A DNA stretch of 63,930 nucleotides, counting the filler, from an uncultured Ignavibacteriales bacterium (GTDB lineage Bacteria; Zixibacteria; MSB-5A5; GN15; JAAZOE01): the NCBI GenBank assembly GCA_964611355.1. It is 5 parts of 5 records of this genome, joined end to end, with 100 filler letters (N's around TTAATTAATTAA, not from the genome) between each part and the next. Parts side by side here need not be neighbours in the genome. Positions count along the whole stretch, not along the records: positions 1 to 15,808 come from CAZSYD010000051.1; 4 more parts are not named here. One strand, 5' to 3'. The notes under the pieces are model-generated. The model worked only from the letters and a program-made list of their open reading frames with translations, was not told where the DNA came from and did no database searches. Numbering within the stretch: position 1 is the stretch's first letter; every line of letters starts with the position of its first letter. The translations under genes were made by a program, and so were the position numbers. Positions 1 to 63,930 of the stretch are shown piece by piece.

Positions 1-2
1 CC

Positions 3-389
3 GGATCAGCTTCAGACGCCAAGTATCGGACTATTGCCAAAGATCTGGATCGCCTTGCAGGCGATAGGAGTTTATCAAATGCTGTCTTCTTGTTTCATTC
101 CCCGCCATATATGACCAATCTTGACCGGGCGGCATTGGATGGAAAAATGGTCGATCATGTTCCGCTCGATGTTCATATCGGGAGCATTGCCATCCGGCGA
201 TTTATCGAAAAGCGCCAACCGCTTTTAACGCTTCACGGTCACGTCCATGAATCAGCCGGATTAACCGGCAACTGGCGCGACAAAATCGGCCGGACGCCAT
301 GTCTCTCCGCAGCCCATGATGGGCCGGAACTGGCCCTGGTAAAATTCGCCCTGGAAGATATAGAGCACGCCGAGCGTGAATTATTGTGA
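3..389 (+). CDS. Metallophosphoesterase, 5'-truncated by window edge
   Basis: Frame open from window start; HSPP, HIGSxAIRRFIE and LHGHVHE motifs of calcineurin-like phosphoesterases. Confidence 0.85.
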   Translation, partial: GSASDAKYRTIAKDLDRLAGDRSLSNAVFLFHSPPYMTNLDRAALDGKMVDHVPLDVHIGSIAIRRFIEKRQPLLTLHGHVHESAGLTGNWRDKIGRTPCLSAAHDGPELALVKFALEDIEHAERELL

Positions 390-3300
390 TTAATCGATAT
401 CGTTGCCGCCCAGCATCAATTGACGAGCGGGGTCGGTTGTAGCTCCGATCTTGACAGCATAGCTGGATTTCCGGGCTATATCATCATCGGTGATGATATG
501 CACATCCAGCAATCCGTCTGATTTGTAACCTGTCCTCAAATAATTTAGTTCACCGAGACAAAGACTCCACCCTTCCAGCCAGAGCCGGAGTTCCTCCAAC
601 TGGTGACCGTCGCCACGGAAATGAACGAGCAGATCGACATCGCTGTCAGGACCGGCGGTGGCATTTTTGGTACTGCCAAAGATATACATCCCGACTACAC
701 CAAACCGTTTGGGATCCAACCGGGTCGCAATTTGCTCGGCAAACTGCAGGCGCCAGGTCCAGTAGTCTCCACGGGACGGCTGTTGTGGAGTCACCACGGC
801 ACTGGCTGCTTCCTGATCGGCAGCAATCGGTTCTGCCAGCATGCCCATTGCCTCACCCAGATCGGCATTCATTAGCAACCGTAGAACTTTCCCATCTGCG
901 ATCTTGGGAACGTCGATTACTTTTATGGTGTCGGCCAGTGAGGCAAATTCCGGCAGAATATCGGGAAGAAGATTTGGCGACCGGGTCAAAATCCGCTCGT
1001 TGAAAACAATTCCTTCATCATCAGGATAAAGCGGAAGATACTTAATTTCGGCTTCCACCAGATCCTGAAAGAAATGAGTTCCAAATGATACATCCGGCAA
1101 ATAACTACCCCGCTTGAAGGCAATCTCTATCAATGCCGCAGTGTTGTTGATTTCCGAATAGGTGACACTAACGCCAAGTTTGATATCTCCCCGGCTGCCC
1201 CATCGTCCGGGTCCCATAAGGATAAACTGGCGCCTGGGTAAAATCTTATTGAGTTTGCCGACCGCCTTACCGACATCAATTATCATCTGCCGGTCCGGCA
1301 GTTGACTGTACATTTTAGGGTCAACATAGACAATATGCGTAACCTCAGCCCACCCATTTGAAATATATTTATCAGCCGTAAAAACCACTTGCTCCCGGGG
1401 AACATCTTTGGGCAACGGTACCGGGCTGTTCTCAGGAGAATAACTTTGAGCCCGGCATTGCAGCAGATAAAAATCGCGCCCGTCGGATGCGAATTCAATG
1501 TCAATCGGATATCCGAGGGTTTTCTCCAGGGTATCCAGAATCGCCCTGATTTGTCGGACGAATGGAGTGCCGGTCACCAGTCCTTCAAACGTAGCCACCA
1601 ATTCATTATGATCAAAATCAAGATTTGATGCCGTCGCTCTTCTCAGATGATCGCCATCCAGTATCGAGACTATATCATTGATTCGGGGCAAATCAAAACC
1701 AACCTCTTTCAGGAAACCATTTATATCTATGGTCTCAAAATTGTTGGTCTCCAGATTTATGACATCAATCTTACGCGGTGAATACCTTACCGTTTCATCA
1801 GTAGTAACATTAACGCGCAGGCCCGGCTGCCCGGGAGCGATCATGATCGGATAATCATCACTGAGTCTGTCTACGGCGCGCGTCCCAAGGCCCGGCACCA
1901 ATCGGATAAGTCCATCCTCCCGTTTGATGCGGGGCGACCATCTGAATTCATTTCTGGAAAAGGCCACTCCGGCAAAAGAAGGTAAAAAATATTTACCAAC
2001 GCGGGTACCGACCACTTCCTGGATTATGATACCCATTTCTTCGCCGAAATCGATCAGACCGCGTTCGGCCCTGTATTCAATCGGATCCGGACCGAAGGTG
2101 GAGGCATACACTTCAGCAATGGCATCTATCAAGGCATCCAGGCGATTTTGTTTGCTGCCTTGGTTGGCAATAAAAAGGCTTTTGTATTTGCCTGAAAAGG
2201 CCGCACCGACGCGATCCTCAAGGAGGCTGGAGCTTCGAACAATAAGAGGTCGCTCGCCGAAATCATCCAGAGCCATGGAAAGCCCATTGGTGATATCAGC
2301 CGGGAAACGGGCGCTCTTAAAAGATTGGATGATATGCGGATATTCCAACCGCACTTGGTTGATCTCCTTGTATTTCTGTTCAACCACCTCATCGAAATTA
2401 TTGTAGTGCATGAAATGGAGCAGGACATCGGAGGTCACGTACCAGGTTTTCGGTATTTTTACATTTTGCAGGTTTTCATTTTTGCGCGCTTCTTTTCGTA
2501 GGATCTGAGTGGCCATGTAAAGACCGGCGCTTTTACCCCCGAGCTTGCCGTGACTTTCAGTGCTGAAGATCATATTATGCAGGAGATGGAAAAAATCATC
2601 CACTTCGACGAAATTCTTGGCCACGTTGATATACTGAAGCTGATCGGAAAGAAAGCGGCGTATTAGCGAGACATGGACGCCGATTTTGCTGGGGGAATAA
2701 ATGGTCGGCTCATCCTGGGCCACATGATGATAACGGCGGATGGCATCGGCCACCTCAGCCAGCGACAAGTTGCGGTTGACCACCTGGTCCAGGAAACTGA
2801 GTTTATCCTCCAGAATCCATCTCCGGATCAGACGCATAATCGCATCATCAGTTAGATTGTTGGCTGCAATTTTGAATACAGCAGTACTGAAATCAGCCGG
2901 TAGCCCCAAATCGCGCCGTACATGGGGCTTGTTCCATCCCTCCAGTTTTTCTTCCTCGATCAAATCCTCATCGGCACCGAATACCTGAGCCAGCTTTTCC
3001 GCCTCCCGAACACCGCTCCAGCAAAGATGATTGAGGATTTTACGCGAAATATTGAGGTAAAGATTCTTGTCAGTATGGCGGAGCATCTTTATAACCACCG
3101 GCCACTCTTTCCGCTCCCCGGAGATTCCATCTTTCCGGACAGAATCAAGTTCCTGTACCACCTGCCGCACGTGGTTATGCATCATCCAATGCCCCAGCCG
3201 TTCGGCAATGGTGCGAATCAACCGTGTTTCCTCTTTGAGGAAGGGACCGTCATCCTCCAGCGGCATCTCCTCGGTATAATAAACGCTGATAGCACCAAAG

Positions 3301-3638
3301 ACCATGTCTTGAACCGCAATATCGGTAGTTTGTACCCAGGCTGTTTCCGAAAAATCGGGAGATATATATTCCTTATCCTCAATGACAATTTTGGCCTGGC
3401 ATTTATCCGGGTACTGCCAACCTAATGGTATTGCTTCGATCACCTTGGGACAAATCAATTCGAGGGGCTTGTCCGGGTCGCGAAGTATCTCTTCGATCTT
3501 GTAAAGACAGTTTAATTCTTTGGCTCGTTGCTGGAGAGAATCTACCAGGCTGTCAAGCGCCCAGTAATCGCCCAGCGAATTCTCTTTTTTATTTTTTTCT
3601 TTTTCGTTATTTTTGTCGGCGTGATTATTTTCGCTCAT
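390..3638 (-). CDS. PEP-synthase/PPDK N-terminal-domain protein with N-terminal GAF-like sensor and C-terminal nucleotidyltransferase domain
   Basis: 1082 aa; LGGKSAGL, VRSSSLLED, FSGKYKS, GLGTRAV, DIEFA motifs; GPGRWGS domain; C-terminal IFGSTKNATAGPDSDVDLL (GS..DxD Pol-beta motif). Confidence 0.85.
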   Translation of the reverse strand: MSENNHADKNNEKEKNKKENSLGDYWALDSLVDSLQQRAKELNCLYKIEEILRDPDKPLELICPKVIEAIPLGWQYPDKCQAKIVIEDKEYISPDFSETAWVQTTDIAVQDMVFGAISVYYTEEMPLEDDGPFLKEETRLIRTIAERLGHWMMHNHVRQVVQELDSVRKDGISGERKEWPVVIKMLRHTDKNLYLNISRKILNHLCWSGVREAEKLAQVFGADEDLIEEEKLEGWNKPHVRRDLGLPADFSTAVFKIAANNLTDDAIMRLIRRWILEDKLSFLDQVVNRNLSLAEVADAIRRYHHVAQDEPTIYSPSKIGVHVSLIRRFLSDQLQYINVAKNFVEVDDFFHLLHNMIFSTESHGKLGGKSAGLYMATQILRKEARKNENLQNVKIPKTWYVTSDVLLHFMHYNNFDEVVEQKYKEINQVRLEYPHIIQSFKSARFPADITNGLSMALDDFGERPLIVRSSSLLEDRVGAAFSGKYKSLFIANQGSKQNRLDALIDAIAEVYASTFGPDPIEYRAERGLIDFGEEMGIIIQEVVGTRVGKYFLPSFAGVAFSRNEFRWSPRIKREDGLIRLVPGLGTRAVDRLSDDYPIMIAPGQPGLRVNVTTDETVRYSPRKIDVINLETNNFETIDINGFLKEVGFDLPRINDIVSILDGDHLRRATASNLDFDHNELVATFEGLVTGTPFVRQIRAILDTLEKTLGYPIDIEFASDGRDFYLLQCRAQSYSPENSPVPLPKDVPREQVVFTADKYISNGWAEVTHIVYVDPKMYSQLPDRQMIIDVGKAVGKLNKILPRRQFILMGPGRWGSRGDIKLGVSVTYSEINNTAALIEIAFKRGSYLPDVSFGTHFFQDLVEAEIKYLPLYPDDEGIVFNERILTRSPNLLPDILPEFASLADTIKVIDVPKIADGKVLRLLMNADLGEAMGMLAEPIAADQEAASAVVTPQQPSRGDYWTWRLQFAEQIATRLDPKRFGVVGMYIFGSTKNATAGPDSDVDLLVHFRGDGHQLEELRLWLEGWSLCLGELNYLRTGYKSDGLLDVHIITDDDIARKSSYAVKIGATTDPARQLMLGGNDID

Positions 3639-5389
3639 TTTAAAATCACTCCCCGCTTGGTTTGCCCGTCAACCCTTATGGTCACCGGACGTTTAAGGCG
3701 CACATGGCTGACCAGTTCGGTAGCGACAATCTCATTCTGGCCGGCCAACCACGACCAATCAATTTTGTATGCTCCGGTATGATGCACCGCCAGGTAACAT
3801 ATTTCGAAACTGGTTAGGTTATGGAAGAAATGCGATCCCTGGCTGAGCTCTATATCCATATCCTGCAGAGTAGCCTCGACAATAGCTCCCGCCCCGGAAA
3901 TTTGGCTCCACTCCACAGGAATCCCAAGCCAGGGATCAGAGCTACCCCAGCGGCCAAAACCGAGCAATAGGTATTTACGATCTTCCATCACCAATTGTCT
4001 ATTTATCTTCTCCAACTCGCCGGCAATTTGACCGGTATACCTGGCTTCAAATTTATCCGGCCGAACATAAACCACATCCACCAAGTCGTCAACGATGCCA
4101 TTGCCAAGTGTTCGCTCGGATGCTACCAGAACATTCTCACCTATCATTTCATCGACATTTACATCCACCGATTCATCGGATACTACCATTGGACGCACTT
4201 GCAAAAAATCAAACCGGGCCGGGATACCATTTTTCGGATCAAGGGTGACGGCGAATTCCATCTCAATTGGCGTTCCTATCGCCTCCTTGCAAACCTTCAG
4301 TAATTTCTTAAGCAGATTGTTCAGCGGCAGCAATCTATCCTGCAGAATCGGGGCAAAGGTCAATACCCGTGGGCCGTCAGCGCCGATCCCGGGCACTAGG
4401 CGATCATCCTGCGGTCGATAAGTGGAGGCGATATATTTCAAAGTATTGTCATATTCAGCCTCCGGAAGATTGCCTTTGATCATGTATTCGGTTTCCCGCA
4501 CCGGATCATAAGCCGGCGGCTGGCCCATATTAACCGCCCAGAATTCCGCTTGCGTCAGTTTAACCAACTTTCCCGCCGACCCCACCGGCGGACTCAGCTT
4601 GGGATAGGCCGGGCTGTAACTCCAAATCAACCCACCATCAACAATCGTCTTTCCCAAACCCAGAGCCAGATCAATCACTCCGTCTTTCGGTCTGGCTTTT
4701 CCAATCGGATAAAAATTGTAAGATCGGGCCACTCCTGAGATGTTAGGATAGAACCTGTCATTATATCTCTGCCCAGCTATTTCCTGTATGATCACCGCCA
4801 TTTTTTCTTCCTGATATGACCGTCCGGTAATGGTGATGTAATCGCGGGCTCCCTTGAAAAATACCGAGGCATAGACGAATTTGATGGCCTCAATCAGCTT
4901 TCGAAAACGGGTGTCGATATCCGGCTGATTATTGGGAATCATTTTGGTTCCATAAACACCGGCAAACGGTTTATACATGGCATCTTCGAGAAGTGAGGAA
5001 GACCTGATTGCCAGTGGTGTTTTTACTCCGGAAATTAAAGCTCGTATATCGCCGACGAATTCAGGGGGAAATTGAGCCTTCTGAAAAGCATGGGCAATAC
5101 GGTCATCCGATATCTCCGGATCAAACGCATCATAAAGTTTGTTATATTCAATGAAACGCTCAAAAAAACCGGTTGCCAGGACAACCAATCGGGGAATTCT
5201 GAGGGAAATTCCGGGGAAATCCTGATTACTAAAATGCTCTTTCAAGACATCCTTAATAAACGCCAGCCCCGATGCCTTGCCCCCGATCGAACCATATCCG
5301 ATGTAACTGATTACCTTATCCGACCCAAAAAAGTCACGATCAAATCCGGGTAATTGATCAGTTGTGACTGAAATTCTGCCGATTTTCAT
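3635..5389 (-). CDS. Shorter PEP-synthase/PPDK N-terminal-domain paralogue
   Basis: 584 aa; IGGKASGL, IRSSSLLED, FAGVY, GLGKTIVDG, EMEFA, GFGRWGS, SQGSHFFHNL; stop overlaps next ATG by 4 bp. Confidence 0.85.
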   Translation of the reverse strand: MKIGRISVTTDQLPGFDRDFFGSDKVISYIGYGSIGGKASGLAFIKDVLKEHFSNQDFPGISLRIPRLVVLATGFFERFIEYNKLYDAFDPEISDDRIAHAFQKAQFPPEFVGDIRALISGVKTPLAIRSSSLLEDAMYKPFAGVYGTKMIPNNQPDIDTRFRKLIEAIKFVYASVFFKGARDYITITGRSYQEEKMAVIIQEIAGQRYNDRFYPNISGVARSYNFYPIGKARPKDGVIDLALGLGKTIVDGGLIWSYSPAYPKLSPPVGSAGKLVKLTQAEFWAVNMGQPPAYDPVRETEYMIKGNLPEAEYDNTLKYIASTYRPQDDRLVPGIGADGPRVLTFAPILQDRLLPLNNLLKKLLKVCKEAIGTPIEMEFAVTLDPKNGIPARFDFLQVRPMVVSDESVDVNVDEMIGENVLVASERTLGNGIVDDLVDVVYVRPDKFEARYTGQIAGELEKINRQLVMEDRKYLLLGFGRWGSSDPWLGIPVEWSQISGAGAIVEATLQDMDIELSQGSHFFHNLTSFEICYLAVHHTGAYKIDWSWLAGQNEIVATELVSHVRLKRPVTIRVDGQTKRGVILK

Positions 5390-5560
5390 AGCAGTTTTTC
5401 CATCCGGGCAGAGACATCAAAAATCCTAATCACATGAATAATATAGCACTATAATTCCGATATTCTAATAAAAACCGCTCAACCAGAGAAACCTCCCAGT
5501 CAGGTGAAACTGGGTCGGCTTTCCCTTTATTAAAAGGGACATCGACGTACTGCCGGCAAT

Positions 5561-6847
5561 CTACACCCAGCCGCGGTCCCGGCATGCCTGCGCAACACGA
5601 GAGACGGCAATCATGTAGGCAGCATCGCGCATACAGACATTTCTCTTACGAGCCAATTCACTGACAGCCAAAAATGCGGATGTCATTTTTATATCAAGCT
5701 TGCCGAGGACTTCATCTTTTTCCCAGAAGTAGTTCATATTGCTCTGAACCTGTTCAAAATAACTGCAGGTCACACCTCCGGCATTACTTAAAAAATCGGG
5801 GATCATAAAAATGCCGCGGCTTTTGATGATTTCATCAGCTTCCGGGGTGGTGGGCCCGTTGGCGCCTTCGGCGATCATCTTGACTCTACCGCTTATCTGA
5901 CCGGCGTTATCACCTGTCACCTGGTTTTCCAGCGCACATGGAATCAGGATATCAACTTCCTGCGTCAACCAATCATCGCCCGGCAGCACCTCGTAGCCCA
6001 TGTCGCGCGCTTTATCTTTGTCGATGCCGCCAAAGCGATCGGTAATAGTCAGGAGCTCATCCAGATCTATGCCATCCTTCTTCCGATAAGCATAAGATAT
6101 CTGGTCATGTTGATCCCAGCAAGAAACGCAGATCACTTTGCCACCGATCTGGTTATATAGTCTGATGGCATACTGGGCCACATGACCGAAGCCCTGGATA
6201 CTGGCAATGGTATCCCCCGGACGAATGTCCATCTGTTTGAGCGCTTCCCGAACAGTGTAGATGACTCCAAATCCGGTTGCCTCTGTACGCCCTAATGATC
6301 CACACATCCCAACCGGCTTGCCCGTTATGAAGCCTGGATACTTTTCACCACGGATGGCCTCATACTCATCCAGCATCCACAGCATATGCTGGGCGCTGGT
6401 CATAACATCCGGAGCCGGTACATCGGAGAGTGGTCCGACATTTTTGGCCAGTTGCCGTACCCAGCCACGGCATAGAAATTCCTGCTCGTGAACACTGAGA
6501 TTGTGCGGATCGCAGATAACTCCACCCTTTCCGCCGCCCAGTGGTATATCAACCACGGCACACTTCCAAGTCATCAACATGGCCAGGGCACGTACTGTAT
6601 CGATTGTCTCCTGAGGGTGAAAGCGAATGCCGCCCTTGCACGGCCCTCGAGCGTCGTTATGCTGTACTCGAAAACCACGAAATATTTTTACACTTCCATC
6701 ATCCATCCGGACCGGGATATTAAAAGCGTATTCTCTCATCGGAAAGCGCAATAGGTCTCGTGAGGCGCTATCAAGCTCCAGCATATCAGCTACATGGTCG
6801 AACTGCTCCTGAGCCATATGGAACGGATTAAAAGCCTTAGCGTTCAT
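5561..6847 (-). CDS. gdhA: Glu/Leu/Phe/Val dehydrogenase (glutamate dehydrogenase)
   Basis: KGGIRFHP, PLGGGKGG, VPAPD, GRTEATG, EGANGP, NAGGV motifs; start moved to ATG 6847 (MNAKAFNPF) after GAGGG. Confidence 0.92.
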   Translation of the reverse strand: MNAKAFNPFHMAQEQFDHVADMLELDSASRDLLRFPMREYAFNIPVRMDDGSVKIFRGFRVQHNDARGPCKGGIRFHPQETIDTVRALAMLMTWKCAVVDIPLGGGKGGVICDPHNLSVHEQEFLCRGWVRQLAKNVGPLSDVPAPDVMTSAQHMLWMLDEYEAIRGEKYPGFITGKPVGMCGSLGRTEATGFGVIYTVREALKQMDIRPGDTIASIQGFGHVAQYAIRLYNQIGGKVICVSCWDQHDQISYAYRKKDGIDLDELLTITDRFGGIDKDKARDMGYEVLPGDDWLTQEVDILIPCALENQVTGDNAGQISGRVKMIAEGANGPTTPEADEIIKSRGIFMIPDFLSNAGGVTCSYFEQVQSNMNYFWEKDEVLGKLDIKMTSAFLAVSELARKRNVCMRDAAYMIAVSRVAQACRDRGWV

Positions 6848-7009
6848 ATCGATGCCCTCGCAGATATTAAACTGTTGGCAAAAAACCAATCTTCCCGAAA
6901 AAAGACCGGAACTCTCGACGGGTAATAACATCCCTCATTATCTCTATGAATAACAAAGAGAAAAGCCGAAAACATATTTTCCCCCGAGTCGGGAATGGCT
7001 ATCCCCGTT

Positions 7010-7058
7010 TTGTTATTATTTTCACGAACTATGATATATTATTTATCGGAGATGTCAA
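7010..7058 (-). promoter_or_regulatory. Putative sigma70 promoter of gdh overlapped by a Rex-like operator
   Basis: Minus strand TTGACA (7058-7053), 16 bp, TATCAT (7036-7031); TTGTTATTATTTTCACGA (7010-7027) matches 11/14 of TTGTGAA-N4-TTCACAA. Confidence 0.5.
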
Positions 7059-7234
7059 GTCGAGATTGAGAAACTCGTAATAAAACTCCAAAAAACTCTA
7101 TGTCTAATAATGTTCCTCTTTCAATAAGCGTATTGATTCATTTTTAGAGAGCCACCAACTTATTTGGGTTTCTCATTTATCACTAACCATCCGGGAAATC
7201 GCCTTTTCCAGGTTTGACCCCGTTAGTTTGTTTA

Positions 7235-7668
7235 TGATCCTCCCCCGGTTTAGTGGACACGTAGAAAGGATAGCGTTATGATTCTTTCAGGAGGTGTCCA
7301 GATGTCGGGGAATGGAAATCGTCGCAGTTATGACCGGGCGTTCAAAGTGGAAGCGGTACGGCTGGTGACTATCAGAAATTGTTGAAGGATCACAAAATGA
7401 TCTGCGGTATGAGCCGCAAGGCAGATCCCTTGTGATCCGCCACAGGCGGACTCAAATGGAGTCGTTCTTTGCAACTTTGAAGACGGAGCTGATTTACGAT
7501 GAACCATTTGTCACACGATAAGATGCGAAAGCGAAGATATTTGAGTATATTGAATTGTTTTACAACCGGGTGCGTCGACATTCGAGCCTGGGCTTCAAAA
7601 GCCCGGTTGACTTTGAAAGGATGGCTAACCTAACTTAACTGGGTGTCCACTTTTTCAGGGGAAGCCCA
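7235..7668 (+). mobile_element. Internally deleted IS3-family element (434 bp)
   Basis: TG...CA ends with 26-bp imperfect IRs (18/26); OrfA start MSGNGNRRSYDRAFKVEAVRLV (ATG 7302) joined to OrfB tail ESFFATLKTE...FYNRVRRHSSLGFKSP with stops. Confidence 0.9.
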
Positions 7669-7816
7669 ATATACCAGTATCTACCTCTTTTGTATATACT
7701 CCCCATGATAAAAACCTCTGTTCAATGGTCACTATATGCCCACTCAACTCTTCAAAATAAATATGCTATATTATAACAGATTGTTAATAAAAAACTTATG
7801 TGAGGATGGAAATATA

Positions 7817-7906
7817 TGGCGGAGAGGCTGGGATTCGAACCCAGGGACCCCGCAAGGGGTCAACGGTTTTCGAGACCGCCCCGTTCAACCGCTCCGGCAC
7901 CTCTCC
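7817..7906 (-). tRNA. tRNA-Ser(CGA)
   Basis: GGAGAGG acceptor stem, CTCGAAA anticodon loop, long variable arm, GTTCGAATC T-loop, encoded CCA. Confidence 0.96.
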
Positions 7907-7999
7907 ATCCAACAGACTTCCTATCGGCCGGCGGCCGATTTTTTTGTATCCAATCATATTATTAGAATTCCCGGCAATGTAAAGTAGAATCTGCCAATT

Positions 8000-8536
8000 T
8001 CAAGTATTTGCTCCCTGCTCTTGGAGTTTCCGGTGCAACCGTTTCAAAAAATCCTCGTCGGGACGGATCAACAAATAACCAATCACCGTCAAAGCGATAA
8101 ACAGCCAGATATAGTCGAACTCCAATCCGAGTAAAACCAGCAACAATCCGTAAATGGAGCAGGATTCAACCAGGGCAAACATAATTATTGAAATGTTGAA
8201 GGCCGTTTTTGAAAATTCGGCTGGTTCCGCGCCTTTGCCCGAACGAAACAATCCCTGCGGGCCTTGCGGTTTATTCCCTGTCGAATAATTGATAATAAAA
8301 GCCGGCAGACGATTTCTGACAAACACGGCAATCGCTATTTCAGTAAACGATAATATTAATAAAAGATAGAATAGTATATGCAGCTGTGAAGGCGAAGTGT
8401 CCGGTGGCGATATTCGGTTATGTGTAACCAAATAAGCGACGATAATATACAACGCAGGGGCGACAAAACCAAAGACGGGCCCGATAACGGCGATTCTCTT
8501 TTTCGCACGTGAAATTTCGGCCTTTTCTTCTATCAT
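8000..8536 (-). CDS. Hypothetical ~4-TM membrane protein, paralogue of 8602-9096
   Basis: 178 aa, hydrophobic segments; FIALTVIGYLLIRP resembles neighbour. Confidence 0.75.
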   Translation of the reverse strand: MIEEKAEISRAKKRIAVIGPVFGFVAPALYIIVAYLVTHNRISPPDTSPSQLHILFYLLLILSFTEIAIAVFVRNRLPAFIINYSTGNKPQGPQGLFRSGKGAEPAEFSKTAFNISIIMFALVESCSIYGLLLVLLGLEFDYIWLFIALTVIGYLLIRPDEDFLKRLHRKLQEQGANT

Positions 8537-8601
8537 CTCTTCGCTCCGATAGTGATTTATTCAGCTTTTCACTTCTTACAGTCGCGCAAACTGCCCGAAA
8601 T

Positions 8602-9096
8602 TTACTTCGTATTGCTCAATTTTTGAAACATCCCTTCCAGAAATTTCTTCCGGGGACGGAAAAGCTGATACCCGATGAGCGTCAAAGCCACAAACAACAT
8701 CATCACTTCGATAGTCCCCCCCAAAATAACGAGCAGAATACCAAACATCAGGTGCGAAAGATTAATGACATACACAAACATCGATATCTTCAAGGCGCTT
8801 TTTTCAAATCTTTCTTCGATTCCGGTTCCCTCGCCAATTAGAATTCCGGCAGGCAGGCGGCGGCGAAGAAAATAAACCAGAGCGTAATCAATTGCACTTG
8901 CCAGTAGAAGAACATAAAAAACAATCTGCAGATTCGGACGACCGGCAAAATCAATACCCACTTCGGTTGAGACCGTCTTGTTCGTTATAAGCAGAACGAT
9001 GATAAAAATCGCTATCGGCATAACCACATTCATGAAAAGGCCCAGGTAGGTAGTTTTTGTCAATACTCTGATAATGTATGCGTCGTTTGTGTTCAA
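8602..9096 (-). CDS. Hypothetical ~4-TM membrane protein
   Basis: 164 aa; TTG start overlaps tadA stop. Confidence 0.75.
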   Translation of the reverse strand: MNTNDAYIIRVLTKTTYLGLFMNVVMPIAIFIIVLLITNKTVSTEVGIDFAGRPNLQIVFYVLLLASAIDYALVYFLRRRLPAGILIGEGTGIEERFEKSALKISMFVYVINLSHLMFGILLVILGGTIEVMMLFVALTLIGYQLFRPRKKFLEGMFQKLSNTK

Positions 9097-9572
9097 CTTT
9101 CCCGTCCCTTTAATTGACGGACTTTCTGGAAAAAGGCACGCATTATTTCGGCCGCATCTTCGGCCATAACGCCACCTTCCAGTTCTATCCTGTGATTAAG
9201 GCGCGAATCGACCGGGATGTTGAAAATCGAGCCGCAGGCGCCGAATTTCGGATCCGGGACGCCAAAGACAATCTTCTTAATCCGGGCCAGGACCGCCGCT
9301 CCGGCACACATAGAACACGGTTCCAGGGTACAGTATAAAATCGCGTCGTCGAGACGCCAGTCTCCGACGGCCTGGCAGGCGGAAGTAATAGCCAGAATCT
9401 CGGCGTGAGCGGTCGGATCTTTAAGTTTTTCGATCTGATTAAAACCCCGCCCTATTAGCTGCCCATTAAGAACAATTACCGCCCCGACCGGAACTTCACC
9501 GATGCGAAAAGCTTTTTCCGCTTCCTGCAGAGCTACTTTCATCCAGTAGGAATTTCCGAATTTATCAGTCAT
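9093..9572 (-). CDS. tadA: tRNA adenosine(34) deaminase
   Basis: GEVPVGAV, DPTAHAE, TLEPCSMC, DPKFGACGS. Confidence 0.95.
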   Translation of the reverse strand: MTDKFGNSYWMKVALQEAEKAFRIGEVPVGAVIVLNGQLIGRGFNQIEKLKDPTAHAEILAITSACQAVGDWRLDDAILYCTLEPCSMCAGAAVLARIKKIVFGVPDPKFGACGSIFNIPVDSRLNHRIELEGGVMAEDAAEIMRAFFQKVRQLKGRES

Positions 9573-9666
9573 CCGGTTTATAATGTAGCTTTTGTCAATT
9601 GCGGTGGCAAGCTCTTTGGGATCGTTTTACTTGACAATCACCGGCAGCATTGGATATTTCAAAACA

Positions 9667-11199
9667 ATGAACAAGAGAAATATCAGTCGAGTCGTATATC
9701 CTGCGATTCTTGTCGTTTTATTCGGCATCTGTTATTTGCGAACGTTATTTCCCACGATCTGGTTCGGCGATACGGCTGAATTCCAGACTATCGCTTACCT
9801 GGGAGGACTCGCCCACACTACGGGATATCCTTTATATCTGACCCTTGCCAAACCGTTTGTATTTTCCCCGGTCGGCAATCCGGCATTGAATCTTAATTTC
9901 ATGTCGGCACTTTTCGGCGTTCTCACGGTATTGGCGGTCTACTGGTTGATTGCGTTTCTCGTTGAAAACCGGTTTTACGCATGGCTTGGCGCAATTGTAT
10001 TCGGCTGTGGTATAACCTTCTGGTCGCAGACGTCAATGGCCGAGGTTTACACCCTGCACAATTTCATTTTCGCCCTGATTATAATCCTTGTACTAAAATG
10101 GGAAAAATCCTCCGAGCGAAAGTACCTGCAGATCGGGCTGTTTCTTTTGGCGTTGTCGCTGGGCAATCATCTGTCGATATTGTTGCTGGTTCCTCCAATC
10201 ATCTTCCTGTCGGCGATCAAGCGTAATACTGATTCGAGATGCAACTCTCTTGGCAACATCGCAGCATTGGTATGGCCGCCTGCAATCGCTTTGTTTATCG
10301 CAATACTTCTTTATTTCATTCATGACGCGACCGCCTCGCCGTACGATCACATGCGGGCGATTGAGATGATGTCCCCCGAATCATGGGGAAAAACGGCCGC
10401 CGATTTTGACAGTTTCTGGGAACGGATGTTCCACCTTCTGACTGCCCGCCAGTTTTCCGGAAGCATGTTCAATATCGGATGGAGTGAAATATGGGAGCAC
10501 ATGGTAAAATCACTTTCTTTTGCCGTGGAAAATCTCGGGATACCGGGGATTATTTTCGGTCTGGCAGGTTTCATTGTTTTATTTTTTTCGCGATGGAAGC
10601 AGGCTGTATTTTTTGCCGTGCTTTCGCTTTCTATCCTGATTTATAATCTCGATTACGATATCTGGAAATTCGATATCGATGTTTATTTCATCCCGCTCTG
10701 GATGATCACCGTCGTTATGACGGCAATCTGCATAATGTATTTATCCGAAAAAGCGGGGGCGGTAATATCATTTGCATTTGCGCGTCAGGTCACGGCGATT
10801 ATAATCGCCCTTATTATATTGACACCGATGCTCTATGGTTCGGAGCAGGTATCCGCTATTGCCGCCGGACACCCGCCGGGTGAGCCTGACCCGTACAAGG
10901 CTTACAACAGCACCAAGTCGGTGATGCAAAAAATCGAAGACAACGCTATTATCTTTGCCCTCTGGCATCAGTTCCACGTTATCGGATATATTTTATTGGT
11001 CGAAGAAAGCCGAACCGGTATCGCCATTCACGAGTTGTTCCCGGCCGGAGAAACTTACGATTTTTCACCCAGCTATCTGGAATATATTGATGCTAATATC
11101 GATATTCGTCCAATCTATCTCACATATCCCGCGAACGATCTTAAGTTGCTCTATCGCTTTGAGTATCAGCCGCCGCTGATCAGGCTGCGAAGATATTAG
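9667..11199 (+). CDS. DUF2723-like multi-pass membrane protein (GT-C-like)
   Basis: GDTAEF, LAHTTGYPLY, WSQ..MAEVYTL, GNH; many TM helices; start moved to MNKRNIS. Confidence 0.85.
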   Translation: MNKRNISRVVYPAILVVLFGICYLRTLFPTIWFGDTAEFQTIAYLGGLAHTTGYPLYLTLAKPFVFSPVGNPALNLNFMSALFGVLTVLAVYWLIAFLVENRFYAWLGAIVFGCGITFWSQTSMAEVYTLHNFIFALIIILVLKWEKSSERKYLQIGLFLLALSLGNHLSILLLVPPIIFLSAIKRNTDSRCNSLGNIAALVWPPAIALFIAILLYFIHDATASPYDHMRAIEMMSPESWGKTAADFDSFWERMFHLLTARQFSGSMFNIGWSEIWEHMVKSLSFAVENLGIPGIIFGLAGFIVLFFSRWKQAVFFAVLSLSILIYNLDYDIWKFDIDVYFIPLWMITVVMTAICIMYLSEKAGAVISFAFARQVTAIIIALIILTPMLYGSEQVSAIAAGHPPGEPDPYKAYNSTKSVMQKIEDNAIIFALWHQFHVIGYILLVEESRTGIAIHELFPAGETYDFSPSYLEYIDANIDIRPIYLTYPANDLKLLYRFEYQPPLIRLRRY

Positions 11200-11465
11200 A
11201 TTCTTATAAAACCAAAGAAGCCCCGGAATAAAGATAACGAAATCGAATCGCCCCATTCAAGGTCGCATCGGCGACCGCGCAATGACCCGGATATGGATTT
11301 TGCTGACAGTCTGAATTATGACATCATATCCTGCCTACGAGAGCATCCACTCGCCAATCTGTCTTATGATCCAAGAAAAGGGAGTATCAGAAACCTATTG
11401 CCATTTCTGGGGGCTATATTATATTTATAGGTTAAGGGCGGAAATTGCCCGGGAGGTATTATCTT

Positions 11466-11816
11466 ATGATGATTACCCTGTGCCGAGCCAAGATTCATAG
11501 GGCCGCCATAACCGACGCCAACCTCGATTACGAAGGCTCGATTACCATAGACCGCACCCTGATGGATGCCGCCGGACTGTATCCTTTTGAGAAAGTCCAG
11601 GTGCTTAACCTGAACAACGGTTCCCGGCTGGAGACCTATATCCTGGAAGGCCCTCCCGATAGCGGAACCATTTGTCTCAACGGCCCGGCCGCCCGGCTGG
11701 GCGTAAAAGGGGACAAAGTTATTATTATCGCCTACGGCCATTTTACCCCCGAAGAGGCCGGCATGTTCAAGCCGACGCTGGTTCGTGTCGATAATAATAA
11801 CAGGGTAATCAGTTAA
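11466..11816 (+). CDS. panD: Aspartate 1-decarboxylase
   Basis: KIHRA, YEGSITID cleavage site, NGSRLETY, LNGPAAR; GGAGG RBS. Confidence 0.96.
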   Translation: MMITLCRAKIHRAAITDANLDYEGSITIDRTLMDAAGLYPFEKVQVLNLNNGSRLETYILEGPPDSGTICLNGPAARLGVKGDKVIIIAYGHFTPEEAGMFKPTLVRVDNNNRVIS

Positions 11817-12586
11817 TGAAAGACATCGCCGTTATCATCCTTGCAGCCGGTAAAGGCAAAAGGATGAAATCCGATCTTGCCAAAGTTTTGCACCGTGTTC
11901 TCGGGCGGCCGATGATTGAACATTTGTTAAACACCCTGGTAACGCTGAACGTCAAAAAGATAGTCATCGTGGTCGGATATCAGGCTGACCGGGTTAAAGA
12001 CGCTCTTTCAAAATTTAATAACAAAGCGGACTTCGTTCTGCAGGAAAGGCAACTCGGCACCGGCCACGCGGTTTTGACGGCTGAAGATAAAATCAAGGAT
12101 TTTTCAGGAGATATTCTGGTTCTGGCGGGAGACGTTCCTTTCCTTTCAGGCGAGACGATTCAAAAGCTGGTCGAGGTTCACCGCCGGGAAAAGGCGGCAG
12201 CGACGGTGCTTTCGTCTATTCCGCCGGATGCGTCCGGATACGGCCGAATCGTCCGGATACCGGGAACGGACGTGGTCGATAAAATTGTCGAACATAAGGA
12301 TGCGACCGAAGACGAAAAAAAGATCGGCGAGATCAATACCGGCACATTCTGTTTCAACTCGAAATATCTCTTTGAGGCCCTTCGGGAGGTAAAAGCGGAC
12401 AATATACAAAAAGAATATTACCTCACCGATGTAATGGAGGTTTTGAGAAACAAAGGTCACAAGGCGGCCGTGTATTTGACCGACAACGCGGACGAGGTTT
12501 TGGGCGTTAATTCGTTCGAGCAACTGGCTGATCTCGAAACCCAATTTGCCAAAAAGTTCGGATTTAATGAAGCGTCGGCGAAATAA
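11816..12586 (+). CDS. GlmU-like nucleotidyltransferase, N-terminal domain only
   Basis: ILAAGKGKRMKS, QLGTGHAV, GDVP, GYGRIVR, EYYLTD; ends at 256 aa with no hexapeptide domain. Confidence 0.88.
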   Translation: MKDIAVIILAAGKGKRMKSDLAKVLHRVLGRPMIEHLLNTLVTLNVKKIVIVVGYQADRVKDALSKFNNKADFVLQERQLGTGHAVLTAEDKIKDFSGDILVLAGDVPFLSGETIQKLVEVHRREKAAATVLSSIPPDASGYGRIVRIPGTDVVDKIVEHKDATEDEKKIGEINTGTFCFNSKYLFEALREVKADNIQKEYYLTDVMEVLRNKGHKAAVYLTDNADEVLGVNSFEQLADLETQFAKKFGFNEASAK

Positions 12587-12693
12587 TTGCGTATATTATT
12601 GTGAAGTATTCCCGTATTCCCGGTCGCCCAAAGTTGTTGACACGGGTTTTAACAACGGCTAATTTCTTTGGGTGACCTGCGAAGGTGGCAGAT

Positions 12694-13173
12694 ATGAAAA
12701 ATTTGAGAAAAATGTTTCTAGCGGCGATCATCCTGTTTTTACCGTTATCTTCCGCGGCGCAGATGGCCGACCAGGCAGAAGTCAGGGAGATCAATGAAAA
12801 ATACGACCTTGGCCTGTCCCGGCGGCCGTCGCTTCCTTTCATCAACATATCGCGGCTTAACATGACACAATCTTACAGTATCGGTTTTTACACCGGCGGA
12901 GGATTTTCCGGCACGCAGGCGCTGTATAACAACACGATCACTTACCAGTTGGCCAGACCTTTGACGCTGACATTAAATCTGTCTATTCTGCACGATCCGA
13001 GCGCTCTATGGGGTAACGAGTCGTTTAGCAATACGGCCACTTTTTTGCCGTCCGGCCGGCTTGACTGGAGACCATCGGATAATTTCCGGATGTCGATCGG
13101 GATTGAAAGATGCCCGGCTTATTACAATGCAGACTATTATAACCCGGGGAGGTACAGATTCTGGCGCGAATGA
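12694..13173 (+). CDS. Hypothetical secreted protein
   Basis: Signal peptide; sits in operon spacing. Confidence 0.7.
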   Translation: MKNLRKMFLAAIILFLPLSSAAQMADQAEVREINEKYDLGLSRRPSLPFINISRLNMTQSYSIGFYTGGGFSGTQALYNNTITYQLARPLTLTLNLSILHDPSALWGNESFSNTATFLPSGRLDWRPSDNFRMSIGIERCPAYYNADYYNPGRYRFWRE

Positions 13174-13221
13174 AACTGACAGATTCCGCCTTCCGCTTTC
13201 TCCTCCCGCAATCGTATTTCC

Positions 13222-13740
13222 ATGGCTAAGAAATCAAAAAGACCAAAAGGCGATTCCGCGTACCGCATAAAGCGGGCCAAAAACAAAAAGCCCCTGCGCT
13301 TTCTTGAGCTTGGCATTTTATTTCTCCTTGTTATTGTCGTGGTTTACGCGGCGTCATTTACGGTTCAGATCGCCAGGGGATACTCCGGAGAAAACGACGC
13401 CACCGAGTATTATCTCAATTTGCAGGTTCTAAACGGATGCGGAGAAAAAGGGCTGGCCAACAAACTGGCCAACAGGATCGAGGTTTCGGTGGAAAAACCG
13501 CTCGCCGTTCGAGTTATAGACACCGACAATTTCGATAATTTTGGAGTCGAAAAAACATTTATTATCTCCCGGAAAGAAAACTTGACTGCGGCCAACCTGC
13601 TGGCCGGGCAACTCGGCCTTGACGACGCCGTTACATACCGGGAAATAGAAGATAATTATCTTGATATCGGCGCCACCCTGGTTTTGGGCAGGGATTACCG
13701 CCAGGTGTTCGGTATCGAAGCCGGAGAAAAGGTCAATTAA
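13222..13740 (+). CDS. LytR C-terminal-domain membrane protein
   Basis: One TM, VLNGCGEKGLA, TLVLGRDY. Confidence 0.85.
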   Translation: MAKKSKRPKGDSAYRIKRAKNKKPLRFLELGILFLLVIVVVYAASFTVQIARGYSGENDATEYYLNLQVLNGCGEKGLANKLANRIEVSVEKPLAVRVIDTDNFDNFGVEKTFIISRKENLTAANLLAGQLGLDDAVTYREIEDNYLDIGATLVLGRDYRQVFGIEAGEKVN

Positions 13741-13779
13741 TTAATCATCAACCAAAGGAGTAGCAGAAAACCAATCAAC

Positions 13780-14121
13780 ATGACACCTCTCGCCCTGGCC
13801 CGCATTGCAGGAAAGCTGGCTCTTTCCAAAAAAGGTTTTGACGTCAGGATATTGAAGCTGGAAAATATTTCCTCGGTATGCGACTACTTCGTTATCTGCT
13901 CCGGATCAGTCAACGTGCACGTCAAAGCCATCGCCGACGCTATTGAGCGGGGACTTCGCGAAAAAGGAGTTCGCCCCTCCCACCGGGAGGGCGCCGATGA
14001 AGCAACGTGGGTACTGCTGGACTACTTTGATGTAGTCGTTCATGTGTTCAGCGAAAAGGCGCGGCAGTTCTATGCGCTGGAAAAACTCTGGGGCGACGCC
14101 CCTGTGGAAAACCTGAATTAA
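13780..14121 (+). CDS. rsfS: Ribosome silencing factor
   Basis: DYFVICSG, WVLLDYFDVVVHVF, FYALEKLWGDA. Confidence 0.95.
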   Translation: MTPLALARIAGKLALSKKGFDVRILKLENISSVCDYFVICSGSVNVHVKAIADAIERGLREKGVRPSHREGADEATWVLLDYFDVVVHVFSEKARQFYALEKLWGDAPVENLN

Positions 14122-14212
14122 ACAGGCCGGTAAAACGGCTCCATCATTTCGTTGCAACACGAATTAATCGGAAATAGAAATTCTAAATAGCTTTTAGTAA
14201 CGAGGGAGTAAG

Positions 14213-15460
<1,248 letters not shown>

Positions 15461-15642
15461 AACCGCAGCAGATGTGGACATCTGCGGCGCACAAATCCTT
15501 ACGCTCCATTTGGGCTCCGGAATAAGCTTATATTCCATTTGAATATATTGGAATAATATATTATATATTTATGGGCTGGGGTGTTTTCCATTTATTTCAA
15601 TCAGTCCAGCTCTGTTAGCTCTTGATAAATCGGGGGTTTGTT

Positions 15643-15808
15643 ATGGAGACCGGTTACATAATCGCAATTGCCGCCATTGTCATACCAATTCTTACTACCA
15701 TTGCAATTATTGCATATAAGAACCGGAAAAAACGAAAAAGGCAGCTTGGGGCCGGTGGCAAGCGGTTTTCGGATATGGGGCCGGAGGATATTCTTGGGAT
15801 TCGCGGAT
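15643..15808 (+). CDS. Small single-TM protein truncated at contig end
   Basis: METGYIIAIAAIV TM followed by basic stretch; runs into linker. Confidence 0.45.
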
Positions 15809-15908
15809 NNNNNNNNNNNNNNNNNNNNNNNNNNNNNNNNNNNNNNNNNNNNTTAATTAATTAANNNNNNNNNNNNNNNNNNNNNNNNNNNNNNNNNNNN
15901 NNNNNNNN
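15809..15908. other. Artificial contig linker
   Basis: 44 N + TTAATTAATTAA (six-frame stop) + 44 N. Confidence 0.99.
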
Positions 15909-15994
15909 ATATAAAACTTGATTTTTGATTGTTGCAGGACTACCGTAACCTTCAAGGGAGAAGCTGCAAATGAAGCGATTTGCGGCGGTTTTGT

Positions 15995-16549
15995 ATGTCC
16001 AAAGTTAACGCATCGCCGGCGAATTACGATCTTTTCGAGAATATTGATAAGCCCGCAGGCACGGCCGGTTCGTCCGTGAGCGACCTCCCCGATGTGGAAG
16101 ATTTGAACCGAATGTTTCATATTTACAATCAACAGTATTTCGGTGGCAAACTGCCCAGGGTAAAAGTAACTTATTCTCGGCGAATGCTGGTGGCGGGCGG
16201 GTATTATCCGGCGAAGAGGGAGATCAGAATATCGGAGAAATACCACCGGGTTTTTCCCGACGAAGTGTACGATACCCTCAAGCACGAAATGATCCATATT
16301 GTCCATTTCAAGCATGATGCCGCTTTCAAAAGAGTTGCCCGACGAATAGGAGCGTCGGTGCGGGCCAACGAACATCCGGCCCTGCGACTTCCGCCCCGGT
16401 ATATTTACATCTGCCCGTGTTGCTTTACCGAATACCCGCGGCGCAAACGGTTGCGGATGGCCTCCTGTGGCAATTGCTCCAAGGACGGCTTTGATCCCAG
16501 GTATAAATTGATCCTGAAGAAGCGGCTCAAAAGGGCGGCGAAAAGTTGA
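15995..16549 (+). CDS. SprT-like zinc metalloprotease
   Basis: NQQYFGGKLP, HEMIH (HExxH), C-terminal Cys cluster. Confidence 0.88.
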   Translation: MSKVNASPANYDLFENIDKPAGTAGSSVSDLPDVEDLNRMFHIYNQQYFGGKLPRVKVTYSRRMLVAGGYYPAKREIRISEKYHRVFPDEVYDTLKHEMIHIVHFKHDAAFKRVARRIGASVRANEHPALRLPPRYIYICPCCFTEYPRRKRLRMASCGNCSKDGFDPRYKLILKKRLKRAAKS

Positions 16550-16629
16550 ATGATTCGAAAACCGAAGGAAGGGCCGTTTTTAGTTTACGCTTGACAGGTT
16601 CGCGCAGATTACGGATTATTACTTTTGAT

Positions 16630-16714
16630 GGAGGAGTGGCTGAGTGGTCGAAAGCGGCGGTCTTGAAAACCGTTGTACCGCAAGGTACCGTGGGTTCGAA
16701 TCCTACCTCCTCCG
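16630..16714 (+). tRNA. tRNA-Ser(TGA)
   Basis: GGAGGAG/CTCCTCC stem, CTTGAAA loop, long variable arm, GTTCGAATC; CCA not encoded. Confidence 0.96.
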
Positions 16715-16920
16715 CTTTGATATGTAACATGTTGTGATACAATATCTTACACCGTAGGTTCGAAGTTTTTCGAACGGGTTTCTACTGAAATAGAACGCGA
16801 TTGAGCTATCAACTCTCGAATGGGATGAAAAACTCTTCCTATTGGGGGTTGTTAGTTTAACTCCCGAGATAATCATTACTCGCCTGTCGGCTAACAGGAA
16901 GATTTAAAAATCGATTGTTC

Positions 16921-16950
16921 TTGACGGAAAGTTTGAAAAATGGCTATATT
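16921..16950 (+). promoter_or_regulatory. Putative sigma70 promoter of islet operon
   Basis: TTGACG-18 bp-TATATT upstream of the small regulator ORF. Confidence 0.45.
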
Positions 16951-16982
16951 TGTATCCACTCGATTAGTCTTGGAGTTCTGAC

Positions 16983-17162
16983 ATGGCGACATCCTCAAAG
17001 GAAGCCTACAGAGGCCCAATGATTCATATCCGACTGGACGGGTCAACTCATAGACAGCTTCGAATTCTCGTTGCTAAGCAGGACACCACGATTCAACAAC
17101 TGGTTAATCATCTGATTCGACGCGAAGTCGAAAAAGAGAATAAACGAGGACGGTCGAAATAG
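16983..17162 (+). CDS. Small ribbon-helix-helix DNA-binding protein (59 aa, below ORF-track cutoff)
   Basis: GGAG RBS; MATSSKEAYRGPMIHIRLDGSTHRQLRILVAKQDTTIQQLVNHLIRREVEKENKRGRSK. Confidence 0.75.
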   Translation: MATSSKEAYRGPMIHIRLDGSTHRQLRILVAKQDTTIQQLVNHLIRREVEKENKRGRSK

Positions 17163-17244
17163 GAGTAGCTTGAACCCACGGGAGAGACCAGTGTTACTGT
17201 TTTGAGAATCGTGTGAACCGTATTACCGACTGAAAGGACACTAC

Positions 17245-18696
17245 GTGCATATATTCGAAGAACTTCGTCTAAAGGCAATCGCAGTTAATGCCCTCTTGCT
17301 CGTGCTGTGCTGTTTTCAGTTTGGAGAGGCTCAAACTGTCTCCCTGAATGAGTATCTGACGATGGTTAAACAGAACCATCCGTTCTTCGCTGGTGAGTCT
17401 CTTTCCGTCAACATTAGTGTTGAGTCGCAGGCGCGGTATCTTGGTGACAAGGACTGGCTTGTTGAGTCATCCCCTTATGTCAGTTACGAAGATCGGAGCG
17501 GGCTGTTTAACATCACCTACAACAAGTCCAGTCAGGTACAGATAAACGGTTCTCTCCAGAAGAGAGTTTGGAAGACAGGCGGCCGATTATCAATGGCTTA
17601 TAGTTCTGCTTATTCTAATCAGGATTATCGAACTCTGTTTTCAGGAAATCCATCAGAGTTTTTCAAGCAGCAGCTTTCTGTAACGTATTCTCATCCGTTG
17701 CTGAAAAACCAGGGTGGCATTCTCGATCGACTTGAGTTTGAATTGGCTGTGTATACTACTAATTTCACGGACATCCAATCACAGGAGAACCAGGAGGATT
17801 TTCTCCTTAACGCAGGTATTAGCTTTCTCGATTGGATTCTCATGGAAGAACAGCTACGTATCAATAGAGAGCGACAGCTGTTGGCCGAAGAGGAGCTTAA
17901 GTCATCAAAAGAGAAGTACAAGGCTCATTTGATAGATAAGGTCGACGTCTTAAGGCAAGAGGATGCCCTGAGGATCGCCAAACAGAATGTCGTTTTGTCT
18001 CAATCACAGGCGTCAGCTAAACAGACCGAACTAGCGATATTTGCACAATCACCTTCGATTGCTGAATCCAAGCCCGAATATGACATATATAACTCGGTTA
18101 CCATTGACGACATCGAGGAAGTAATCAGTAGACTTAATGGCGAATCTCGCTTACTAAAGGCACTGGATGTCTTGGTAGATCAGATCACACTGAGGACAAA
18201 AGGACTTTTCAATCAGGCAAGGCCTCAACTTGATCTTAATGTCGGCACCGTTCTAATCGAAGATGATGAAAGTCTTGGAAGGTCATTTGGTGTGGACAAT
18301 CCTAGTCTGTTCTTAGGTCTACAGTTTACATATCCTTTGGGAAATCATACCAGCAAGGCCGATATAAGAAAATCTGAATTCGAGCTTCAACAACTGAAGA
18401 CTGATAAAGAGAGTGTTTTTCTAGATCTCGAAGCCTCGATACGGGCTCTTTCAATTCAGATTAATGAGATGGAGAGTGTCTTAGAGTTAAACCTGGGGCA
18501 AATAGAATCCGCTCAAGAGAGAACACTCGAAGAAACGAAAATATACGAACAAGGTCGCGGTGACATGACGTTTGTCATTCAAAGCCAAGACAACGAAGCT
18601 AACGCACGACTTACATATCTTAATAACGCTATCGCTTATCACAAACTTGTCCTTCAATATCGAGCCTTGCGAGATCAATTACTTGATTCAGATTAA
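17245..18696 (+). CDS. TolC-family outer membrane efflux protein
   Basis: 483 aa, signal peptide, helical OEP repeats, directly upstream of RND gene. Confidence 0.88.
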   Translation: MHIFEELRLKAIAVNALLLVLCCFQFGEAQTVSLNEYLTMVKQNHPFFAGESLSVNISVESQARYLGDKDWLVESSPYVSYEDRSGLFNITYNKSSQVQINGSLQKRVWKTGGRLSMAYSSAYSNQDYRTLFSGNPSEFFKQQLSVTYSHPLLKNQGGILDRLEFELAVYTTNFTDIQSQENQEDFLLNAGISFLDWILMEEQLRINRERQLLAEEELKSSKEKYKAHLIDKVDVLRQEDALRIAKQNVVLSQSQASAKQTELAIFAQSPSIAESKPEYDIYNSVTIDDIEEVISRLNGESRLLKALDVLVDQITLRTKGLFNQARPQLDLNVGTVLIEDDESLGRSFGVDNPSLFLGLQFTYPLGNHTSKADIRKSEFELQQLKTDKESVFLDLEASIRALSIQINEMESVLELNLGQIESAQERTLEETKIYEQGRGDMTFVIQSQDNEANARLTYLNNAIAYHKLVLQYRALRDQLLDSD

Positions 18697-18705
18697 GGAG
18701 ATGCT

Positions 18706-21700
18706 TTGTATTCGTTCTTCAAATTCTTTGCTGCTCGTCATAAGTTAGCTAATCTCTTTACCATTGCAGTAATTCTCTTAGGGCTACACGCCCTTACCTA
18801 TATACAGCGAGATCGGCGCCCGCAAGTGGACTTTGGCCAAATGACAGTGACAACTCGGTATCTAGGTGCGTCGTCAGAAGATGTTGAGTTGAATGTAACT
18901 AACAAGATTGAAGAACAGTTGAAGGGCGTGAGGGGTATTGATGACATTGTCTCTTTCTCAATGGAGAATATGTCGACTATCCAGGTCAATATCGATCCAG
19001 ACGCAAGCGATCCGGATGAGATCAAGTTGGAGATACGAGAGGCGGTTGGTAGAGTCACGGATCTCCCCCCAGAAGTTGACGATTTACCTTCGGTTAAAGA
19101 TATCAAATCCTCAATCATGCCCGTACTCGAAGTCGGAATTACAGGCGACATTCCTTATAGGGAAAAGCGGTCCATTGTCGATCGCCTTGAGAAACGCCTG
19201 GAGGAACTCCCTGGCGTCTCCTCTGTGGAGAAGTATGGTTATCGAGCACGTGAGATAAAAATAGAAGTGAAGTCGTCCGCCCTGGAAAACTATCAGATCT
19301 CACTGGGCGAAATTATCGCGGCCGTGCGAGGGCAGAATATCCGGGCTACAGCCGGTACTTTCGAATCGTATACTAGCGAAAAGAGTGTCGTTACGCTGGC
19401 CCAGTTTCGTGATCCGTACGAAGTTGGAGATGTAATAATTCGTTCTACGTTTGAGGGACTGCAAATCAAGGTCAAGGACCTGGCGATTATCCGTGATGAT
19501 TTTGAGGATGAAACGGTTATGTCCATGGTGAACTCCGAGCCAGCCCTGTCTTTATTGATAAGCAAGAAGGAAAACGCTGATATTATCCGAACCGTAGATG
19601 CTGTCAAGAAGGCAGTATTGAAGGAACAAAAGTCATTCCCTGATGGCATCGGTGTCCACTACGCCAACGATACTTCGCATCGCGTTCGAAGTAGAATGGA
19701 TGTTGTTCTCTCGAATGCGGCCATGGGGTTGGTGTTGGTTATTTTGGTGCTGACGGCCTTTTTGAGATTTCGCACGGCTTTATGGGTAGCCCTCAGTATT
19801 CCGGTCACATTGCTCGGTGTGATATTCTTGTTACAAGCATTCAACGAGCTTTTAAGCTCAATCGCCTTGGCAGCCATGGTATTGGTGCTGGGGATAATCG
19901 TCGATGATGCGATTGTAATAGCCGAAAACATCCACCGTCACCGGGAAAATGGGAAGAATCCCTTGGAGGCTGCCACCGAGGGTATTAGAGAAGTATTTGC
20001 GCCGGTCGTCACAACTATACTGACCACAGCTCTTGCTTTTATTCCCATGTTTTTCATCTCCGGGCGCATGGGAAAGTTCATCTATGTGATTCCACTGGTT
20101 GTGTGTTTGGCTTTGTTTGTCTCATTGATTGAAGTAACTATCGCTCTTCCAGCTCACATTCTCGTGGGGTTGAAGCGTATATCAGGTAAGGAAAAGACTA
20201 ATGGTGGTCGGGCGTGGTTTCAGCCAATCCAGAGATTATTCAAGTTCGTGATCTACTATGTACTCAAACTGCGTTACATATTTGTTACCCTTTTTGTCAT
20301 TCTGTTTGTGTTCTCTGCAAGGCACGCGATAACAAGCATGGATTTTGTCCTATTCCCGAGTGGTAATGCCGATGAACTCAGCGTTCAGATAGAGATGCCA
20401 ATTGGTACGCCCCTTCAGGTAACCTCAGAAAAAACAGCTGAGGTGGAGCAATTGATTGATTCACTTCTAGGGGATGAGCTCGTTTCCTCAATTACCAGAG
20501 TAGGCCGGGGAGGCGATTTTGCTGGTGTTGAGGTCGAGAATATGGCACAGATTGCTCTCATATTGACCCCGCCTAGTCAACGTGATAGATCAGGTGTTGA
20601 AATCGTAAAAGAGCTTAGAAAAAAGGGACGCGATATTCCAGGAATCAGTAAGATTACCTATTCAGTGAAATCGGTAGGATTCGCACTTGCGGGTAAGCCA
20701 ATATCTCTTAGAGTAGTTGGTTCTGATGATGTAATGAGAAGAAAACTCGCCGACTCCCTTGAGACTATATTGTCGTCTATGGACGGAGTCAGAGATATTG
20801 AGCGCGATGATAAATATGGAAAAGAACAGATTGAGATCGTCGCGAACCGTGATAAGCTAGCGAGAGCCGATTTGACGATAGCGGATATTGCCCAAAATAT
20901 ACGTATTGCATACGACGGGCAAATAGTAACCTCGGTCAGGTACGGCGAAGAGGATGTCGATTTTCGTGTTTCTCTTCAAGCCAAAGCCCGCAAGAGCTTA
21001 GAATACCTTTCGGAGTTGTTAATTCCAAACAAGAAGGGTCGGTTGATTCCATTAGGAGAAGTATCGAGTTTCAAGACTAGCCCGGGACCAACGAACTTCT
21101 ACCATTATAACGGCGAGCGGGCAGTAACGATTTCCGCAAGTATAGATCAAGACATAACATCGCCAATGGCCGCAACAAAGAACATCCTCGGACAAATAGA
21201 CCTCGAGAAAGACTGGACTGGGATGCGACTCAAGACCGGTGGCGAGTCAAAAGAGTCAGGCTCTTCAATGATTAGCCTCCTGGCGGCGCTTGCCTTCGCA
21301 GTCATAGGCATATATTTCTTACTGATCTTGCTATTCAATTCTTTCTCACAACCTCTGATGGTTCTGCTGGCAATCCCATTTGGCCTTATAGGAGTAATCG
21401 GAGCATTCGTCCTGCATGATCAAGTGCCGAGCTTTGTAGGTATGCTTGGTGTTATTGGCCTTGCTGGAGTTGTTGTAAACGACTCGCTGGTACTCGTCAA
21501 TCACATCAACAGACTCAGAGAAGGAAGTCATAAGACGAATATTCTGCAGATAGTTGTCGAAGGGACCACGGATAGGCTTCGACCGATTTTGATTACAACA
21601 TTCACTACTGTTGCAAGTCTGTTACCCCTTGCCTACGGAATCGGTGGCTCAGACGAGATGATGACCCCCATGGCACTTGCACTTGGATATGGGCTATTGT

Positions 21701-21780
21701 TTGCTACCTTCCTGACTCTAGGATTGGTGCCAAGTTTCTACTTGATAGGACAGGATATCAGAAGGCTGTTCAAAATGTAA
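18706..21780 (+). CDS. RND efflux transporter permease (AcrB-like)
   Basis: 1024 aa; LGIIVDDAIV, GVVVNDSLVLV, RLRPILITT. Confidence 0.96.
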   Translation: MYSFFKFFAARHKLANLFTIAVILLGLHALTYIQRDRRPQVDFGQMTVTTRYLGASSEDVELNVTNKIEEQLKGVRGIDDIVSFSMENMSTIQVNIDPDASDPDEIKLEIREAVGRVTDLPPEVDDLPSVKDIKSSIMPVLEVGITGDIPYREKRSIVDRLEKRLEELPGVSSVEKYGYRAREIKIEVKSSALENYQISLGEIIAAVRGQNIRATAGTFESYTSEKSVVTLAQFRDPYEVGDVIIRSTFEGLQIKVKDLAIIRDDFEDETVMSMVNSEPALSLLISKKENADIIRTVDAVKKAVLKEQKSFPDGIGVHYANDTSHRVRSRMDVVLSNAAMGLVLVILVLTAFLRFRTALWVALSIPVTLLGVIFLLQAFNELLSSIALAAMVLVLGIIVDDAIVIAENIHRHRENGKNPLEAATEGIREVFAPVVTTILTTALAFIPMFFISGRMGKFIYVIPLVVCLALFVSLIEVTIALPAHILVGLKRISGKEKTNGGRAWFQPIQRLFKFVIYYVLKLRYIFVTLFVILFVFSARHAITSMDFVLFPSGNADELSVQIEMPIGTPLQVTSEKTAEVEQLIDSLLGDELVSSITRVGRGGDFAGVEVENMAQIALILTPPSQRDRSGVEIVKELRKKGRDIPGISKITYSVKSVGFALAGKPISLRVVGSDDVMRRKLADSLETILSSMDGVRDIERDDKYGKEQIEIVANRDKLARADLTIADIAQNIRIAYDGQIVTSVRYGEEDVDFRVSLQAKARKSLEYLSELLIPNKKGRLIPLGEVSSFKTSPGPTNFYHYNGERAVTISASIDQDITSPMAATKNILGQIDLEKDWTGMRLKTGGESKESGSSMISLLAALAFAVIGIYFLLILLFNSFSQPLMVLLAIPFGLIGVIGAFVLHDQVPSFVGMLGVIGLAGVVVNDSLVLVNHINRLREGSHKTNILQIVVEGTTDRLRPILITTFTTVASLLPLAYGIGGSDEMMTPMALALGYGLLFATFLTLGLVPSFYLIGQDIRRLFKM

Positions 21781-21954
21781 ATAAGTTGACTCGATGTAAG
21801 CGGGGTGTGGAATCTGTTACTGTCTGCGCCAATAAATATTTCCTCCTGAAGATAGCTTAATTGGAATAGATGAGGTCTGTAGGAGATTCTGATGAGAAAA
21901 CGTAACCAAAAAGTGGTCTCAATTTGGTCACCCGAGAAAGATTCCATTTTCAAA

Positions 21955-22035
21955 ATTTTCTAACCATTTTCTAACCACGAACTTCATCTAACTACCCAGT
22001 AACTTGCACTAACTTGACGCAACTTGAAGTAACTT
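21955..22035. repeat. Arm-type and helically phased repeats next to attR
   Basis: ATTTTCTAACC x2 (21955-21976); AACT(T/A) at 21980, 21990, 22001, 22011, 22021, 22031. Confidence 0.8.
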
Positions 22036-22629
22036 AACCAATGTTGGGATAGCGAATTACGCGTAATTCAAGGGGCTGCAAATAGTTACGCGAAATGACC
22101 TATTTCGAATCCTACCTCCTCCGTTTTTAGAGCCGCTTGGAGCATCAGCGACTTAGCGGCTCTTAAACGCTGCGCGCCAGCGAAGGGTGCCATAAAGGCA
22201 CTTTCCTGCTGTCGCGTGGTTTATTCAAGTTTGTCTCTCGTAAATCAGAGTCTGGTTTTGGAATTTCGGTTTAATCGAATACGGCATTTCCGGATAGGCG
22301 GAAATGGGTTTGTTTTGTTATTTTTAAAAGGGGCCCCAAAACCTCTTTTCCTTTTTTTGAAAAATTCGATGATAACTCTTGTAATACCGGGTGGATACAG
22401 AATCACTATCGGATTGATAGTGGAATTGATGGGGGTTTTGTCTGGGCAAGTCGTATTTGGCATTGCCGCGGAGGGGCCCGATAGGGACTATTGGCGCAAG
22501 ATCACACCGCCGCTGGCGCGTCGCCAAGACCCTGCGCAACGGTAAACCTTGACCGGTGGTCAAGGGCACCCGGCGAGAGATAAAACCATTTATAAATTGG
22601 TTTTCTGCCTTCGGTCAGGCGATAGAATA

Positions 22630-23808
22630 TTACCACACCCCCTTTTCCACCTGCTCGTTGCAAACATCTTCCATTTTTTGCTGCACATCGGCCGGGTCAG
22701 AGTTTAGCAGAATATTAATTTTAGTGGCTATTTCAGGCTCGGCTTCTTTTGCAAGCAATATCAGACCACCCTTTACTCTTGGGCGGTCTGCGGCATTGCT
22801 GCAAAGCGACCATTCGGCCGTAGCGCCCGTTAAGTATTTCATTAAATCTTTTCTTTCATCCGTGTATTCAAGGTGCAAAACGATTTGCTTTATATAATAA
22901 ATATTGCCGCTGGCAAAATAGGCTCCCCAATAAAGATCATTTAATCCGGGTTCGATATCTTCATTTTTAAATACCTTGTTGGGGTCTTTTGATGCGTTGG
23001 CGGCCTTTTTAATAAACTCGCTCAATGCTTTATGGCTTTTCCCAATTTCCTTCCATTCTTTCAGTGCTTCTTCGTTTTGTGAAAAGACGACTGCAAAAAA
23101 GCCGTAATTTGCCGAAATTGTTTTTGAATTACTCAGAACCCCCAAATCAGCCGCAAAAATTAGCGCTTCGGAAACCAAATCGGGCCTTGGTGCCATATAA
23201 TACTCGCTTATGAACAGATCCAGATCGTACAGTTCACTTATATGCGATAAAGTATCGAGAGCCGAAGATACAAAATCATCTTCCTCCACGCTAAAACTAA
23301 GGCTCAACGGAACTGTGACATTTTTATTGTTTTCCTTAATTACTAAATCAACCTTATAAATTCCAAAAGGGTCATCTCCCTCGATTCTAATCACAATCGG
23401 CTGTTGCAGAAGATAAAATGCACCACTGGCAGGGCCATTGTCGCAAATAACCAAATCTGAATAGCTTCCATATTCCGATCCATCCGGCCGCAAGATAGTA
23501 ATATCATAAGTCAGATTAGCATTGCCAGAGTCATCGACGGCGTCGGTTTCAAATAGTACAATTGGAAAAATACTATCGCCTCGGTTTACCAAACGAGTAT
23601 TAGTAATAAGGGGCGGTTCCGGATTCGACCAATCATCAAAAAACTTTGCATAATCGACAAAGAAGTACATAAGTGTCAAACCATCTTTATTGTATTCTGC
23701 CGTTGTAGCCGTATCGGCAGGATCTGCAAGAACAGAAGAAAATGTAAAAAACGAAACTACAAGAAATAAAAAAAACCCTTGCCGCACACTCAATCCCTCA
23801 TTAAACAA
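22630..23808 (-). CDS. Hypothetical secreted protein
   Basis: 392 aa, AT-rich, signal peptide, beta-rich N half and helical C half. Confidence 0.8.
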   Translation of the reverse strand: MFNEGLSVRQGFFLFLVVSFFTFSSVLADPADTATTAEYNKDGLTLMYFFVDYAKFFDDWSNPEPPLITNTRLVNRGDSIFPIVLFETDAVDDSGNANLTYDITILRPDGSEYGSYSDLVICDNGPASGAFYLLQQPIVIRIEGDDPFGIYKVDLVIKENNKNVTVPLSLSFSVEEDDFVSSALDTLSHISELYDLDLFISEYYMAPRPDLVSEALIFAADLGVLSNSKTISANYGFFAVVFSQNEEALKEWKEIGKSHKALSEFIKKAANASKDPNKVFKNEDIEPGLNDLYWGAYFASGNIYYIKQIVLHLEYTDERKDLMKYLTGATAEWSLCSNAADRPRVKGGLILLAKEAEPEIATKINILLNSDPADVQQKMEDVCNEQVEKGVW

Positions 23809-23912
23809 TATTAAAATATATTTACATCCTATATACCAATATAACTATTTTGTCAGGATTAAACAATTACATTAAGAAATAATAGATATAAGGAATATTC
23901 GGGCAGTCAGTC

Positions 23913-24197
23913 ATGTGGTATCTTTATATTCTCCAATGCAAAGACGGCTCTTATTATATTGGTGTCACTATTAATATAAGGCAGCGTTTGGACCGCCACA
24001 ATTCCGGCAAAGGCGCCAAATATACGCGTTCCAAGCGACCCTGCGAACTGGTTTATTTTGAGGAGTGCGATAATGAAGTCAAGGCCCGCAGCCGTGAACA
24101 TGAACTCAAGAAGTGGCGAAGAGATGCAAAGGAAAGATTGGTGAGTGGGTTTCTTTCGTCTGCGCTGTCGCGCATCCTCAGGATCTCCGGACAGTAG
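23913..24197 (+). CDS. GIY-YIG nuclease family protein
   Basis: YLYILQCKDGSYYIG, RLDRHNSGKGAKYT, ARSREHELKKW. Confidence 0.93.
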   Translation: MWYLYILQCKDGSYYIGVTINIRQRLDRHNSGKGAKYTRSKRPCELVYFEECDNEVKARSREHELKKWRRDAKERLVSGFLSSALSRILRISGQ

Positions 24198-24205
24198 TCC
24201 TTCGA

Positions 24206-24357
24206 CGAATCCTGCCTCGTTTGTTTTTAGAATCAGTTATAAGCGAAGCGAGTTACTGATTCTTAAATCCCGAACGAAGTGAGGGATAAGTCGTGCGCAG
24301 TACTGAGTGAAACGAAGTAAGTGAAACGAAGCGTAATAAACAACTCCGGCAGGATTC
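24206..24357. repeat. REP/MITE-like palindrome cluster
   Basis: GAATCCTGCC (24207-24216)/GGCAGGATTC (24348-24357); inner GAATCAGT...ACTGATTC, ATCCCGAACGAAGTGAGGGAT, AGTGAAACGAAG x2. Confidence 0.65.
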
Positions 24358-24394
24358 TGATGTAGCGGTATTTATATGTTTTGGAAGCGGGATA

Positions 24395-25108
24395 TCATTT
24401 CATACACATACAGAAATAGTGATCGACGTAAAAGTGAAAACTCTCCGGCAAGCCTTGATTATGTAAAGCCCGCATCGCCTTGTCATCCACCTGCCAGGGA
24501 GCGTATTCCGGCCTGGTTGGGATGTGATAGGTGACCAACAACCAGTCAGTATATGCGACTGTATCGAAAATGCGTTCGGCGCCGTCGAGGTTGAGCATAT
24601 CACCTACCCAATCGTTAAAAGAATAGACATACAGCCATTCGGTTTCATACCCGAGCGATTCGGCCGAGTCGGGATAAAAATATTCAATGAAAACCGTATC
24701 ATGGGTAAGGTATTCATAGACAATGTCAAAATCAATTGTGGTATCATTAGCTAATGAGATGTCGTAGGCGGTGTCGGGATGGCAATGACGGGTTTCGATG
24801 ACGGCGAAATACGCACCGATTTCGGGCGTGACGGAGAATACCGATGAATCGTCGGTCTGGCCGGAAAATGTGCAGCAGTTATCCTCCCGCACGAATTTAA
24901 CCGTGGCCGGCAGACCAGTGTAGACACTGTAGCGGTGTTCGCTCCCGGAATTGTTGACCGGATCGCGGACAGCGCAACGCCACCCGCAGACCTTGCCGGT
25001 GACGGTGACAGTGGGCTCTTCATATTTGATAATCTTTTCGTCCGTGCATGAAATACAGATCGCGATAATGCCGAGAATTGAACTCAGAATAAGTATTGCT
25101 TTGTGCAT
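24395..25108 (-). CDS. Hypothetical lipoprotein
   Basis: AAGGAGG RBS; MHKAILILSSILGIIAICISC lipobox-like. Confidence 0.78.
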   Translation of the reverse strand: MHKAILILSSILGIIAICISCTDEKIIKYEEPTVTVTGKVCGWRCAVRDPVNNSGSEHRYSVYTGLPATVKFVREDNCCTFSGQTDDSSVFSVTPEIGAYFAVIETRHCHPDTAYDISLANDTTIDFDIVYEYLTHDTVFIEYFYPDSAESLGYETEWLYVYSFNDWVGDMLNLDGAERIFDTVAYTDWLLVTYHIPTRPEYAPWQVDDKAMRALHNQGLPESFHFYVDHYFCMCMK

Positions 25109-25292
25109 AACCCCTCCTTTGCAACACATGACGGATATCAGTAGCCTATATAATAATTCCTGCGAAGTCAACCGCTTTTGTTATGCTTATAATCAAGACG
25201 ATCATTGCGGTTTATTGTTGAATGCCTGTTTCCCGTATTTTATTATATATTGGCAGTCGGAAGGAATATGGCTCCTTTAATTAGATATCAAT

Positions 25293-26312
25293 ATGATCGA
25301 TTTTGAAAAACTTGAAAAGGCGTACGACGAAGACGGGATATATGCCCTGCAACTCGAAGTCGGCGACGTTTGCTTTCAGGGATGCTCATATTGCTATATG
25401 AACGCTCTGCCGCAGGAAAAAAACAAGTTGTCTGATAATAAAATTACGGAGATTTTGCGTGACTCCCATAAGCTGGGTATTACTGCTGTCGAATGGCTGG
25501 GCGGGGAGCCGCTTCTGAGAAAATCCATTTTTGATCACATGACCGAGGCCCGAGAGCTTGGACTGAGAAACAATATGTGGACAGGCGGCCTGCCGCTGGA
25601 GGACAAAGAAATCCTGCGCCAAACGGCTGAATTATGCGGCAATGGCCTGATCGCCGTCCATACTTCGACCATTGACCCAAAGATATACAAGCTGCTTCAT
25701 CCGGAACGTCCGGTCGAAGATATGGAGATTATCATAAATGCCGTCAGAGATCTGCTGGGACTCGGTTATCCGGCCAAAAAAATATTAAACTCGGTAACTT
25801 TCACCGGCTTTCAATCATCCGATGATATGATTGCCACAATAGATTATTTTGAAGAAACCTTCGGCATTAACACCTCTTTGAATGTTTATCATACATATCT
25901 TCGGCCGGACGCCGACCCGTGGGAACTTGAAAAGTATGTTCCCTCCAAAAAGGAAGTGGCCAAAGTCTATCAAAGATATAAGAAGCAGTACGGGTATGAA
26001 ATACTGCCAATGAACTGCGTCAACAAGCAGTATTGTTCGGCCACGGCTGCCGTGCTGTGCGATGGCGGTGTCACTCCCTGCGCCACTATCAGGGAAGAGA
26101 ACCCTCCTAATGTAAATACAGATGGACGGCTGTACGATATCGTAAATCAACACCGCGATTATCTCGTTTTCAAAAGGCTGAAAGATATCAAAAACCTGCC
26201 GGAAGAATGCCGTGTCTGCAAGGCCTCGGATTATTGCTGGGGTTGCCGTTCCCGGGCGTTCGCCGCCGGCGAAGGCATCTATGGCAAGGACCCTCGCTGT
26301 TTTCGCAGTTGA
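25293..26312 (+). CDS. Radical SAM/SPASM-domain protein
   Basis: CFQGCSYC, GGEPLL, DGGVTPC, CRVC...CWGCRSRA...DPRC. Confidence 0.93.
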   Translation: MIDFEKLEKAYDEDGIYALQLEVGDVCFQGCSYCYMNALPQEKNKLSDNKITEILRDSHKLGITAVEWLGGEPLLRKSIFDHMTEARELGLRNNMWTGGLPLEDKEILRQTAELCGNGLIAVHTSTIDPKIYKLLHPERPVEDMEIIINAVRDLLGLGYPAKKILNSVTFTGFQSSDDMIATIDYFEETFGINTSLNVYHTYLRPDADPWELEKYVPSKKEVAKVYQRYKKQYGYEILPMNCVNKQYCSATAAVLCDGGVTPCATIREENPPNVNTDGRLYDIVNQHRDYLVFKRLKDIKNLPEECRVCKASDYCWGCRSRAFAAGEGIYGKDPRCFRS

Positions 26313-26509
26313 GTGTCGATTGGGATAACTTTATCTCTGGCGTAAGACATAGTATTCTTAATAAAGATAACCAAATGTAAGGGTATAAGAAAATCCGACA
26401 ATTTGTTGAAAAATACATTAAAACCGATTAAGGTATAACAGTAAAATCATCAAGTCGGGAGGATTATCTTCCGGCCTTTGTTTTAGATTGGTCAAAACGA
26501 GAAAGGCTG

Positions 26510-27091
26510 ATGTCAAAGTCACCATCAAAACGCTCCCGCAGAGATTCCCATCCGGCATCCGGCCCGGGCGTCAGGCCGGAAGAGGATTTATTCGACATTA
26601 TTGAAAACATCGACGATGATCCGCTGATACTTATTCTCGATGGTATTCAGGATCCGCATAATCTCGGTGCCTGCCTGCGGACCGCCGACGCCGCCGGAGT
26701 GCATGCCGTGATTGCTCCCAAAGATCGGGCCGTATCGATTACCGAGACAGTCCGCCATATTGCCCGCGGTGGAGCGGAAAGCGTTCCATTTATTCAGGTG
26801 ACCAACCTGGTGAGAACGATGAAGAAACTGCAGGAGGCCAACATCTGGCTGGTCGGTACCGCCGATCAGGCCGATCAGTCAATATACGACGTCGATCTGA
26901 CCGGCCCGCTCGGTCTGGTTATGGGCTTTGAGGGCAAGGGAATAAGACGCCTGACTCGTGAACGATGCGATTTTTTAGCCCGCATACCGATGGCCGGGAA
27001 AGTGGAGTGTCTCAACGTTTCCGTCGCGGCGGGAGTTTGTCTCTTTGAGGCGGTTCGCCAGAGAGCGAATAAGGGTAATCGTCACAAATAA
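26510..27091 (+). CDS. rlmB: TrmH/SpoU RNA methyltransferase, RlmB-like catalytic domain only
   Basis: [39 protein letters not shown]; 193 aa. Confidence 0.8.
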
Positions 27092-27193
27092 AGACTTCTA
27101 TTATAATCAGATCAAAGTCAGGGCAAAAACATCCGGAGCCGCGCGCGTAAATTTTCCGCAATAGCCATTGTTTGTATCAACCTAATTTATTAG

Positions 27194-27222
27194 TTGACAA
27201 AATGTTAGGCTTGTGTTAAGTT
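27194..27222 (+). promoter_or_regulatory. Putative sigma70 promoter of S8 gene
   Basis: TTGACA-17 bp-TAAGTT with TG extension. Confidence 0.5.
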
Positions 27223-27388
27223 ATAGAAAAACCTGCCGTTGTATCTTGAAGAAGCTGCAACTCGGAAACTTGCACATTGTAATATAGATCGTTGTTCAAT
27301 TAATTTTACACCCTTCGATGGTAGGGAAAGATATCAGGGTAATAACCTATCTGATACCTTTCTCACCGCGAAGAGGGAGGTTGTTAAA

Positions 27389-30385
27389 ATGCGCCGATAT
27401 ATGTCGATAGCTTTTGCCTTATGCCTTATGTTATTATTCGGTATGAAGCTGCCGGTTCAGGCCGCTGACCCGCCTTATCCCTGCGAAGAGGATTTGATCG
27501 AGGTGATGTTCTCACCCGATTCCAGGGTGCGGCTGCGCGACGGCGTACCGGTTGACCTGGCGACCAAGGCCATGACGGGTGTCAACGAAATACTCAGCGG
27601 CTTTGATTGGACTGAGTGGAATCGTATCTGCAGTCTTCCCGAAGAACGACTTGATGAACTTCATGCCAGCGGTGAAGCCAATACCGGGAAAACGCTTTAT
27701 AATTTGAACAATATTTATCGCTTGCGTATTCCGGTTGGTAATGATATCTGGCAGGTCAGCCGGGATCTGGAATCTCTGCCCGGTATTATCCTTGCCCGTC
27801 CGGTGCCGAAACCGATGCCGCCACCTTTGGTCGGCGATTATGAACCGGAGCAGGGGTATCTTGACTCGGCCGGTTGCACGCCGACCGGTATCGACGCCGA
27901 ATACGCCTGGACATTGACCGGCGGGAACGGAACCGGCGTCACCGTTTGCGATCTGGAATACGGCTGGTATTATAATCATGCCGATATCACCAAGGCGGTC
28001 GGGTCTCAGATTAATCCATATCCATTGTCGCTTCCGGCCGGCGAAACCGACGATCACGGCACAGCCGTCATCGGCGTGATGGTTTCCGACGGCAACGGCT
28101 GGGGCACGACCGGTATCAGTCATGGAGCATCATTGAAAACCTGTGGTACCTATTACGGAACTTCTCCGGCATGGAATGTTCCGGATGCAATAACCATGGC
28201 GATTAACGCTTTGTCGGCTGGCGACGTGATCCTTCTGTAACAGCAATGGGACTACTATGGCGGCGGAACTTATGTTCCCATCGAATGGTGGTTGAATTAC
28301 AGCCCGAACGATCAAACTTGCAATGGAGTTTATGCGGCCATTGAGACCGCCGTTGCCAATGGTATTCATGTTGTCGAAGTCGGAGGAAACGGCAATGTAA
28401 ACACCGGTAATCTGAACTGGTACGGGAATTCGGGGGCGATTATCGTGGGCGCGGGCGGCGCCAGCCTTGGACCTAATGCCGATCTGCAAAGACTTTCTTT
28501 CTCAAGCTACGGCGGCCGGTTCAACCTCCAGGGCTGGGGCGAAAACGTCGTTACCACCGGTTACGGCGATCGATACAATGCCGGTGGAAAGGACTCCCTG
28601 TACACGGCCATTTTTGCCGGTACCTCCAGCGCTTCGCCGATTGTCGCCGGAGCGGTCGGCTGTTGTGTCGGATTCTGGAAAGGCCTGGGCTGGAATGAAT
28701 CCCTGCTGACTCCAACCCTGCTGCGTGATGTTCTTATGTGGACCGGCACGCCGCAGGATTATTCGGTCACCGGGCATATCGGTCCGCGCCCGAATCTCAG
28801 GGCGGCCTGTTCCACTCTGATTCTCCAGGAAATCGAATGGGGCGATGCCACCAGCGGGCCGCTGGCCAACAATAACGGTCATGGTATGGCCGTCGCATGG
28901 GGAGATTATGACGACAATGGATTGCTCGATATTTACCTCTCCAATAATGGAACCAACAAGCTTTTCCGCAATACCGGCGGCGGAATATTTACCGACGCCA
29001 CAGCCAGTCCTCTGGATGATGCCGGAGTCGGCAAAGGCGTAGCCTGGGCCGATTACGATAACGACGGGAATCTCGATCTTTACCTGGTCAACGACGGCAT
29101 CGCCAACAAGCTATTCAGAAATAACGGCACGGCTTTTGTCGATGCCACCTCGGGGCCGCTCGGTGATGCCGGCAATGGCCAGGGATTGGCCTGGGGAGAT
29201 TACGATAATGACGGCTGGGTCGATCTTTATTTCTCCAATTGGGGCAGCGCCAATAAATTGCTTCGGAACAACGGCGACGGGTCCTTTACCGACGCCACTT
29301 CGAGTCCTCTTGGTGATGGCGGACACGGTAGCGGAACGGCCTGGGGCGACTACGACAATGACGGGTATCTTGACCTGTATCTCGCCAATGGCGATTTAGA
29401 AGCTAACAAACTATTCCATAATGAAGGTAACGGCACCTTTACCGATGCCACCAGTGGACCTTTGGGGGATGCCGGGTACGGTACCGGAGCGGCCTGGGGC
29501 GATTATGACAATGACGGCTACCTCGATCTCTTCCTGGTCAACAACGGTCAGGATAACAAACTTTTTCACAACGAAGGGAACGGAACATTTACCGATGTCA
29601 CCGCCGGGCCGCTGGGCGGTAATGCGGCCTATGATATCGGTGTTGCCTGGGGTGATTACGACAACGATGGCGACCTCGACCTCTATGTAACGGCCAGTTA
29701 CTGCTGCAACAGGCTGCTTCGCAATGACGGCGGGGGAGTATTTACCGACGCTACTACCGGCCCCATAAGCGATGCTCAGCACTATAGCATGGGCGGCGCC
29801 TGGGGTGATTATGACAACGATGGCGATATAGATATTTACCAGGCCAATACCGGGTTTGTGGATGATAATAAGCTGTTCGAAAACAAGCTGAGTTCGTCCA
29901 ACAACTGGCTTCATATCGACCTCGTTGGCATGGTTTCGAATAAATCTGCAATCGGCGCACGTGTCAGGGTGGTTGTCGGCGGCGCATCACAAATCAGGGA
30001 AATCTCGGGAGGTTCGGGATTCTGCTCGCAGAATTCATTGACGGCCGAGTTCGGGCTCGGTTCGGCGACAACGGTCGATTCAATTATTATTTCGTGGCCT
30101 TCCGGTATTGTTCAGGATACTGCGGTTGTGGCGGTTAATCAGTTGCTGCAATTCACCGAGCCGACTTCAATCATCTGCGGTGACGCCAACGACGATAAAA
30201 TGGTCAATCTCGGCGACGCCGTTTTCATTAACACGATTGTCTTTGGCAACGGCGCGATGCCCGATCCGCCGTGCAAGGGTGACGCCAACGGCGACGGCTC
30301 GCTCAACCTCGGCGACGCCGTTTATCTCAATAACCTTGTTTTTCATGATGGCCCGGCCCCGGTGACGACGTGTTGTCCGTGGTAG
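27389..30385 (+). pseudogene. S8 serine protease + 7 FG-GAP repeats + ASPIC/UnbV-like + dockerin-like tail, split by one in-frame TAA (28238-28240)
   Basis: Both ORFs share a frame; Asp (VTVCDLE) and His (HGTAV) lie before the stop, Ser (GTSSASP) after; seven AW(G/A)DYDxxG repeats; twin GDAN..NLGDAV. Confidence 0.88.
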
Positions 30386-30408
30386 AATATCGCCTGATTT
30401 TGAATATC

Positions 30409-30432
30409 GGGGCCGGTTTAATCCGGCCCCTT
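30409..30432 (+). terminator. Putative terminator hairpin
   Basis: GGGGCCGG-tttaat-CCGGCCCC after S8 gene; short T tail. Confidence 0.5.
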
Positions 30433-30542
30433 AAGGTTGATGACAAAGCCGAATGGGTCTCATTGCGAGATCGCCTGCAAACAGGTATCGAGACGATGCG
30501 AAGAAGAAGCAACCGGAAATTCTATTGTTAGCCCACGCGCTT

Positions 30543-31220
30543 CTATGCGTTTAGATACTGCTCTTCGCCTTTTACCCATGCGAAATGCAGCCTGATTCCT
30601 GAACGCTTTCCGACTGATACGGTCTTGTCAACGGCTGCTGATGCTCCAAAAAGCGAAACGAAACACTTATAGTCTTCGAAGCATTCATTACTTGAACTGA
30701 AGGAGTGAACCAACATGACCGCTTGATTTGCATGGAAACGCCTGGCTTCAATAATGGCAGAGGCTGTTCGGTGCAATAATTGATATCTTATATTCTCCGG
30801 AGGTTTGGTATCCAGGCCAAGAACAGAACACAAATATTCGAACCTTTTCTTCTTGCCGACGGACGAATTTGGATCCCATTCGCCGATGGTGGGACCGAAT
30901 GGTTCGGAAACTTTGCCTTCTACGGCAATTGAGACAAGATCTTTTTCCGTTCCGCCAAGCACCCATATATCATTTTGGGATGGTCCGGCGCCACCCGGTA
31001 AAGGAACCTGATGCTCAGGAATTACAATCAGGGCTTCCAAACCCGCCAGTTCCGGTGCTTGATACAGGACCTTTTTTACATGGTCTGGAATACCGTCCGC
31101 CTTTTGCCAGCAATACGCTAATGTTCTTGCGGAGTAACCCCGCTTCCATTGTTTCTCAGGCTCAGCAAGAAACTGCTTCCATTCCTCTGCATTCTTGGAT
31201 GGAATATATACTTTGCTCAT
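30543..31220 (-). CDS. DUF6946-like protein (PD-(D/E)xK-like)
   Basis: QWKRGYSARTLAYCW, SQNDIWV, IAVEGKV, RYQLLHRTASA; family recognised from memory. Confidence 0.75.
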   Translation of the reverse strand: MSKVYIPSKNAEEWKQFLAEPEKQWKRGYSARTLAYCWQKADGIPDHVKKVLYQAPELAGLEALIVIPEHQVPLPGGAGPSQNDIWVLGGTEKDLVSIAVEGKVSEPFGPTIGEWDPNSSVGKKKRFEYLCSVLGLDTKPPENIRYQLLHRTASAIIEARRFHANQAVMLVHSFSSSNECFEDYKCFVSLFGASAAVDKTVSVGKRSGIRLHFAWVKGEEQYLNA

Positions 31221-31221
31221 T

Positions 31222-31321
31222 NNNNNNNNNNNNNNNNNNNNNNNNNNNNNNNNNNNNNNNNNNNNTTAATTAATTAANNNNNNNNNNNNNNNNNNNNNNN
31301 NNNNNNNNNNNNNNNNNNNNN
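31222..31321. other. Artificial contig linker
   Basis: 44 N + TTAATTAATTAA + 44 N. Confidence 0.99.
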
Positions 31322-31328
31322 GAAGCAA

Positions 31329-33470
31329 TTATTTTTGAATTAATATATCAATCGATGAGTTCTGTCCATTCAGGATAATTGTCGGGGCGGATTTGGCGCC
31401 GGTGTATTCGCCGATGCTGACATTACCGCTGACGGTTATGACCATCGGGAGGTCGCTTTCAATCTCGCCGCCCGAGGTTTGCGCCGATATGTTATAAATT
31501 ACCGGCCTGGGCAGCTCTATGGTGATATCGCCGAAGGTGGTCGAAACCTCGCAGTCGTCATCCTGCCCCAGGAATAGCCGCACCAATTCCACGGAACCGT
31601 TCTGATTGTTAATCCGGAAGGGGCCTTTGAGATTTTCCCCGGAAATCGTGCCGAAAGTCGTTCGCACGGTCGAAGCGCCGCTAATATCAACCAAATCCAC
31701 CGAGGCGTTTTTGTTATTGATGACAACGTCGCCCTTTATGGAGGAGAGATAGACCGGGCCAAACTGATTGGAAACGATGACGCCGCCTCCGGCATTTGAG
31801 ACCGAGACGGAAGCGTTGCTGTTATCGATCTGCACCGGGCCGCCGACGGTTTTCAGAGAAACCTCGCCGAAGCTGTTGTCAATCGTTACTTTGCTCTGAG
31901 CGTTCTCAATTGTTATAGGACCGTTAGACGAGGCTATTTGAACGTCCTTTTTTACACCGTCAATATAGGTCGGGGCGAAGCTGTTGGCCACCTCGAGACA
32001 GCCGCCGACGCCGGTGATCTCCATTTGGGCGTTGGCGTTTCGGGCAACAACGTCGCCGGTGACATTTTCAATCCGCACCTGGCCGAAAGAATTGGTCAGA
32101 TTCAACTCGCCGTCGATATCGTAAATTTCGATTTCACCGTTACTGGAATGAATCTCGGCATCACCCTTGTGACGATGGATCATAACGACTCCGGAATTGC
32201 TGATCTGAAGGGAGCCGGACGATTTTTTCACGGTTATCGGAGCGTAACTGTTGGCAAGTTTCATTTCGCCGTCGATATCTGCCGCCTCGATGGGCGCGAA
32301 AGAATTGCTTACCTGAAGCGCCCCGCTGACTTCCTCCATATAAATCGGGCCGGTGGAATTGCCGATGGTTACATCACCGTCAATTCGCTGGACATCGATA
32401 GAGGCGAAATTAGATTTTATCGTTAATCGGTTTTGTAAATCGCTTATGCTTACCGGCCCGAATGAATTTTCGATCTCTACCGGGTTTGAGCGCGGCAGGG
32501 AAACCTCCAGTTTCGAGGCGATAATATTGGCCGTTTTTTCTTTATCTTTCGGGTAAATTACTTCAATGGTTATTAAATCGTCTTTGTGGCTGGTGACCAT
32601 CCGGATTTCCTCAGCCAGGTTACGGCTTTTTTTCGAGCTTTCGGAATAGTTGACAGTCAGTTCGGTCTCGACGCTGGAGCGATTCCATGTCTCAACTTCG
32701 ACGGCGCCTATGTGGTTGTTCAGCTCTATGATTATGTCATCATTGTCCACCGTCACCACGCTGGATTGCGTCAGGGAGGCGTCAAGATCCAGGGCGCTGA
32801 ATTTGCTGTCATACCGAGACGAATAGGGCAGCGCAGGCACAGAAGGGACATCGGGTACTTCTAAAGAGAGACGGATTTTCTCCGCTTCCTGCAGGGCCTT
32901 TTCAGCTTGGTGCATGGCTTGATTGATGATTTGGGTGAGGGTTTCGGCGTCGAGGATTTCCCGGTATCTTTCGTCGGAGAACTGGTCGTCAAGCTCTTCC
33001 CCTATATCCTTGAGGTCGTCCTCAAAAGCCCGCAGCCGCCGCAGGTATTTGCGCTGTGAACGGGAATCGATTTCTTCCGTTTCCCCTTTGATCTCATCGA
33101 GCTTGTCGAGAACCTCCTCCATTTGGTCCATTACTTCTTGGTGATATTCTTCGGAATATTCCTCGCGCAGCGTTTGGCGGAATTCCTTTATAGCGTCGGC
33201 CATTCCCGATAAGGACACCTGCCCGAATTCCTCGAAGAAGATATCGAACTCATCAAGCACCGCTTCCAGTTCATCTATCAGATCAACGAGGTTTTCTCCG
33301 AAAACTGTTGCGGCCTCATCAACAGGTTTTTCGTTTTGCTCTTCGTCTTCAGTGTAGTTGTCCGGCACCGGTGGCGCGGCAAGCAAAGGCGATCCCAGGG
33401 TAAGCAGGAAGAGAATAATTGAGACGGTCAGGAATTTAATGGCGCTCATTTTGGCAGGCGGGTTAATCAT
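31329..33470 (-). CDS. DUF4097-like beta-repeat secreted protein with acidic coiled-coil
   Basis: Signal peptide; ~22-aa repeats with NSFG/NSNG-type turns. Confidence 0.85.
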   Translation of the reverse strand: MINPPAKMSAIKFLTVSIILFLLTLGSPLLAAPPVPDNYTEDEEQNEKPVDEAATVFGENLVDLIDELEAVLDEFDIFFEEFGQVSLSGMADAIKEFRQTLREEYSEEYHQEVMDQMEEVLDKLDEIKGETEEIDSRSQRKYLRRLRAFEDDLKDIGEELDDQFSDERYREILDAETLTQIINQAMHQAEKALQEAEKIRLSLEVPDVPSVPALPYSSRYDSKFSALDLDASLTQSSVVTVDNDDIIIELNNHIGAVEVETWNRSSVETELTVNYSESSKKSRNLAEEIRMVTSHKDDLITIEVIYPKDKEKTANIIASKLEVSLPRSNPVEIENSFGPVSISDLQNRLTIKSNFASIDVQRIDGDVTIGNSTGPIYMEEVSGALQVSNSFAPIEAADIDGEMKLANSYAPITVKKSSGSLQISNSGVVMIHRHKGDAEIHSSNGEIEIYDIDGELNLTNSFGQVRIENVTGDVVARNANAQMEITGVGGCLEVANSFAPTYIDGVKKDVQIASSNGPITIENAQSKVTIDNSFGEVSLKTVGGPVQIDNSNASVSVSNAGGGVIVSNQFGPVYLSSIKGDVVINNKNASVDLVDISGASTVRTTFGTISGENLKGPFRINNQNGSVELVRLFLGQDDDCEVSTTFGDITIELPRPVIYNISAQTSGGEIESDLPMVITVSGNVSIGEYTGAKSAPTIILNGQNSSIDILIQK

Positions 33471-34161
33471 AGATGCCGCCTTTTTGAATGAAAGAAGAAC
33501 CGCTGGCCCGGTAAGCGGGTCTTTCGGCGTTGACAGTCCCGATACGACGATAAATGGCGATTTTATGCGCGTAGGTCGTTGCCAGTTGAGTTTTTATCCG
33601 GCGATTTTCCGGAAAGCGGTCGAGGGCCGATTTTATCATTTTTATTTTTTGATTCAGCGCCTGTACCTGGTTCAGGTAATAATCGCGAACCTCCGGGGGG
33701 AACATATTACCATTGGCCATCATATACAACGATAAATATTCGATATTTGAGTTGAACTCTTCAGCCCGGGCTAACTCGCCTGTGGGGTAACCGTCGTTTT
33801 CAACCTTCGCGCCCGGCAGCAGGCACAAAAAGGTTATCAGGAGACAACTTGTGAACATGCCGGCCAGATTAATTCTCCAGGCCGAAGAAGCGCGATTATT
33901 GGAGGGGAGACCTTCATCACCCCATGGATGCTCGTCGAGTTTCAGCGAGATTCTTTCCCAGAGACAGGGGGCAGGAGTGTCCGGTTCGAGCTTATGAGAG
34001 CTTTTCTTCAAGCGTTTGTAAAACGCAAGTTCCTCCCGGCAATTTCGACATTTGGCCAGATGAGCCCGAATCCGGGCTTCGTCTTTGGCTGATAAAGGCG
34101 CGTCAATCCTGTCCGATAGAAGCCGTTTGACTCGGCGGCATTTGCCGCCCAATGCGAACAT
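33463..34161 (-). CDS. Zinc-binding (zf-HC2) anti-sigma factor
   Basis: HLAKCRNC (HxxxCxxC), one TM; ATG 34161 with GGAGG, 2 bp after the sigma stop. Confidence 0.88.
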   Translation of the reverse strand: MFALGGKCRRVKRLLSDRIDAPLSAKDEARIRAHLAKCRNCREELAFYKRLKKSSHKLEPDTPAPCLWERISLKLDEHPWGDEGLPSNNRASSAWRINLAGMFTSCLLITFLCLLPGAKVENDGYPTGELARAEEFNSNIEYLSLYMMANGNMFPPEVRDYYLNQVQALNQKIKMIKSALDRFPENRRIKTQLATTYAHKIAIYRRIGTVNAERPAYRASGSSFIQKGGIYD

Positions 34162-34163
34162 GT

Positions 34164-34760
34164 TTATACCTCCCGGCCGGTGAGTATCCGGCGCAGCATT
34201 GCTCTCGCTTTGAAGAGTTGGGACTTGGAAGTCCCTTCGGCCAGTTTCAGTTGCTCGGCGATTTCTTTGTGGTTGAAACCTTCGATTTCGTGCAGAATGA
34301 AAACAACCCGGCAACCTTGCGGAAGTTTTTGAATGGCGTTTTCCAATTTTCGTTTCAGAATCAGTTTTTTCTGATCCGGCTCCGTTGCGCCGCAGTTGCC
34401 GTCGTTCAAATCTTCGAAGGCGCCCTTTTTTCTGCGGAGATGTTCCAGACCGACATTTATGCAGATGCGATATAGCCAACTGGAAAGGGTTGATCGTCCG
34501 GCAAAAAGGTCGATTTTCTGATAAGCGCGGATAAAAGCTTCCTGAACGACATCTTCCGCGTCCGCCGCCGCTCCGGTTAACCGGAGGGTCAGGTTATACA
34601 GGGCGCGGATATTATGATCGTAAACTTCCTTGAATAAAGACCGATTGCCGGCGGCAATCGCTTTTGCGGTCTGAAGATCCTCCGCGTAACTCGGCCCGGA
34701 AGCTCCGATAATTTCAGAGCCGTTTACCCCTATAGCTGATTCCCGTATACCCATTTTCAA
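34164..34760 (-). CDS. ECF sigma factor
   Basis: DAEDVVQEAF, SWLYRI, EGFNHKEIA...GTSKSQLFKAR. Confidence 0.95.
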   Translation of the reverse strand: MKMGIRESAIGVNGSEIIGASGPSYAEDLQTAKAIAAGNRSLFKEVYDHNIRALYNLTLRLTGAAADAEDVVQEAFIRAYQKIDLFAGRSTLSSWLYRICINVGLEHLRRKKGAFEDLNDGNCGATEPDQKKLILKRKLENAIQKLPQGCRVVFILHEIEGFNHKEIAEQLKLAEGTSKSQLFKARAMLRRILTGREV

Positions 34761-35127
34761 TCGCCTTTTCTTATTTTAGGACGCCTGAGACGGCCCAAGC
34801 GTTGCCGTTCACAACTATAATTTACGATTTTTTACCCCCTTGGTTTCATCTGGGAACTTGACAATGAAACCGAATTGAGTATATTACAATCTGTGGCAAA
34901 AAGTTATTGCCGCTATCAGTTTACCCGCCGCCGGACATATGCAGGGTTGATTCCTGACCGGAATTGCAAGGTATGCAGAGGATTTACCACAGGCAGGCCT
35001 CAGCGGATGATCGATCCGATTTCAAGAACGCCGTCCGCCCTTTTGTGTGTACGGTAACTTGTTGGTTTATAACAACAAAGGACATTTTATAAGTCCCCAC
35101 CGTTAATGACAGGCCGAAGAGGTTATT

Positions 35128-35143
35128 CGGCATAACAGTTGCG
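35128..35143 (+). promoter_or_regulatory. Putative sigma54 -24/-12 promoter
   Basis: CGGCATAACAGTTGCG (GG-N10-GC) ~40 bp before ATG 35182; IHF-like motif near 35055. Confidence 0.5.
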
Positions 35144-35181
35144 CCAAGAGCGTTTGAATTATTATAGCCCGGGGACTCAGT

Positions 35182-37938
35182 ATGAGCAGGAAAATATCGC
35201 TATGCCTTGCAATCGCTTTCCTGATGGTCATGGTTTTTTCCGTGGCCGAAGGAAGCGGTCTTTTGCCGGGGGATGATCCGAGTCAATTCAGAAAAAGCCT
35301 TCATCCCGATTTCTCCGGCAGGACTCAGGCCGGAACAATCGTAGTTCCTGATCTTTTGCCTTCGGCGATCGCCATGGCCGCCAAGGCGAACTTTAATGAT
35401 CTTCTTATATCCGAAACAGTCGGGCCGGCCAATTTTGACCAGGACAAGGCGGATATTACCGGTTTGAGAGGCGGCCGTATGGCGGCAGTCTGGGAAGACG
35501 ACCGGTTTGGCGCGGTGGCGATTTTCCTGCAGCTTTTTGATAACAACGGCGGCCCGATCGGAGCCAACACTCCGCTGGTTTTTGGCCAGGATTACAATCT
35601 GTCCGATCCGGTGATCTGCGCTGATACTTTGGGCAGTTTCTATGTCGTCTGGCGGGAAGATGTCAACGGTTTTTTGCAGGCGGCGCGTTTTGATTCGCTG
35701 GCCGATCCTCTTACCGAAGTATTTTTCATCTCCGATACCGTTTTTTCAAGTTACGTGGGCGAGTTTGATGCTGCCTGTATACCTGACGGAAAACTGGTCG
35801 TCGCCTGGGAAAACTATACAATCGGCAGCGAAATAGCTTTTCGGATATTTGATACTGACGGAAGCTCTCTTACTTCCGTAATAACCGCCAACAGCGACGG
35901 TTCTCTTAATCAGCACTGGTCTCCGGAGGTCGTCGTCGGTACAAATAATGATATTGCGCTGGTCTGGGAGGATTACCGCAACAGCGACGCCGATATCTAT
36001 TTCCGGCTTTTCAATTCCTCCGGCGCAGCCTATGCGTCTGAGTTCCGCCTTTCCGACGAATCGGCTCGTGACTATGCCCGATATATGCCGTCGCTGGCTT
36101 ATAGTTCTATCGACGGCTACATAGCCGGTTGGACTGACCTTCGCGAGGGCCAGAATCTTTACCTGCAGCGGATTGATGCATCCGGGATATTGAACGGCGC
36201 CAATATTTTCCTGAGCGGTGAAACTTCACAACATTCCAACTGGGAGCTGGATCTGACGGTCAATTCTCTCGGTTGCCTGGTTGCCATCTGGACGCTTTAC
36301 GGAACAGATAATTCGATAATGATGCAGCGGTTTTCCCCCGGCGTTCTTATGGACGGTTCGGCTCAGGTTGTTTCGGACGCCGTGGAAGACCGGAGATTTA
36401 ATCCGGCGGCAGCCGGCGGTTGGACCGGAAATATCGGGGTCGTCTGGACCGATTTGATCACCGGCTCGATAGATATCTTCGGCGCTTTCCATACCAACAC
36501 CGGAACCGTTTTGCAGTTCCCATTTGTCGTCAACGACGACACCGCCGGCAGTCCTTCTATCGAAGCGGACGTGGCCGGTTTTAATCGGTTTGAATGGTCG
36601 ATTGTCTTTACCGATCTGCGCCGCGATGCAGGTGATATCATGCTTCAGCGGGTTTACGTCGGCGGAGAATTGCTCGGCGGTAATCGGCGTATCAACGCCG
36701 ACGATGTCGGCGGATATCAATCGCAGCCGGCCGTTGCCGCGGGAGCCGGTAAGCTGTGCATAGGCTGGACGGATGATCGCAGCGATACTATCGGCGGCCA
36801 GAATATCTTCTGCCGTTTTTCGTGTCCCACCTACGAGTTGACTCCGGAGATTGTGGTTAATGATGATTATGCCGGTTCGGTTTCGCATTACGAATCGGAC
36901 TGCGCTATAGATGATGATGGCGTTGCGCTGGTTGTCTGGACGGATACCCGGTCGGGGAATGCCAAAATCTACGGACAGCTTTTTAACGGCGACAATGACA
37001 AGCTTGGCGATAATTTCCTGATCGGCCCGGACGCCCCGGCAAAAATCGGCGGCGCACCGGTTGTCCTTGTGCATAACTCGCAGTCATTCGTCGTAGCCTA
37101 TCTGAATCGGCTCGACCATACTGTTGAAGTCAAAAAGGTCAGCGCCGAGGGGTTGGTTACCGATGCTTTTACGTTTACTTCCGACCGGACCGGGTTCCAG
37201 ATTGACGGTTTTGACGCCGCTATCGGGTCCGGCGACTTGATATATATAATCTGGCACGCTTTTAATGCCGGTCAAACCGATCTTTTCCTGACTTCCTTTA
37301 ATTCTTCCGGTACGATTCAGTCGATCACGCAGGCGATTACCGACGACATGCAGGCTGATCCGGATATGCCGGATATTGCCGCCAATCAGCAGGGTTATCT
37401 GTTGATAACCTGGCTGGACAGTCGCACCGGGCGGAAAACGCCTTTTCGCCAGATATTTGACCCTGCCCTTCTGCCCATCCAGGGTAACCAGCCGGCCTGC
37501 GCTTCGGCGGCCCCGTATATGCAGTCGCCGGTTGTGGCGGCCAATTTCGGACGAGGAATCTTTGTCTGGTCGGATGCCCGTTCCAACGGTTTGAACGTTT
37601 ATGCTTCGCAGTTGCTTTTTTCGCCCACTTCCGCCGACGATGATAGCGGCCACCTGCCGTCGATATTTGGGCTTAAGCAGAACTACCCCAACCCGTTCAA
37701 CCCGTCGACGATCATAGATTTCACGTTGCCGAAGACCGGCCATATCAAAATTGAAGTAATTAACCTGCTGGGGCAGAAGGTGCGAACGGTTATTGATGGG
37801 GTTTGCCCGGCGGGCAGTCACAGTATAACCTGGGACGGCACGTCCGACGACGGCAAAAAAGTCGCTTCGGGGGTTTACTTCTATCGAATGGAAAGCGACG
37901 GCTTCAATCAAACGCGAAAAATGATTTTAATGAAATAG
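35182..37938 (+). CDS. Large secreted beta-repeat protein with FlgD-Ig/T9SS-type C-terminal domain
   Basis: Signal peptide; recurring VWxDxR..DIY units; LKQNYPNPFNPST...WDG...SGVYFYR...KMILMK tail. Confidence 0.9.
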   Translation: MSRKISLCLAIAFLMVMVFSVAEGSGLLPGDDPSQFRKSLHPDFSGRTQAGTIVVPDLLPSAIAMAAKANFNDLLISETVGPANFDQDKADITGLRGGRMAAVWEDDRFGAVAIFLQLFDNNGGPIGANTPLVFGQDYNLSDPVICADTLGSFYVVWREDVNGFLQAARFDSLADPLTEVFFISDTVFSSYVGEFDAACIPDGKLVVAWENYTIGSEIAFRIFDTDGSSLTSVITANSDGSLNQHWSPEVVVGTNNDIALVWEDYRNSDADIYFRLFNSSGAAYASEFRLSDESARDYARYMPSLAYSSIDGYIAGWTDLREGQNLYLQRIDASGILNGANIFLSGETSQHSNWELDLTVNSLGCLVAIWTLYGTDNSIMMQRFSPGVLMDGSAQVVSDAVEDRRFNPAAAGGWTGNIGVVWTDLITGSIDIFGAFHTNTGTVLQFPFVVNDDTAGSPSIEADVAGFNRFEWSIVFTDLRRDAGDIMLQRVYVGGELLGGNRRINADDVGGYQSQPAVAAGAGKLCIGWTDDRSDTIGGQNIFCRFSCPTYELTPEIVVNDDYAGSVSHYESDCAIDDDGVALVVWTDTRSGNAKIYGQLFNGDNDKLGDNFLIGPDAPAKIGGAPVVLVHNSQSFVVAYLNRLDHTVEVKKVSAEGLVTDAFTFTSDRTGFQIDGFDAAIGSGDLIYIIWHAFNAGQTDLFLTSFNSSGTIQSITQAITDDMQADPDMPDIAANQQGYLLITWLDSRTGRKTPFRQIFDPALLPIQGNQPACASAAPYMQSPVVAANFGRGIFVWSDARSNGLNVYASQLLFSPTSADDDSGHLPSIFGLKQNYPNPFNPSTIIDFTLPKTGHIKIEVINLLGQKVRTVIDGVCPAGSHSITWDGTSDDGKKVASGVYFYRMESDGFNQTRKMILMK

Positions 37939-37955
37939 ACCGTGTCGGATATATT

Positions 37956-39410
37956 ATGGCGCTTCTTTTACGCCTGACTCTTACAGTCTGCCTGATAATT
38001 TTTACCGGCGGCGGTCTCGCCGCTATTGATTGGCCGATAGACCCTCCTGACCAGTCTCACCCTATAGGGAACTCATACGGCGAATTCCAGTGTTATGGCG
38101 GTTCGCCTTATATGCATCCCGGCATTGATATAATGGCTCCGGCGGGAACGCCGGTGTACGCGATCAAATCCGGTTATGTCAAAGCGGTTTTGACCATCTA
38201 TGCTGATCTTCACTGGCGGGTGGCTATCGGCGATTCGGCGGGCGCCGCCGAATGTGACGGCTGGTTGTATGCTCATCTGGACAAACTTACCATACCGGTC
38301 AATGAGGGTGACTGGGTTGAAGAAGGCCAGTATATCGGTGATCTCGTTCAATGGCCGGTGGCCGGATTCCATCATCTGCACTTTGTCAAGATTCGCCATT
38401 CCGGCCTGGTCTGGGACTCGGACTGGGAATTTATCGACAATCCTCTGGATGAACTCAATGTTATCGACGATCCCGACGCTCCGGTCTTTGAGATGGCTTA
38501 TGGCAATCAGAAATTCGCCTTTTGTCGGAACGTATCGGCGGACTATTTCCAGGAAGGCGAACTGCTTGAAGGCGGCGTGGATATTGTATGCCGGGTGTAT
38601 GATTATATCAATCACTATGACTGGAAATTGACCCCGCACCGGATAGAATATATGATCGACGGAGATTCGGCCGTTCCCTGGACTAACTCGGTTTGCTTCA
38701 CCGGTCTTCTCGATTATGACCACAATGTTGAAGTCATTTATCAAGTGAACGGCGCATTGCAGTCACGGGGCGATTATAATTCCCGCGTATTTTACTTCAA
38801 CGCGACCAATACTGACGGCGATTCGATCATAGAAGCAAGCGACCGGCCGAACTGTTGGGAGACGGCCAATTTTCACAACGGATCGTACACCGTCTATATC
38901 AGGGCGTACGACAGGGCCGGGAATTCCACGATTGACTCGATGGATGTTTACCTGGGCAATTTCTTTTCTCTGTCCGGCCATATATTCTGCGGGGATGGCG
39001 ATCCCGATTCGTCAGGATCGGTCGTAACCGTTCTTTCCGGCGGGATAAGCGACACAACGGATTCTTCGGGCTATTTTTCCCTTCCGCTGGTCGGCGGAGG
39101 AAGCCAGGCGATAGAAATAAGCCGAGTCGGATACGAAACAGGGGATACGGTATTAATGATGAACCGAAATGGGCAGTTGGAACTGATGCTTGCCCCCAAC
39201 TACATTGTCGGGGACGCCAACCATGACAGCGAGATAAACCTTGGCGACGTCGTTTATCTGGTTAATTATGTATTCAAGGAAGGCCCTTCGCCGATTCCCT
39301 TCTATTCAGGTAACGCCAATTCGGACGGGATGGTGAACCTTGGCGATGCCGTTTATCTGGTAAATTATATTTTTAGAGACGGTCCTGCGCCGGTATCATT
39401 TAAAAATTAA
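37956..39410 (+). CDS. M23 metallopeptidase with Ig-like domains and dockerin-like tail
   Basis: HPGID, YAHL, HLHF; GDANHDSEINLGDVVYL / GNANSDGMVNLGDAVYL; start moved to MALLLRL. Confidence 0.88.
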   Translation: MALLLRLTLTVCLIIFTGGGLAAIDWPIDPPDQSHPIGNSYGEFQCYGGSPYMHPGIDIMAPAGTPVYAIKSGYVKAVLTIYADLHWRVAIGDSAGAAECDGWLYAHLDKLTIPVNEGDWVEEGQYIGDLVQWPVAGFHHLHFVKIRHSGLVWDSDWEFIDNPLDELNVIDDPDAPVFEMAYGNQKFAFCRNVSADYFQEGELLEGGVDIVCRVYDYINHYDWKLTPHRIEYMIDGDSAVPWTNSVCFTGLLDYDHNVEVIYQVNGALQSRGDYNSRVFYFNATNTDGDSIIEASDRPNCWETANFHNGSYTVYIRAYDRAGNSTIDSMDVYLGNFFSLSGHIFCGDGDPDSSGSVVTVLSGGISDTTDSSGYFSLPLVGGGSQAIEISRVGYETGDTVLMMNRNGQLELMLAPNYIVGDANHDSEINLGDVVYLVNYVFKEGPSPIPFYSGNANSDGMVNLGDAVYLVNYIFRDGPAPVSFKN

Positions 39411-40140
39411 ACCACTTATAAACAAAAATCGCTGAAAAATCCTGAATGAAATGGGCCAAAATCCCGGGCCAGAGTGAGCGGGTTATAATATACAATCCGC
39501 AGAACATCATGCCATAAGCGAATATCAGGATAAACCCGCCCCATCCCTGATAGATATGTCCCGTGGCAAAAGCAACGGTTGACAACAAAACCGGAAATAA
39601 CCACCCGCCGCGCGTAATACGCTGAACGCGTGTCAGAATAAACCCGCGAAAAGCAGTCTCTTCACAAACAGCAGCCGTGATCGAAACGGCGAGCCACCAC
39701 CAGACCGACTGGCCTGCCTGATCGACAATCAAATCAACATTTTTATTAACGGTTAAACCAACGCCGGCCAGAAATACCTGTAAGCCGAGCAAAACAAGGT
39801 TGGAAGCGACGATAAAAAGAACTGCCCGCGGGAGGTCGATCAGTTTTGGGCGCACCAGACCGACCGAAGGGAAACCGGTCTTTTCGCGCCATAAAACCAG
39901 CGCAACGGCCGCAAAAATCAGCCACTCGATTATAATTGTCGGGAGGTATATGTAGAGAACGGGATCCATCAAGTCGAAATTGATCTCGTATTCCCCGGGG
40001 AGCAAAAACATAATATTCAAACCGGGCCAGGCCAAAACCAGGAAGGCAAGCAGGATAAATGTACCCGCCCGTAACGGCGCCCGTTCCGATTCGGGTTGGC
40101 GGGTTTCGGTCGGTTGAATTTTCGCGTCGTATTCATTCAT
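39400..40140 (-). CDS. CPBP (CAAX/Abi) intramembrane metalloprotease
   Basis: EETAFRG, FATGHIYQG, HFIQD. Confidence 0.92.
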   Translation of the reverse strand: MNEYDAKIQPTETRQPESERAPLRAGTFILLAFLVLAWPGLNIMFLLPGEYEINFDLMDPVLYIYLPTIIIEWLIFAAVALVLWREKTGFPSVGLVRPKLIDLPRAVLFIVASNLVLLGLQVFLAGVGLTVNKNVDLIVDQAGQSVWWWLAVSITAAVCEETAFRGFILTRVQRITRGGWLFPVLLSTVAFATGHIYQGWGGFILIFAYGMMFCGLYIITRSLWPGILAHFIQDFSAIFVYKWFNF

Positions 40141-40359
40141 GATAATTCGATTCCCGGCGATAATCCCAGCTAACTAATTATACTATGTTGATCGGATAGT
40201 CAACGGATTCTATTCAGCCGTCAGTCTTTTAATTTGTGAGTCATTATGATCCTGCGGCCGAAGCCCCAAAGCAACTGATTTACTTGCGATTCCCTAATGA
40301 TAGACATGCCGGGCCGCTCGATTTATTATTAGCGCGACCGTTTTATCGGAGTAGATAAT

Positions 40360-40866
40360 ATGGGGAAAGAACGGATTATTTATCAGGAGTGGATTGTCGC
40401 CCTGGGGCGGGACCCGTCCGTGCCCTGGCAGGAGGCCGCCTCGTCAGGAGGGTCTTACGATACGGCTATTATTACCGCGGTCGGTAAAGCGCTGAGCAGC
40501 CTGTCCGAAGAAGAAGCCGCTTTTATCCGGTTGTTTTATTTCCAGGGCTTGGGGTACCGGGAAATCAGCGAAAAGACCAACCGTGAAATCTATCGACTGG
40601 AAGCGCTTCACGAGAGCGCCGTTCGAAAATTAAAAACCCGTTTGCGCCGGTTCCTGGAAAACAGGTTTGATATTTCTTCTCCCGTAAAATACCCGGACTG
40701 CCCGCTCTGCAATCACCCCGAGCGAGAGGAGATAGACCGTCTGATACGTACAAAAACGGCTGCTGAAACGTGGAAAAGAATTATCAAAACGCTGCGCGAC
40801 AAATATGGTCTCAGTATCGTCATGCCGCAGCGTTTGATCGGCCACAGGAAATATCATATGATTTGA
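40360..40866 (+). CDS. Sigma70 region-4-like HTH protein with C-terminal CxxC...HxxxH domain
   Basis: LSEEEAAFIRLFYFQGLGYREIS...AVRKLK; CPLCNHPEREEID...HRKYH. Confidence 0.78.
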   Translation: MGKERIIYQEWIVALGRDPSVPWQEAASSGGSYDTAIITAVGKALSSLSEEEAAFIRLFYFQGLGYREISEKTNREIYRLEALHESAVRKLKTRLRRFLENRFDISSPVKYPDCPLCNHPEREEIDRLIRTKTAAETWKRIIKTLRDKYGLSIVMPQRLIGHRKYHMI

Positions 40867-40880
40867 AAGGAGAGAAACCG

Positions 40881-41123
40881 ATGGATGCAATTAAGAAGCT
40901 GCGCGGCGAACACTGCCTTAATATTTTTGTTTCGCATGAGCTGAAGTCGCGGCTGACCGAGCTGGCCCAAAAGTATGACCGGACCACCGCCGATATCGTA
41001 CGCGCGGTGTTGAAAATAGGTATCCCGATGATGGAAGGAATAAGCCGGGCCGAGGAGATAATGATGAAAGAATATATTGAGCTTTTCCGCAAATTGCGCC
41101 AGGTTCGCCGGCTGAAAGATTAG
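40881..41123 (+). CDS. CopG-like ribbon-helix-helix protein
   Basis: AAGGAG RBS; LNIFVSHELKSRLTELAQKYDRTTADIVRAVL. Confidence 0.8.
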   Translation: MDAIKKLRGEHCLNIFVSHELKSRLTELAQKYDRTTADIVRAVLKIGIPMMEGISRAEEIMMKEYIELFRKLRQVRRLKD

Positions 41124-41189
41124 TCTGTTACCGAACAAGGAGTTGCATGGGTTGTCAACAACCTGTCCACCAAAAGTAAACAAGCCTGT

Positions 41190-41237
41190 CCACAATATAG
41201 AGGGCCCTGGCGTGGATTATTATACAATATATTGCGT
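41190..41237. promoter_or_regulatory. Tandem NrdR boxes
   Basis: CCACAATATAGAGGGC (41190-41205) and ATACAATATATTGCGT (41222-41237), 32 bp apart, upstream of thyX-nrdJ. Confidence 0.8.
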
Positions 41238-41469
41238 TTTTTTTGGAATTTTTTATTTTTTTGTTTGACAGCGTTGTGTAACAGAGTTTACCTTCTCGCC
41301 TGCCTGATCAACGCTGAAAGGTTTGATTCGGGGTCTGGCAAGAGTAAATTGATACATTTTCAAGACCTTGAAAGTCGGGTGGACAAGGCTGTCTGCTGAG
41401 GGGAAGAACCGGCGACAGGCAAAAATGTGACGGAAAAATGACGGTATAAATCGCGAAATTGGGTATATT

Positions 41470-42159
41470 ATGAATAGAGAAACTGAGGCGGTCGGTATGG
41501 CGGATATCAACAAACTGGAGGCCGGGCTCGATGTGAGCCTCATGGCTATAACGCCCAATGCCGAGGACGTTATCGAGAGGGCCTGCCGTACATGCTACCT
41601 GTCGTTTGACCGTTATGATCCTCCGACGTCGACCGAAGAGTTAATCAAAAAAATAATTCGCAAGAAACACCATTCGGTTCTTGAACATGCGTTGGCTACG
41701 TTTCGGATAAAGGGGGGATCGCGGGTCTTTACGCATGAGATGGTTCGTCACCGGTTGATGTCACCGTCTCAGGAGTCTCAAAGATACGTGCAGTATGGCC
41801 GGACTCGTGATTTCGACGTGGTCGTGCCGCCGACGATTAAAAACGGCCTTTTTTACGAGCGGTACCTGACGATGGCGGCGGAAGCGGAAAGGCTATATGC
41901 CGAGATGGTAGATGCCGATATTCCGAAAGAGGACGCAAGGTATATTCTGCCCAACGGGACGACTTCGGAGATCGTTATTTCGGCCAATATGCGTGAGTAT
42001 CGCCATATTTTTACGGTCCGCTGTCATCCGCGCGCTCACTGGGAGATAAGGATGATCTGCCTTGAGATGCTGCGGATTCTTAAGCGCGAGGTCCCAATAG
42101 TATTTTGGGATTTTGAAATTGACGAAGAAAACAACTGCATTAAGATCATGGAAGAATAG
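41470..42159 (+). CDS. thyX: FAD-dependent thymidylate synthase
   Basis: HHSVLEH, RHRLMSPSQESQRY, EDARYILP, AHWEIR. Confidence 0.96.
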   Translation: MNRETEAVGMADINKLEAGLDVSLMAITPNAEDVIERACRTCYLSFDRYDPPTSTEELIKKIIRKKHHSVLEHALATFRIKGGSRVFTHEMVRHRLMSPSQESQRYVQYGRTRDFDVVVPPTIKNGLFYERYLTMAAEAERLYAEMVDADIPKEDARYILPNGTTSEIVISANMREYRHIFTVRCHPRAHWEIRMICLEMLRILKREVPIVFWDFEIDEENNCIKIMEE

Positions 42160-42174
42160 CATCGGAGGAAATGG

Positions 42175-44463
42175 ATGGACAATATCTCGATAAAAAAGCC
42201 GGTTTTGACCGAAAACGCCATGAAGGTACTGGAAAGGCGTTATCTGACGAAAGACAGCAAGGGGAAAGTCATTGAAACGCCGGAAGGGTTGTTCCGCCGG
42301 GTGGCCAGGACGATTGCCGCTCCGGATCAGGCCTTTGGCGCTGCTCCCGAAGAAGTCAAGGCTACCGAAGATATATTTTATGATATGATGGCGGGTCTCG
42401 ATTTCATGCCGAATTCGCCGACTTTGATGAACGCCGGTCGTCCGCTTGGACAACTGTCAGCCTGTTTCGTGCTGCCTGTTGACGACACCATGGATTCGAT
42501 TTTTACGGCCGTAAAAAACACCGCTTTGATTCATAAATCGGGGGGCGGTACCGGATTTGCATTTTCGCGGCTGCGGCCGAAGAATTCGGTGGTCGCTTCC
42601 ACTTCAGGGGTTGCCTCGGGCCCGATATCATTTATGAAGGTGATTAACGCCGCCACCGAGGCGGTCAAACAGGGCGGTACCCGGCGCGGCGCCAACATGG
42701 GCGTCCTCCGGGTAGATCATCCCGATATTATCGATTTTATCACCTGCAAGGATGATCTCAGCGAGTTGACCAATTTCAATATTTCCGTGGCCGTTACCGA
42801 TGCCTTTATGAGGGCGGTCGAAAGCGATGAATATTACGACCTGATCGATCCCCGCACCGAGCAACCGTATGTTAAGGACGGCGCCGTGGTGCGCCTTAAA
42901 GCCAGGGAGGTGTTTGACCAGGTTGTTGAACACGCTCACGCCACCGGCGAACCGGGGCTGATGTTTATCGACCGGATGAATGAAGGCAACCCGGTTAAAA
43001 AGGTCGGCCTTTACGAATCAACCAACCCGTGCGGCGAACAGCCGCTTTTGCCGTATGAGAGTTGTAATCTCGGTTCGATAAATCTTTCCGCGATGCTTAA
43101 AGCGGTTGTTGACCCGGATAATACTCATTCGATGTACCGCTATGAGATTGACTGGGATAAGCTGGATAAAACCGTCGAAGATGCCGTTCATTTTCTGGAT
43201 AATGTTATCGAGGCCAACCGGTATCCGCTGCCGGAAATCGACGCCAACACCAAGAGTAATCGTAAAATCGGCCTGGGCGTTATGGGTTGGGCGGACATGT
43301 TGATAATGATGGGTATCCGTTACAACTCCCGGCAGGCTTATGATCTGGCTGACAAGGTAATGACCCGTATCATGGATGTCGGGCACGCGGCTTCAATGAA
43401 CCTGGCCGAAAAACGCGGCCATTTCCCGCACTGGGAGAAATCGGAGTTTTATCAGGACGGGAACGGTCCGAAAATACGCAACTCAACCATAACCACCATC
43501 GCGCCGACCGGGACGATTTCGATCATTGCCGGATGTTCATCAAGTATCGAACCGCTTTTCGCCGTCAGTTACGTCCGCAATGTTATGGACAAGACCAAGC
43601 TGGTTGAAGTCAATCCTTATTTTGAGACGGTTGCCCGGGAACAGGGTTTCTATTCGCAGGAACTGATGGAACGTATCGCGGAAGTCGGCTCGATACAGGA
43701 GTTCGATGAAATCCCTGATGACGTCAAAGAGGTATTCATTACTTCGCATGATATTGCTCCGGAGGATCATGTCAGGATGCAGGCGGTCTGGCAGAAGTAT
43801 ACCGACAACGCCGTTTCCAAGACGATCAACCTGTCGTACGAAGCAAGCGTCCGGGATATCCGCGCCGCCTATCTGTCGGCCTTTAAGCTGGGCTGCAAGG
43901 GAGTGACGGTTTATCGAGACGGCTGCCGCTCCGAACAGGTCCTTTCGACCGGTAATACAACCTCATCCGACCGGGCCGGTAAAGAGAAAAACAGCGGGGA
44001 AAGCGCATCGCCGGTAAAAATCAAGGATCGGCCGGAATATCTGCATGGGATTACCGTCAAGATCAAAACCGGATACGGCAATCTGTATGTAACCGTAAAT
44101 ACCATGGACGGTAAACCGTTTGAGGTCTTTGCCCAGATCGGCAAATCGGGGTATTCTACCATGGCCGATACCGAGGCGATCTGCCGGATGGTGTCGCTGG
44201 CGCTTCGTTCCGGAATACCGGTCGGCAACATTGTCAACCAACTCAAGGGTATCGGCGGATCATCGCCGGTTTTCGGAAACGGGGGACTTATTTCATCGAT
44301 CCCCGATGCCATCGCCATTGTTCTGCATAAATATTTTGGCAACGGCGAAAAAATACAGAATGATCTCGACATGACTATTGAGTTCTGTCCTGATTGCGGG
44401 GCCCGAGTCGAGCATGAATCCGGCTGTATCGTTTGCCGCAGTTGCGGATTCTCCAAATGTTAG
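42175..44463 (+). CDS. nrdJ: Class II (B12-dependent) ribonucleotide reductase
   Basis: PNSPTLMNAG, LSACFVL, TNPCGEQPL, APTGTIS; TSCPD-like domain and CPDC...CRSC ribbon. Confidence 0.96.
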   Translation: MDNISIKKPVLTENAMKVLERRYLTKDSKGKVIETPEGLFRRVARTIAAPDQAFGAAPEEVKATEDIFYDMMAGLDFMPNSPTLMNAGRPLGQLSACFVLPVDDTMDSIFTAVKNTALIHKSGGGTGFAFSRLRPKNSVVASTSGVASGPISFMKVINAATEAVKQGGTRRGANMGVLRVDHPDIIDFITCKDDLSELTNFNISVAVTDAFMRAVESDEYYDLIDPRTEQPYVKDGAVVRLKAREVFDQVVEHAHATGEPGLMFIDRMNEGNPVKKVGLYESTNPCGEQPLLPYESCNLGSINLSAMLKAVVDPDNTHSMYRYEIDWDKLDKTVEDAVHFLDNVIEANRYPLPEIDANTKSNRKIGLGVMGWADMLIMMGIRYNSRQAYDLADKVMTRIMDVGHAASMNLAEKRGHFPHWEKSEFYQDGNGPKIRNSTITTIAPTGTISIIAGCSSSIEPLFAVSYVRNVMDKTKLVEVNPYFETVAREQGFYSQELMERIAEVGSIQEFDEIPDDVKEVFITSHDIAPEDHVRMQAVWQKYTDNAVSKTINLSYEASVRDIRAAYLSAFKLGCKGVTVYRDGCRSEQVLSTGNTTSSDRAGKEKNSGESASPVKIKDRPEYLHGITVKIKTGYGNLYVTVNTMDGKPFEVFAQIGKSGYSTMADTEAICRMVSLALRSGIPVGNIVNQLKGIGGSSPVFGNGGLISSIPDAIAIVLHKYFGNGEKIQNDLDMTIEFCPDCGARVEHESGCIVCRSCGFSKC

Positions 44464-44526
44464 GATAGCCTTTGGTCGGGAAGGCTAAAAAGGCGGCCTT
44501 TCCGTCGTCGGGCCGTACGAGGGATT

Positions 44527-45150
44527 ATGGCGGAGCAGTTTATCCCGGCCGGGAGGACGTCAACGGTTGAAAAGGGGGGGGTTGAATACCAGCTCCAGAC
44601 GGAATACGCCCGTCATCCCCGTTGCCGTGTTACCACCACCATTTCTACACAGGGGCGGGTTCTTCATAAAATAGAGAGGTCTATCGAGTCCGAGGTAAAC
44701 AGCCTTGAGAGGATGCACGAGGTAGAGGACATTATCAGGGCCCAGCATCTGGAAGTATCGAAAATCGTGGCTGAAAAAGGGCTGTCGGGCCATGGCGGAA
44801 AGACCCTGAAACGATCTGAGGGAAAAATAAGATCGTCGAAGATCCTGCAACTGGAGGAAGTAGAACGGGTCTATTTAGTGACGCCGGAGGGCAAACTGAT
44901 CGGGGACAGGGAAACCACCCGGCAGTTCAGGAAAATGTTCAGGCACGTCTTAAAGGGACTTCCCCAGATACTTGAGGTCTTCGCGGCTCTTCCGGGAGCA
45001 GACGGTCAACGGGAAGAAGGCATCTATGAAGTGGAACCCGGCCGGATACTTCTGGCCTCAACCGGCGCAGAGTTTTACCTGATCCTGCTGAAACCAAAAA
45101 CCGATTACCTGATTATCGCCCCAAAAATTAAACCGATTCTGGCAGGATAA
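44527..45150 (+). CDS. Hypothetical protein
   Basis: 207 aa with GAGG RBS; no motif I can assign. Confidence 0.75.
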   Translation: MAEQFIPAGRTSTVEKGGVEYQLQTEYARHPRCRVTTTISTQGRVLHKIERSIESEVNSLERMHEVEDIIRAQHLEVSKIVAEKGLSGHGGKTLKRSEGKIRSSKILQLEEVERVYLVTPEGKLIGDRETTRQFRKMFRHVLKGLPQILEVFAALPGADGQREEGIYEVEPGRILLASTGAEFYLILLKPKTDYLIIAPKIKPILAG

Positions 45151-45154
45151 GAAA

Positions 45155-45332
45155 AGAGAGAGACCTAATTTGAAAAAGCTCCCGTTTTGACACGGTAAAG
45201 GGTTTTTACAGCCACCCAGGTATTTTGCTTTCGCTATCACTCGCTCGCGAGTGGGTCACGGCGTACGCTCAACCGAACAGGGACAACCTTCATTAGCTAA
45301 GTGTTAGAGGTTTTTCAAATATGTCTCTCTCT
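45155..45332 (-). ncRNA. Candidate ~180-nt structured RNA (6S-like size); MITE is the alternative
   Basis: Ends pair over ~25 bp; internal helices; minus-strand promoter TTGCCA-16-TAGATT just upstream. Confidence 0.55.
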
Positions 45333-45459
45333 CACTTTCAATCTACGATGTAAAAATCTTTTGGCAACTAATATTTTTAATTAAAAAAATTCCGCTTTCA
45401 AAGAAAGGGAAAGCCTGTTATAATATATGATTATACGCGAGATGTTCAACGGCAGGGTC

Positions 45460-45837
45460 ATGGTATATTCAGTCGGGATTGATCTGATCGAGATAAGCCG
45501 TATTCGAAATGGATATAAGCGGTTTGGCGACCGGTACCTGAATCGTTTCTTTTCAACCGATGAAATTGATCTGATAAGGTCAAAGAACCCGGGCGCGGTA
45601 ACGACCATGGCCGGGAAATTCGCCGCTAAGGAAGCGGTTATGAAATCTTTGGGCATCTTTTTCGACAGCGGCGTGACTTTTCGCGATATTGAAATTCTCA
45701 GCCGGACATCGGGAATGCCATATGTAAGGCTGCCGGAGAGATTGCAAAGAAACATTGAAGGCAAAAGGGTTCTTATTTCCATTTCTCACGAAAAAAAATT
45801 CGCACTGGCGACGGCTATAATCACTGACGAGGCATAA
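45460..45837 (+). CDS. acpS: Holo-ACP synthase
   Basis: GIDLIEISRI, AGKFAAKEA, ISISHE. Confidence 0.95.
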   Translation: MVYSVGIDLIEISRIRNGYKRFGDRYLNRFFSTDEIDLIRSKNPGAVTTMAGKFAAKEAVMKSLGIFFDSGVTFRDIEILSRTSGMPYVRLPERLQRNIEGKRVLISISHEKKFALATAIITDEA

Positions 45838-46121
45838 ATGACCGGTAATGAAGTAATGAAGCTGTTTTATGATTGCGGGGCGATGCTCAAAGGCCATTTT
45901 CTTTTAACCTCGGGGCGGCACAGCGACGTCTATTTCGAGAAATTTACGCTTCTGCGCCAGCCGCCTTATGTCGAAAAACTATGCTCGGCGATGGCTGATA
46001 TTTTCAGGGACGACCGGGTTGAACTGGTGGTCGGTCCGACAACCGGCGGCGTCCTGATAGCCTATGAAGTCGCCAAAAAACTGGGGACCGATTCGATCTA
46101 CGCCGAGCCGGGCGAAGACGG
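45838..46121 (+). CDS. pyrE: Orotate phosphoribosyltransferase, truncated at contig end
   Basis: GHFLLTSGRHS, VVGPTTGG. Confidence 0.92.
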
Positions 46122-46221
46122 NNNNNNNNNNNNNNNNNNNNNNNNNNNNNNNNNNNNNNNNNNNNTTAATTAATTAANNNNNNNNNNNNNNNNNNNNNNN
46201 NNNNNNNNNNNNNNNNNNNNN
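46122..46221. other. Artificial contig linker
   Basis: 44 N + TTAATTAATTAA + 44 N. Confidence 0.99.
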
Positions 46222-46749
46222 GCGAAGCTTTATCATCAACCAGGCGGCAACGGTTCCTTCAACCGCTCCAAGCACGGCTCCGCCAAGGACATCAAGCGGA
46301 AAATGAACGCCGACGAATATCCTTGATATTCCCACCAGGAAACCGAAGCCGAGCAGGTGGATCATATATTTCCGATATAGTAAACCGAAAAAAAAGGCCT
46401 GTCCGAAAAGGTTGGCGGCGTGCGAAGATGGAAAAGCGTATCCCGACCCGCAACCGACCAGAAGATGCACCTGCATTACCTTGCAGGGGCGCAGCCGTTC
46501 AAAAAACGGCTTCAGCCAGGTGCTGGAACTCTGATCGGTCAGAGCCACAACTACGACCGAAAAAACAACCACCCAGATAAACCGTTTTCGGCCAAAATAC
46601 AGAAGGCAGACAAGAGCAAGACCATAAATAATTCGCAGGAAGTAATCATTAGTGATTAGCGGCATGAAAAAATCCGTCGCCGGATTGGCGAGGCTGATAT
46701 TTATAAACAGGAAGATGGTTCGGTCGATTCCAAGTAACCATTCAAGCAT
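46222..46749 (-). CDS. PAP2-family phosphatase, 3' end in gap
   Basis: KPFFERLRP, FPSSH, SRIFVGVHFPLD. Confidence 0.93.
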
Positions 46750-47677
46750 AAAACGACCTGTGGGTTTTCATGAATTTAATAGTCTGCCGGTACGACGGTA
46801 TTCCGTCACGCGCTCCGGGCCGGCGGCATTTCAACGCCGCCGCCGCGGATGCGAATTTCAGCTTTTTCGCCATATTCCAGCCTTTATGGATGCCGAAAAG
46901 ATAAGCGCCGTGAAAGACGTCTCCTGCGCCGGTGGCGTCAACAGCTCTGATTTTGAACGCTTTCTGTTTGATCTTATGGCCTTCAGCATCTATTCCCAAC
47001 GAGCCTTTTGTTCCCGAAGAAACGACGACTTCGGAGATGCCGATTTTCTTGAAACCGCGCACCGCCTTTTCAACGGACCGGGTTTTGAAATAATGAAGAG
47101 CGTACTGGTCGGCGCAGACAAGGTAATCGAGAAACGGAAAAAGACTGTCAACCCGGTTACGCACCGAACCGATATCGAGCATCACTTTTGCGCCGACATT
47201 CTTGCCCCAGCGGGCCAGTTTGAGACAGGCGCCGACGTAACGGCCGTCAAGATGAATCAGTTTTGGGATCGGCAGGTTATTCAGCTTAATATCGGATGGC
47301 TTGATAAACAGCCGGGGACTCAAATCAAGCACAATTGTCCGGTTGGCCGATCTCATTTCGACCCAGGCAAACGCCAGCGCGCTGGCGCAGTTCTTGCGGA
47401 TAATACAATGGCGGTGATCGACGCCGAATCGATCCAGTTCCCGGCGGGCGAATTTCCCCCAGTCGTCGTCACCGAAGGCGGCGATAAGCGAGGCCTTTCC
47501 GCCTAATCCGGAAAAAGTACACAGCGCAGTCGGCACCGGGCCGCCCCCGGCAATAAGGTTACTGCCGTGTACGCCGTCGATTTTCCTGCCGCACACGGGA
47601 TATTTTTCGACCGAAACGAAAAAATCGACCGGGGCTATTCCCAGACCAAGCAGATCAGTCGTTTTTCCGGATGTCAA
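46742..47677 (-). CDS. PfkB-family carbohydrate kinase
   Basis: GGGPVPTA, DATGAGDVFHG. Confidence 0.92.
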   Translation of the reverse strand: MTSGKTTDLLGLGIAPVDFFVSVEKYPVCGRKIDGVHGSNLIAGGGPVPTALCTFSGLGGKASLIAAFGDDDWGKFARRELDRFGVDHRHCIIRKNCASALAFAWVEMRSANRTIVLDLSPRLFIKPSDIKLNNLPIPKLIHLDGRYVGACLKLARWGKNVGAKVMLDIGSVRNRVDSLFPFLDYLVCADQYALHYFKTRSVEKAVRGFKKIGISEVVVSSGTKGSLGIDAEGHKIKQKAFKIRAVDATGAGDVFHGAYLFGIHKGWNMAKKLKFASAAAALKCRRPGARDGIPSYRQTIKFMKTHRSFYA

Positions 47678-48275
47678 TCCGTCCTCCTGTCATCTCCGTC
47701 AGCCGCGATATAAAAAATTCCGTTTCTGATTTTCGTACGGCCACTTCGAGTGAGACCTGGTCGGCAAAATCCTGCGATATGACCTGATGGTTGCCGGAGC
47801 TGATTATTTGCCTTAACCGATCATAATGCGAAAAGGAAATGGAAAAACGCAAGTGGTCATAAATAAATCGCTCAACGATATCGGCCTTATCCAGCATTTC
47901 GGTCGCAGCGCGCGAATAAGCCCTGGCCAGTCCGCCGGTGCCAAGTTTGGTGCCGCCGAAATAACGAACGACAATGACAATTATATTTTTAAGCCTTCGG
48001 CCGACGATAGCCTGGTAAATCGGTTTTCCGGCCGTCCCGGACGGTTCGCCGTCATCGCTGTATTTGAAATCTTCTTTTTCCAATCCGACCACCCGGGCAA
48101 AACAGTAATGAGTGGCGGCGTATTCCTTTTTTCGGATTTCTTCCAGAATCTCCGTGGCGGCCTTTGCATCGTCAACCGGGTAACCGTGAGCGATGAATCG
48201 GGAGCCTTTGATTTTTATTTCATGGGAGCAGTGCAATCCGAGAGTGAGGTAACTGTCGATAATCTCTTTGGACAT
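47655..48275 (-). CDS. yigZ: IMPACT/YigZ family protein
   Basis: KGSRFI, SDDGEPSGTAG, RYFGGTKLGTGGL. Confidence 0.93.
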   Translation of the reverse strand: MSKEIIDSYLTLGLHCSHEIKIKGSRFIAHGYPVDDAKAATEILEEIRKKEYAATHYCFARVVGLEKEDFKYSDDGEPSGTAGKPIYQAIVGRRLKNIIVIVVRYFGGTKLGTGGLARAYSRAATEMLDKADIVERFIYDHLRFSISFSHYDRLRQIISSGNHQVISQDFADQVSLEVAVRKSETEFFISRLTEMTGGRIDIRKND

Positions 48276-48285
48276 GGCGGCCCTT

Positions 48286-49173
48286 TCAGATCAGCGACTT
48301 GACGATCATTTTGTACTCATTGATATGGGTCAGCGGGATAGCGCCATACTCGGCCAGTTTCTCGTAATGAGTGTTGTTTTTCCCGATGACGGTGAAAAGA
48401 AGTTTGCCCAGTTGATGACAGCAGAGAGCGGCATCAAGGGTGCCGACCGAATCGGGAGAAACCTCACCGATAATGACCGCCTGCGAAAGCCCGACAATCA
48501 GGCGATTGCGGCTCATCAAGCGTCCGGCGCTGGCCGGAGTGTCGGGAAGGTATTCGCTTATAAGTCCTCCCTTTTCGACGATTTCCCGGCAAAGCGTTTC
48601 GTTTTCCGACGGGTGGATATGATTAAAGCCGGACGGCAGGACAGCGTAGGTGATGCCGTCGGCTTTCAAGGCTCCCATATGACCGGCGGTGTCAATTCCC
48701 CGGGCCAGCCCGCCAACAATTGCGATCCCTTCCTTCGACAATCGCCGCGCCAACTCCACCGCATCGCCTATTCCTTCAGCCGAAACATCCTGTGAGCCGA
48801 TTATCGCTGCCTGTTTCTCATCGTTGGCGGGAAGCCTGCCTTTGTAATAAAGAAGCGGCGGAGGATCGTTGAGCTGGCGAAGGATTTCCGGATAGTCTTC
48901 GTCAAGACAGGTGGTTACCTCGGCATCATAGGCTTCGAGATGATCGATCGATGTCTGCGCCTGATCCAGACGGGTATCGGCCTCGAAAATCGCTTTCGAC
49001 CGGCTGGGGCCGATGCCGTCAACTTCCATAAGCTCTTCTTCTTCGGCCAGCAGGATATTGTCAACCGTTTTGAAATGCGACATGAGCGTTTCGAAGGTGC
49101 GCGGGCCGACATGCCCGGTCATCCTCAGCGACAGGATCTTGCCCGCCAGCGAATATTTGCTCAGGTCAAGCAT
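48286..49173 (-). CDS. dprA: DNA-processing protein DprA
   Basis: YPEILRQLNDPPPLLY, GGLARGID, RNRLIVGLS. Confidence 0.92.
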   Translation of the reverse strand: MLDLSKYSLAGKILSLRMTGHVGPRTFETLMSHFKTVDNILLAEEEELMEVDGIGPSRSKAIFEADTRLDQAQTSIDHLEAYDAEVTTCLDEDYPEILRQLNDPPPLLYYKGRLPANDEKQAAIIGSQDVSAEGIGDAVELARRLSKEGIAIVGGLARGIDTAGHMGALKADGITYAVLPSGFNHIHPSENETLCREIVEKGGLISEYLPDTPASAGRLMSRNRLIVGLSQAVIIGEVSPDSVGTLDAALCCHQLGKLLFTVIGKNNTHYEKLAEYGAIPLTHINEYKMIVKSLI

Positions 49174-49306
49174 AGATTCAATCTACAACAGTCGCTTTTC
49201 TGCCGCAACAGGCAAAAGCCTGATTTTGATTCTGCGACGAAACATATAATCCAATCTCAAGAAATTAGATTATTGCCGGATAATTAAATATCCGTATATT
49301 AAGACT

Positions 49307-50167
49307 ATGCGAGCGGTTCCGTTTATTATTGCAGTCTTATTATCTCTTTCCCTTTTAATGAACTGCGGAAATGATGATCTGATTTTTGAAGAGAAGTTGG
49401 TGCGGCTGCGTAAGCTGGTAGAAGAAGAAAAACTCCACGAGGCCGAAAAAGAGATAAGAACGCTTATAAAACAGCAGCCGACCGATTCGACGCTGCTCTA
49501 CATGGCCGGCAGGGTTTACCTTGAACTGAATCAGGCCGATACGGCCGTATCATACGCGAAAAAGCTGACCGATCTTTACCCCAGGCATCTGGAGGGGTAT
49601 CACTTGTTGTATGAAGCCGCCGGGCGAATCGGCGATTATGAATCTCAACTGTGGGCGACAAGTCAACTGGGATACTTCGTCAATGACCGGAGAGCGTATT
49701 ATTACGAAATCGCCGAACTCAATTTCAAACTGGAAAACTACGGTATAACGATAAAAACCTGTCATGATATTCTGGAATATGATCCCGGCAATACGAAGGT
49801 TCTTTTTCTTCTGGCTAACGCTCTGGCAGGAGCCGGTCAACCGGACAGCGCCATTATGATAATGGAGCGTCTCGACCGGAAATACCCGGACAATATTGAA
49901 ATCCTTTCCAACCTTGGTACCTTTCTAACTTCGGTTCGAAAGTATGAAGAAGCGGAGATTTCTTTTCGAAAGCTGGTGCGTTCCAATCCCGATTATATCG
50001 CCGGCTGGTTGGGGCTGGGAAATGTATTGCTCAGCCGGGCTGATACAAGCGGAGCCATAAAAGCCTACCGCGAAGTGTTTGCCCGCGATTCCACTTTTTT
50101 GGGGATAGATTCGATTCTAAGTAAGCTTGATTCGGCCATGGCGAAAGATTCCACAGAGTTTGAATAA
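49307..50167 (+). CDS. TPR-repeat lipoprotein
   Basis: LLMNC lipobox; TPR pattern. Confidence 0.85.
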   Translation: MRAVPFIIAVLLSLSLLMNCGNDDLIFEEKLVRLRKLVEEEKLHEAEKEIRTLIKQQPTDSTLLYMAGRVYLELNQADTAVSYAKKLTDLYPRHLEGYHLLYEAAGRIGDYESQLWATSQLGYFVNDRRAYYYEIAELNFKLENYGITIKTCHDILEYDPGNTKVLFLLANALAGAGQPDSAIMIMERLDRKYPDNIEILSNLGTFLTSVRKYEEAEISFRKLVRSNPDYIAGWLGLGNVLLSRADTSGAIKAYREVFARDSTFLGIDSILSKLDSAMAKDSTEFE

Positions 50168-50277
50168 TAATCATATAGGTGTATAAGGCTTACCGCAGTA
50201 TTGTGAAATAATTACGAATGGATTAAATTTATTAGCACAGCTTTATCGAATCAGAATCTACTAAGAGGGTATTTACT

Positions 50278-50895
50278 ATGCGAATAAAGACATATCTGCT
50301 AATGGCCGCTATCCTAATCGTAACGCAAATGTTATCCTGCACGTGGGCCAGAACGAGAGAGTTTTTATTGGACGAGGTATCAAAGTCGAAAGAAATAGAT
50401 GGTTGGTCGTTCAAACCTGTGTTAATGGCGTATTGGCATAAAATCAAAAAAGGAATACCACCCGGCCAGGAAAATGTTTTTCCCTTTGAGATACATGCAA
50501 TGCACCCTAGGCCGAAGGAAGCGGATTCGATCTATGGGATTGACGTTGATACGGTGTTTATGACATGCATCGAAACGGACCAGAAGCATATTTGGTATAG
50601 ATATTCGTCTTTTTATGTTGGCTCCAACGAGTCCAGATTAAAAAATTGGTTTACCTTTATCAGCCTTACCAGCGGCGCTGCTATTTTCATTCCGCGTGAA
50701 GTTGATACAGTGCTTCTGGAGTTTGATGCCAAATTTTATAAGGGTATTTGCAAGGAATACCCATTAGAAGGTTATGATTCTTTTATGGTTGACACAATCG
50801 CCGTTGACACAACGGCTCCTCATACCTATAAGAAACGCATAAAGTTAAGACTCATCCGCAATGAAGGAAAAACGTTGATTCCTTCCTTTATATAA
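50278..50895 (+). CDS. Hypothetical lipoprotein
   Basis: GAGG RBS; MLSC lipobox; AT-rich. Confidence 0.7.
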   Translation: MRIKTYLLMAAILIVTQMLSCTWARTREFLLDEVSKSKEIDGWSFKPVLMAYWHKIKKGIPPGQENVFPFEIHAMHPRPKEADSIYGIDVDTVFMTCIETDQKHIWYRYSSFYVGSNESRLKNWFTFISLTSGAAIFIPREVDTVLLEFDAKFYKGICKEYPLEGYDSFMVDTIAVDTTAPHTYKKRIKLRLIRNEGKTLIPSFI

Positions 50896-51059
50896 GCTGG
50901 CGGATTAAATATCACGTCAGGGCTTTTTATTTTCCCGGATAATCCATCCGTTGGGGGCACAACACCGCCCACGCAAATAAAAACCCGGCAGGAAAAGATT
51001 TCCGACCGGGCCGTGCTCTATATATTGCCTGATTGACTCAGGCAGTCAGGTGAGGCGTC

Positions 51060-52124
51060 CTAAAAGGTTTCGTTCGCTGAAATAACCGGTATGCGGTAGC
51101 CAATGCGCCACCGTCCGGCGAAGTAACCGCCCTTGTAGCAATTGCCTCTGCGGTAGTGTCCCTTAAGAAGACCTATAGGCTCGCTGTCGGCGTTGTAAAT
51201 CCTGCCCCAGAAACGACCGCCGTAAGCAAGGTTGCTGAGAGTAGGATGGCTGGAATAGAATCCCTTGACGAATCCCTGGAATTTGCCGGTAACGTCAATC
51301 CATTTGCCGACAAAAACCTGGCGGCCGTTTTCATCAATGCCCCACTGGCCTTTGATCGTGCCCATGATACGTCCGGCGGCGCTGATCCACTTGCCGTAGA
51401 AGACGCCCTGGCCGTTTTCGTTACGAAACCAGCGACCGGCCAGCGAACCATGCAGCTTGGAAGTCGGATCAAAACGGGCCGCCTGGAAGGAGATAGCATT
51501 GCCGAAACCGATGGTGATAAGCGTATCAAGCTCTTCCAGCTCACCCATGGTGAACGATATGGTGAGTTGTTCCGATTCGTAAGTCACCGTGACAACTTCG
51601 TCCGTGACGGACGGTGGAATAAACAGCTTGGAGGCGATGCCATCGTAATGGCATGAAGTCTGGGAAACCCACCTCAACTCTTCCGGAACATAGTACCCCT
51701 CTTCATTGTATCGAGGCAGAAGATAATCCTGCCCCGGTTCAAACCGGATCAGGTGGGTAACGACAATAGCCCCCCGGTTGATAGTGAGCTTACCCGACCA
51801 GTCGGTTAACTCGGTAACGCCGCTGTCGCGTTCCAGATTGCCCCAGACCATCCGGAGACAGAAAATATCGGGCCGCTCGGCGCATTCAACGCTGTCCACG
51901 ATAGGAGACAGGGCAACAGGGTCGTTGTATTCCTCTTCTTCCTCCGCCGAAGCCACCTCTTCCACGTCGGGATCGCCAAAATACGGGTCCTCATCGGTGG
52001 CCTTATAAGCGCCGAAATCCTCGAGGTCAGCGTCGATATCCGCCGGATCGGTGGACGAGGAGCATCCTCCGATTACCAGGCTGAGCACCGCAAGGATTCC
52101 GAAAATCAGCAGAATATTTCTCAT
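51060..52124 (-). CDS. Hypothetical lipoprotein with Gly/aromatic repeats
   Basis: Start moved to MRNILL (AAGGGAG RBS); IGGC lipobox; repeated GxxxGxW/Y. Confidence 0.82.
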   Translation of the reverse strand: MRNILLIFGILAVLSLVIGGCSSSTDPADIDADLEDFGAYKATDEDPYFGDPDVEEVASAEEEEEYNDPVALSPIVDSVECAERPDIFCLRMVWGNLERDSGVTELTDWSGKLTINRGAIVVTHLIRFEPGQDYLLPRYNEEGYYVPEELRWVSQTSCHYDGIASKLFIPPSVTDEVVTVTYESEQLTISFTMGELEELDTLITIGFGNAISFQAARFDPTSKLHGSLAGRWFRNENGQGVFYGKWISAAGRIMGTIKGQWGIDENGRQVFVGKWIDVTGKFQGFVKGFYSSHPTLSNLAYGGRFWGRIYNADSEPIGLLKGHYRRGNCYKGGYFAGRWRIGYRIPVISANETF

Positions 52125-52447
52125 TTCATCTTCTCCCTTATTGAAGGTTAGCCTTTTTTCTCTTGCTTTACTCATTTATTTATCAAACAATATGCCGGAT
52201 CGAAAAAAAGGATACAGTCGCTTGTACGACAACGAGTTGCAAAAGCGCAGCCCGGGCAGAAATAAGGAATGCGTACCATCAGGTACATTTGATGTATCCG
52301 GTTGAACCATGTGGAGCATATCAGGGCGGTTGCCAGCGGCCTTTTATTCAATATTCAGTTTAGCATTGAACATTAAAAGCGCGGCATGAGATATTAAATT
52401 AATGGGATTCGTTTCAGTGAGTATTGGTCATAAGGAGGCGAAGAGAG

Positions 52448-52903
52448 ATGGCCTTATATAGACATACCCGGATGGCCGGATGGGTTATTGTGATACCGGT
52501 CGGGCTGGCGATTCTGGCAACCGGTTATTTCGGCTTTTTCGAGTCGCATATCTTCTGTCTTGCGTTGTGCCTGTTTTTCCTGATTATCCTTACGCTGTTT
52601 TTCTCGCTGACGGTGATTGTGGACAAACACCCGGTCAGAATCATCTTCGGCGCGGGGATCATCCGCAAACGGATTCGCCTGTCCGGCGTACAATCCTGCC
52701 GGCCGGTCCGCAGCAAATGGTATTACGGCTGGGGAATAAGAATAATCCCCGGCGGGATGCTTTACAATATCTCCGGGCTGGACGCGGTCGAACTGATTAT
52801 GACCAACGGACATAAATACCGAATCGGCGCCAACGAACCTGATCGGCTCAACGGCGTTATCGACCGGATTCTCCGGGAACAGAAGGAACCGTTAGAAGCC
52901 TGA
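52448..52903 (+). CDS. Hypothetical 2-TM membrane protein
   Basis: Two TMs, WYYGWGIR, YNISGLDAVEL. Confidence 0.78.
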   Translation: MALYRHTRMAGWVIVIPVGLAILATGYFGFFESHIFCLALCLFFLIILTLFFSLTVIVDKHPVRIIFGAGIIRKRIRLSGVQSCRPVRSKWYYGWGIRIIPGGMLYNISGLDAVELIMTNGHKYRIGANEPDRLNGVIDRILREQKEPLEA

Positions 52904-52919
52904 TTATCTTTTTAACGGT

Positions 52920-54263
52920 TTACCCGTTAATCTTCTTGGCCAATAAATCCGGAATTTCGGCCAGTTTGTGACGGGTTTGCTCCATGCTGTCGCGGTCGCG
53001 GACGGTGACCGTTTCGTCTTCCATCGTCTGGCCGTCAATGGTAAAGCAATACGGCGTGCCGACTTCGTCCATGCGGCGATACCGCCGCCCGACGGCGCCG
53101 CCTTCGTCGTAGAAGACTTTAAACGTTTTGCGCAGTTCATCATATAGTTTGCGGGCAATCTCCGGCATGCCTTCTTTTTTGACCAGCGGGAAAACAGCCG
53201 CCTTAAACGGCGCGATCTTCGGCGACAGGCTCAGGCAAACCCGTTTTTCTCCCCTGACTTCCTCCTCGCGGTAACCGTCTATCAGGCAGGTCAAAAGCGT
53301 CCGGTCACATCCGGCTGAAGTTTCGATGATATAGGGATGATACTTTTCTTTTTTCTCCTCGTCCCAATAACGGAGGTCTTTACCGGTCGCTTCGGCGTGG
53401 CGGGAGACGTCGAAATCGGTGCGGTTATGTACTCCTTCCAACTCACTCCAGCCGAATGGGAATTTGTATTCAATATCAAAGGCTTTTTTGGCGTAGTGAG
53501 CCAGTTCGTCGGGGCCATGCTCGTGCCAGCGCAGTTTTTCTTCCCGAATTCCGAGATCAAGATAGTGTTTCCAGCGCTGTTCGCGCCAGTATTCAAACCA
53601 TTTATCGTCCTCGGAAGGATAGACGAAATACTGCATCTCCATCTGCTCGAACTCGCGCGTCCGAAAAATGAAATTACCCGGAGTGATTTCGTTGCGGAAC
53701 GCCTTGCCGATCTGGGCGATCCCGAACGGTACCTTCTGACGGGAAGGGCCCTGTACGTTCAGGAAATTGACATAAATACCCTGGGCCGTTTCGGGCCGCA
53801 GGTAAACCACCGAGGAGTCATCCTCAACCGCTCCCATGTGCGTTTTGAACATAAGATTAAACTGCCGCGCTTCTGTCAGTTCTCCGCCGCACTCCAGGGG
53901 CGTTTTGGATGGTTTGAGCGGACAGCGTGACTCCTCCAGTTTGTCGGCTCGAAAGCGTGCCTTGCACTTTTTGCAATCGACCAGCGGATCGGTGAACTCG
54001 GTGATGTGGCCGGAGGTTTGCCAGACATCGGGGTGCATCAGGATGGCGGCGTCAAGGCCTTCGATGTCATCCCGCTTGTGGACCATCTCGCGCCACCAAA
54101 AGTCTTTGATATTACGTTTCAGTTCCGCTCCAAGCGGACCATAGTCCCAACAGGCGTTGATCCCGCCGTAGATTTCGGACGACGGAAATACATACCCGCG
54201 CCGCTTACAGAGCGAGACCAGCTTGTCCATCAGTTCATCCTTGGCATTGGCTTTCTTTGCCAC
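52920..54263 (-). CDS. glyQS: Glycine--tRNA ligase, homodimeric type
   Basis: [43 protein letters not shown]. Confidence 0.97.
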
Positions 54264-55082
54264 CTACTCTCCATACGTCTTAACCGCGTGCGCCAGTTTA
54301 TCCAGGAAGTCAAATGACTTTATGTCCCGAAAAGTTCCCGCGTGATATTTCAAAAGCGCCGCTACCAGGTCAACCAGGACGTTCAACTCATCAAGGCTGA
54401 CCTTAATCTGCGAAGCTTCCTCCAGCGATGATTCCATCAACCGCAGCAACTTGCCGTGAAGCTGCGCCGGAAGGCCGATCATCTGGTTTTCGCCGACCAT
54501 CGACCGGCGGCAGGCGTCGCAAACGATACCACCCCGCTGAGCGCTGAAGAGGTATAAAACCTCGCCTTTTTCGCCATCCGCAACGGGAGATGATTTGGAC
54601 CCGCACCCGACGCAACCGGCCAGGTTGGGTCGAAATCCCAGAAGCGAAATAAGGCGCAATATATAGCCGCCAAATAGTCCCGGCAACCGCTTTTTCTCAA
54701 TAGTATCGGTCATCCGCAGGAAAGAGAGAGTGATCTGGTAGCAGGCCGGTTGAGCGTCGAGTGAAGTCAACAGGTTGTTCAGGAGCTCGAGGGCTGCGGA
54801 TGCAAACGCCAGTCGACCCAGTTGTCCGTCTTTTTCGAACAGGAAAACCTCCACCGGATCGACGTCGGAAAGATAGCCTCTTTCGCTTTCATCACGGATA
54901 TAACAGGAAAACTCCAGCCGGGCAAAACGAAGTGGTCGACCTCGTTTGCCGTTAAGGCGGCGGGAACCTCGCACATTGAGCGTCAGTTTGCCCCGGTCAG
55001 GGGTAAAAACCGTCAATGCCTGCGATGACTCCGACCAATCGGCCGAGGACAGAATTATACCTTCCGTTTTATGTATCGCCAT
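54264..55082 (-). CDS. recO: DNA repair protein RecO
   Basis: TEGIIL OB-fold start; LGFRPNL..CVGC...GGIVCDAC. Confidence 0.9.
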   Translation of the reverse strand: MAIHKTEGIILSSADWSESSQALTVFTPDRGKLTLNVRGSRRLNGKRGRPLRFARLEFSCYIRDESERGYLSDVDPVEVFLFEKDGQLGRLAFASAALELLNNLLTSLDAQPACYQITLSFLRMTDTIEKKRLPGLFGGYILRLISLLGFRPNLAGCVGCGSKSSPVADGEKGEVLYLFSAQRGGIVCDACRRSMVGENQMIGLPAQLHGKLLRLMESSLEEASQIKVSLDELNVLVDLVAALLKYHAGTFRDIKSFDFLDKLAHAVKTYGE

Positions 55083-55083
55083 T

Positions 55084-55440
55084 TTATCGGGAGGGTAGTT
55101 TCAGGTGGTAGATCGTTTCGTTCGGGCGGGAAAAGCCGTATTTTGTCCTCGCCAGCCACTCGACAAAATGCGGATCGGTTCCAAATCGACGGAGGCGGTA
55201 CGAGCAATCGACCGCCTCCGCGACAATGGAAATATATTCGTTTTTCAGCGCCTCGCGCCGGCATGTCAGGCGATAGATACGAAAAAGTCCGTAATCTCCG
55301 GTGCAAAACAGGTAAACCAGATAGAAGGCGGCCAGATATATAATTAGACGAACGGTTTTCTGCCGAAAACCGCGTTCATGTTCCGCCAGCCGGTTGAGAA
55401 GCCGGCGAGTTACTTTTTTCCTCAGATCCGTCGCGCCCAT
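55084..55440 (-). CDS. FtsB/DivIC-family septum formation initiator
   Basis: TM, GDYG, coiled coil, EWLARTKYGFSRPNE; follows eno. Confidence 0.85.
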   Translation of the reverse strand: MGATDLRKKVTRRLLNRLAEHERGFRQKTVRLIIYLAAFYLVYLFCTGDYGLFRIYRLTCRREALKNEYISIVAEAVDCSYRLRRFGTDPHFVEWLARTKYGFSRPNETIYHLKLPSR

Positions 55441-55448
55441 CCGCTCTG

Positions 55449-56753
<1,305 letters not shown>

Positions 56754-56876
56754 TTATTTTTTTCGCCAGTATTTATCACCGAAATCTATCGGGTTGAAAA
56801 TTTCGGGGCAAGACAAAATTCCGACCCGGGAAAATCAAAATTGACATAGAAATTTGAAACCGATATACTGCCTCCA

Positions 56877-59120
56877 ATGGTTGGAAAAGGCCCGATAATT
56901 ATTCTGCTGTCTTTGACGGCAACTTTCTCAACAGCCATAAACGGGGCTAATCTCGAAGATAAAATCCGGGCTGCCCAGTGTGACATTAAAGTCTTTTGCC
57001 CGGTCGTTCAGGCTGAAGATATCCAATGGTCGGCGCTTTTGCATCTGAACCAAACCTATGGCGCGGAGATTCATGTCGGTCTGATCCACCCGTCGCCGCT
57101 TTTTGGCTGCAAAACTATATCGACCGATGACGGCCAGTTTCATCTTTCATACATCGGTCGGGGGGTCGGCATGGACGACAGCACGCTGGCCGATTCGATA
57201 ATCGGCCGGCTTTTTGACGGCATATATCCCGACATTGCCATATTTGATGCGCCGAAAACCGAAGATTCGGCTTTCCTCGCATCGGTTCTGAATCGAATAA
57301 AGCAGGTTTCCAAGTCCGATTCTCTGGCGTTGGCGCCGTTGGAGAGAATTTATGTCCGAAGCCGGGATGTTTCCGACGCCAATGTGGTGCTTAACGATTA
57401 TGAGCTTTACCACAGGTATTCGGAGAAAGTCGAAGAGGTGGGCAATTTATTTGGCCGTGAAGGGCCGCTTAATTATAAGCCGGAACGATTTCGCCGCTAC
57501 TGCCTTATAACTTCGCAGGATGATAAGCAGGCGGCCAGGCATGATTTTATCTCCGGGTTTGATACCTTTCGTCTGCCTGATTTTATAGCCGAAAAGCTCT
57601 TCGAGGGCCCGGAACGCCGGAATATCCTCAATCGCGTGGCCCGGTACCGTTCATATATGCGGGCGGCTGAAAGGTATCGCCGCGGCAAGATGGGACAACT
57701 GCAACTGCTTGGAGCCGCTTACCGCGAGCTTACATGGCTTATTGAGACAATCGAATCGGGTACGGGGAATCTGGCCGAAACACTGATTCCGGCATGGGCC
57801 AGGCGAATTCATAAAAAGGCTCTTCTAACCGTTAACCAGGCTTTGGGGATCAACTGGTTCGGCAATCTTGAAATCAGGCAAACCCCCTACGGAAAAAAAG
57901 CGAAGCTGACTCTCGATCTGGAACTGGTCGGTTCCAAAAAGGTGGAGCTTTCTTATTTCAAATTTCATCCCTGCGGAAAATCCGCCATCGTGGTTGATTC
58001 CATCTCCAAAATAATCGATCCGCACCAGAGGTTTTACCGTCGGTACCCGGTTGATTTGAGCGACATCGATCTGTCCGGCCAGGAGGGCGATTCGCTTTTA
58101 TTTTCGATAGGAATTGTCGTCGAGGGATTGCCGCTCGATCTTTATATCCCTTACACCGAATACGTCCGGGAAGACCTCGCCATTCGTTTTCTGCCCGGTT
58201 ACACTTTCCTTTATCCTTTCACCCAGGACCAGATAACCGCACTGGCCCAGCCGTTTGACTGGCAGCTAATGATCAGCAAGCCGTACGGCAGCGAACTAAC
58301 GGGACGACTCAATATCCGCACTCCGGAAGGCATTGTCGTTGGAAGTTATGACAGAAGCGTGCGCATGCCGGTCGGCACAACCCGGAAATATATCAATATC
58401 TATCTGGCGGCCGGACGCTCGGTCGGGGAAGGACGAAAAACCGTTAAGGCCGCGCTTGAAGTCGGCGGCCAGATGGTAGCCGAGACATCAGCCGATATTC
58501 GAATCATCCCCTGCACGGTTCCGGATACTCGCGATATCGCCTTTGTTCCCGACGCCGATGGTCGGCTGGAGGATTTTCTCCGGATGGCCAGGGTTTCGTT
58601 TCAACCATTCACCGCTCACAGCCTTATCCGAGCCCCGCTGGAGGCCTATGATCTTTTGATAATCGGGCAGGACGCGGCCGGATATTACAATATTCTCCGT
58701 TCGGTCAGCGATCGATTGCGCGAGTTTGTCAAAAACGGCGGGGAGATACTTATTCTGGGTCAGTCGTTCGGTTGGCCCAATGATATTTTTGAATTCCCGA
58801 TTTACACTTCCAGAAACGTTACCACCCAACCGGCCGAAGTTATCAAAAAAGATCATCCACTTCTTAATAAACCGTACAGGATTAAATTCGATCGCCTGCG
58901 CGGGCTTATTTCTGAGACCGAACCTGTCTGCCCCGGTATTATCAACGCCGGTACGGAAATTATTTCTGCGGGGGAACTCGGCAGCTATCTGAAAGTCTCA
59001 AAAATCGGCGACGGCTATCTGATTTACTGCGGGCTGCCGCTTCTGGAGATGGCCGCCGCCCTGGACCCGGAAGCGATACATCTGCTGGCTAACCTGATTA
59101 ATTTCGGACATGGCAACTGA
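56877..59120 (+). CDS. Secreted protein resembling LmbE/PIG-L architecture with C-terminal GATase-like domain
   Basis: Signal peptide; LEAYDLLIIG...FVKNGGEILIL...DHPLLNKP...LLANLI; no HPDDE motif. Confidence 0.6.
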   Translation: MVGKGPIIILLSLTATFSTAINGANLEDKIRAAQCDIKVFCPVVQAEDIQWSALLHLNQTYGAEIHVGLIHPSPLFGCKTISTDDGQFHLSYIGRGVGMDDSTLADSIIGRLFDGIYPDIAIFDAPKTEDSAFLASVLNRIKQVSKSDSLALAPLERIYVRSRDVSDANVVLNDYELYHRYSEKVEEVGNLFGREGPLNYKPERFRRYCLITSQDDKQAARHDFISGFDTFRLPDFIAEKLFEGPERRNILNRVARYRSYMRAAERYRRGKMGQLQLLGAAYRELTWLIETIESGTGNLAETLIPAWARRIHKKALLTVNQALGINWFGNLEIRQTPYGKKAKLTLDLELVGSKKVELSYFKFHPCGKSAIVVDSISKIIDPHQRFYRRYPVDLSDIDLSGQEGDSLLFSIGIVVEGLPLDLYIPYTEYVREDLAIRFLPGYTFLYPFTQDQITALAQPFDWQLMISKPYGSELTGRLNIRTPEGIVVGSYDRSVRMPVGTTRKYINIYLAAGRSVGEGRKTVKAALEVGGQMVAETSADIRIIPCTVPDTRDIAFVPDADGRLEDFLRMARVSFQPFTAHSLIRAPLEAYDLLIIGQDAAGYYNILRSVSDRLREFVKNGGEILILGQSFGWPNDIFEFPIYTSRNVTTQPAEVIKKDHPLLNKPYRIKFDRLRGLISETEPVCPGIINAGTEIISAGELGSYLKVSKIGDGYLIYCGLPLLEMAAALDPEAIHLLANLINFGHGN

Positions 59121-59252
59121 TAAAGCCGGGCGGTCGCCTTATCCCGTCCGCATCCCGGAAAAACGTACAGGATATTTCTTATTTGGTGTTGTGGCAATAA
59201 ACTCTGTCGATACCGGAGTTGGAGTTAAACCTGATTAAGCGGACGGGAACAG

Positions 59253-60035
59253 ATGGCTGATTTTAAAAAAGAACTCAGGTTTGCCAAAGAGATCGCGCTT
59301 GGGGCGGGCGATATACTCAGCAAGGGAATGAAACAACGCCTCGAGGTTAAGCTCAAGGGGCGGGTTGACCTGGTTACCGAAATCGATCTCAGGTCGGAGA
59401 AGTTTATTACCCGCAGGATTTCTCGCGTTTTCCCCGATCATTCCATCCTCGCCGAAGAAGGCGGAGAGACGCAAAAACGTTCTTCGCATCTCTGGATCAT
59501 CGATCCGCTCGACGGCACTACTAACTACGTGCACGGCTATCCTGCTTTTTGTGTTTCCATCGGCCTTGAGGTAGAGCGTAAAATGGTTCTTGGTGTCATC
59601 TATAATCCGGTGCATAAAGAGCTGTTTTATGCAATTAAGGGGAAGGGCGCTTTTCTCAATCGCGGGCGGATAACGGTATCGAAAGAAACAAAGCTGGCCA
59701 ATTCGCTTCTGGCGACCGGGTTTCCTTACGACATCGCCGAAACCAATATCGACAACCTGGATAATTTCGCCCGGATGTACAAGGTTGCGCGGGGCATCCG
59801 GCGCGGCGGATCGGCGGCACTGGATATCTGTTATATGGCCTGCGGCAGGTTCGACGGTTTCTGGGAGTTGAAGCTGCATCCGTGGGATACGGCCGCGGGA
59901 ATTGTAATTGTACGTGAGGCCGGCGGCCGGGTAACAAGAATTGACGGGGGAAAGTATTCGATTTATGATAAAAGTATATTAGCCTCCAACGGAAAAATTC
60001 ATCGGCAGATGCAAAAGATATTATTGCGGAGCTAA
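59253..60035 (+). CDS. suhB: Inositol monophosphatase family protein
   Basis: DLVTEID, WIIDPLDGTTNY, GSAALD, PWDTAAG. Confidence 0.95.
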   Translation: MADFKKELRFAKEIALGAGDILSKGMKQRLEVKLKGRVDLVTEIDLRSEKFITRRISRVFPDHSILAEEGGETQKRSSHLWIIDPLDGTTNYVHGYPAFCVSIGLEVERKMVLGVIYNPVHKELFYAIKGKGAFLNRGRITVSKETKLANSLLATGFPYDIAETNIDNLDNFARMYKVARGIRRGGSAALDICYMACGRFDGFWELKLHPWDTAAGIVIVREAGGRVTRIDGGKYSIYDKSILASNGKIHRQMQKILLRS

Positions 60036-60145
60036 AGATGTCTTCTGAGCAATCTTGTTTGTTCAATCAGGATTGGAACCTAAAAATAATAGGCTGACTG
60101 TCAATAAAACCGCCAGAAAGCCCGCGTCTTCCAATATATTAGCGG

Positions 60146-60400
60146 CTAAAAGCCCGCCAAGTGGATTTTGGTATTAGGATTGATGTCATCCCCAGACCAC
60201 CAAATTAGTCTTCGGGTTTTGAGCTGCCGTAATATCTTGAAAAACTTATCCAATGGAATTATATCTCTTGTTGCGTTGCGAACTACCGTCACATTAACAA
60301 AACCATTAGAGTCTATTCTATCTCGTATTGCTCTCCTGATTATTTCCGAAGAGATCCCCATTCGCATATTGGCCTTGTCACGATTTTTACTCGTATTCAT
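60146..60400 (-). CDS. Small basic hypothetical protein
   Basis: 84-aa ORF filling an intergenic gap. Confidence 0.45.
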   Translation of the reverse strand: MNTSKNRDKANMRMGISSEIIRRAIRDRIDSNGFVNVTVVRNATRDIIPLDKFFKILRQLKTRRLIWWSGDDINPNTKIHLAGF

Positions 60401-60515
60401 GCTTTCAAATCAATGTAAAGTTAGTATATTGTCAATCACATATTTTATTTTTCTTAATTGACGGGTGGCCCACAGTTTGCCCTGTATTTAATCGGAACAT
60501 ACAGTTGGAGGCGAC

Positions 60516-60810
60516 ATGAAAGAAAAAACGAGAATTGGTATAATCATCTGTGACCGCTATCGCAGGTGTGCGGGAGGAAAATGCTTCAGATCGTTGCGGA
60601 ACAGAGAAGGTGCGTTTGGCAGGTACAGGAACATCGAAGTTGAAGTTGTCGGGTATACCACTTGCGATGGGTGTCCCGGTGGTAATGTTGAATATGCTGT
60701 GGACGAAATGAAGAAAAACGGAGCAGAGGCGATACATCTTGCTACCGGATTAATCGTCGGCTATCCTCCATGTCCGTATATCACCTATTTCCGTGACTTC
60801 ATTAAAACAA
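60516..60810 (+). CDS. CGGC-domain protein, truncated at contig end
   Basis: GGAGG RBS; GIIICDRYRRCAGGKC, CDGCPG, YPPCP. Confidence 0.9.
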
Positions 60811-60910
60811 NNNNNNNNNNNNNNNNNNNNNNNNNNNNNNNNNNNNNNNNNNNNTTAATTAATTAANNNNNNNNNNNNNNNNNNNNNNNNNNNNNNNNNN
60901 NNNNNNNNNN
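60811..60910. other. Artificial contig linker
   Basis: 44 N + TTAATTAATTAA + 44 N. Confidence 0.99.
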
Positions 60911-61140
60911 AATATATGATGGCATAGGGCCTGATGCAAGGTAAAGAACGAAAGTCAAAAATAGTAACGGTTTGAATTGTATCTCGATTGCACTTCTTTG
61001 CCCTTATCACGTCGGGGCCGTACAGGTATTACCTTTTCCTCCGATAAGATAATTATACAATACGCTCCGTTTCTTAAGGCGGCATCAGGCTCCGGGGCGA
61101 ATTGGCACGAATGTGACAGGCGATAGGCAGGTTATTCCTA

Positions 61141-62091
61141 ATGTCGGGGAAAAGCGTCTCGCGCACGATAAGACTTAAGCGTAAAAGTTCCGTCTCGGCG
61201 CCGGAAAATACCATCAAGCGGAAAGATACAAAAGAACTATTGCAGGAGATGATTCGTAATCTGGAGGAGCGGGATCACCAGTTGAATTGTCTCCACGAAA
61301 TTTCCACGCTGCAGGATATGCCCGACTTTTCGATGGAACAGTCTTTCCGGCGAGTGGTCGAGTGTATTTTCTCTGCCAAGAGATACTCGGCCATAACCGG
61401 CGTCTCCATTACCGTTGAAGACAGGTCGTATAAATCGCCAAGATTCATCGAGACGGAATGGAAACAGGCAGCCGATATTACGGTATACGGCAAGAGAGCC
61501 GGAATAATAGAAATCTATTACCTTGAAAATACGGTTCAAGATAACCGGAATACACCTGCCGAAGGGAAACGCAATTTTATAGATATCATTGCTCGTGAGC
61601 TGCGCAGGTTTATTGAACGGCGACGAACCCGGCAGGCGCTGGCTGTTGCCAACGAAAAGCTGATAAACGAACAGATCGCTATGCAGAAGAAGCATACCGC
61701 CTTGAAAGAAATCCTGAACCAGATTGATGAAGAAAAAAAACATGTAATGCGCGACATACAATCCAATATTGAGCGTATCGCCCGGCCGATTTTGAGAATG
61801 ATCGAGGAAAAAATAAGTCCCCGGGAAAGCCGCTATGTCACTCTGCTGGATAGCTGCTTGAACGATATTTCGTCTCCATTTATAAGCCGGCTTGAAATGA
61901 ATAACAGCAAATTGACGCCGCGCGAAATCGAAATCTGCCATATGATCAGAAACGGGTTTTCCTCAAAGGCAATCGCTGCAACGCTTAATATTTCCCTGCA
62001 AACTGTTCATAAACAGCGCAAACAGATACGTGCCAAACTCGACCTGACCAACAGGAAAATCAATCTAACTTCCTATCTTAAAAGAAAATAA
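61141..62091 (+). CDS. LuxR-family regulator with GAF-like N-terminal domain
   Basis: LTPREIEICHMIRNGFSSKAIA...TVHKQRKQIRAKL. Confidence 0.9.
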   Translation: MSGKSVSRTIRLKRKSSVSAPENTIKRKDTKELLQEMIRNLEERDHQLNCLHEISTLQDMPDFSMEQSFRRVVECIFSAKRYSAITGVSITVEDRSYKSPRFIETEWKQAADITVYGKRAGIIEIYYLENTVQDNRNTPAEGKRNFIDIIARELRRFIERRRTRQALAVANEKLINEQIAMQKKHTALKEILNQIDEEKKHVMRDIQSNIERIARPILRMIEEKISPRESRYVTLLDSCLNDISSPFISRLEMNNSKLTPREIEICHMIRNGFSSKAIAATLNISLQTVHKQRKQIRAKLDLTNRKINLTSYLKRK

Positions 62092-62276
62092 CGGATTTCG
62101 GATACAATACCGTAACCCGCATGTCGGATATCTTTTCATCAAACATCCACGCTTGACCGATTGGGTATATCTTATGCCCAATCCGGCCCTAAATTTGTCC
62201 CATCTACTCTTTTCCGGAAAGGTCGAAGAATTGACGTGAGTATAGAGCTTTAAACAGGCAAAATAAGGAGGACAAA

Positions 62277-63930
62277 ATGAAGTTCAACCTGAAACTTACT
62301 CACAAAATCATGTTAATGGTTTTTGCCGTTCTTGTCATCTCGATTACCGGTCTGGGTTTGATTAGTACGATAAAATCATCGGACTATTTGACCGATACGG
62401 CCAAAGCCGATTTGGCCCACATGACCACGATGACGAAAGGCATGTGCCGGCTGGCAGCCGAGGATTCCAGGATTAAGGTTAAAGGTGATCTGGAAACGGC
62501 CCGACTGGCTTTTGAGCGGATTGGGGGCAGCCAGGTTATTATGGAAAACGGGCAGATGATTCTTGACCCGCATGGCGCACACCGGGTCATAGACAACAAC
62601 ACTGAATTTGTTGACGATATTACGAAAAGAACCGGATCATATTGCACGATATTCAACAACGAGGGGACCCAGGCAAGGCGGATCGCTACCAGCGTACTTA
62701 AGAAGGATGGTAATCGAGCCACCGGGACCATTGTGTCTCAGGAGGTTTTCGATACTGTCATTCGCAATAAGCAGACATTCTGGGGTCGGGCCTGGGTAGT
62801 TGATCAATATTACGTTACCGCGTACGAGCCGATTTACGATGTAAACGGTGAAGTCGCCGGTATCCTTTTCGTCGGCACAAAAGAAATGTCGGCAAGCCTG
62901 CGGGAACAGGTCCTGAGCATGAAGGTGGGGAAAACCGGTTATATCTATGCCATGGACCGGAAAGGGATATTGCAGATTCACCCGAAAAGTGAAGGAAATG
63001 ACATTGGCAATAACGGTTTTGCCCGCGAGATGATTGAAAAAGCTCCGAGGTTGTCGGATAGCGAAATCGGTTGGGTTAATTACGAATGGGATCGCAACGG
63101 AACCATGGCCGAGAAAATCGTGGCTTATGTCTATTTCGAGGATTGGGACTGGATCATCGGCGTCGGAAGCTACCTCGATGAATTCACCGCGCCGGCTAAT
63201 AATATCCAGCGTGCAATAATCATCTTTGGCATCGTTTGCCTGCTCGTGTCGCTGGTCATTGCCTTCCTTCTTGCCCGGACGATCATCCGGCCTATTACCG
63301 GCCTGGTTGATGTCGCCGAAGCCGTCGCCGTCGGTGACATCAGCAAAGAAATCGTGGTTAAAAGTAGGGATGAAGTGGGCGTTCTCGCCCTATCCATTAA
63401 AAACTTGATAGAGTATATCCGGGAGATTGCGAGAGCCTCGGAGAAGATTGCCGGAAATGATCTGACTGCAACCGTTGAGCCAAGGTCCGATAAGGACGTT
63501 CTCGGGAATTCCTTCAAGACCATGATTACTAACCTTGGCGGTATTATCCGTCAGTTGCGCGACAACGCCACCGAGCTGGTTTCGGCAGCCAATGAAATAT
63601 CCTCGGCCTCGGAGGAGATGGCGACCGGCGCCAAGAGCCAGACCGATCAGACGGCCCAGGTCTCCAGCGCCGTAGAAGAGATGACGGCCACGATTGTCGA
63701 GTCCGCCAAGAACGCCAACGAGGCAAAAGAGGCGTCAGAAGCCGCTTCTCAGGGCTCCGACGAAGGCCAGAAGATAGTCGGCGATACAATAAGCGGTATG
63801 GTCAAGATCGCCGAGTCGGCCCAGGATTCCGGTAAAATCGTCGGCGAGCTTGCCAAGGCCTCGGATAAGATCGGCGAGATTATCGGGGTTATTGACGACA
63901 TTGCCGACCAGACCAACCTTTTGGCTCTCA
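62277..63930 (+). CDS. Methyl-accepting chemotaxis protein (Cache sensor, HAMP), running off window end; absent from ORF track
   Basis: AAGGAGG RBS, ATG 62277 (MKFNLKLTHKIML), TM-Cache-TM, DEVGVLA, ends IDDIADQTNLLAL. Confidence 0.95.
   Translation, partial: MKFNLKLTHKIMLMVFAVLVISITGLGLISTIKSSDYLTDTAKADLAHMTTMTKGMCRLAAEDSRIKVKGDLETARLAFERIGGSQVIMENGQMILDPHGAHRVIDNNTEFVDDITKRTGSYCTIFNNEGTQARRIATSVLKKDGNRATGTIVSQEVFDTVIRNKQTFWGRAWVVDQYYVTAYEPIYDVNGEVAGILFVGTKEMSASLREQVLSMKVGKTGYIYAMDRKGILQIHPKSEGNDIGNNGFAREMIEKAPRLSDSEIGWVNYEWDRNGTMAEKIVAYVYFEDWDWIIGVGSYLDEFTAPANNIQRAIIIFGIVCLLVSLVIAFLLARTIIRPITGLVDVAEAVAVGDISKEIVVKSRDEVGVLALSIKNLIEYIREIARASEKIAGNDLTATVEPRSDKDVLGNSFKTMITNLGGIIRQLRDNATELVSAANEISSASEEMATGAKSQTDQTAQVSSAVEEMTATIVESAKNANEAKEASEAASQGSDEGQKIVGDTISGMVKIAESAQDSGKIVGELAKASDKIGEIIGVIDDIADQTNLLAL

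Follow-up and report, generated by a model that had tools for sequence, protein, structure and literature searches.

A widespread gene cassette pairing glutamate dehydrogenase with input-controlled PPDK_N-family enzymes of predicted phospho-histidine chemistry

Results and discussion

Gene organization of the locus

The window analysed here, a stretch of 63,930 nucleotides (filler included) from the genome of an uncultured Ignavibacteriales bacterium, carries three minus-strand genes at positions 390..6847, as defined by open reading frames and their translations. A glutamate dehydrogenase (GDH) gene is followed by genes for a small and a large paralogue that both contain a PPDK_N ATP-grasp domain (Table 1). 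The stop codon of the small gene and the start codon of the large gene share the sequence ATGA (3635-3638), which makes the pair translationally coupled, as the initial annotation described it. The gdh gene is not coupled to the pair, being set apart from it by a hairpin-bearing gap of 171 nucleotides.

The GDH matches the Pfam domains ELFV_dehydrog_N and ELFV_dehydrog, has the Thermococcus/Pyrococcus enzymes as its closest solved chains (E about 1e-121) and is 66-82% identical to orthologues from other genomes. Its catalytic-lysine motif, PLGGGKGG, is intact. The open frame extends to 6931, but homologues begin at about residue 29 of this longest frame, which places the start at the ATG at 6847, preceded by GAGGG. 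Both stem-loops in the gap downstream lie close to the gdh stop codon, and a weak T-run follows the second one (5514..5495). Folding of the gap gives a minimum free energy of -51 kcal/mol (z -2.4). An Rfam search of the gap returned zero family matches, and a promoter scan gave no promoter-like match inside it. At the other end of the cassette, a metallophosphoesterase gene is cut by the end of the contig. Its 5' part is found on another contig of the assembly, and a full-length orthologue contains PF00149.

Table 1. Features of the gdh cassette and its flanks (positions in the window)
Feature	Position	Strand	Evidence
Best sigma-70-like promoter match, 5' of gdh	7031..7058	-	TTGACA-16-TATCAT, 11/12; a consensus match only, and this consensus may not be the host's
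gdh, cassette-type glutamate dehydrogenase, 428 aa	5561..6847	-	Pfam, closest solved chains, orthologues
gdh-small intergenic gap, 171 nt, two stem-loops	5390..5560	-	Folding, motif scan
Small paralogue, 584 aa: ATP-grasp and C-terminal swivel-like His domain	3635..5389	-	Pfam, AF2 model
Small PPDK_N ATP-grasp, residues 34-416, GGK and RSSSLLED	4142..5290	-	PF01326 E 5.5e-33
Small C-domain, residues 417-584, GRWGS...SQGSHFFHN	3638..4141	-	Model, structure search
Small invariant His520 codon	3830-3832	-	
Large paralogue, 1082 aa, with N-terminal sensor-type domain and C-terminal Pol-beta nucleotidyltransferase	390..3638	-	Pfam, orthologue alignment
Large N-terminal sensor-type sub-domain, residues 27-157, LNCLY...WQYP..C	3168..3560	-	Common to other regulators of the genome
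Large PPDK_N ATP-grasp, residues 365-745	1404..2546	-	PF01326 E 2.9e-59
Large C-domain, residues 746-945, GRWGSRGD...FGTHFFQD	804..1403	-	Aligns with small C-domain, shared invariant residues
Large invariant His855 codon	1074-1076	-	
Large variable linker and minimal Pol-beta nucleotidyltransferase	393..803	-	Pfam NTP_transf_2 and Polbeta
Calcineurin-like metallophosphoesterase, 3' part, cut by contig end	3..389	+	Tail-to-tail with large paralogue

Domains of the two paralogues

The motif RSSSLLED occurs in both proteins and is followed by a C-terminal domain that reads GRWGS..SQGSHFF in the small paralogue and GRWGS..FGTHFF in the large one. These motifs, together with those of the nucleotidyltransferase, are invariant or nearly so in 31 orthologues. 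The histidine, GGK and RSS..ED are invariant in small and large paralogues, and the C-domain histidine is invariant in 44 sequences. The NTP_transf_2 match covers residues 978-1017 of the large paralogue, whose catalytic residues (G988-S989, D1000-x-D1002 and D1045) are also conserved at this level; the Pol-beta domain first reported thus looks intact. The sensor-type sub-domain has no Pfam match. Elsewhere in this genome it also forms the N terminus of a hybrid histidine kinase and of a LuxR/GerE regulator, and its nearest named clusters in the Atlas are GAF domains (0.89-0.90), which is a lead only.

As the initial annotation expected, Pfam finds PPDK_N and NTP_transf_2, and neither a PEP-utilizers nor a PEP-utilizers_C domain in either paralogue. 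Both also lack an acceptor-binding domain, the third domain that is present in every characterised dikinase.

A candidate phospho-histidine swivel domain

The initial annotation saw no phospho-histidine motif in these proteins. This holds at the level of sequence: HMM and profile-profile comparison of the C-domain with canonical PEP-utilizers (PF00391) gave nothing (hhalign probability 0.07%). It does not hold at the level of predicted fold. An AF2 model of the small paralogue (pLDDT 81) has rifampin phosphotransferase and PEP synthase as its best structural matches (Z 23.6). A separate model of the C-domain (pLDDT 93.6) was searched against 48,161 chains (VIA-wide), and seven of its top eight matches are phospho-histidine swivel domains, with 103-110 residues aligned at Z 6.0-7.3, which is below the tool's caution mark of 8. 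They comprise the PK C-terminal domain, the PPDK phosphoryl-carrier domain, residues 761-865 of rifampin phosphotransferase, residues 391-510 of maize PPDK and, three times, Enzyme I. A Foldseek search gave no match at E <= 1e-3. On the basis of its modelled fold, the GRWGS..G[ST]HFF domain is assigned as a divergent phospho-histidine-type swivel with an invariant histidine. Because this fold and histidine occur together, both paralogues likely use a dikinase-type His~P mechanism, with the invariant histidine as the candidate catalytic residue.

PPDK entries differ in how much of the small model they align with. Both domains are matched (model residues 6..584 or 24..584) by 1dik, 2dik, 1kbl, 1jde, 1ggo, 1vbh and 2x0s, and the ATP-grasp alone by 5lu4, 5jvl, 1vbg, 2r82, 5jvn and 5jvj. 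In 1dik, 2dik, 1kbl, 1jde and 1ggo the histidine domain presumably sits beside the nucleotide site. The 1vbh match (rmsd 13.6) is at odds with a split of the entries by histidine-domain position.

Distribution and variants of the cassette

A search with the small protein found more than 7999 homologues. Among the best 80 of 585 matches, a set that leans towards orthologues, gdh immediately precedes the small gene in the same orientation in 66 of 73 loci, is divergent in two more and is missing from the close upstream region in five; the large gene follows the small one in 59 of 60 loci, the metallophosphoesterase keeps its tail-to-tail position in 47 of 59, and the loci span about ten phylum names. 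Linkage to gdh, on which the initial annotation had staked its proposal, is thus very strong. Given the number of homologues and the conserved gene order, the arrangement is real and far beyond chance.

Other architectures are found among longer relatives, which include receiver, sensor, STAND-type and nucleotidyltransferase fusions. Of 120 longer matches, 21 are fusions of small and large proteins and 70 carry a receiver domain. In 25 of 30 loci with a receiver-domain paralogue, the neighbouring GDH belongs to another class, the canonical NADP-GdhA equivalog; the scanned members of this type contain no nucleotidyltransferase, and none of the 30 loci has a phosphoesterase within 1.5-kb flanks. 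A large paralogue without a small one follows gdh in nine of 14 further regions, and four of 11 such large-only cassettes lack the nucleotidyltransferase. Each cassette type has a signal-input domain, either sensor or receiver, on one PPDK_N-family protein. With the receiver-type cassettes and part of the large-only ones lacking it, the nucleotidyltransferase is not a core component, which calls for a change to the kinase/NMP-transferase complex first proposed. A similar nucleotidyltransferase occurs as a fusion with a GDH-like protein in two cases. Of 82 long GDH proteins, none was fused to PPDK_N.

Cassette GDHs without the catalytic lysine

In nine of 84 cassette GDHs, the catalytic lysine (equivalent to K125 of the C. 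symbiosum enzyme by alignment offsets) is replaced by Y, S, M, N or E, and the equivalents of K113 and D165 are kept. An intact GdhA is encoded in the same locus for eight of these nine, compared with one of the 75 lysine-bearing proteins, and the two GDHs share only about 31-34% identity. Because the lysine has been lost in these proteins and nearly all of them lie beside an intact GdhA, the sequences indicate a non-catalytic role for the GDH protein in the module. The initial view of GDH as a simple regulated target does not account for these proteins, which are conserved with the module.

Comparison with known systems

Like PpsA and PPDK, the cassette paralogues have an N-terminal PPDK_N ATP-grasp with GGK and RSS..ED, then a swivelling phospho-histidine fold (whole-protein Z 16-23.6). 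Unlike them, they have no PEP/pyruvate TIM barrel, carry G-[ST]-H-F-F after a longer pre-histidine loop in place of G-G-x-T-S-H-A-A, and lack the PF00391 signature; they also differ in having sensor and nucleotidyltransferase domains and in their genetic linkage to GDH. The top structural match is 5hv1, the rifampin phosphotransferase RPH (Z 23.6), which is grouped here with the PigC/RedH-type small-molecule dikinases. Its histidine domain, also C-terminal, matches the cassette C-domain at Z 7.2. However, RPH has a substrate-binding domain of ~430 residues between ATP-grasp and histidine domain that is absent from the cassette. The two-component dikinases HpeHI and phenylphosphate synthase likewise divide the work between two proteins; HpeI (9goj) matches the cassette ATP-grasp at Z 17.2, and a conserved swivel histidine is essential in HpeHI (PMC12167813). 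The HpeHI subunits are an ATP-grasp on the one hand and a combination of swivel and substrate-binding domains on the other, whereas both cassette subunits carry ATP-grasp and swivel, and neither has a substrate-binding domain.

Enzyme I chains match the cassette C-domain at Z 6.0-6.6. In EI-Ntr, a GAF sensor precedes an autophosphorylating swivel-histidine enzyme that passes phosphate to protein in a nitrogen-related context. Enzyme I takes its phosphoryl group from PEP in a barrel domain, whereas the cassette donor would be ATP in the ATP-grasp. Neither an HPr-like nor an EIIA-like partner was found near the cassette. As with GlnE and GlnD, which the initial annotation invoked, a Pol-beta-type nucleotidyltransferase adjoins a central ammonium-assimilation enzyme, but that of the cassette is minimal (~120 aa) and dispensable in several variants. 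SelO AMPylates and inactivates mammalian GLUD1 (PMC12375108). It is a pseudokinase unrelated to the cassette nucleotidyltransferase. GDH-family proteins take regulatory, non-catalytic roles in the Thermus GdhA/GdhB hetero-hexamer and as the Bacillus 'trigger enzymes' RocG and GudB. Lysine-less cassette GDHs beside intact GdhA fit the same pattern, although ATP-grasp/histidine enzymes are not known to be involved in those systems.

Possible functions of the cassette

The best reading is that the locus represents a widespread cassette whose enzymes, input-controlled and of predicted phospho-histidine chemistry, have a GDH-family protein as their fixed partner. We tentatively favour, at somewhat less than an even chance, a signal-gated, ATP-driven phospho-histidine system. 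ATP would bind in the ATP-grasp and phosphorylate the swivel histidine, as in PPDK, PEP synthase and rifampin phosphotransferase. The swivel domain would then ferry the phosphoryl group to an acceptor site provided in trans by the GDH hexamer, which may serve as a docking platform and read out glutamate, 2-oxoglutarate and NAD(P)H. Signals perceived by the sensor domain would set the phosphorylation state of the complex and hence flux at the glutamate/2-oxoglutarate node. In the four-gene form, to which the present locus belongs, the nucleotidyltransferase and the convergent metallophosphoesterase might add a writer/eraser layer, using a phosphodiester mark such as AMP, that is not part of the core. 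Gene adjacency is the same for a protein or a metabolite acceptor, and for GDH as target or as sensor.

Two other functions are each unlikely, to a similar degree. One, in line with the initial annotation, is a classical covalent on/off switch in which GDH is no more than a regulated target, marked in response to the sensor. The nucleotidyltransferase would adenylylate or uridylylate GDH, and/or the His~P domains would phosphorylate it, with the metallophosphoesterase as eraser, much as GlnE and GlnD act on glutamine synthetase. The conserved nucleotidyltransferase residues, the retained metallophosphoesterase and the GDH-nucleotidyltransferase fusions favour such a switch. Neither GlnE nor P-II was found in this 96%-complete genome (the GlnE domain, PF03710, is also absent from the large paralogue), and AMPylation of GLUD1 by SelO provides a precedent. 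Against it are the receiver-type cassettes without nucleotidyltransferase or phosphoesterase and the large-only cassettes without nucleotidyltransferase, and a switch would be superfluous for a catalytically dead GDH.

The other is a metabolic machine, a small-molecule dikinase for which GDH supplies the substrate-binding subunit. Its His~P domain would act on a ligand bound to GDH, phosphorylating 2-oxoglutarate, the carbinolamine or iminoglutarate intermediate, glutamate or ammonia, and lineages without GOGAT could in this way, for example, achieve high-affinity ammonium assimilation driven by ATP. All characterised relatives (PEP synthase, PPDK, rifampin phosphotransferase, PigC and HpeHI; PMC12167813) phosphorylate small molecules. 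In the cassette the acceptor domain is absent and GDH is the constant neighbour, even lysine-less GDHs retain ligand-binding residues, and a GDH-phosphoglycerate kinase fusion recurs elsewhere. In a sample of 201 genomes of the phylum, just 19 have a strong Glu_synthase match, and matches in this genome are weak. However, the lack of GOGAT extends across the phylum independently of the module, lysine-less GDHs could not perform normal reductive amination, and receiver, sensor, STAND-type and nucleotidyltransferase fusions typify signalling proteins rather than bulk metabolic enzymes.

That the paralogues are ordinary PEP synthases or PPDKs, or an unrelated dikinase, that merely sit beside gdh is most improbable: their best NCBIfam matches are PEP synthase models, but at 50-53 bits against cut-offs of 598-883, and this idea is contradicted by the missing barrel, by a separate canonical PPDK elsewhere in the genome and by gene order kept across phyla, with two GDH classes each paired with module paralogues.

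A literature search retrieved no paper on a GDH-linked PPDK_N cassette. Since the gene set recurs across many bacterial phyla, it probably represents a system, as yet undescribed, that controls or partners a central nitrogen-metabolism enzyme.

A conserved gdh cassette

The glutamate dehydrogenase (GDH) gene near the start of the window is followed by genes for two paralogues that carry the PPDK_N ATP-grasp domain, and a convergent metallophosphoesterase gene completes the cassette. The start of gdh is assigned to an internal ATG because GAGGG precedes this codon and homologues align from about residue 29. An ATGA overlap joins the small and large paralogue genes.

Coordinates of the cassette genes in the window
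Gene	Position	Strand	Basis
gdh	open frame 6931..5561, likely start ATG at 6847	-	ORFs, homologue alignment
small paralogue	5389..3635	-	584-aa ORF
large paralogue	3638..390	-	1082-aa ORF
metallophosphoesterase, 3' end of gene	3..389	+	cut by contig end

The 171 nt between gdh and the small gene fold into two stem-loops. No Rfam family was found in this gap, and the sole Rfam match in window positions 1-8000 is a tRNA. This tRNA gene (7820-7906, minus strand, 54.3 bits) is located beyond the promoter region of gdh, on its upstream side, and a sub-threshold 'Plastid-psbl-rps4' match on the opposite strand is probably its mirror. Further along are two tandem paralogous ORFs for small membrane proteins of 178 and 164 aa (8000-8536 and 8602-9096, both minus strand), adjoined by a tadA-like deaminase ORF at 9093-9572. 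Window positions 1-15808 are a single contig; the run of N thereafter is visible as X in the ORF at 15857-16375. The 5' part of the metallophosphoesterase gene sits on another contig of the same assembly (2.57 Mb, 96% complete).

A scan of one genome per species yielded 585 relatives of the small protein, from which the best 80 loci were kept, a set skewed toward orthologues. By source name these span about ten phyla: Zixibacteria, Ignavibacteria, Calditrichota, Bacteroidota, Acidobacteriota, Gemmatimonadota, Planctomycetota, Eisenbacteria, Krumholzibacteriota and Delongbacteria. Co-occurrence with gdh, which the initial annotation had put forward as a check, is pronounced in this set. An orthologue with 58-86% identity lies directly upstream on the same strand in 66 of the 73 loci that have at least 1.5 kb of upstream sequence; it is divergent in two and missing from five (L013, L037, L063, L065 and L079). 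Six of the seven loci with shorter upstream sequence have the 3' end of gdh at the contig edge. The large gene directly follows the small one in 59 of 60 loci with enough downstream sequence. Among the 59 loci that reach 1 kb beyond the large gene, a metallophosphoesterase gene occurs within 500 nt of it in 47 (45 convergent, 2 co-directional) and within 3 kb in four more, and is missing in eight. No further conserved neighbours were found among the best 80 loci.

Domain composition of the encoded proteins

Pfam detects PPDK_N (PF01326) in the large paralogue (E = 2.9e-59) and in the small one (E = 5.5e-33), in agreement with structure matches, and assigns residues 978-1017 of the large protein to NTP_transf_2/Polbeta. 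PEP-utilizers and PEP-utilizers_C domains are absent from both Pfam parses, and neither paralogue matches the Pfam model for the PEP/pyruvate-binding TIM barrel (PF02896). This is the arrangement that the initial annotation had predicted. The small protein ends right after the domain that follows the ATP-grasp, hereafter the C-domain, while the large protein runs on into the nucleotidyltransferase. NCBIfam returns only weak partial matches to PEP synthase, PigC/RedH and rifampin phosphotransferase models, all far under their cut-offs (20-40 bits versus 999-1350 for the rifampin phosphotransferase and PigC types). This pair is not the housekeeping enzyme, since a canonical PPDK is encoded elsewhere in the genome. 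Together with the missing barrel, this bears out the earlier view that these proteins are not PEP synthases. The GGK, RSS..ED and E-x-E...Q-x-R motifs of the ATP-grasp are invariant across both paralogue families, and both proteins therefore look catalytically competent, judging from these motifs.

The nucleotidyltransferase part of the large protein scores 30.7 bits against PF01909 (cut-off 21). It has the minimal set of Pol-beta residues, with G988, S989, D1000, D1002 and D1045 conserved in 31 orthologues. NTP_transf_2 and Polbeta are the only such families detected in this protein, and the GlnE domain PF03710 was not found in the genome. The MntA-type antitoxin equivalog NF047752 is not reached (20.6 bits versus a cut-off of 60), and no HEPN neighbour was seen.

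The gdh product carries both ELFV dehydrogenase domains (Pfam) and the features of the hexameric class of about 420 aa, including the catalytic lysine and aspartate (K135 and D175). It matches GDHs in the PDB at E of about 1e-121 and falls under the NCBIfam equivalog cut-off (466 versus 750 bits). The window encodes the C-terminal 128 aa of the metallophosphoesterase, with FHSPP and HGHVHE motifs; a full-length orthologue from locus L058 scores 41.5 bits against PF00149 (cut-off 21.5).

A C-domain with a swivel-type fold

The C-domain has no Pfam relative among the 44 members scanned. Its profile finds only chance-like matches among PDB sequences, such as Crov588 repeats, and comparison with 20 canonical phospho-His domains from related genomes gives an hhalign probability of 0.07%. 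A scan of the genome with PF00391 finds no match on the contig that holds the cassette. At the level of sequence, the initial annotation was thus correct in seeing no TSHAA-type phospho-His motif. The predicted fold tells a different story.

The full-length model of the small protein (pLDDT 81) reaches Z 23.6 against rifampin phosphotransferase and PEP synthase. Both of its domains align with the PPDK entries 1dik, 2dik, 1kbl, 1jde, 1ggo, 1vbh and 2x0s (model residues 6..584 or 24..584 against chain residues 11/12/17..505-530), and the ATP-grasp alone aligns with 5lu4, 5jvl, 1vbg, 2r82, 5jvn and 5jvj. In entries of the 1dik type, the His domain presumably sits beside the nucleotide site; 1vbh (rmsd 13.6) breaks this division between the two groups.

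Foldseek finds nothing for the C-domain alone at E ≤ 1e-3. Its list of weak matches holds PPDK, RraA-like, LD-carboxypeptidase, chaperonin apical, PA and aconitase-X domains, all of which we take to be 'swivelling beta/beta/alpha' folds in SCOP. The C-domain was also modelled by itself (pLDDT 93.6), and this model was set against 48,161 representative chains by a method other than Foldseek. The top eight matches are the C-terminal domain of Geobacillus pyruvate kinase (Z 7.3), the phosphoryl-carrier domain of PPDK (7.2), residues 761-865 of rifampin phosphotransferase (7.2), residues 391-510 of maize PPDK (7.1), a DRTGG domain (7.0) and three Enzyme I N-terminal domains (6.0-6.6); all of these values are below the tool's caution mark of 8, and they amount to a fold assignment rather than proof of homology.

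A single histidine (H520 in the small protein, H855 in the large) is invariant in 44 of 44 aligned C-domains. In the model it is placed where a helix begins, following a strand and then a loop. From alignment A5 and known structures, we take this to be the position of the catalytic histidine in G-G-x-T-S-H-A-A. Both the invariance and the placement of this residue fit the swivel assignment. On the basis of these models, we read the two paralogues as probable ATP-grasp and phospho-His swivel enzymes that dispense with the acceptor-binding third domain of all characterised dikinases. The family is large; among 1.84 billion proteins, the C-domain profile finds 2,282 representatives of 50% identity clusters at E ≤ 1e-3.

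The sensor region of the large paralogue

Residues 27-157 of the large protein match no Pfam family. Two other proteins encoded in the same genome begin with this sub-domain: a LuxR/GerE regulator (L086:231-1178, contig C97) and a hybrid histidine kinase that also has two receivers and an Hpt domain (L087:699-3329, minus strand, contig C35). This shared use identifies it as a signalling input module. Its nearest named protein Atlas clusters are GAF (0.89-0.90), which we treat only as a lead. Two cysteines, C44 and C80, are conserved in the sensor of the large protein and missing from its histidine kinase and LuxR paralogues, so no ligand is proposed.

Variant cassettes define a constant unit

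Cassettes of this type occur in several arrangements. In the first, the small and large proteins are fused into one chain of 1,523-1,655 aa (21 of the best 120 'longer' relatives of the small protein), which indicates that the two work together. One fusion that was scanned has two PPDK_N stretches and a nucleotidyltransferase, and three fusions have two C-domains.

In the second, proteins of about 1,030 aa begin with a receiver domain (70 of the same best 120). Directly upstream of this form, in 25 of its 30 best loci (L090-L119, from the sample of the window's phylum), is a GDH gene of a different class, whose product scores 787 bits against a cut-off of 536 for the NCBIfam equivalog of NADP-specific GdhA. 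Phosphoesterase and nucleotidyltransferase were not found alongside receiver-form cassettes. Proteins of about 1,000 aa with receiver/(DUF5752)/PPDK_N/C-domain architecture also lie beside NADP-GdhA at L013:2425-7012 and L024:1536-6242.

In the third, the small gene is dispensed with. Fourteen regions were taken that have a cassette-type GDH yet no match in an earlier tally of the family. The large gene directly follows gdh without a small gene in nine, lies about 2.4 kb off in two, and is missing in three, one of them at a contig end. Four of the 11 large genes in these regions lack the nucleotidyltransferase part. The tally itself, which was limited to three scored candidates per genome and passed over large-only cassettes, places the family in at least 104 of 201 genomes.

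In the fourth, GDH-like proteins P0197 (1720 aa) and P0198 (803 aa), 28-29% identical to the window GDH, are fused C-terminally to NTP_transf_2 and have in common with the large protein the motif GST..N.TAG..SD.DL. None of 82 long GDH-containing proteins fuses GDH to PPDK_N.

From these variants, the constant unit is a GDH-family gene together with one protein that combines an input domain, an ATP-grasp and the C-domain histidine. Beyond this unit, cassettes may add the small paralogue, the nucleotidyltransferase and the phosphoesterase.

Several other fusions were encountered. P0197 also has HEAT repeats. Two odd forms of the module are P0295, with the STAND-type architecture TIR-NB-ARC-receiver-DUF5752-PPDK_N, and P0277, in which receiver-PPDK_N is fused to a complete methylmalonyl-CoA mutase domain. 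In proteins P0139-P0174, of about 1,100 aa, a GDH-family domain is repeatedly found joined to phosphoglycerate kinase (PF00162); they are annotated only as 'phosphoglycerate kinase' and, where the source is named, come from Scalindua or other Planctomycetota.

Some cassette GDHs lack the catalytic lysine

The window GDH has an intact PLGGGKGG motif, the lysine of which corresponds by alignment offsets to K125 of the Clostridium symbiosum enzyme; presumably this is the motif in which Lys125 of that enzyme sits. Lys125 is called the acid/base group in PMC4580590.

Among 84 cassette-type genes counted in loci L001-L080 and L150-L163, this position is lysine in 75 and Y, S, M, N or E in nine (PLGGxKGG, with gdh upstream of the small gene, in L010, L021, L024, L031, L038, L057, L069, L071 and L073). 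Eight of the nine loci also hold an intact gene of the NADP-GdhA type (PMGGGKGG), and the ninth is on a contig of 9.8 kb. A second GDH-family gene occurs in only one of the 75 cassettes with lysine. The altered GDHs are still 58-72% identical to the window GDH, and the small and large genes still follow them. A 32-row alignment that includes seven of the lysine-less rows shows no variation at the K113 and D165 equivalents or at the dinucleotide-binding glycines, and the rows from L010, L024 and L031 all have the invariant C-domain histidine.

These GDHs appear to have been kept under constraint after catalysis was lost, and thus probably have a non-catalytic job in the module. They could be a ligand-reading partner, a scaffold or an acceptor-binding subunit. 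The initial annotation had proposed a complex acting on GDH or a related metabolite, and this pattern, seen in nine of 84 cassettes, argues against GDH being no more than a regulated target.

Other residues also set cassette GDHs apart. H143, C154, C389 and C450 (numbering of P0003) and a CW..DQ insertion (W272, D273) that follows the second Rossmann strand are invariant or nearly so in alignment A4, and by eye they differ in Thermococcus GDH and in the second GDH of the same genome. Co-prediction of GDH (from A4) with the small protein (alignment A1, residues 13-584), run without controls, scored 0.01 against a mark of 0.32, a value that bears on binding in neither direction.

Nitrogen metabolism in the genome and phylum

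The genome encodes two glutamine synthetases and a second GDH (42-44% identity), and has only weak Glu_synthase matches. GlnE and P-II were not found in this assembly, which is 96% complete. Of the 201 genomes sampled from the phylum, only 19 give a strong match to Glu_synthase, irrespective of the module, in frames of 206-748 aa (18 of the 19 within 466-561 aa). Because GOGAT-like matches are so rare across the sample, no correlation between the module and GOGAT absence can be drawn. GDH identities in an 81-genome sample are bimodal, with 44 genomes, including this one, at 66-100% and all other matches at or below 55%.

Possible modes of action

The observed architecture, conservation, linkage to GDH and signalling-type input domains could be accommodated in several ways. 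We tentatively favour a signal-gated, ATP-driven phospho-His system that works through a GDH partner, without regarding this reading as the probable outcome. ATP would phosphorylate the swivel histidine in the ATP-grasp site, and the swivel domain would then carry the phosphoryl group to an acceptor provided by GDH. The sensor or receiver would gate this carriage. In the four-gene form, the nucleotidyltransferase and phosphoesterase may write and remove a reversible second mark.

A GlnE-like covalent switch acting on active GDH, as first proposed, seems unlikely. SelO AMPylates mammalian GLUD1, a precedent for covalent GDH control (PMC12375108), but the lysine-less cassette GDHs speak against a protein that is a target only. 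Also unlikely is a metabolic role, ATP-driven amination included, with GDH serving as the subunit through which a small-molecule dikinase binds its substrate.

Rather improbable, in our estimate, is a metabolite-gated phosphorelay in which the GDH hexamer, active or catalytically dead, would be the receptor for glutamate, 2-oxoglutarate and NAD(P)H. The ATP-grasp/swivel-His proteins would replace HATPase histidine kinases, and His~P would be passed to GDH residues or to receiver domains. The notion that ordinary dikinases lie beside gdh by coincidence can be virtually dismissed, given the separate canonical PPDK.

Relation to described systems and significance

We count PTS Enzyme I/EI-Ntr among the nearest described systems. 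GlnE and glutamine synthetase are another, and differ in that PF03710 is found neither in the large protein nor in the genome. PEP synthase and PPDK share PPDK_N with the proteins described here, which lack their PEP/pyruvate barrel and G-G-x-T-S-H sequence signature. Rifampin phosphotransferase and PigC have a large substrate-binding domain between the ATP-grasp and His domains, whereas here the C-domain directly follows the ATP-grasp. In HpeHI (PMC12167813), one subunit has only an ATP-grasp and the other has the swivel and substrate-binding domains; here both paralogues have an ATP-grasp and a C-domain. A full-text search, mostly outside subscription journals, found no paper on the module, on DUF5752 or on GDH with PPDK_N-type proteins.

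GDH stands at the junction of carbon and nitrogen metabolism. To our knowledge, the known post-translational control of bacterial GDH is sparse compared with that of glutamine synthetase. The cassettes reveal an uncharacterised enzyme family tied to two GDH classes in about ten phyla by name, the majority of which have received little study. Should GDH be modified or read by the module, or be the means by which it acts, this would represent a new regulatory principle for nitrogen assimilation. The phospho-His machinery of PEP utilizers would then have been put to a new, ATP-driven use without an acceptor domain, and one more central enzyme would have been turned into a pseudoenzyme partner. 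Were the phosphorelay to exist, it would parallel the nitrogen PTS, with ATP as the driver, and would set the balance of carbon and nitrogen in phyla whose searched genomes are mostly without GOGAT.
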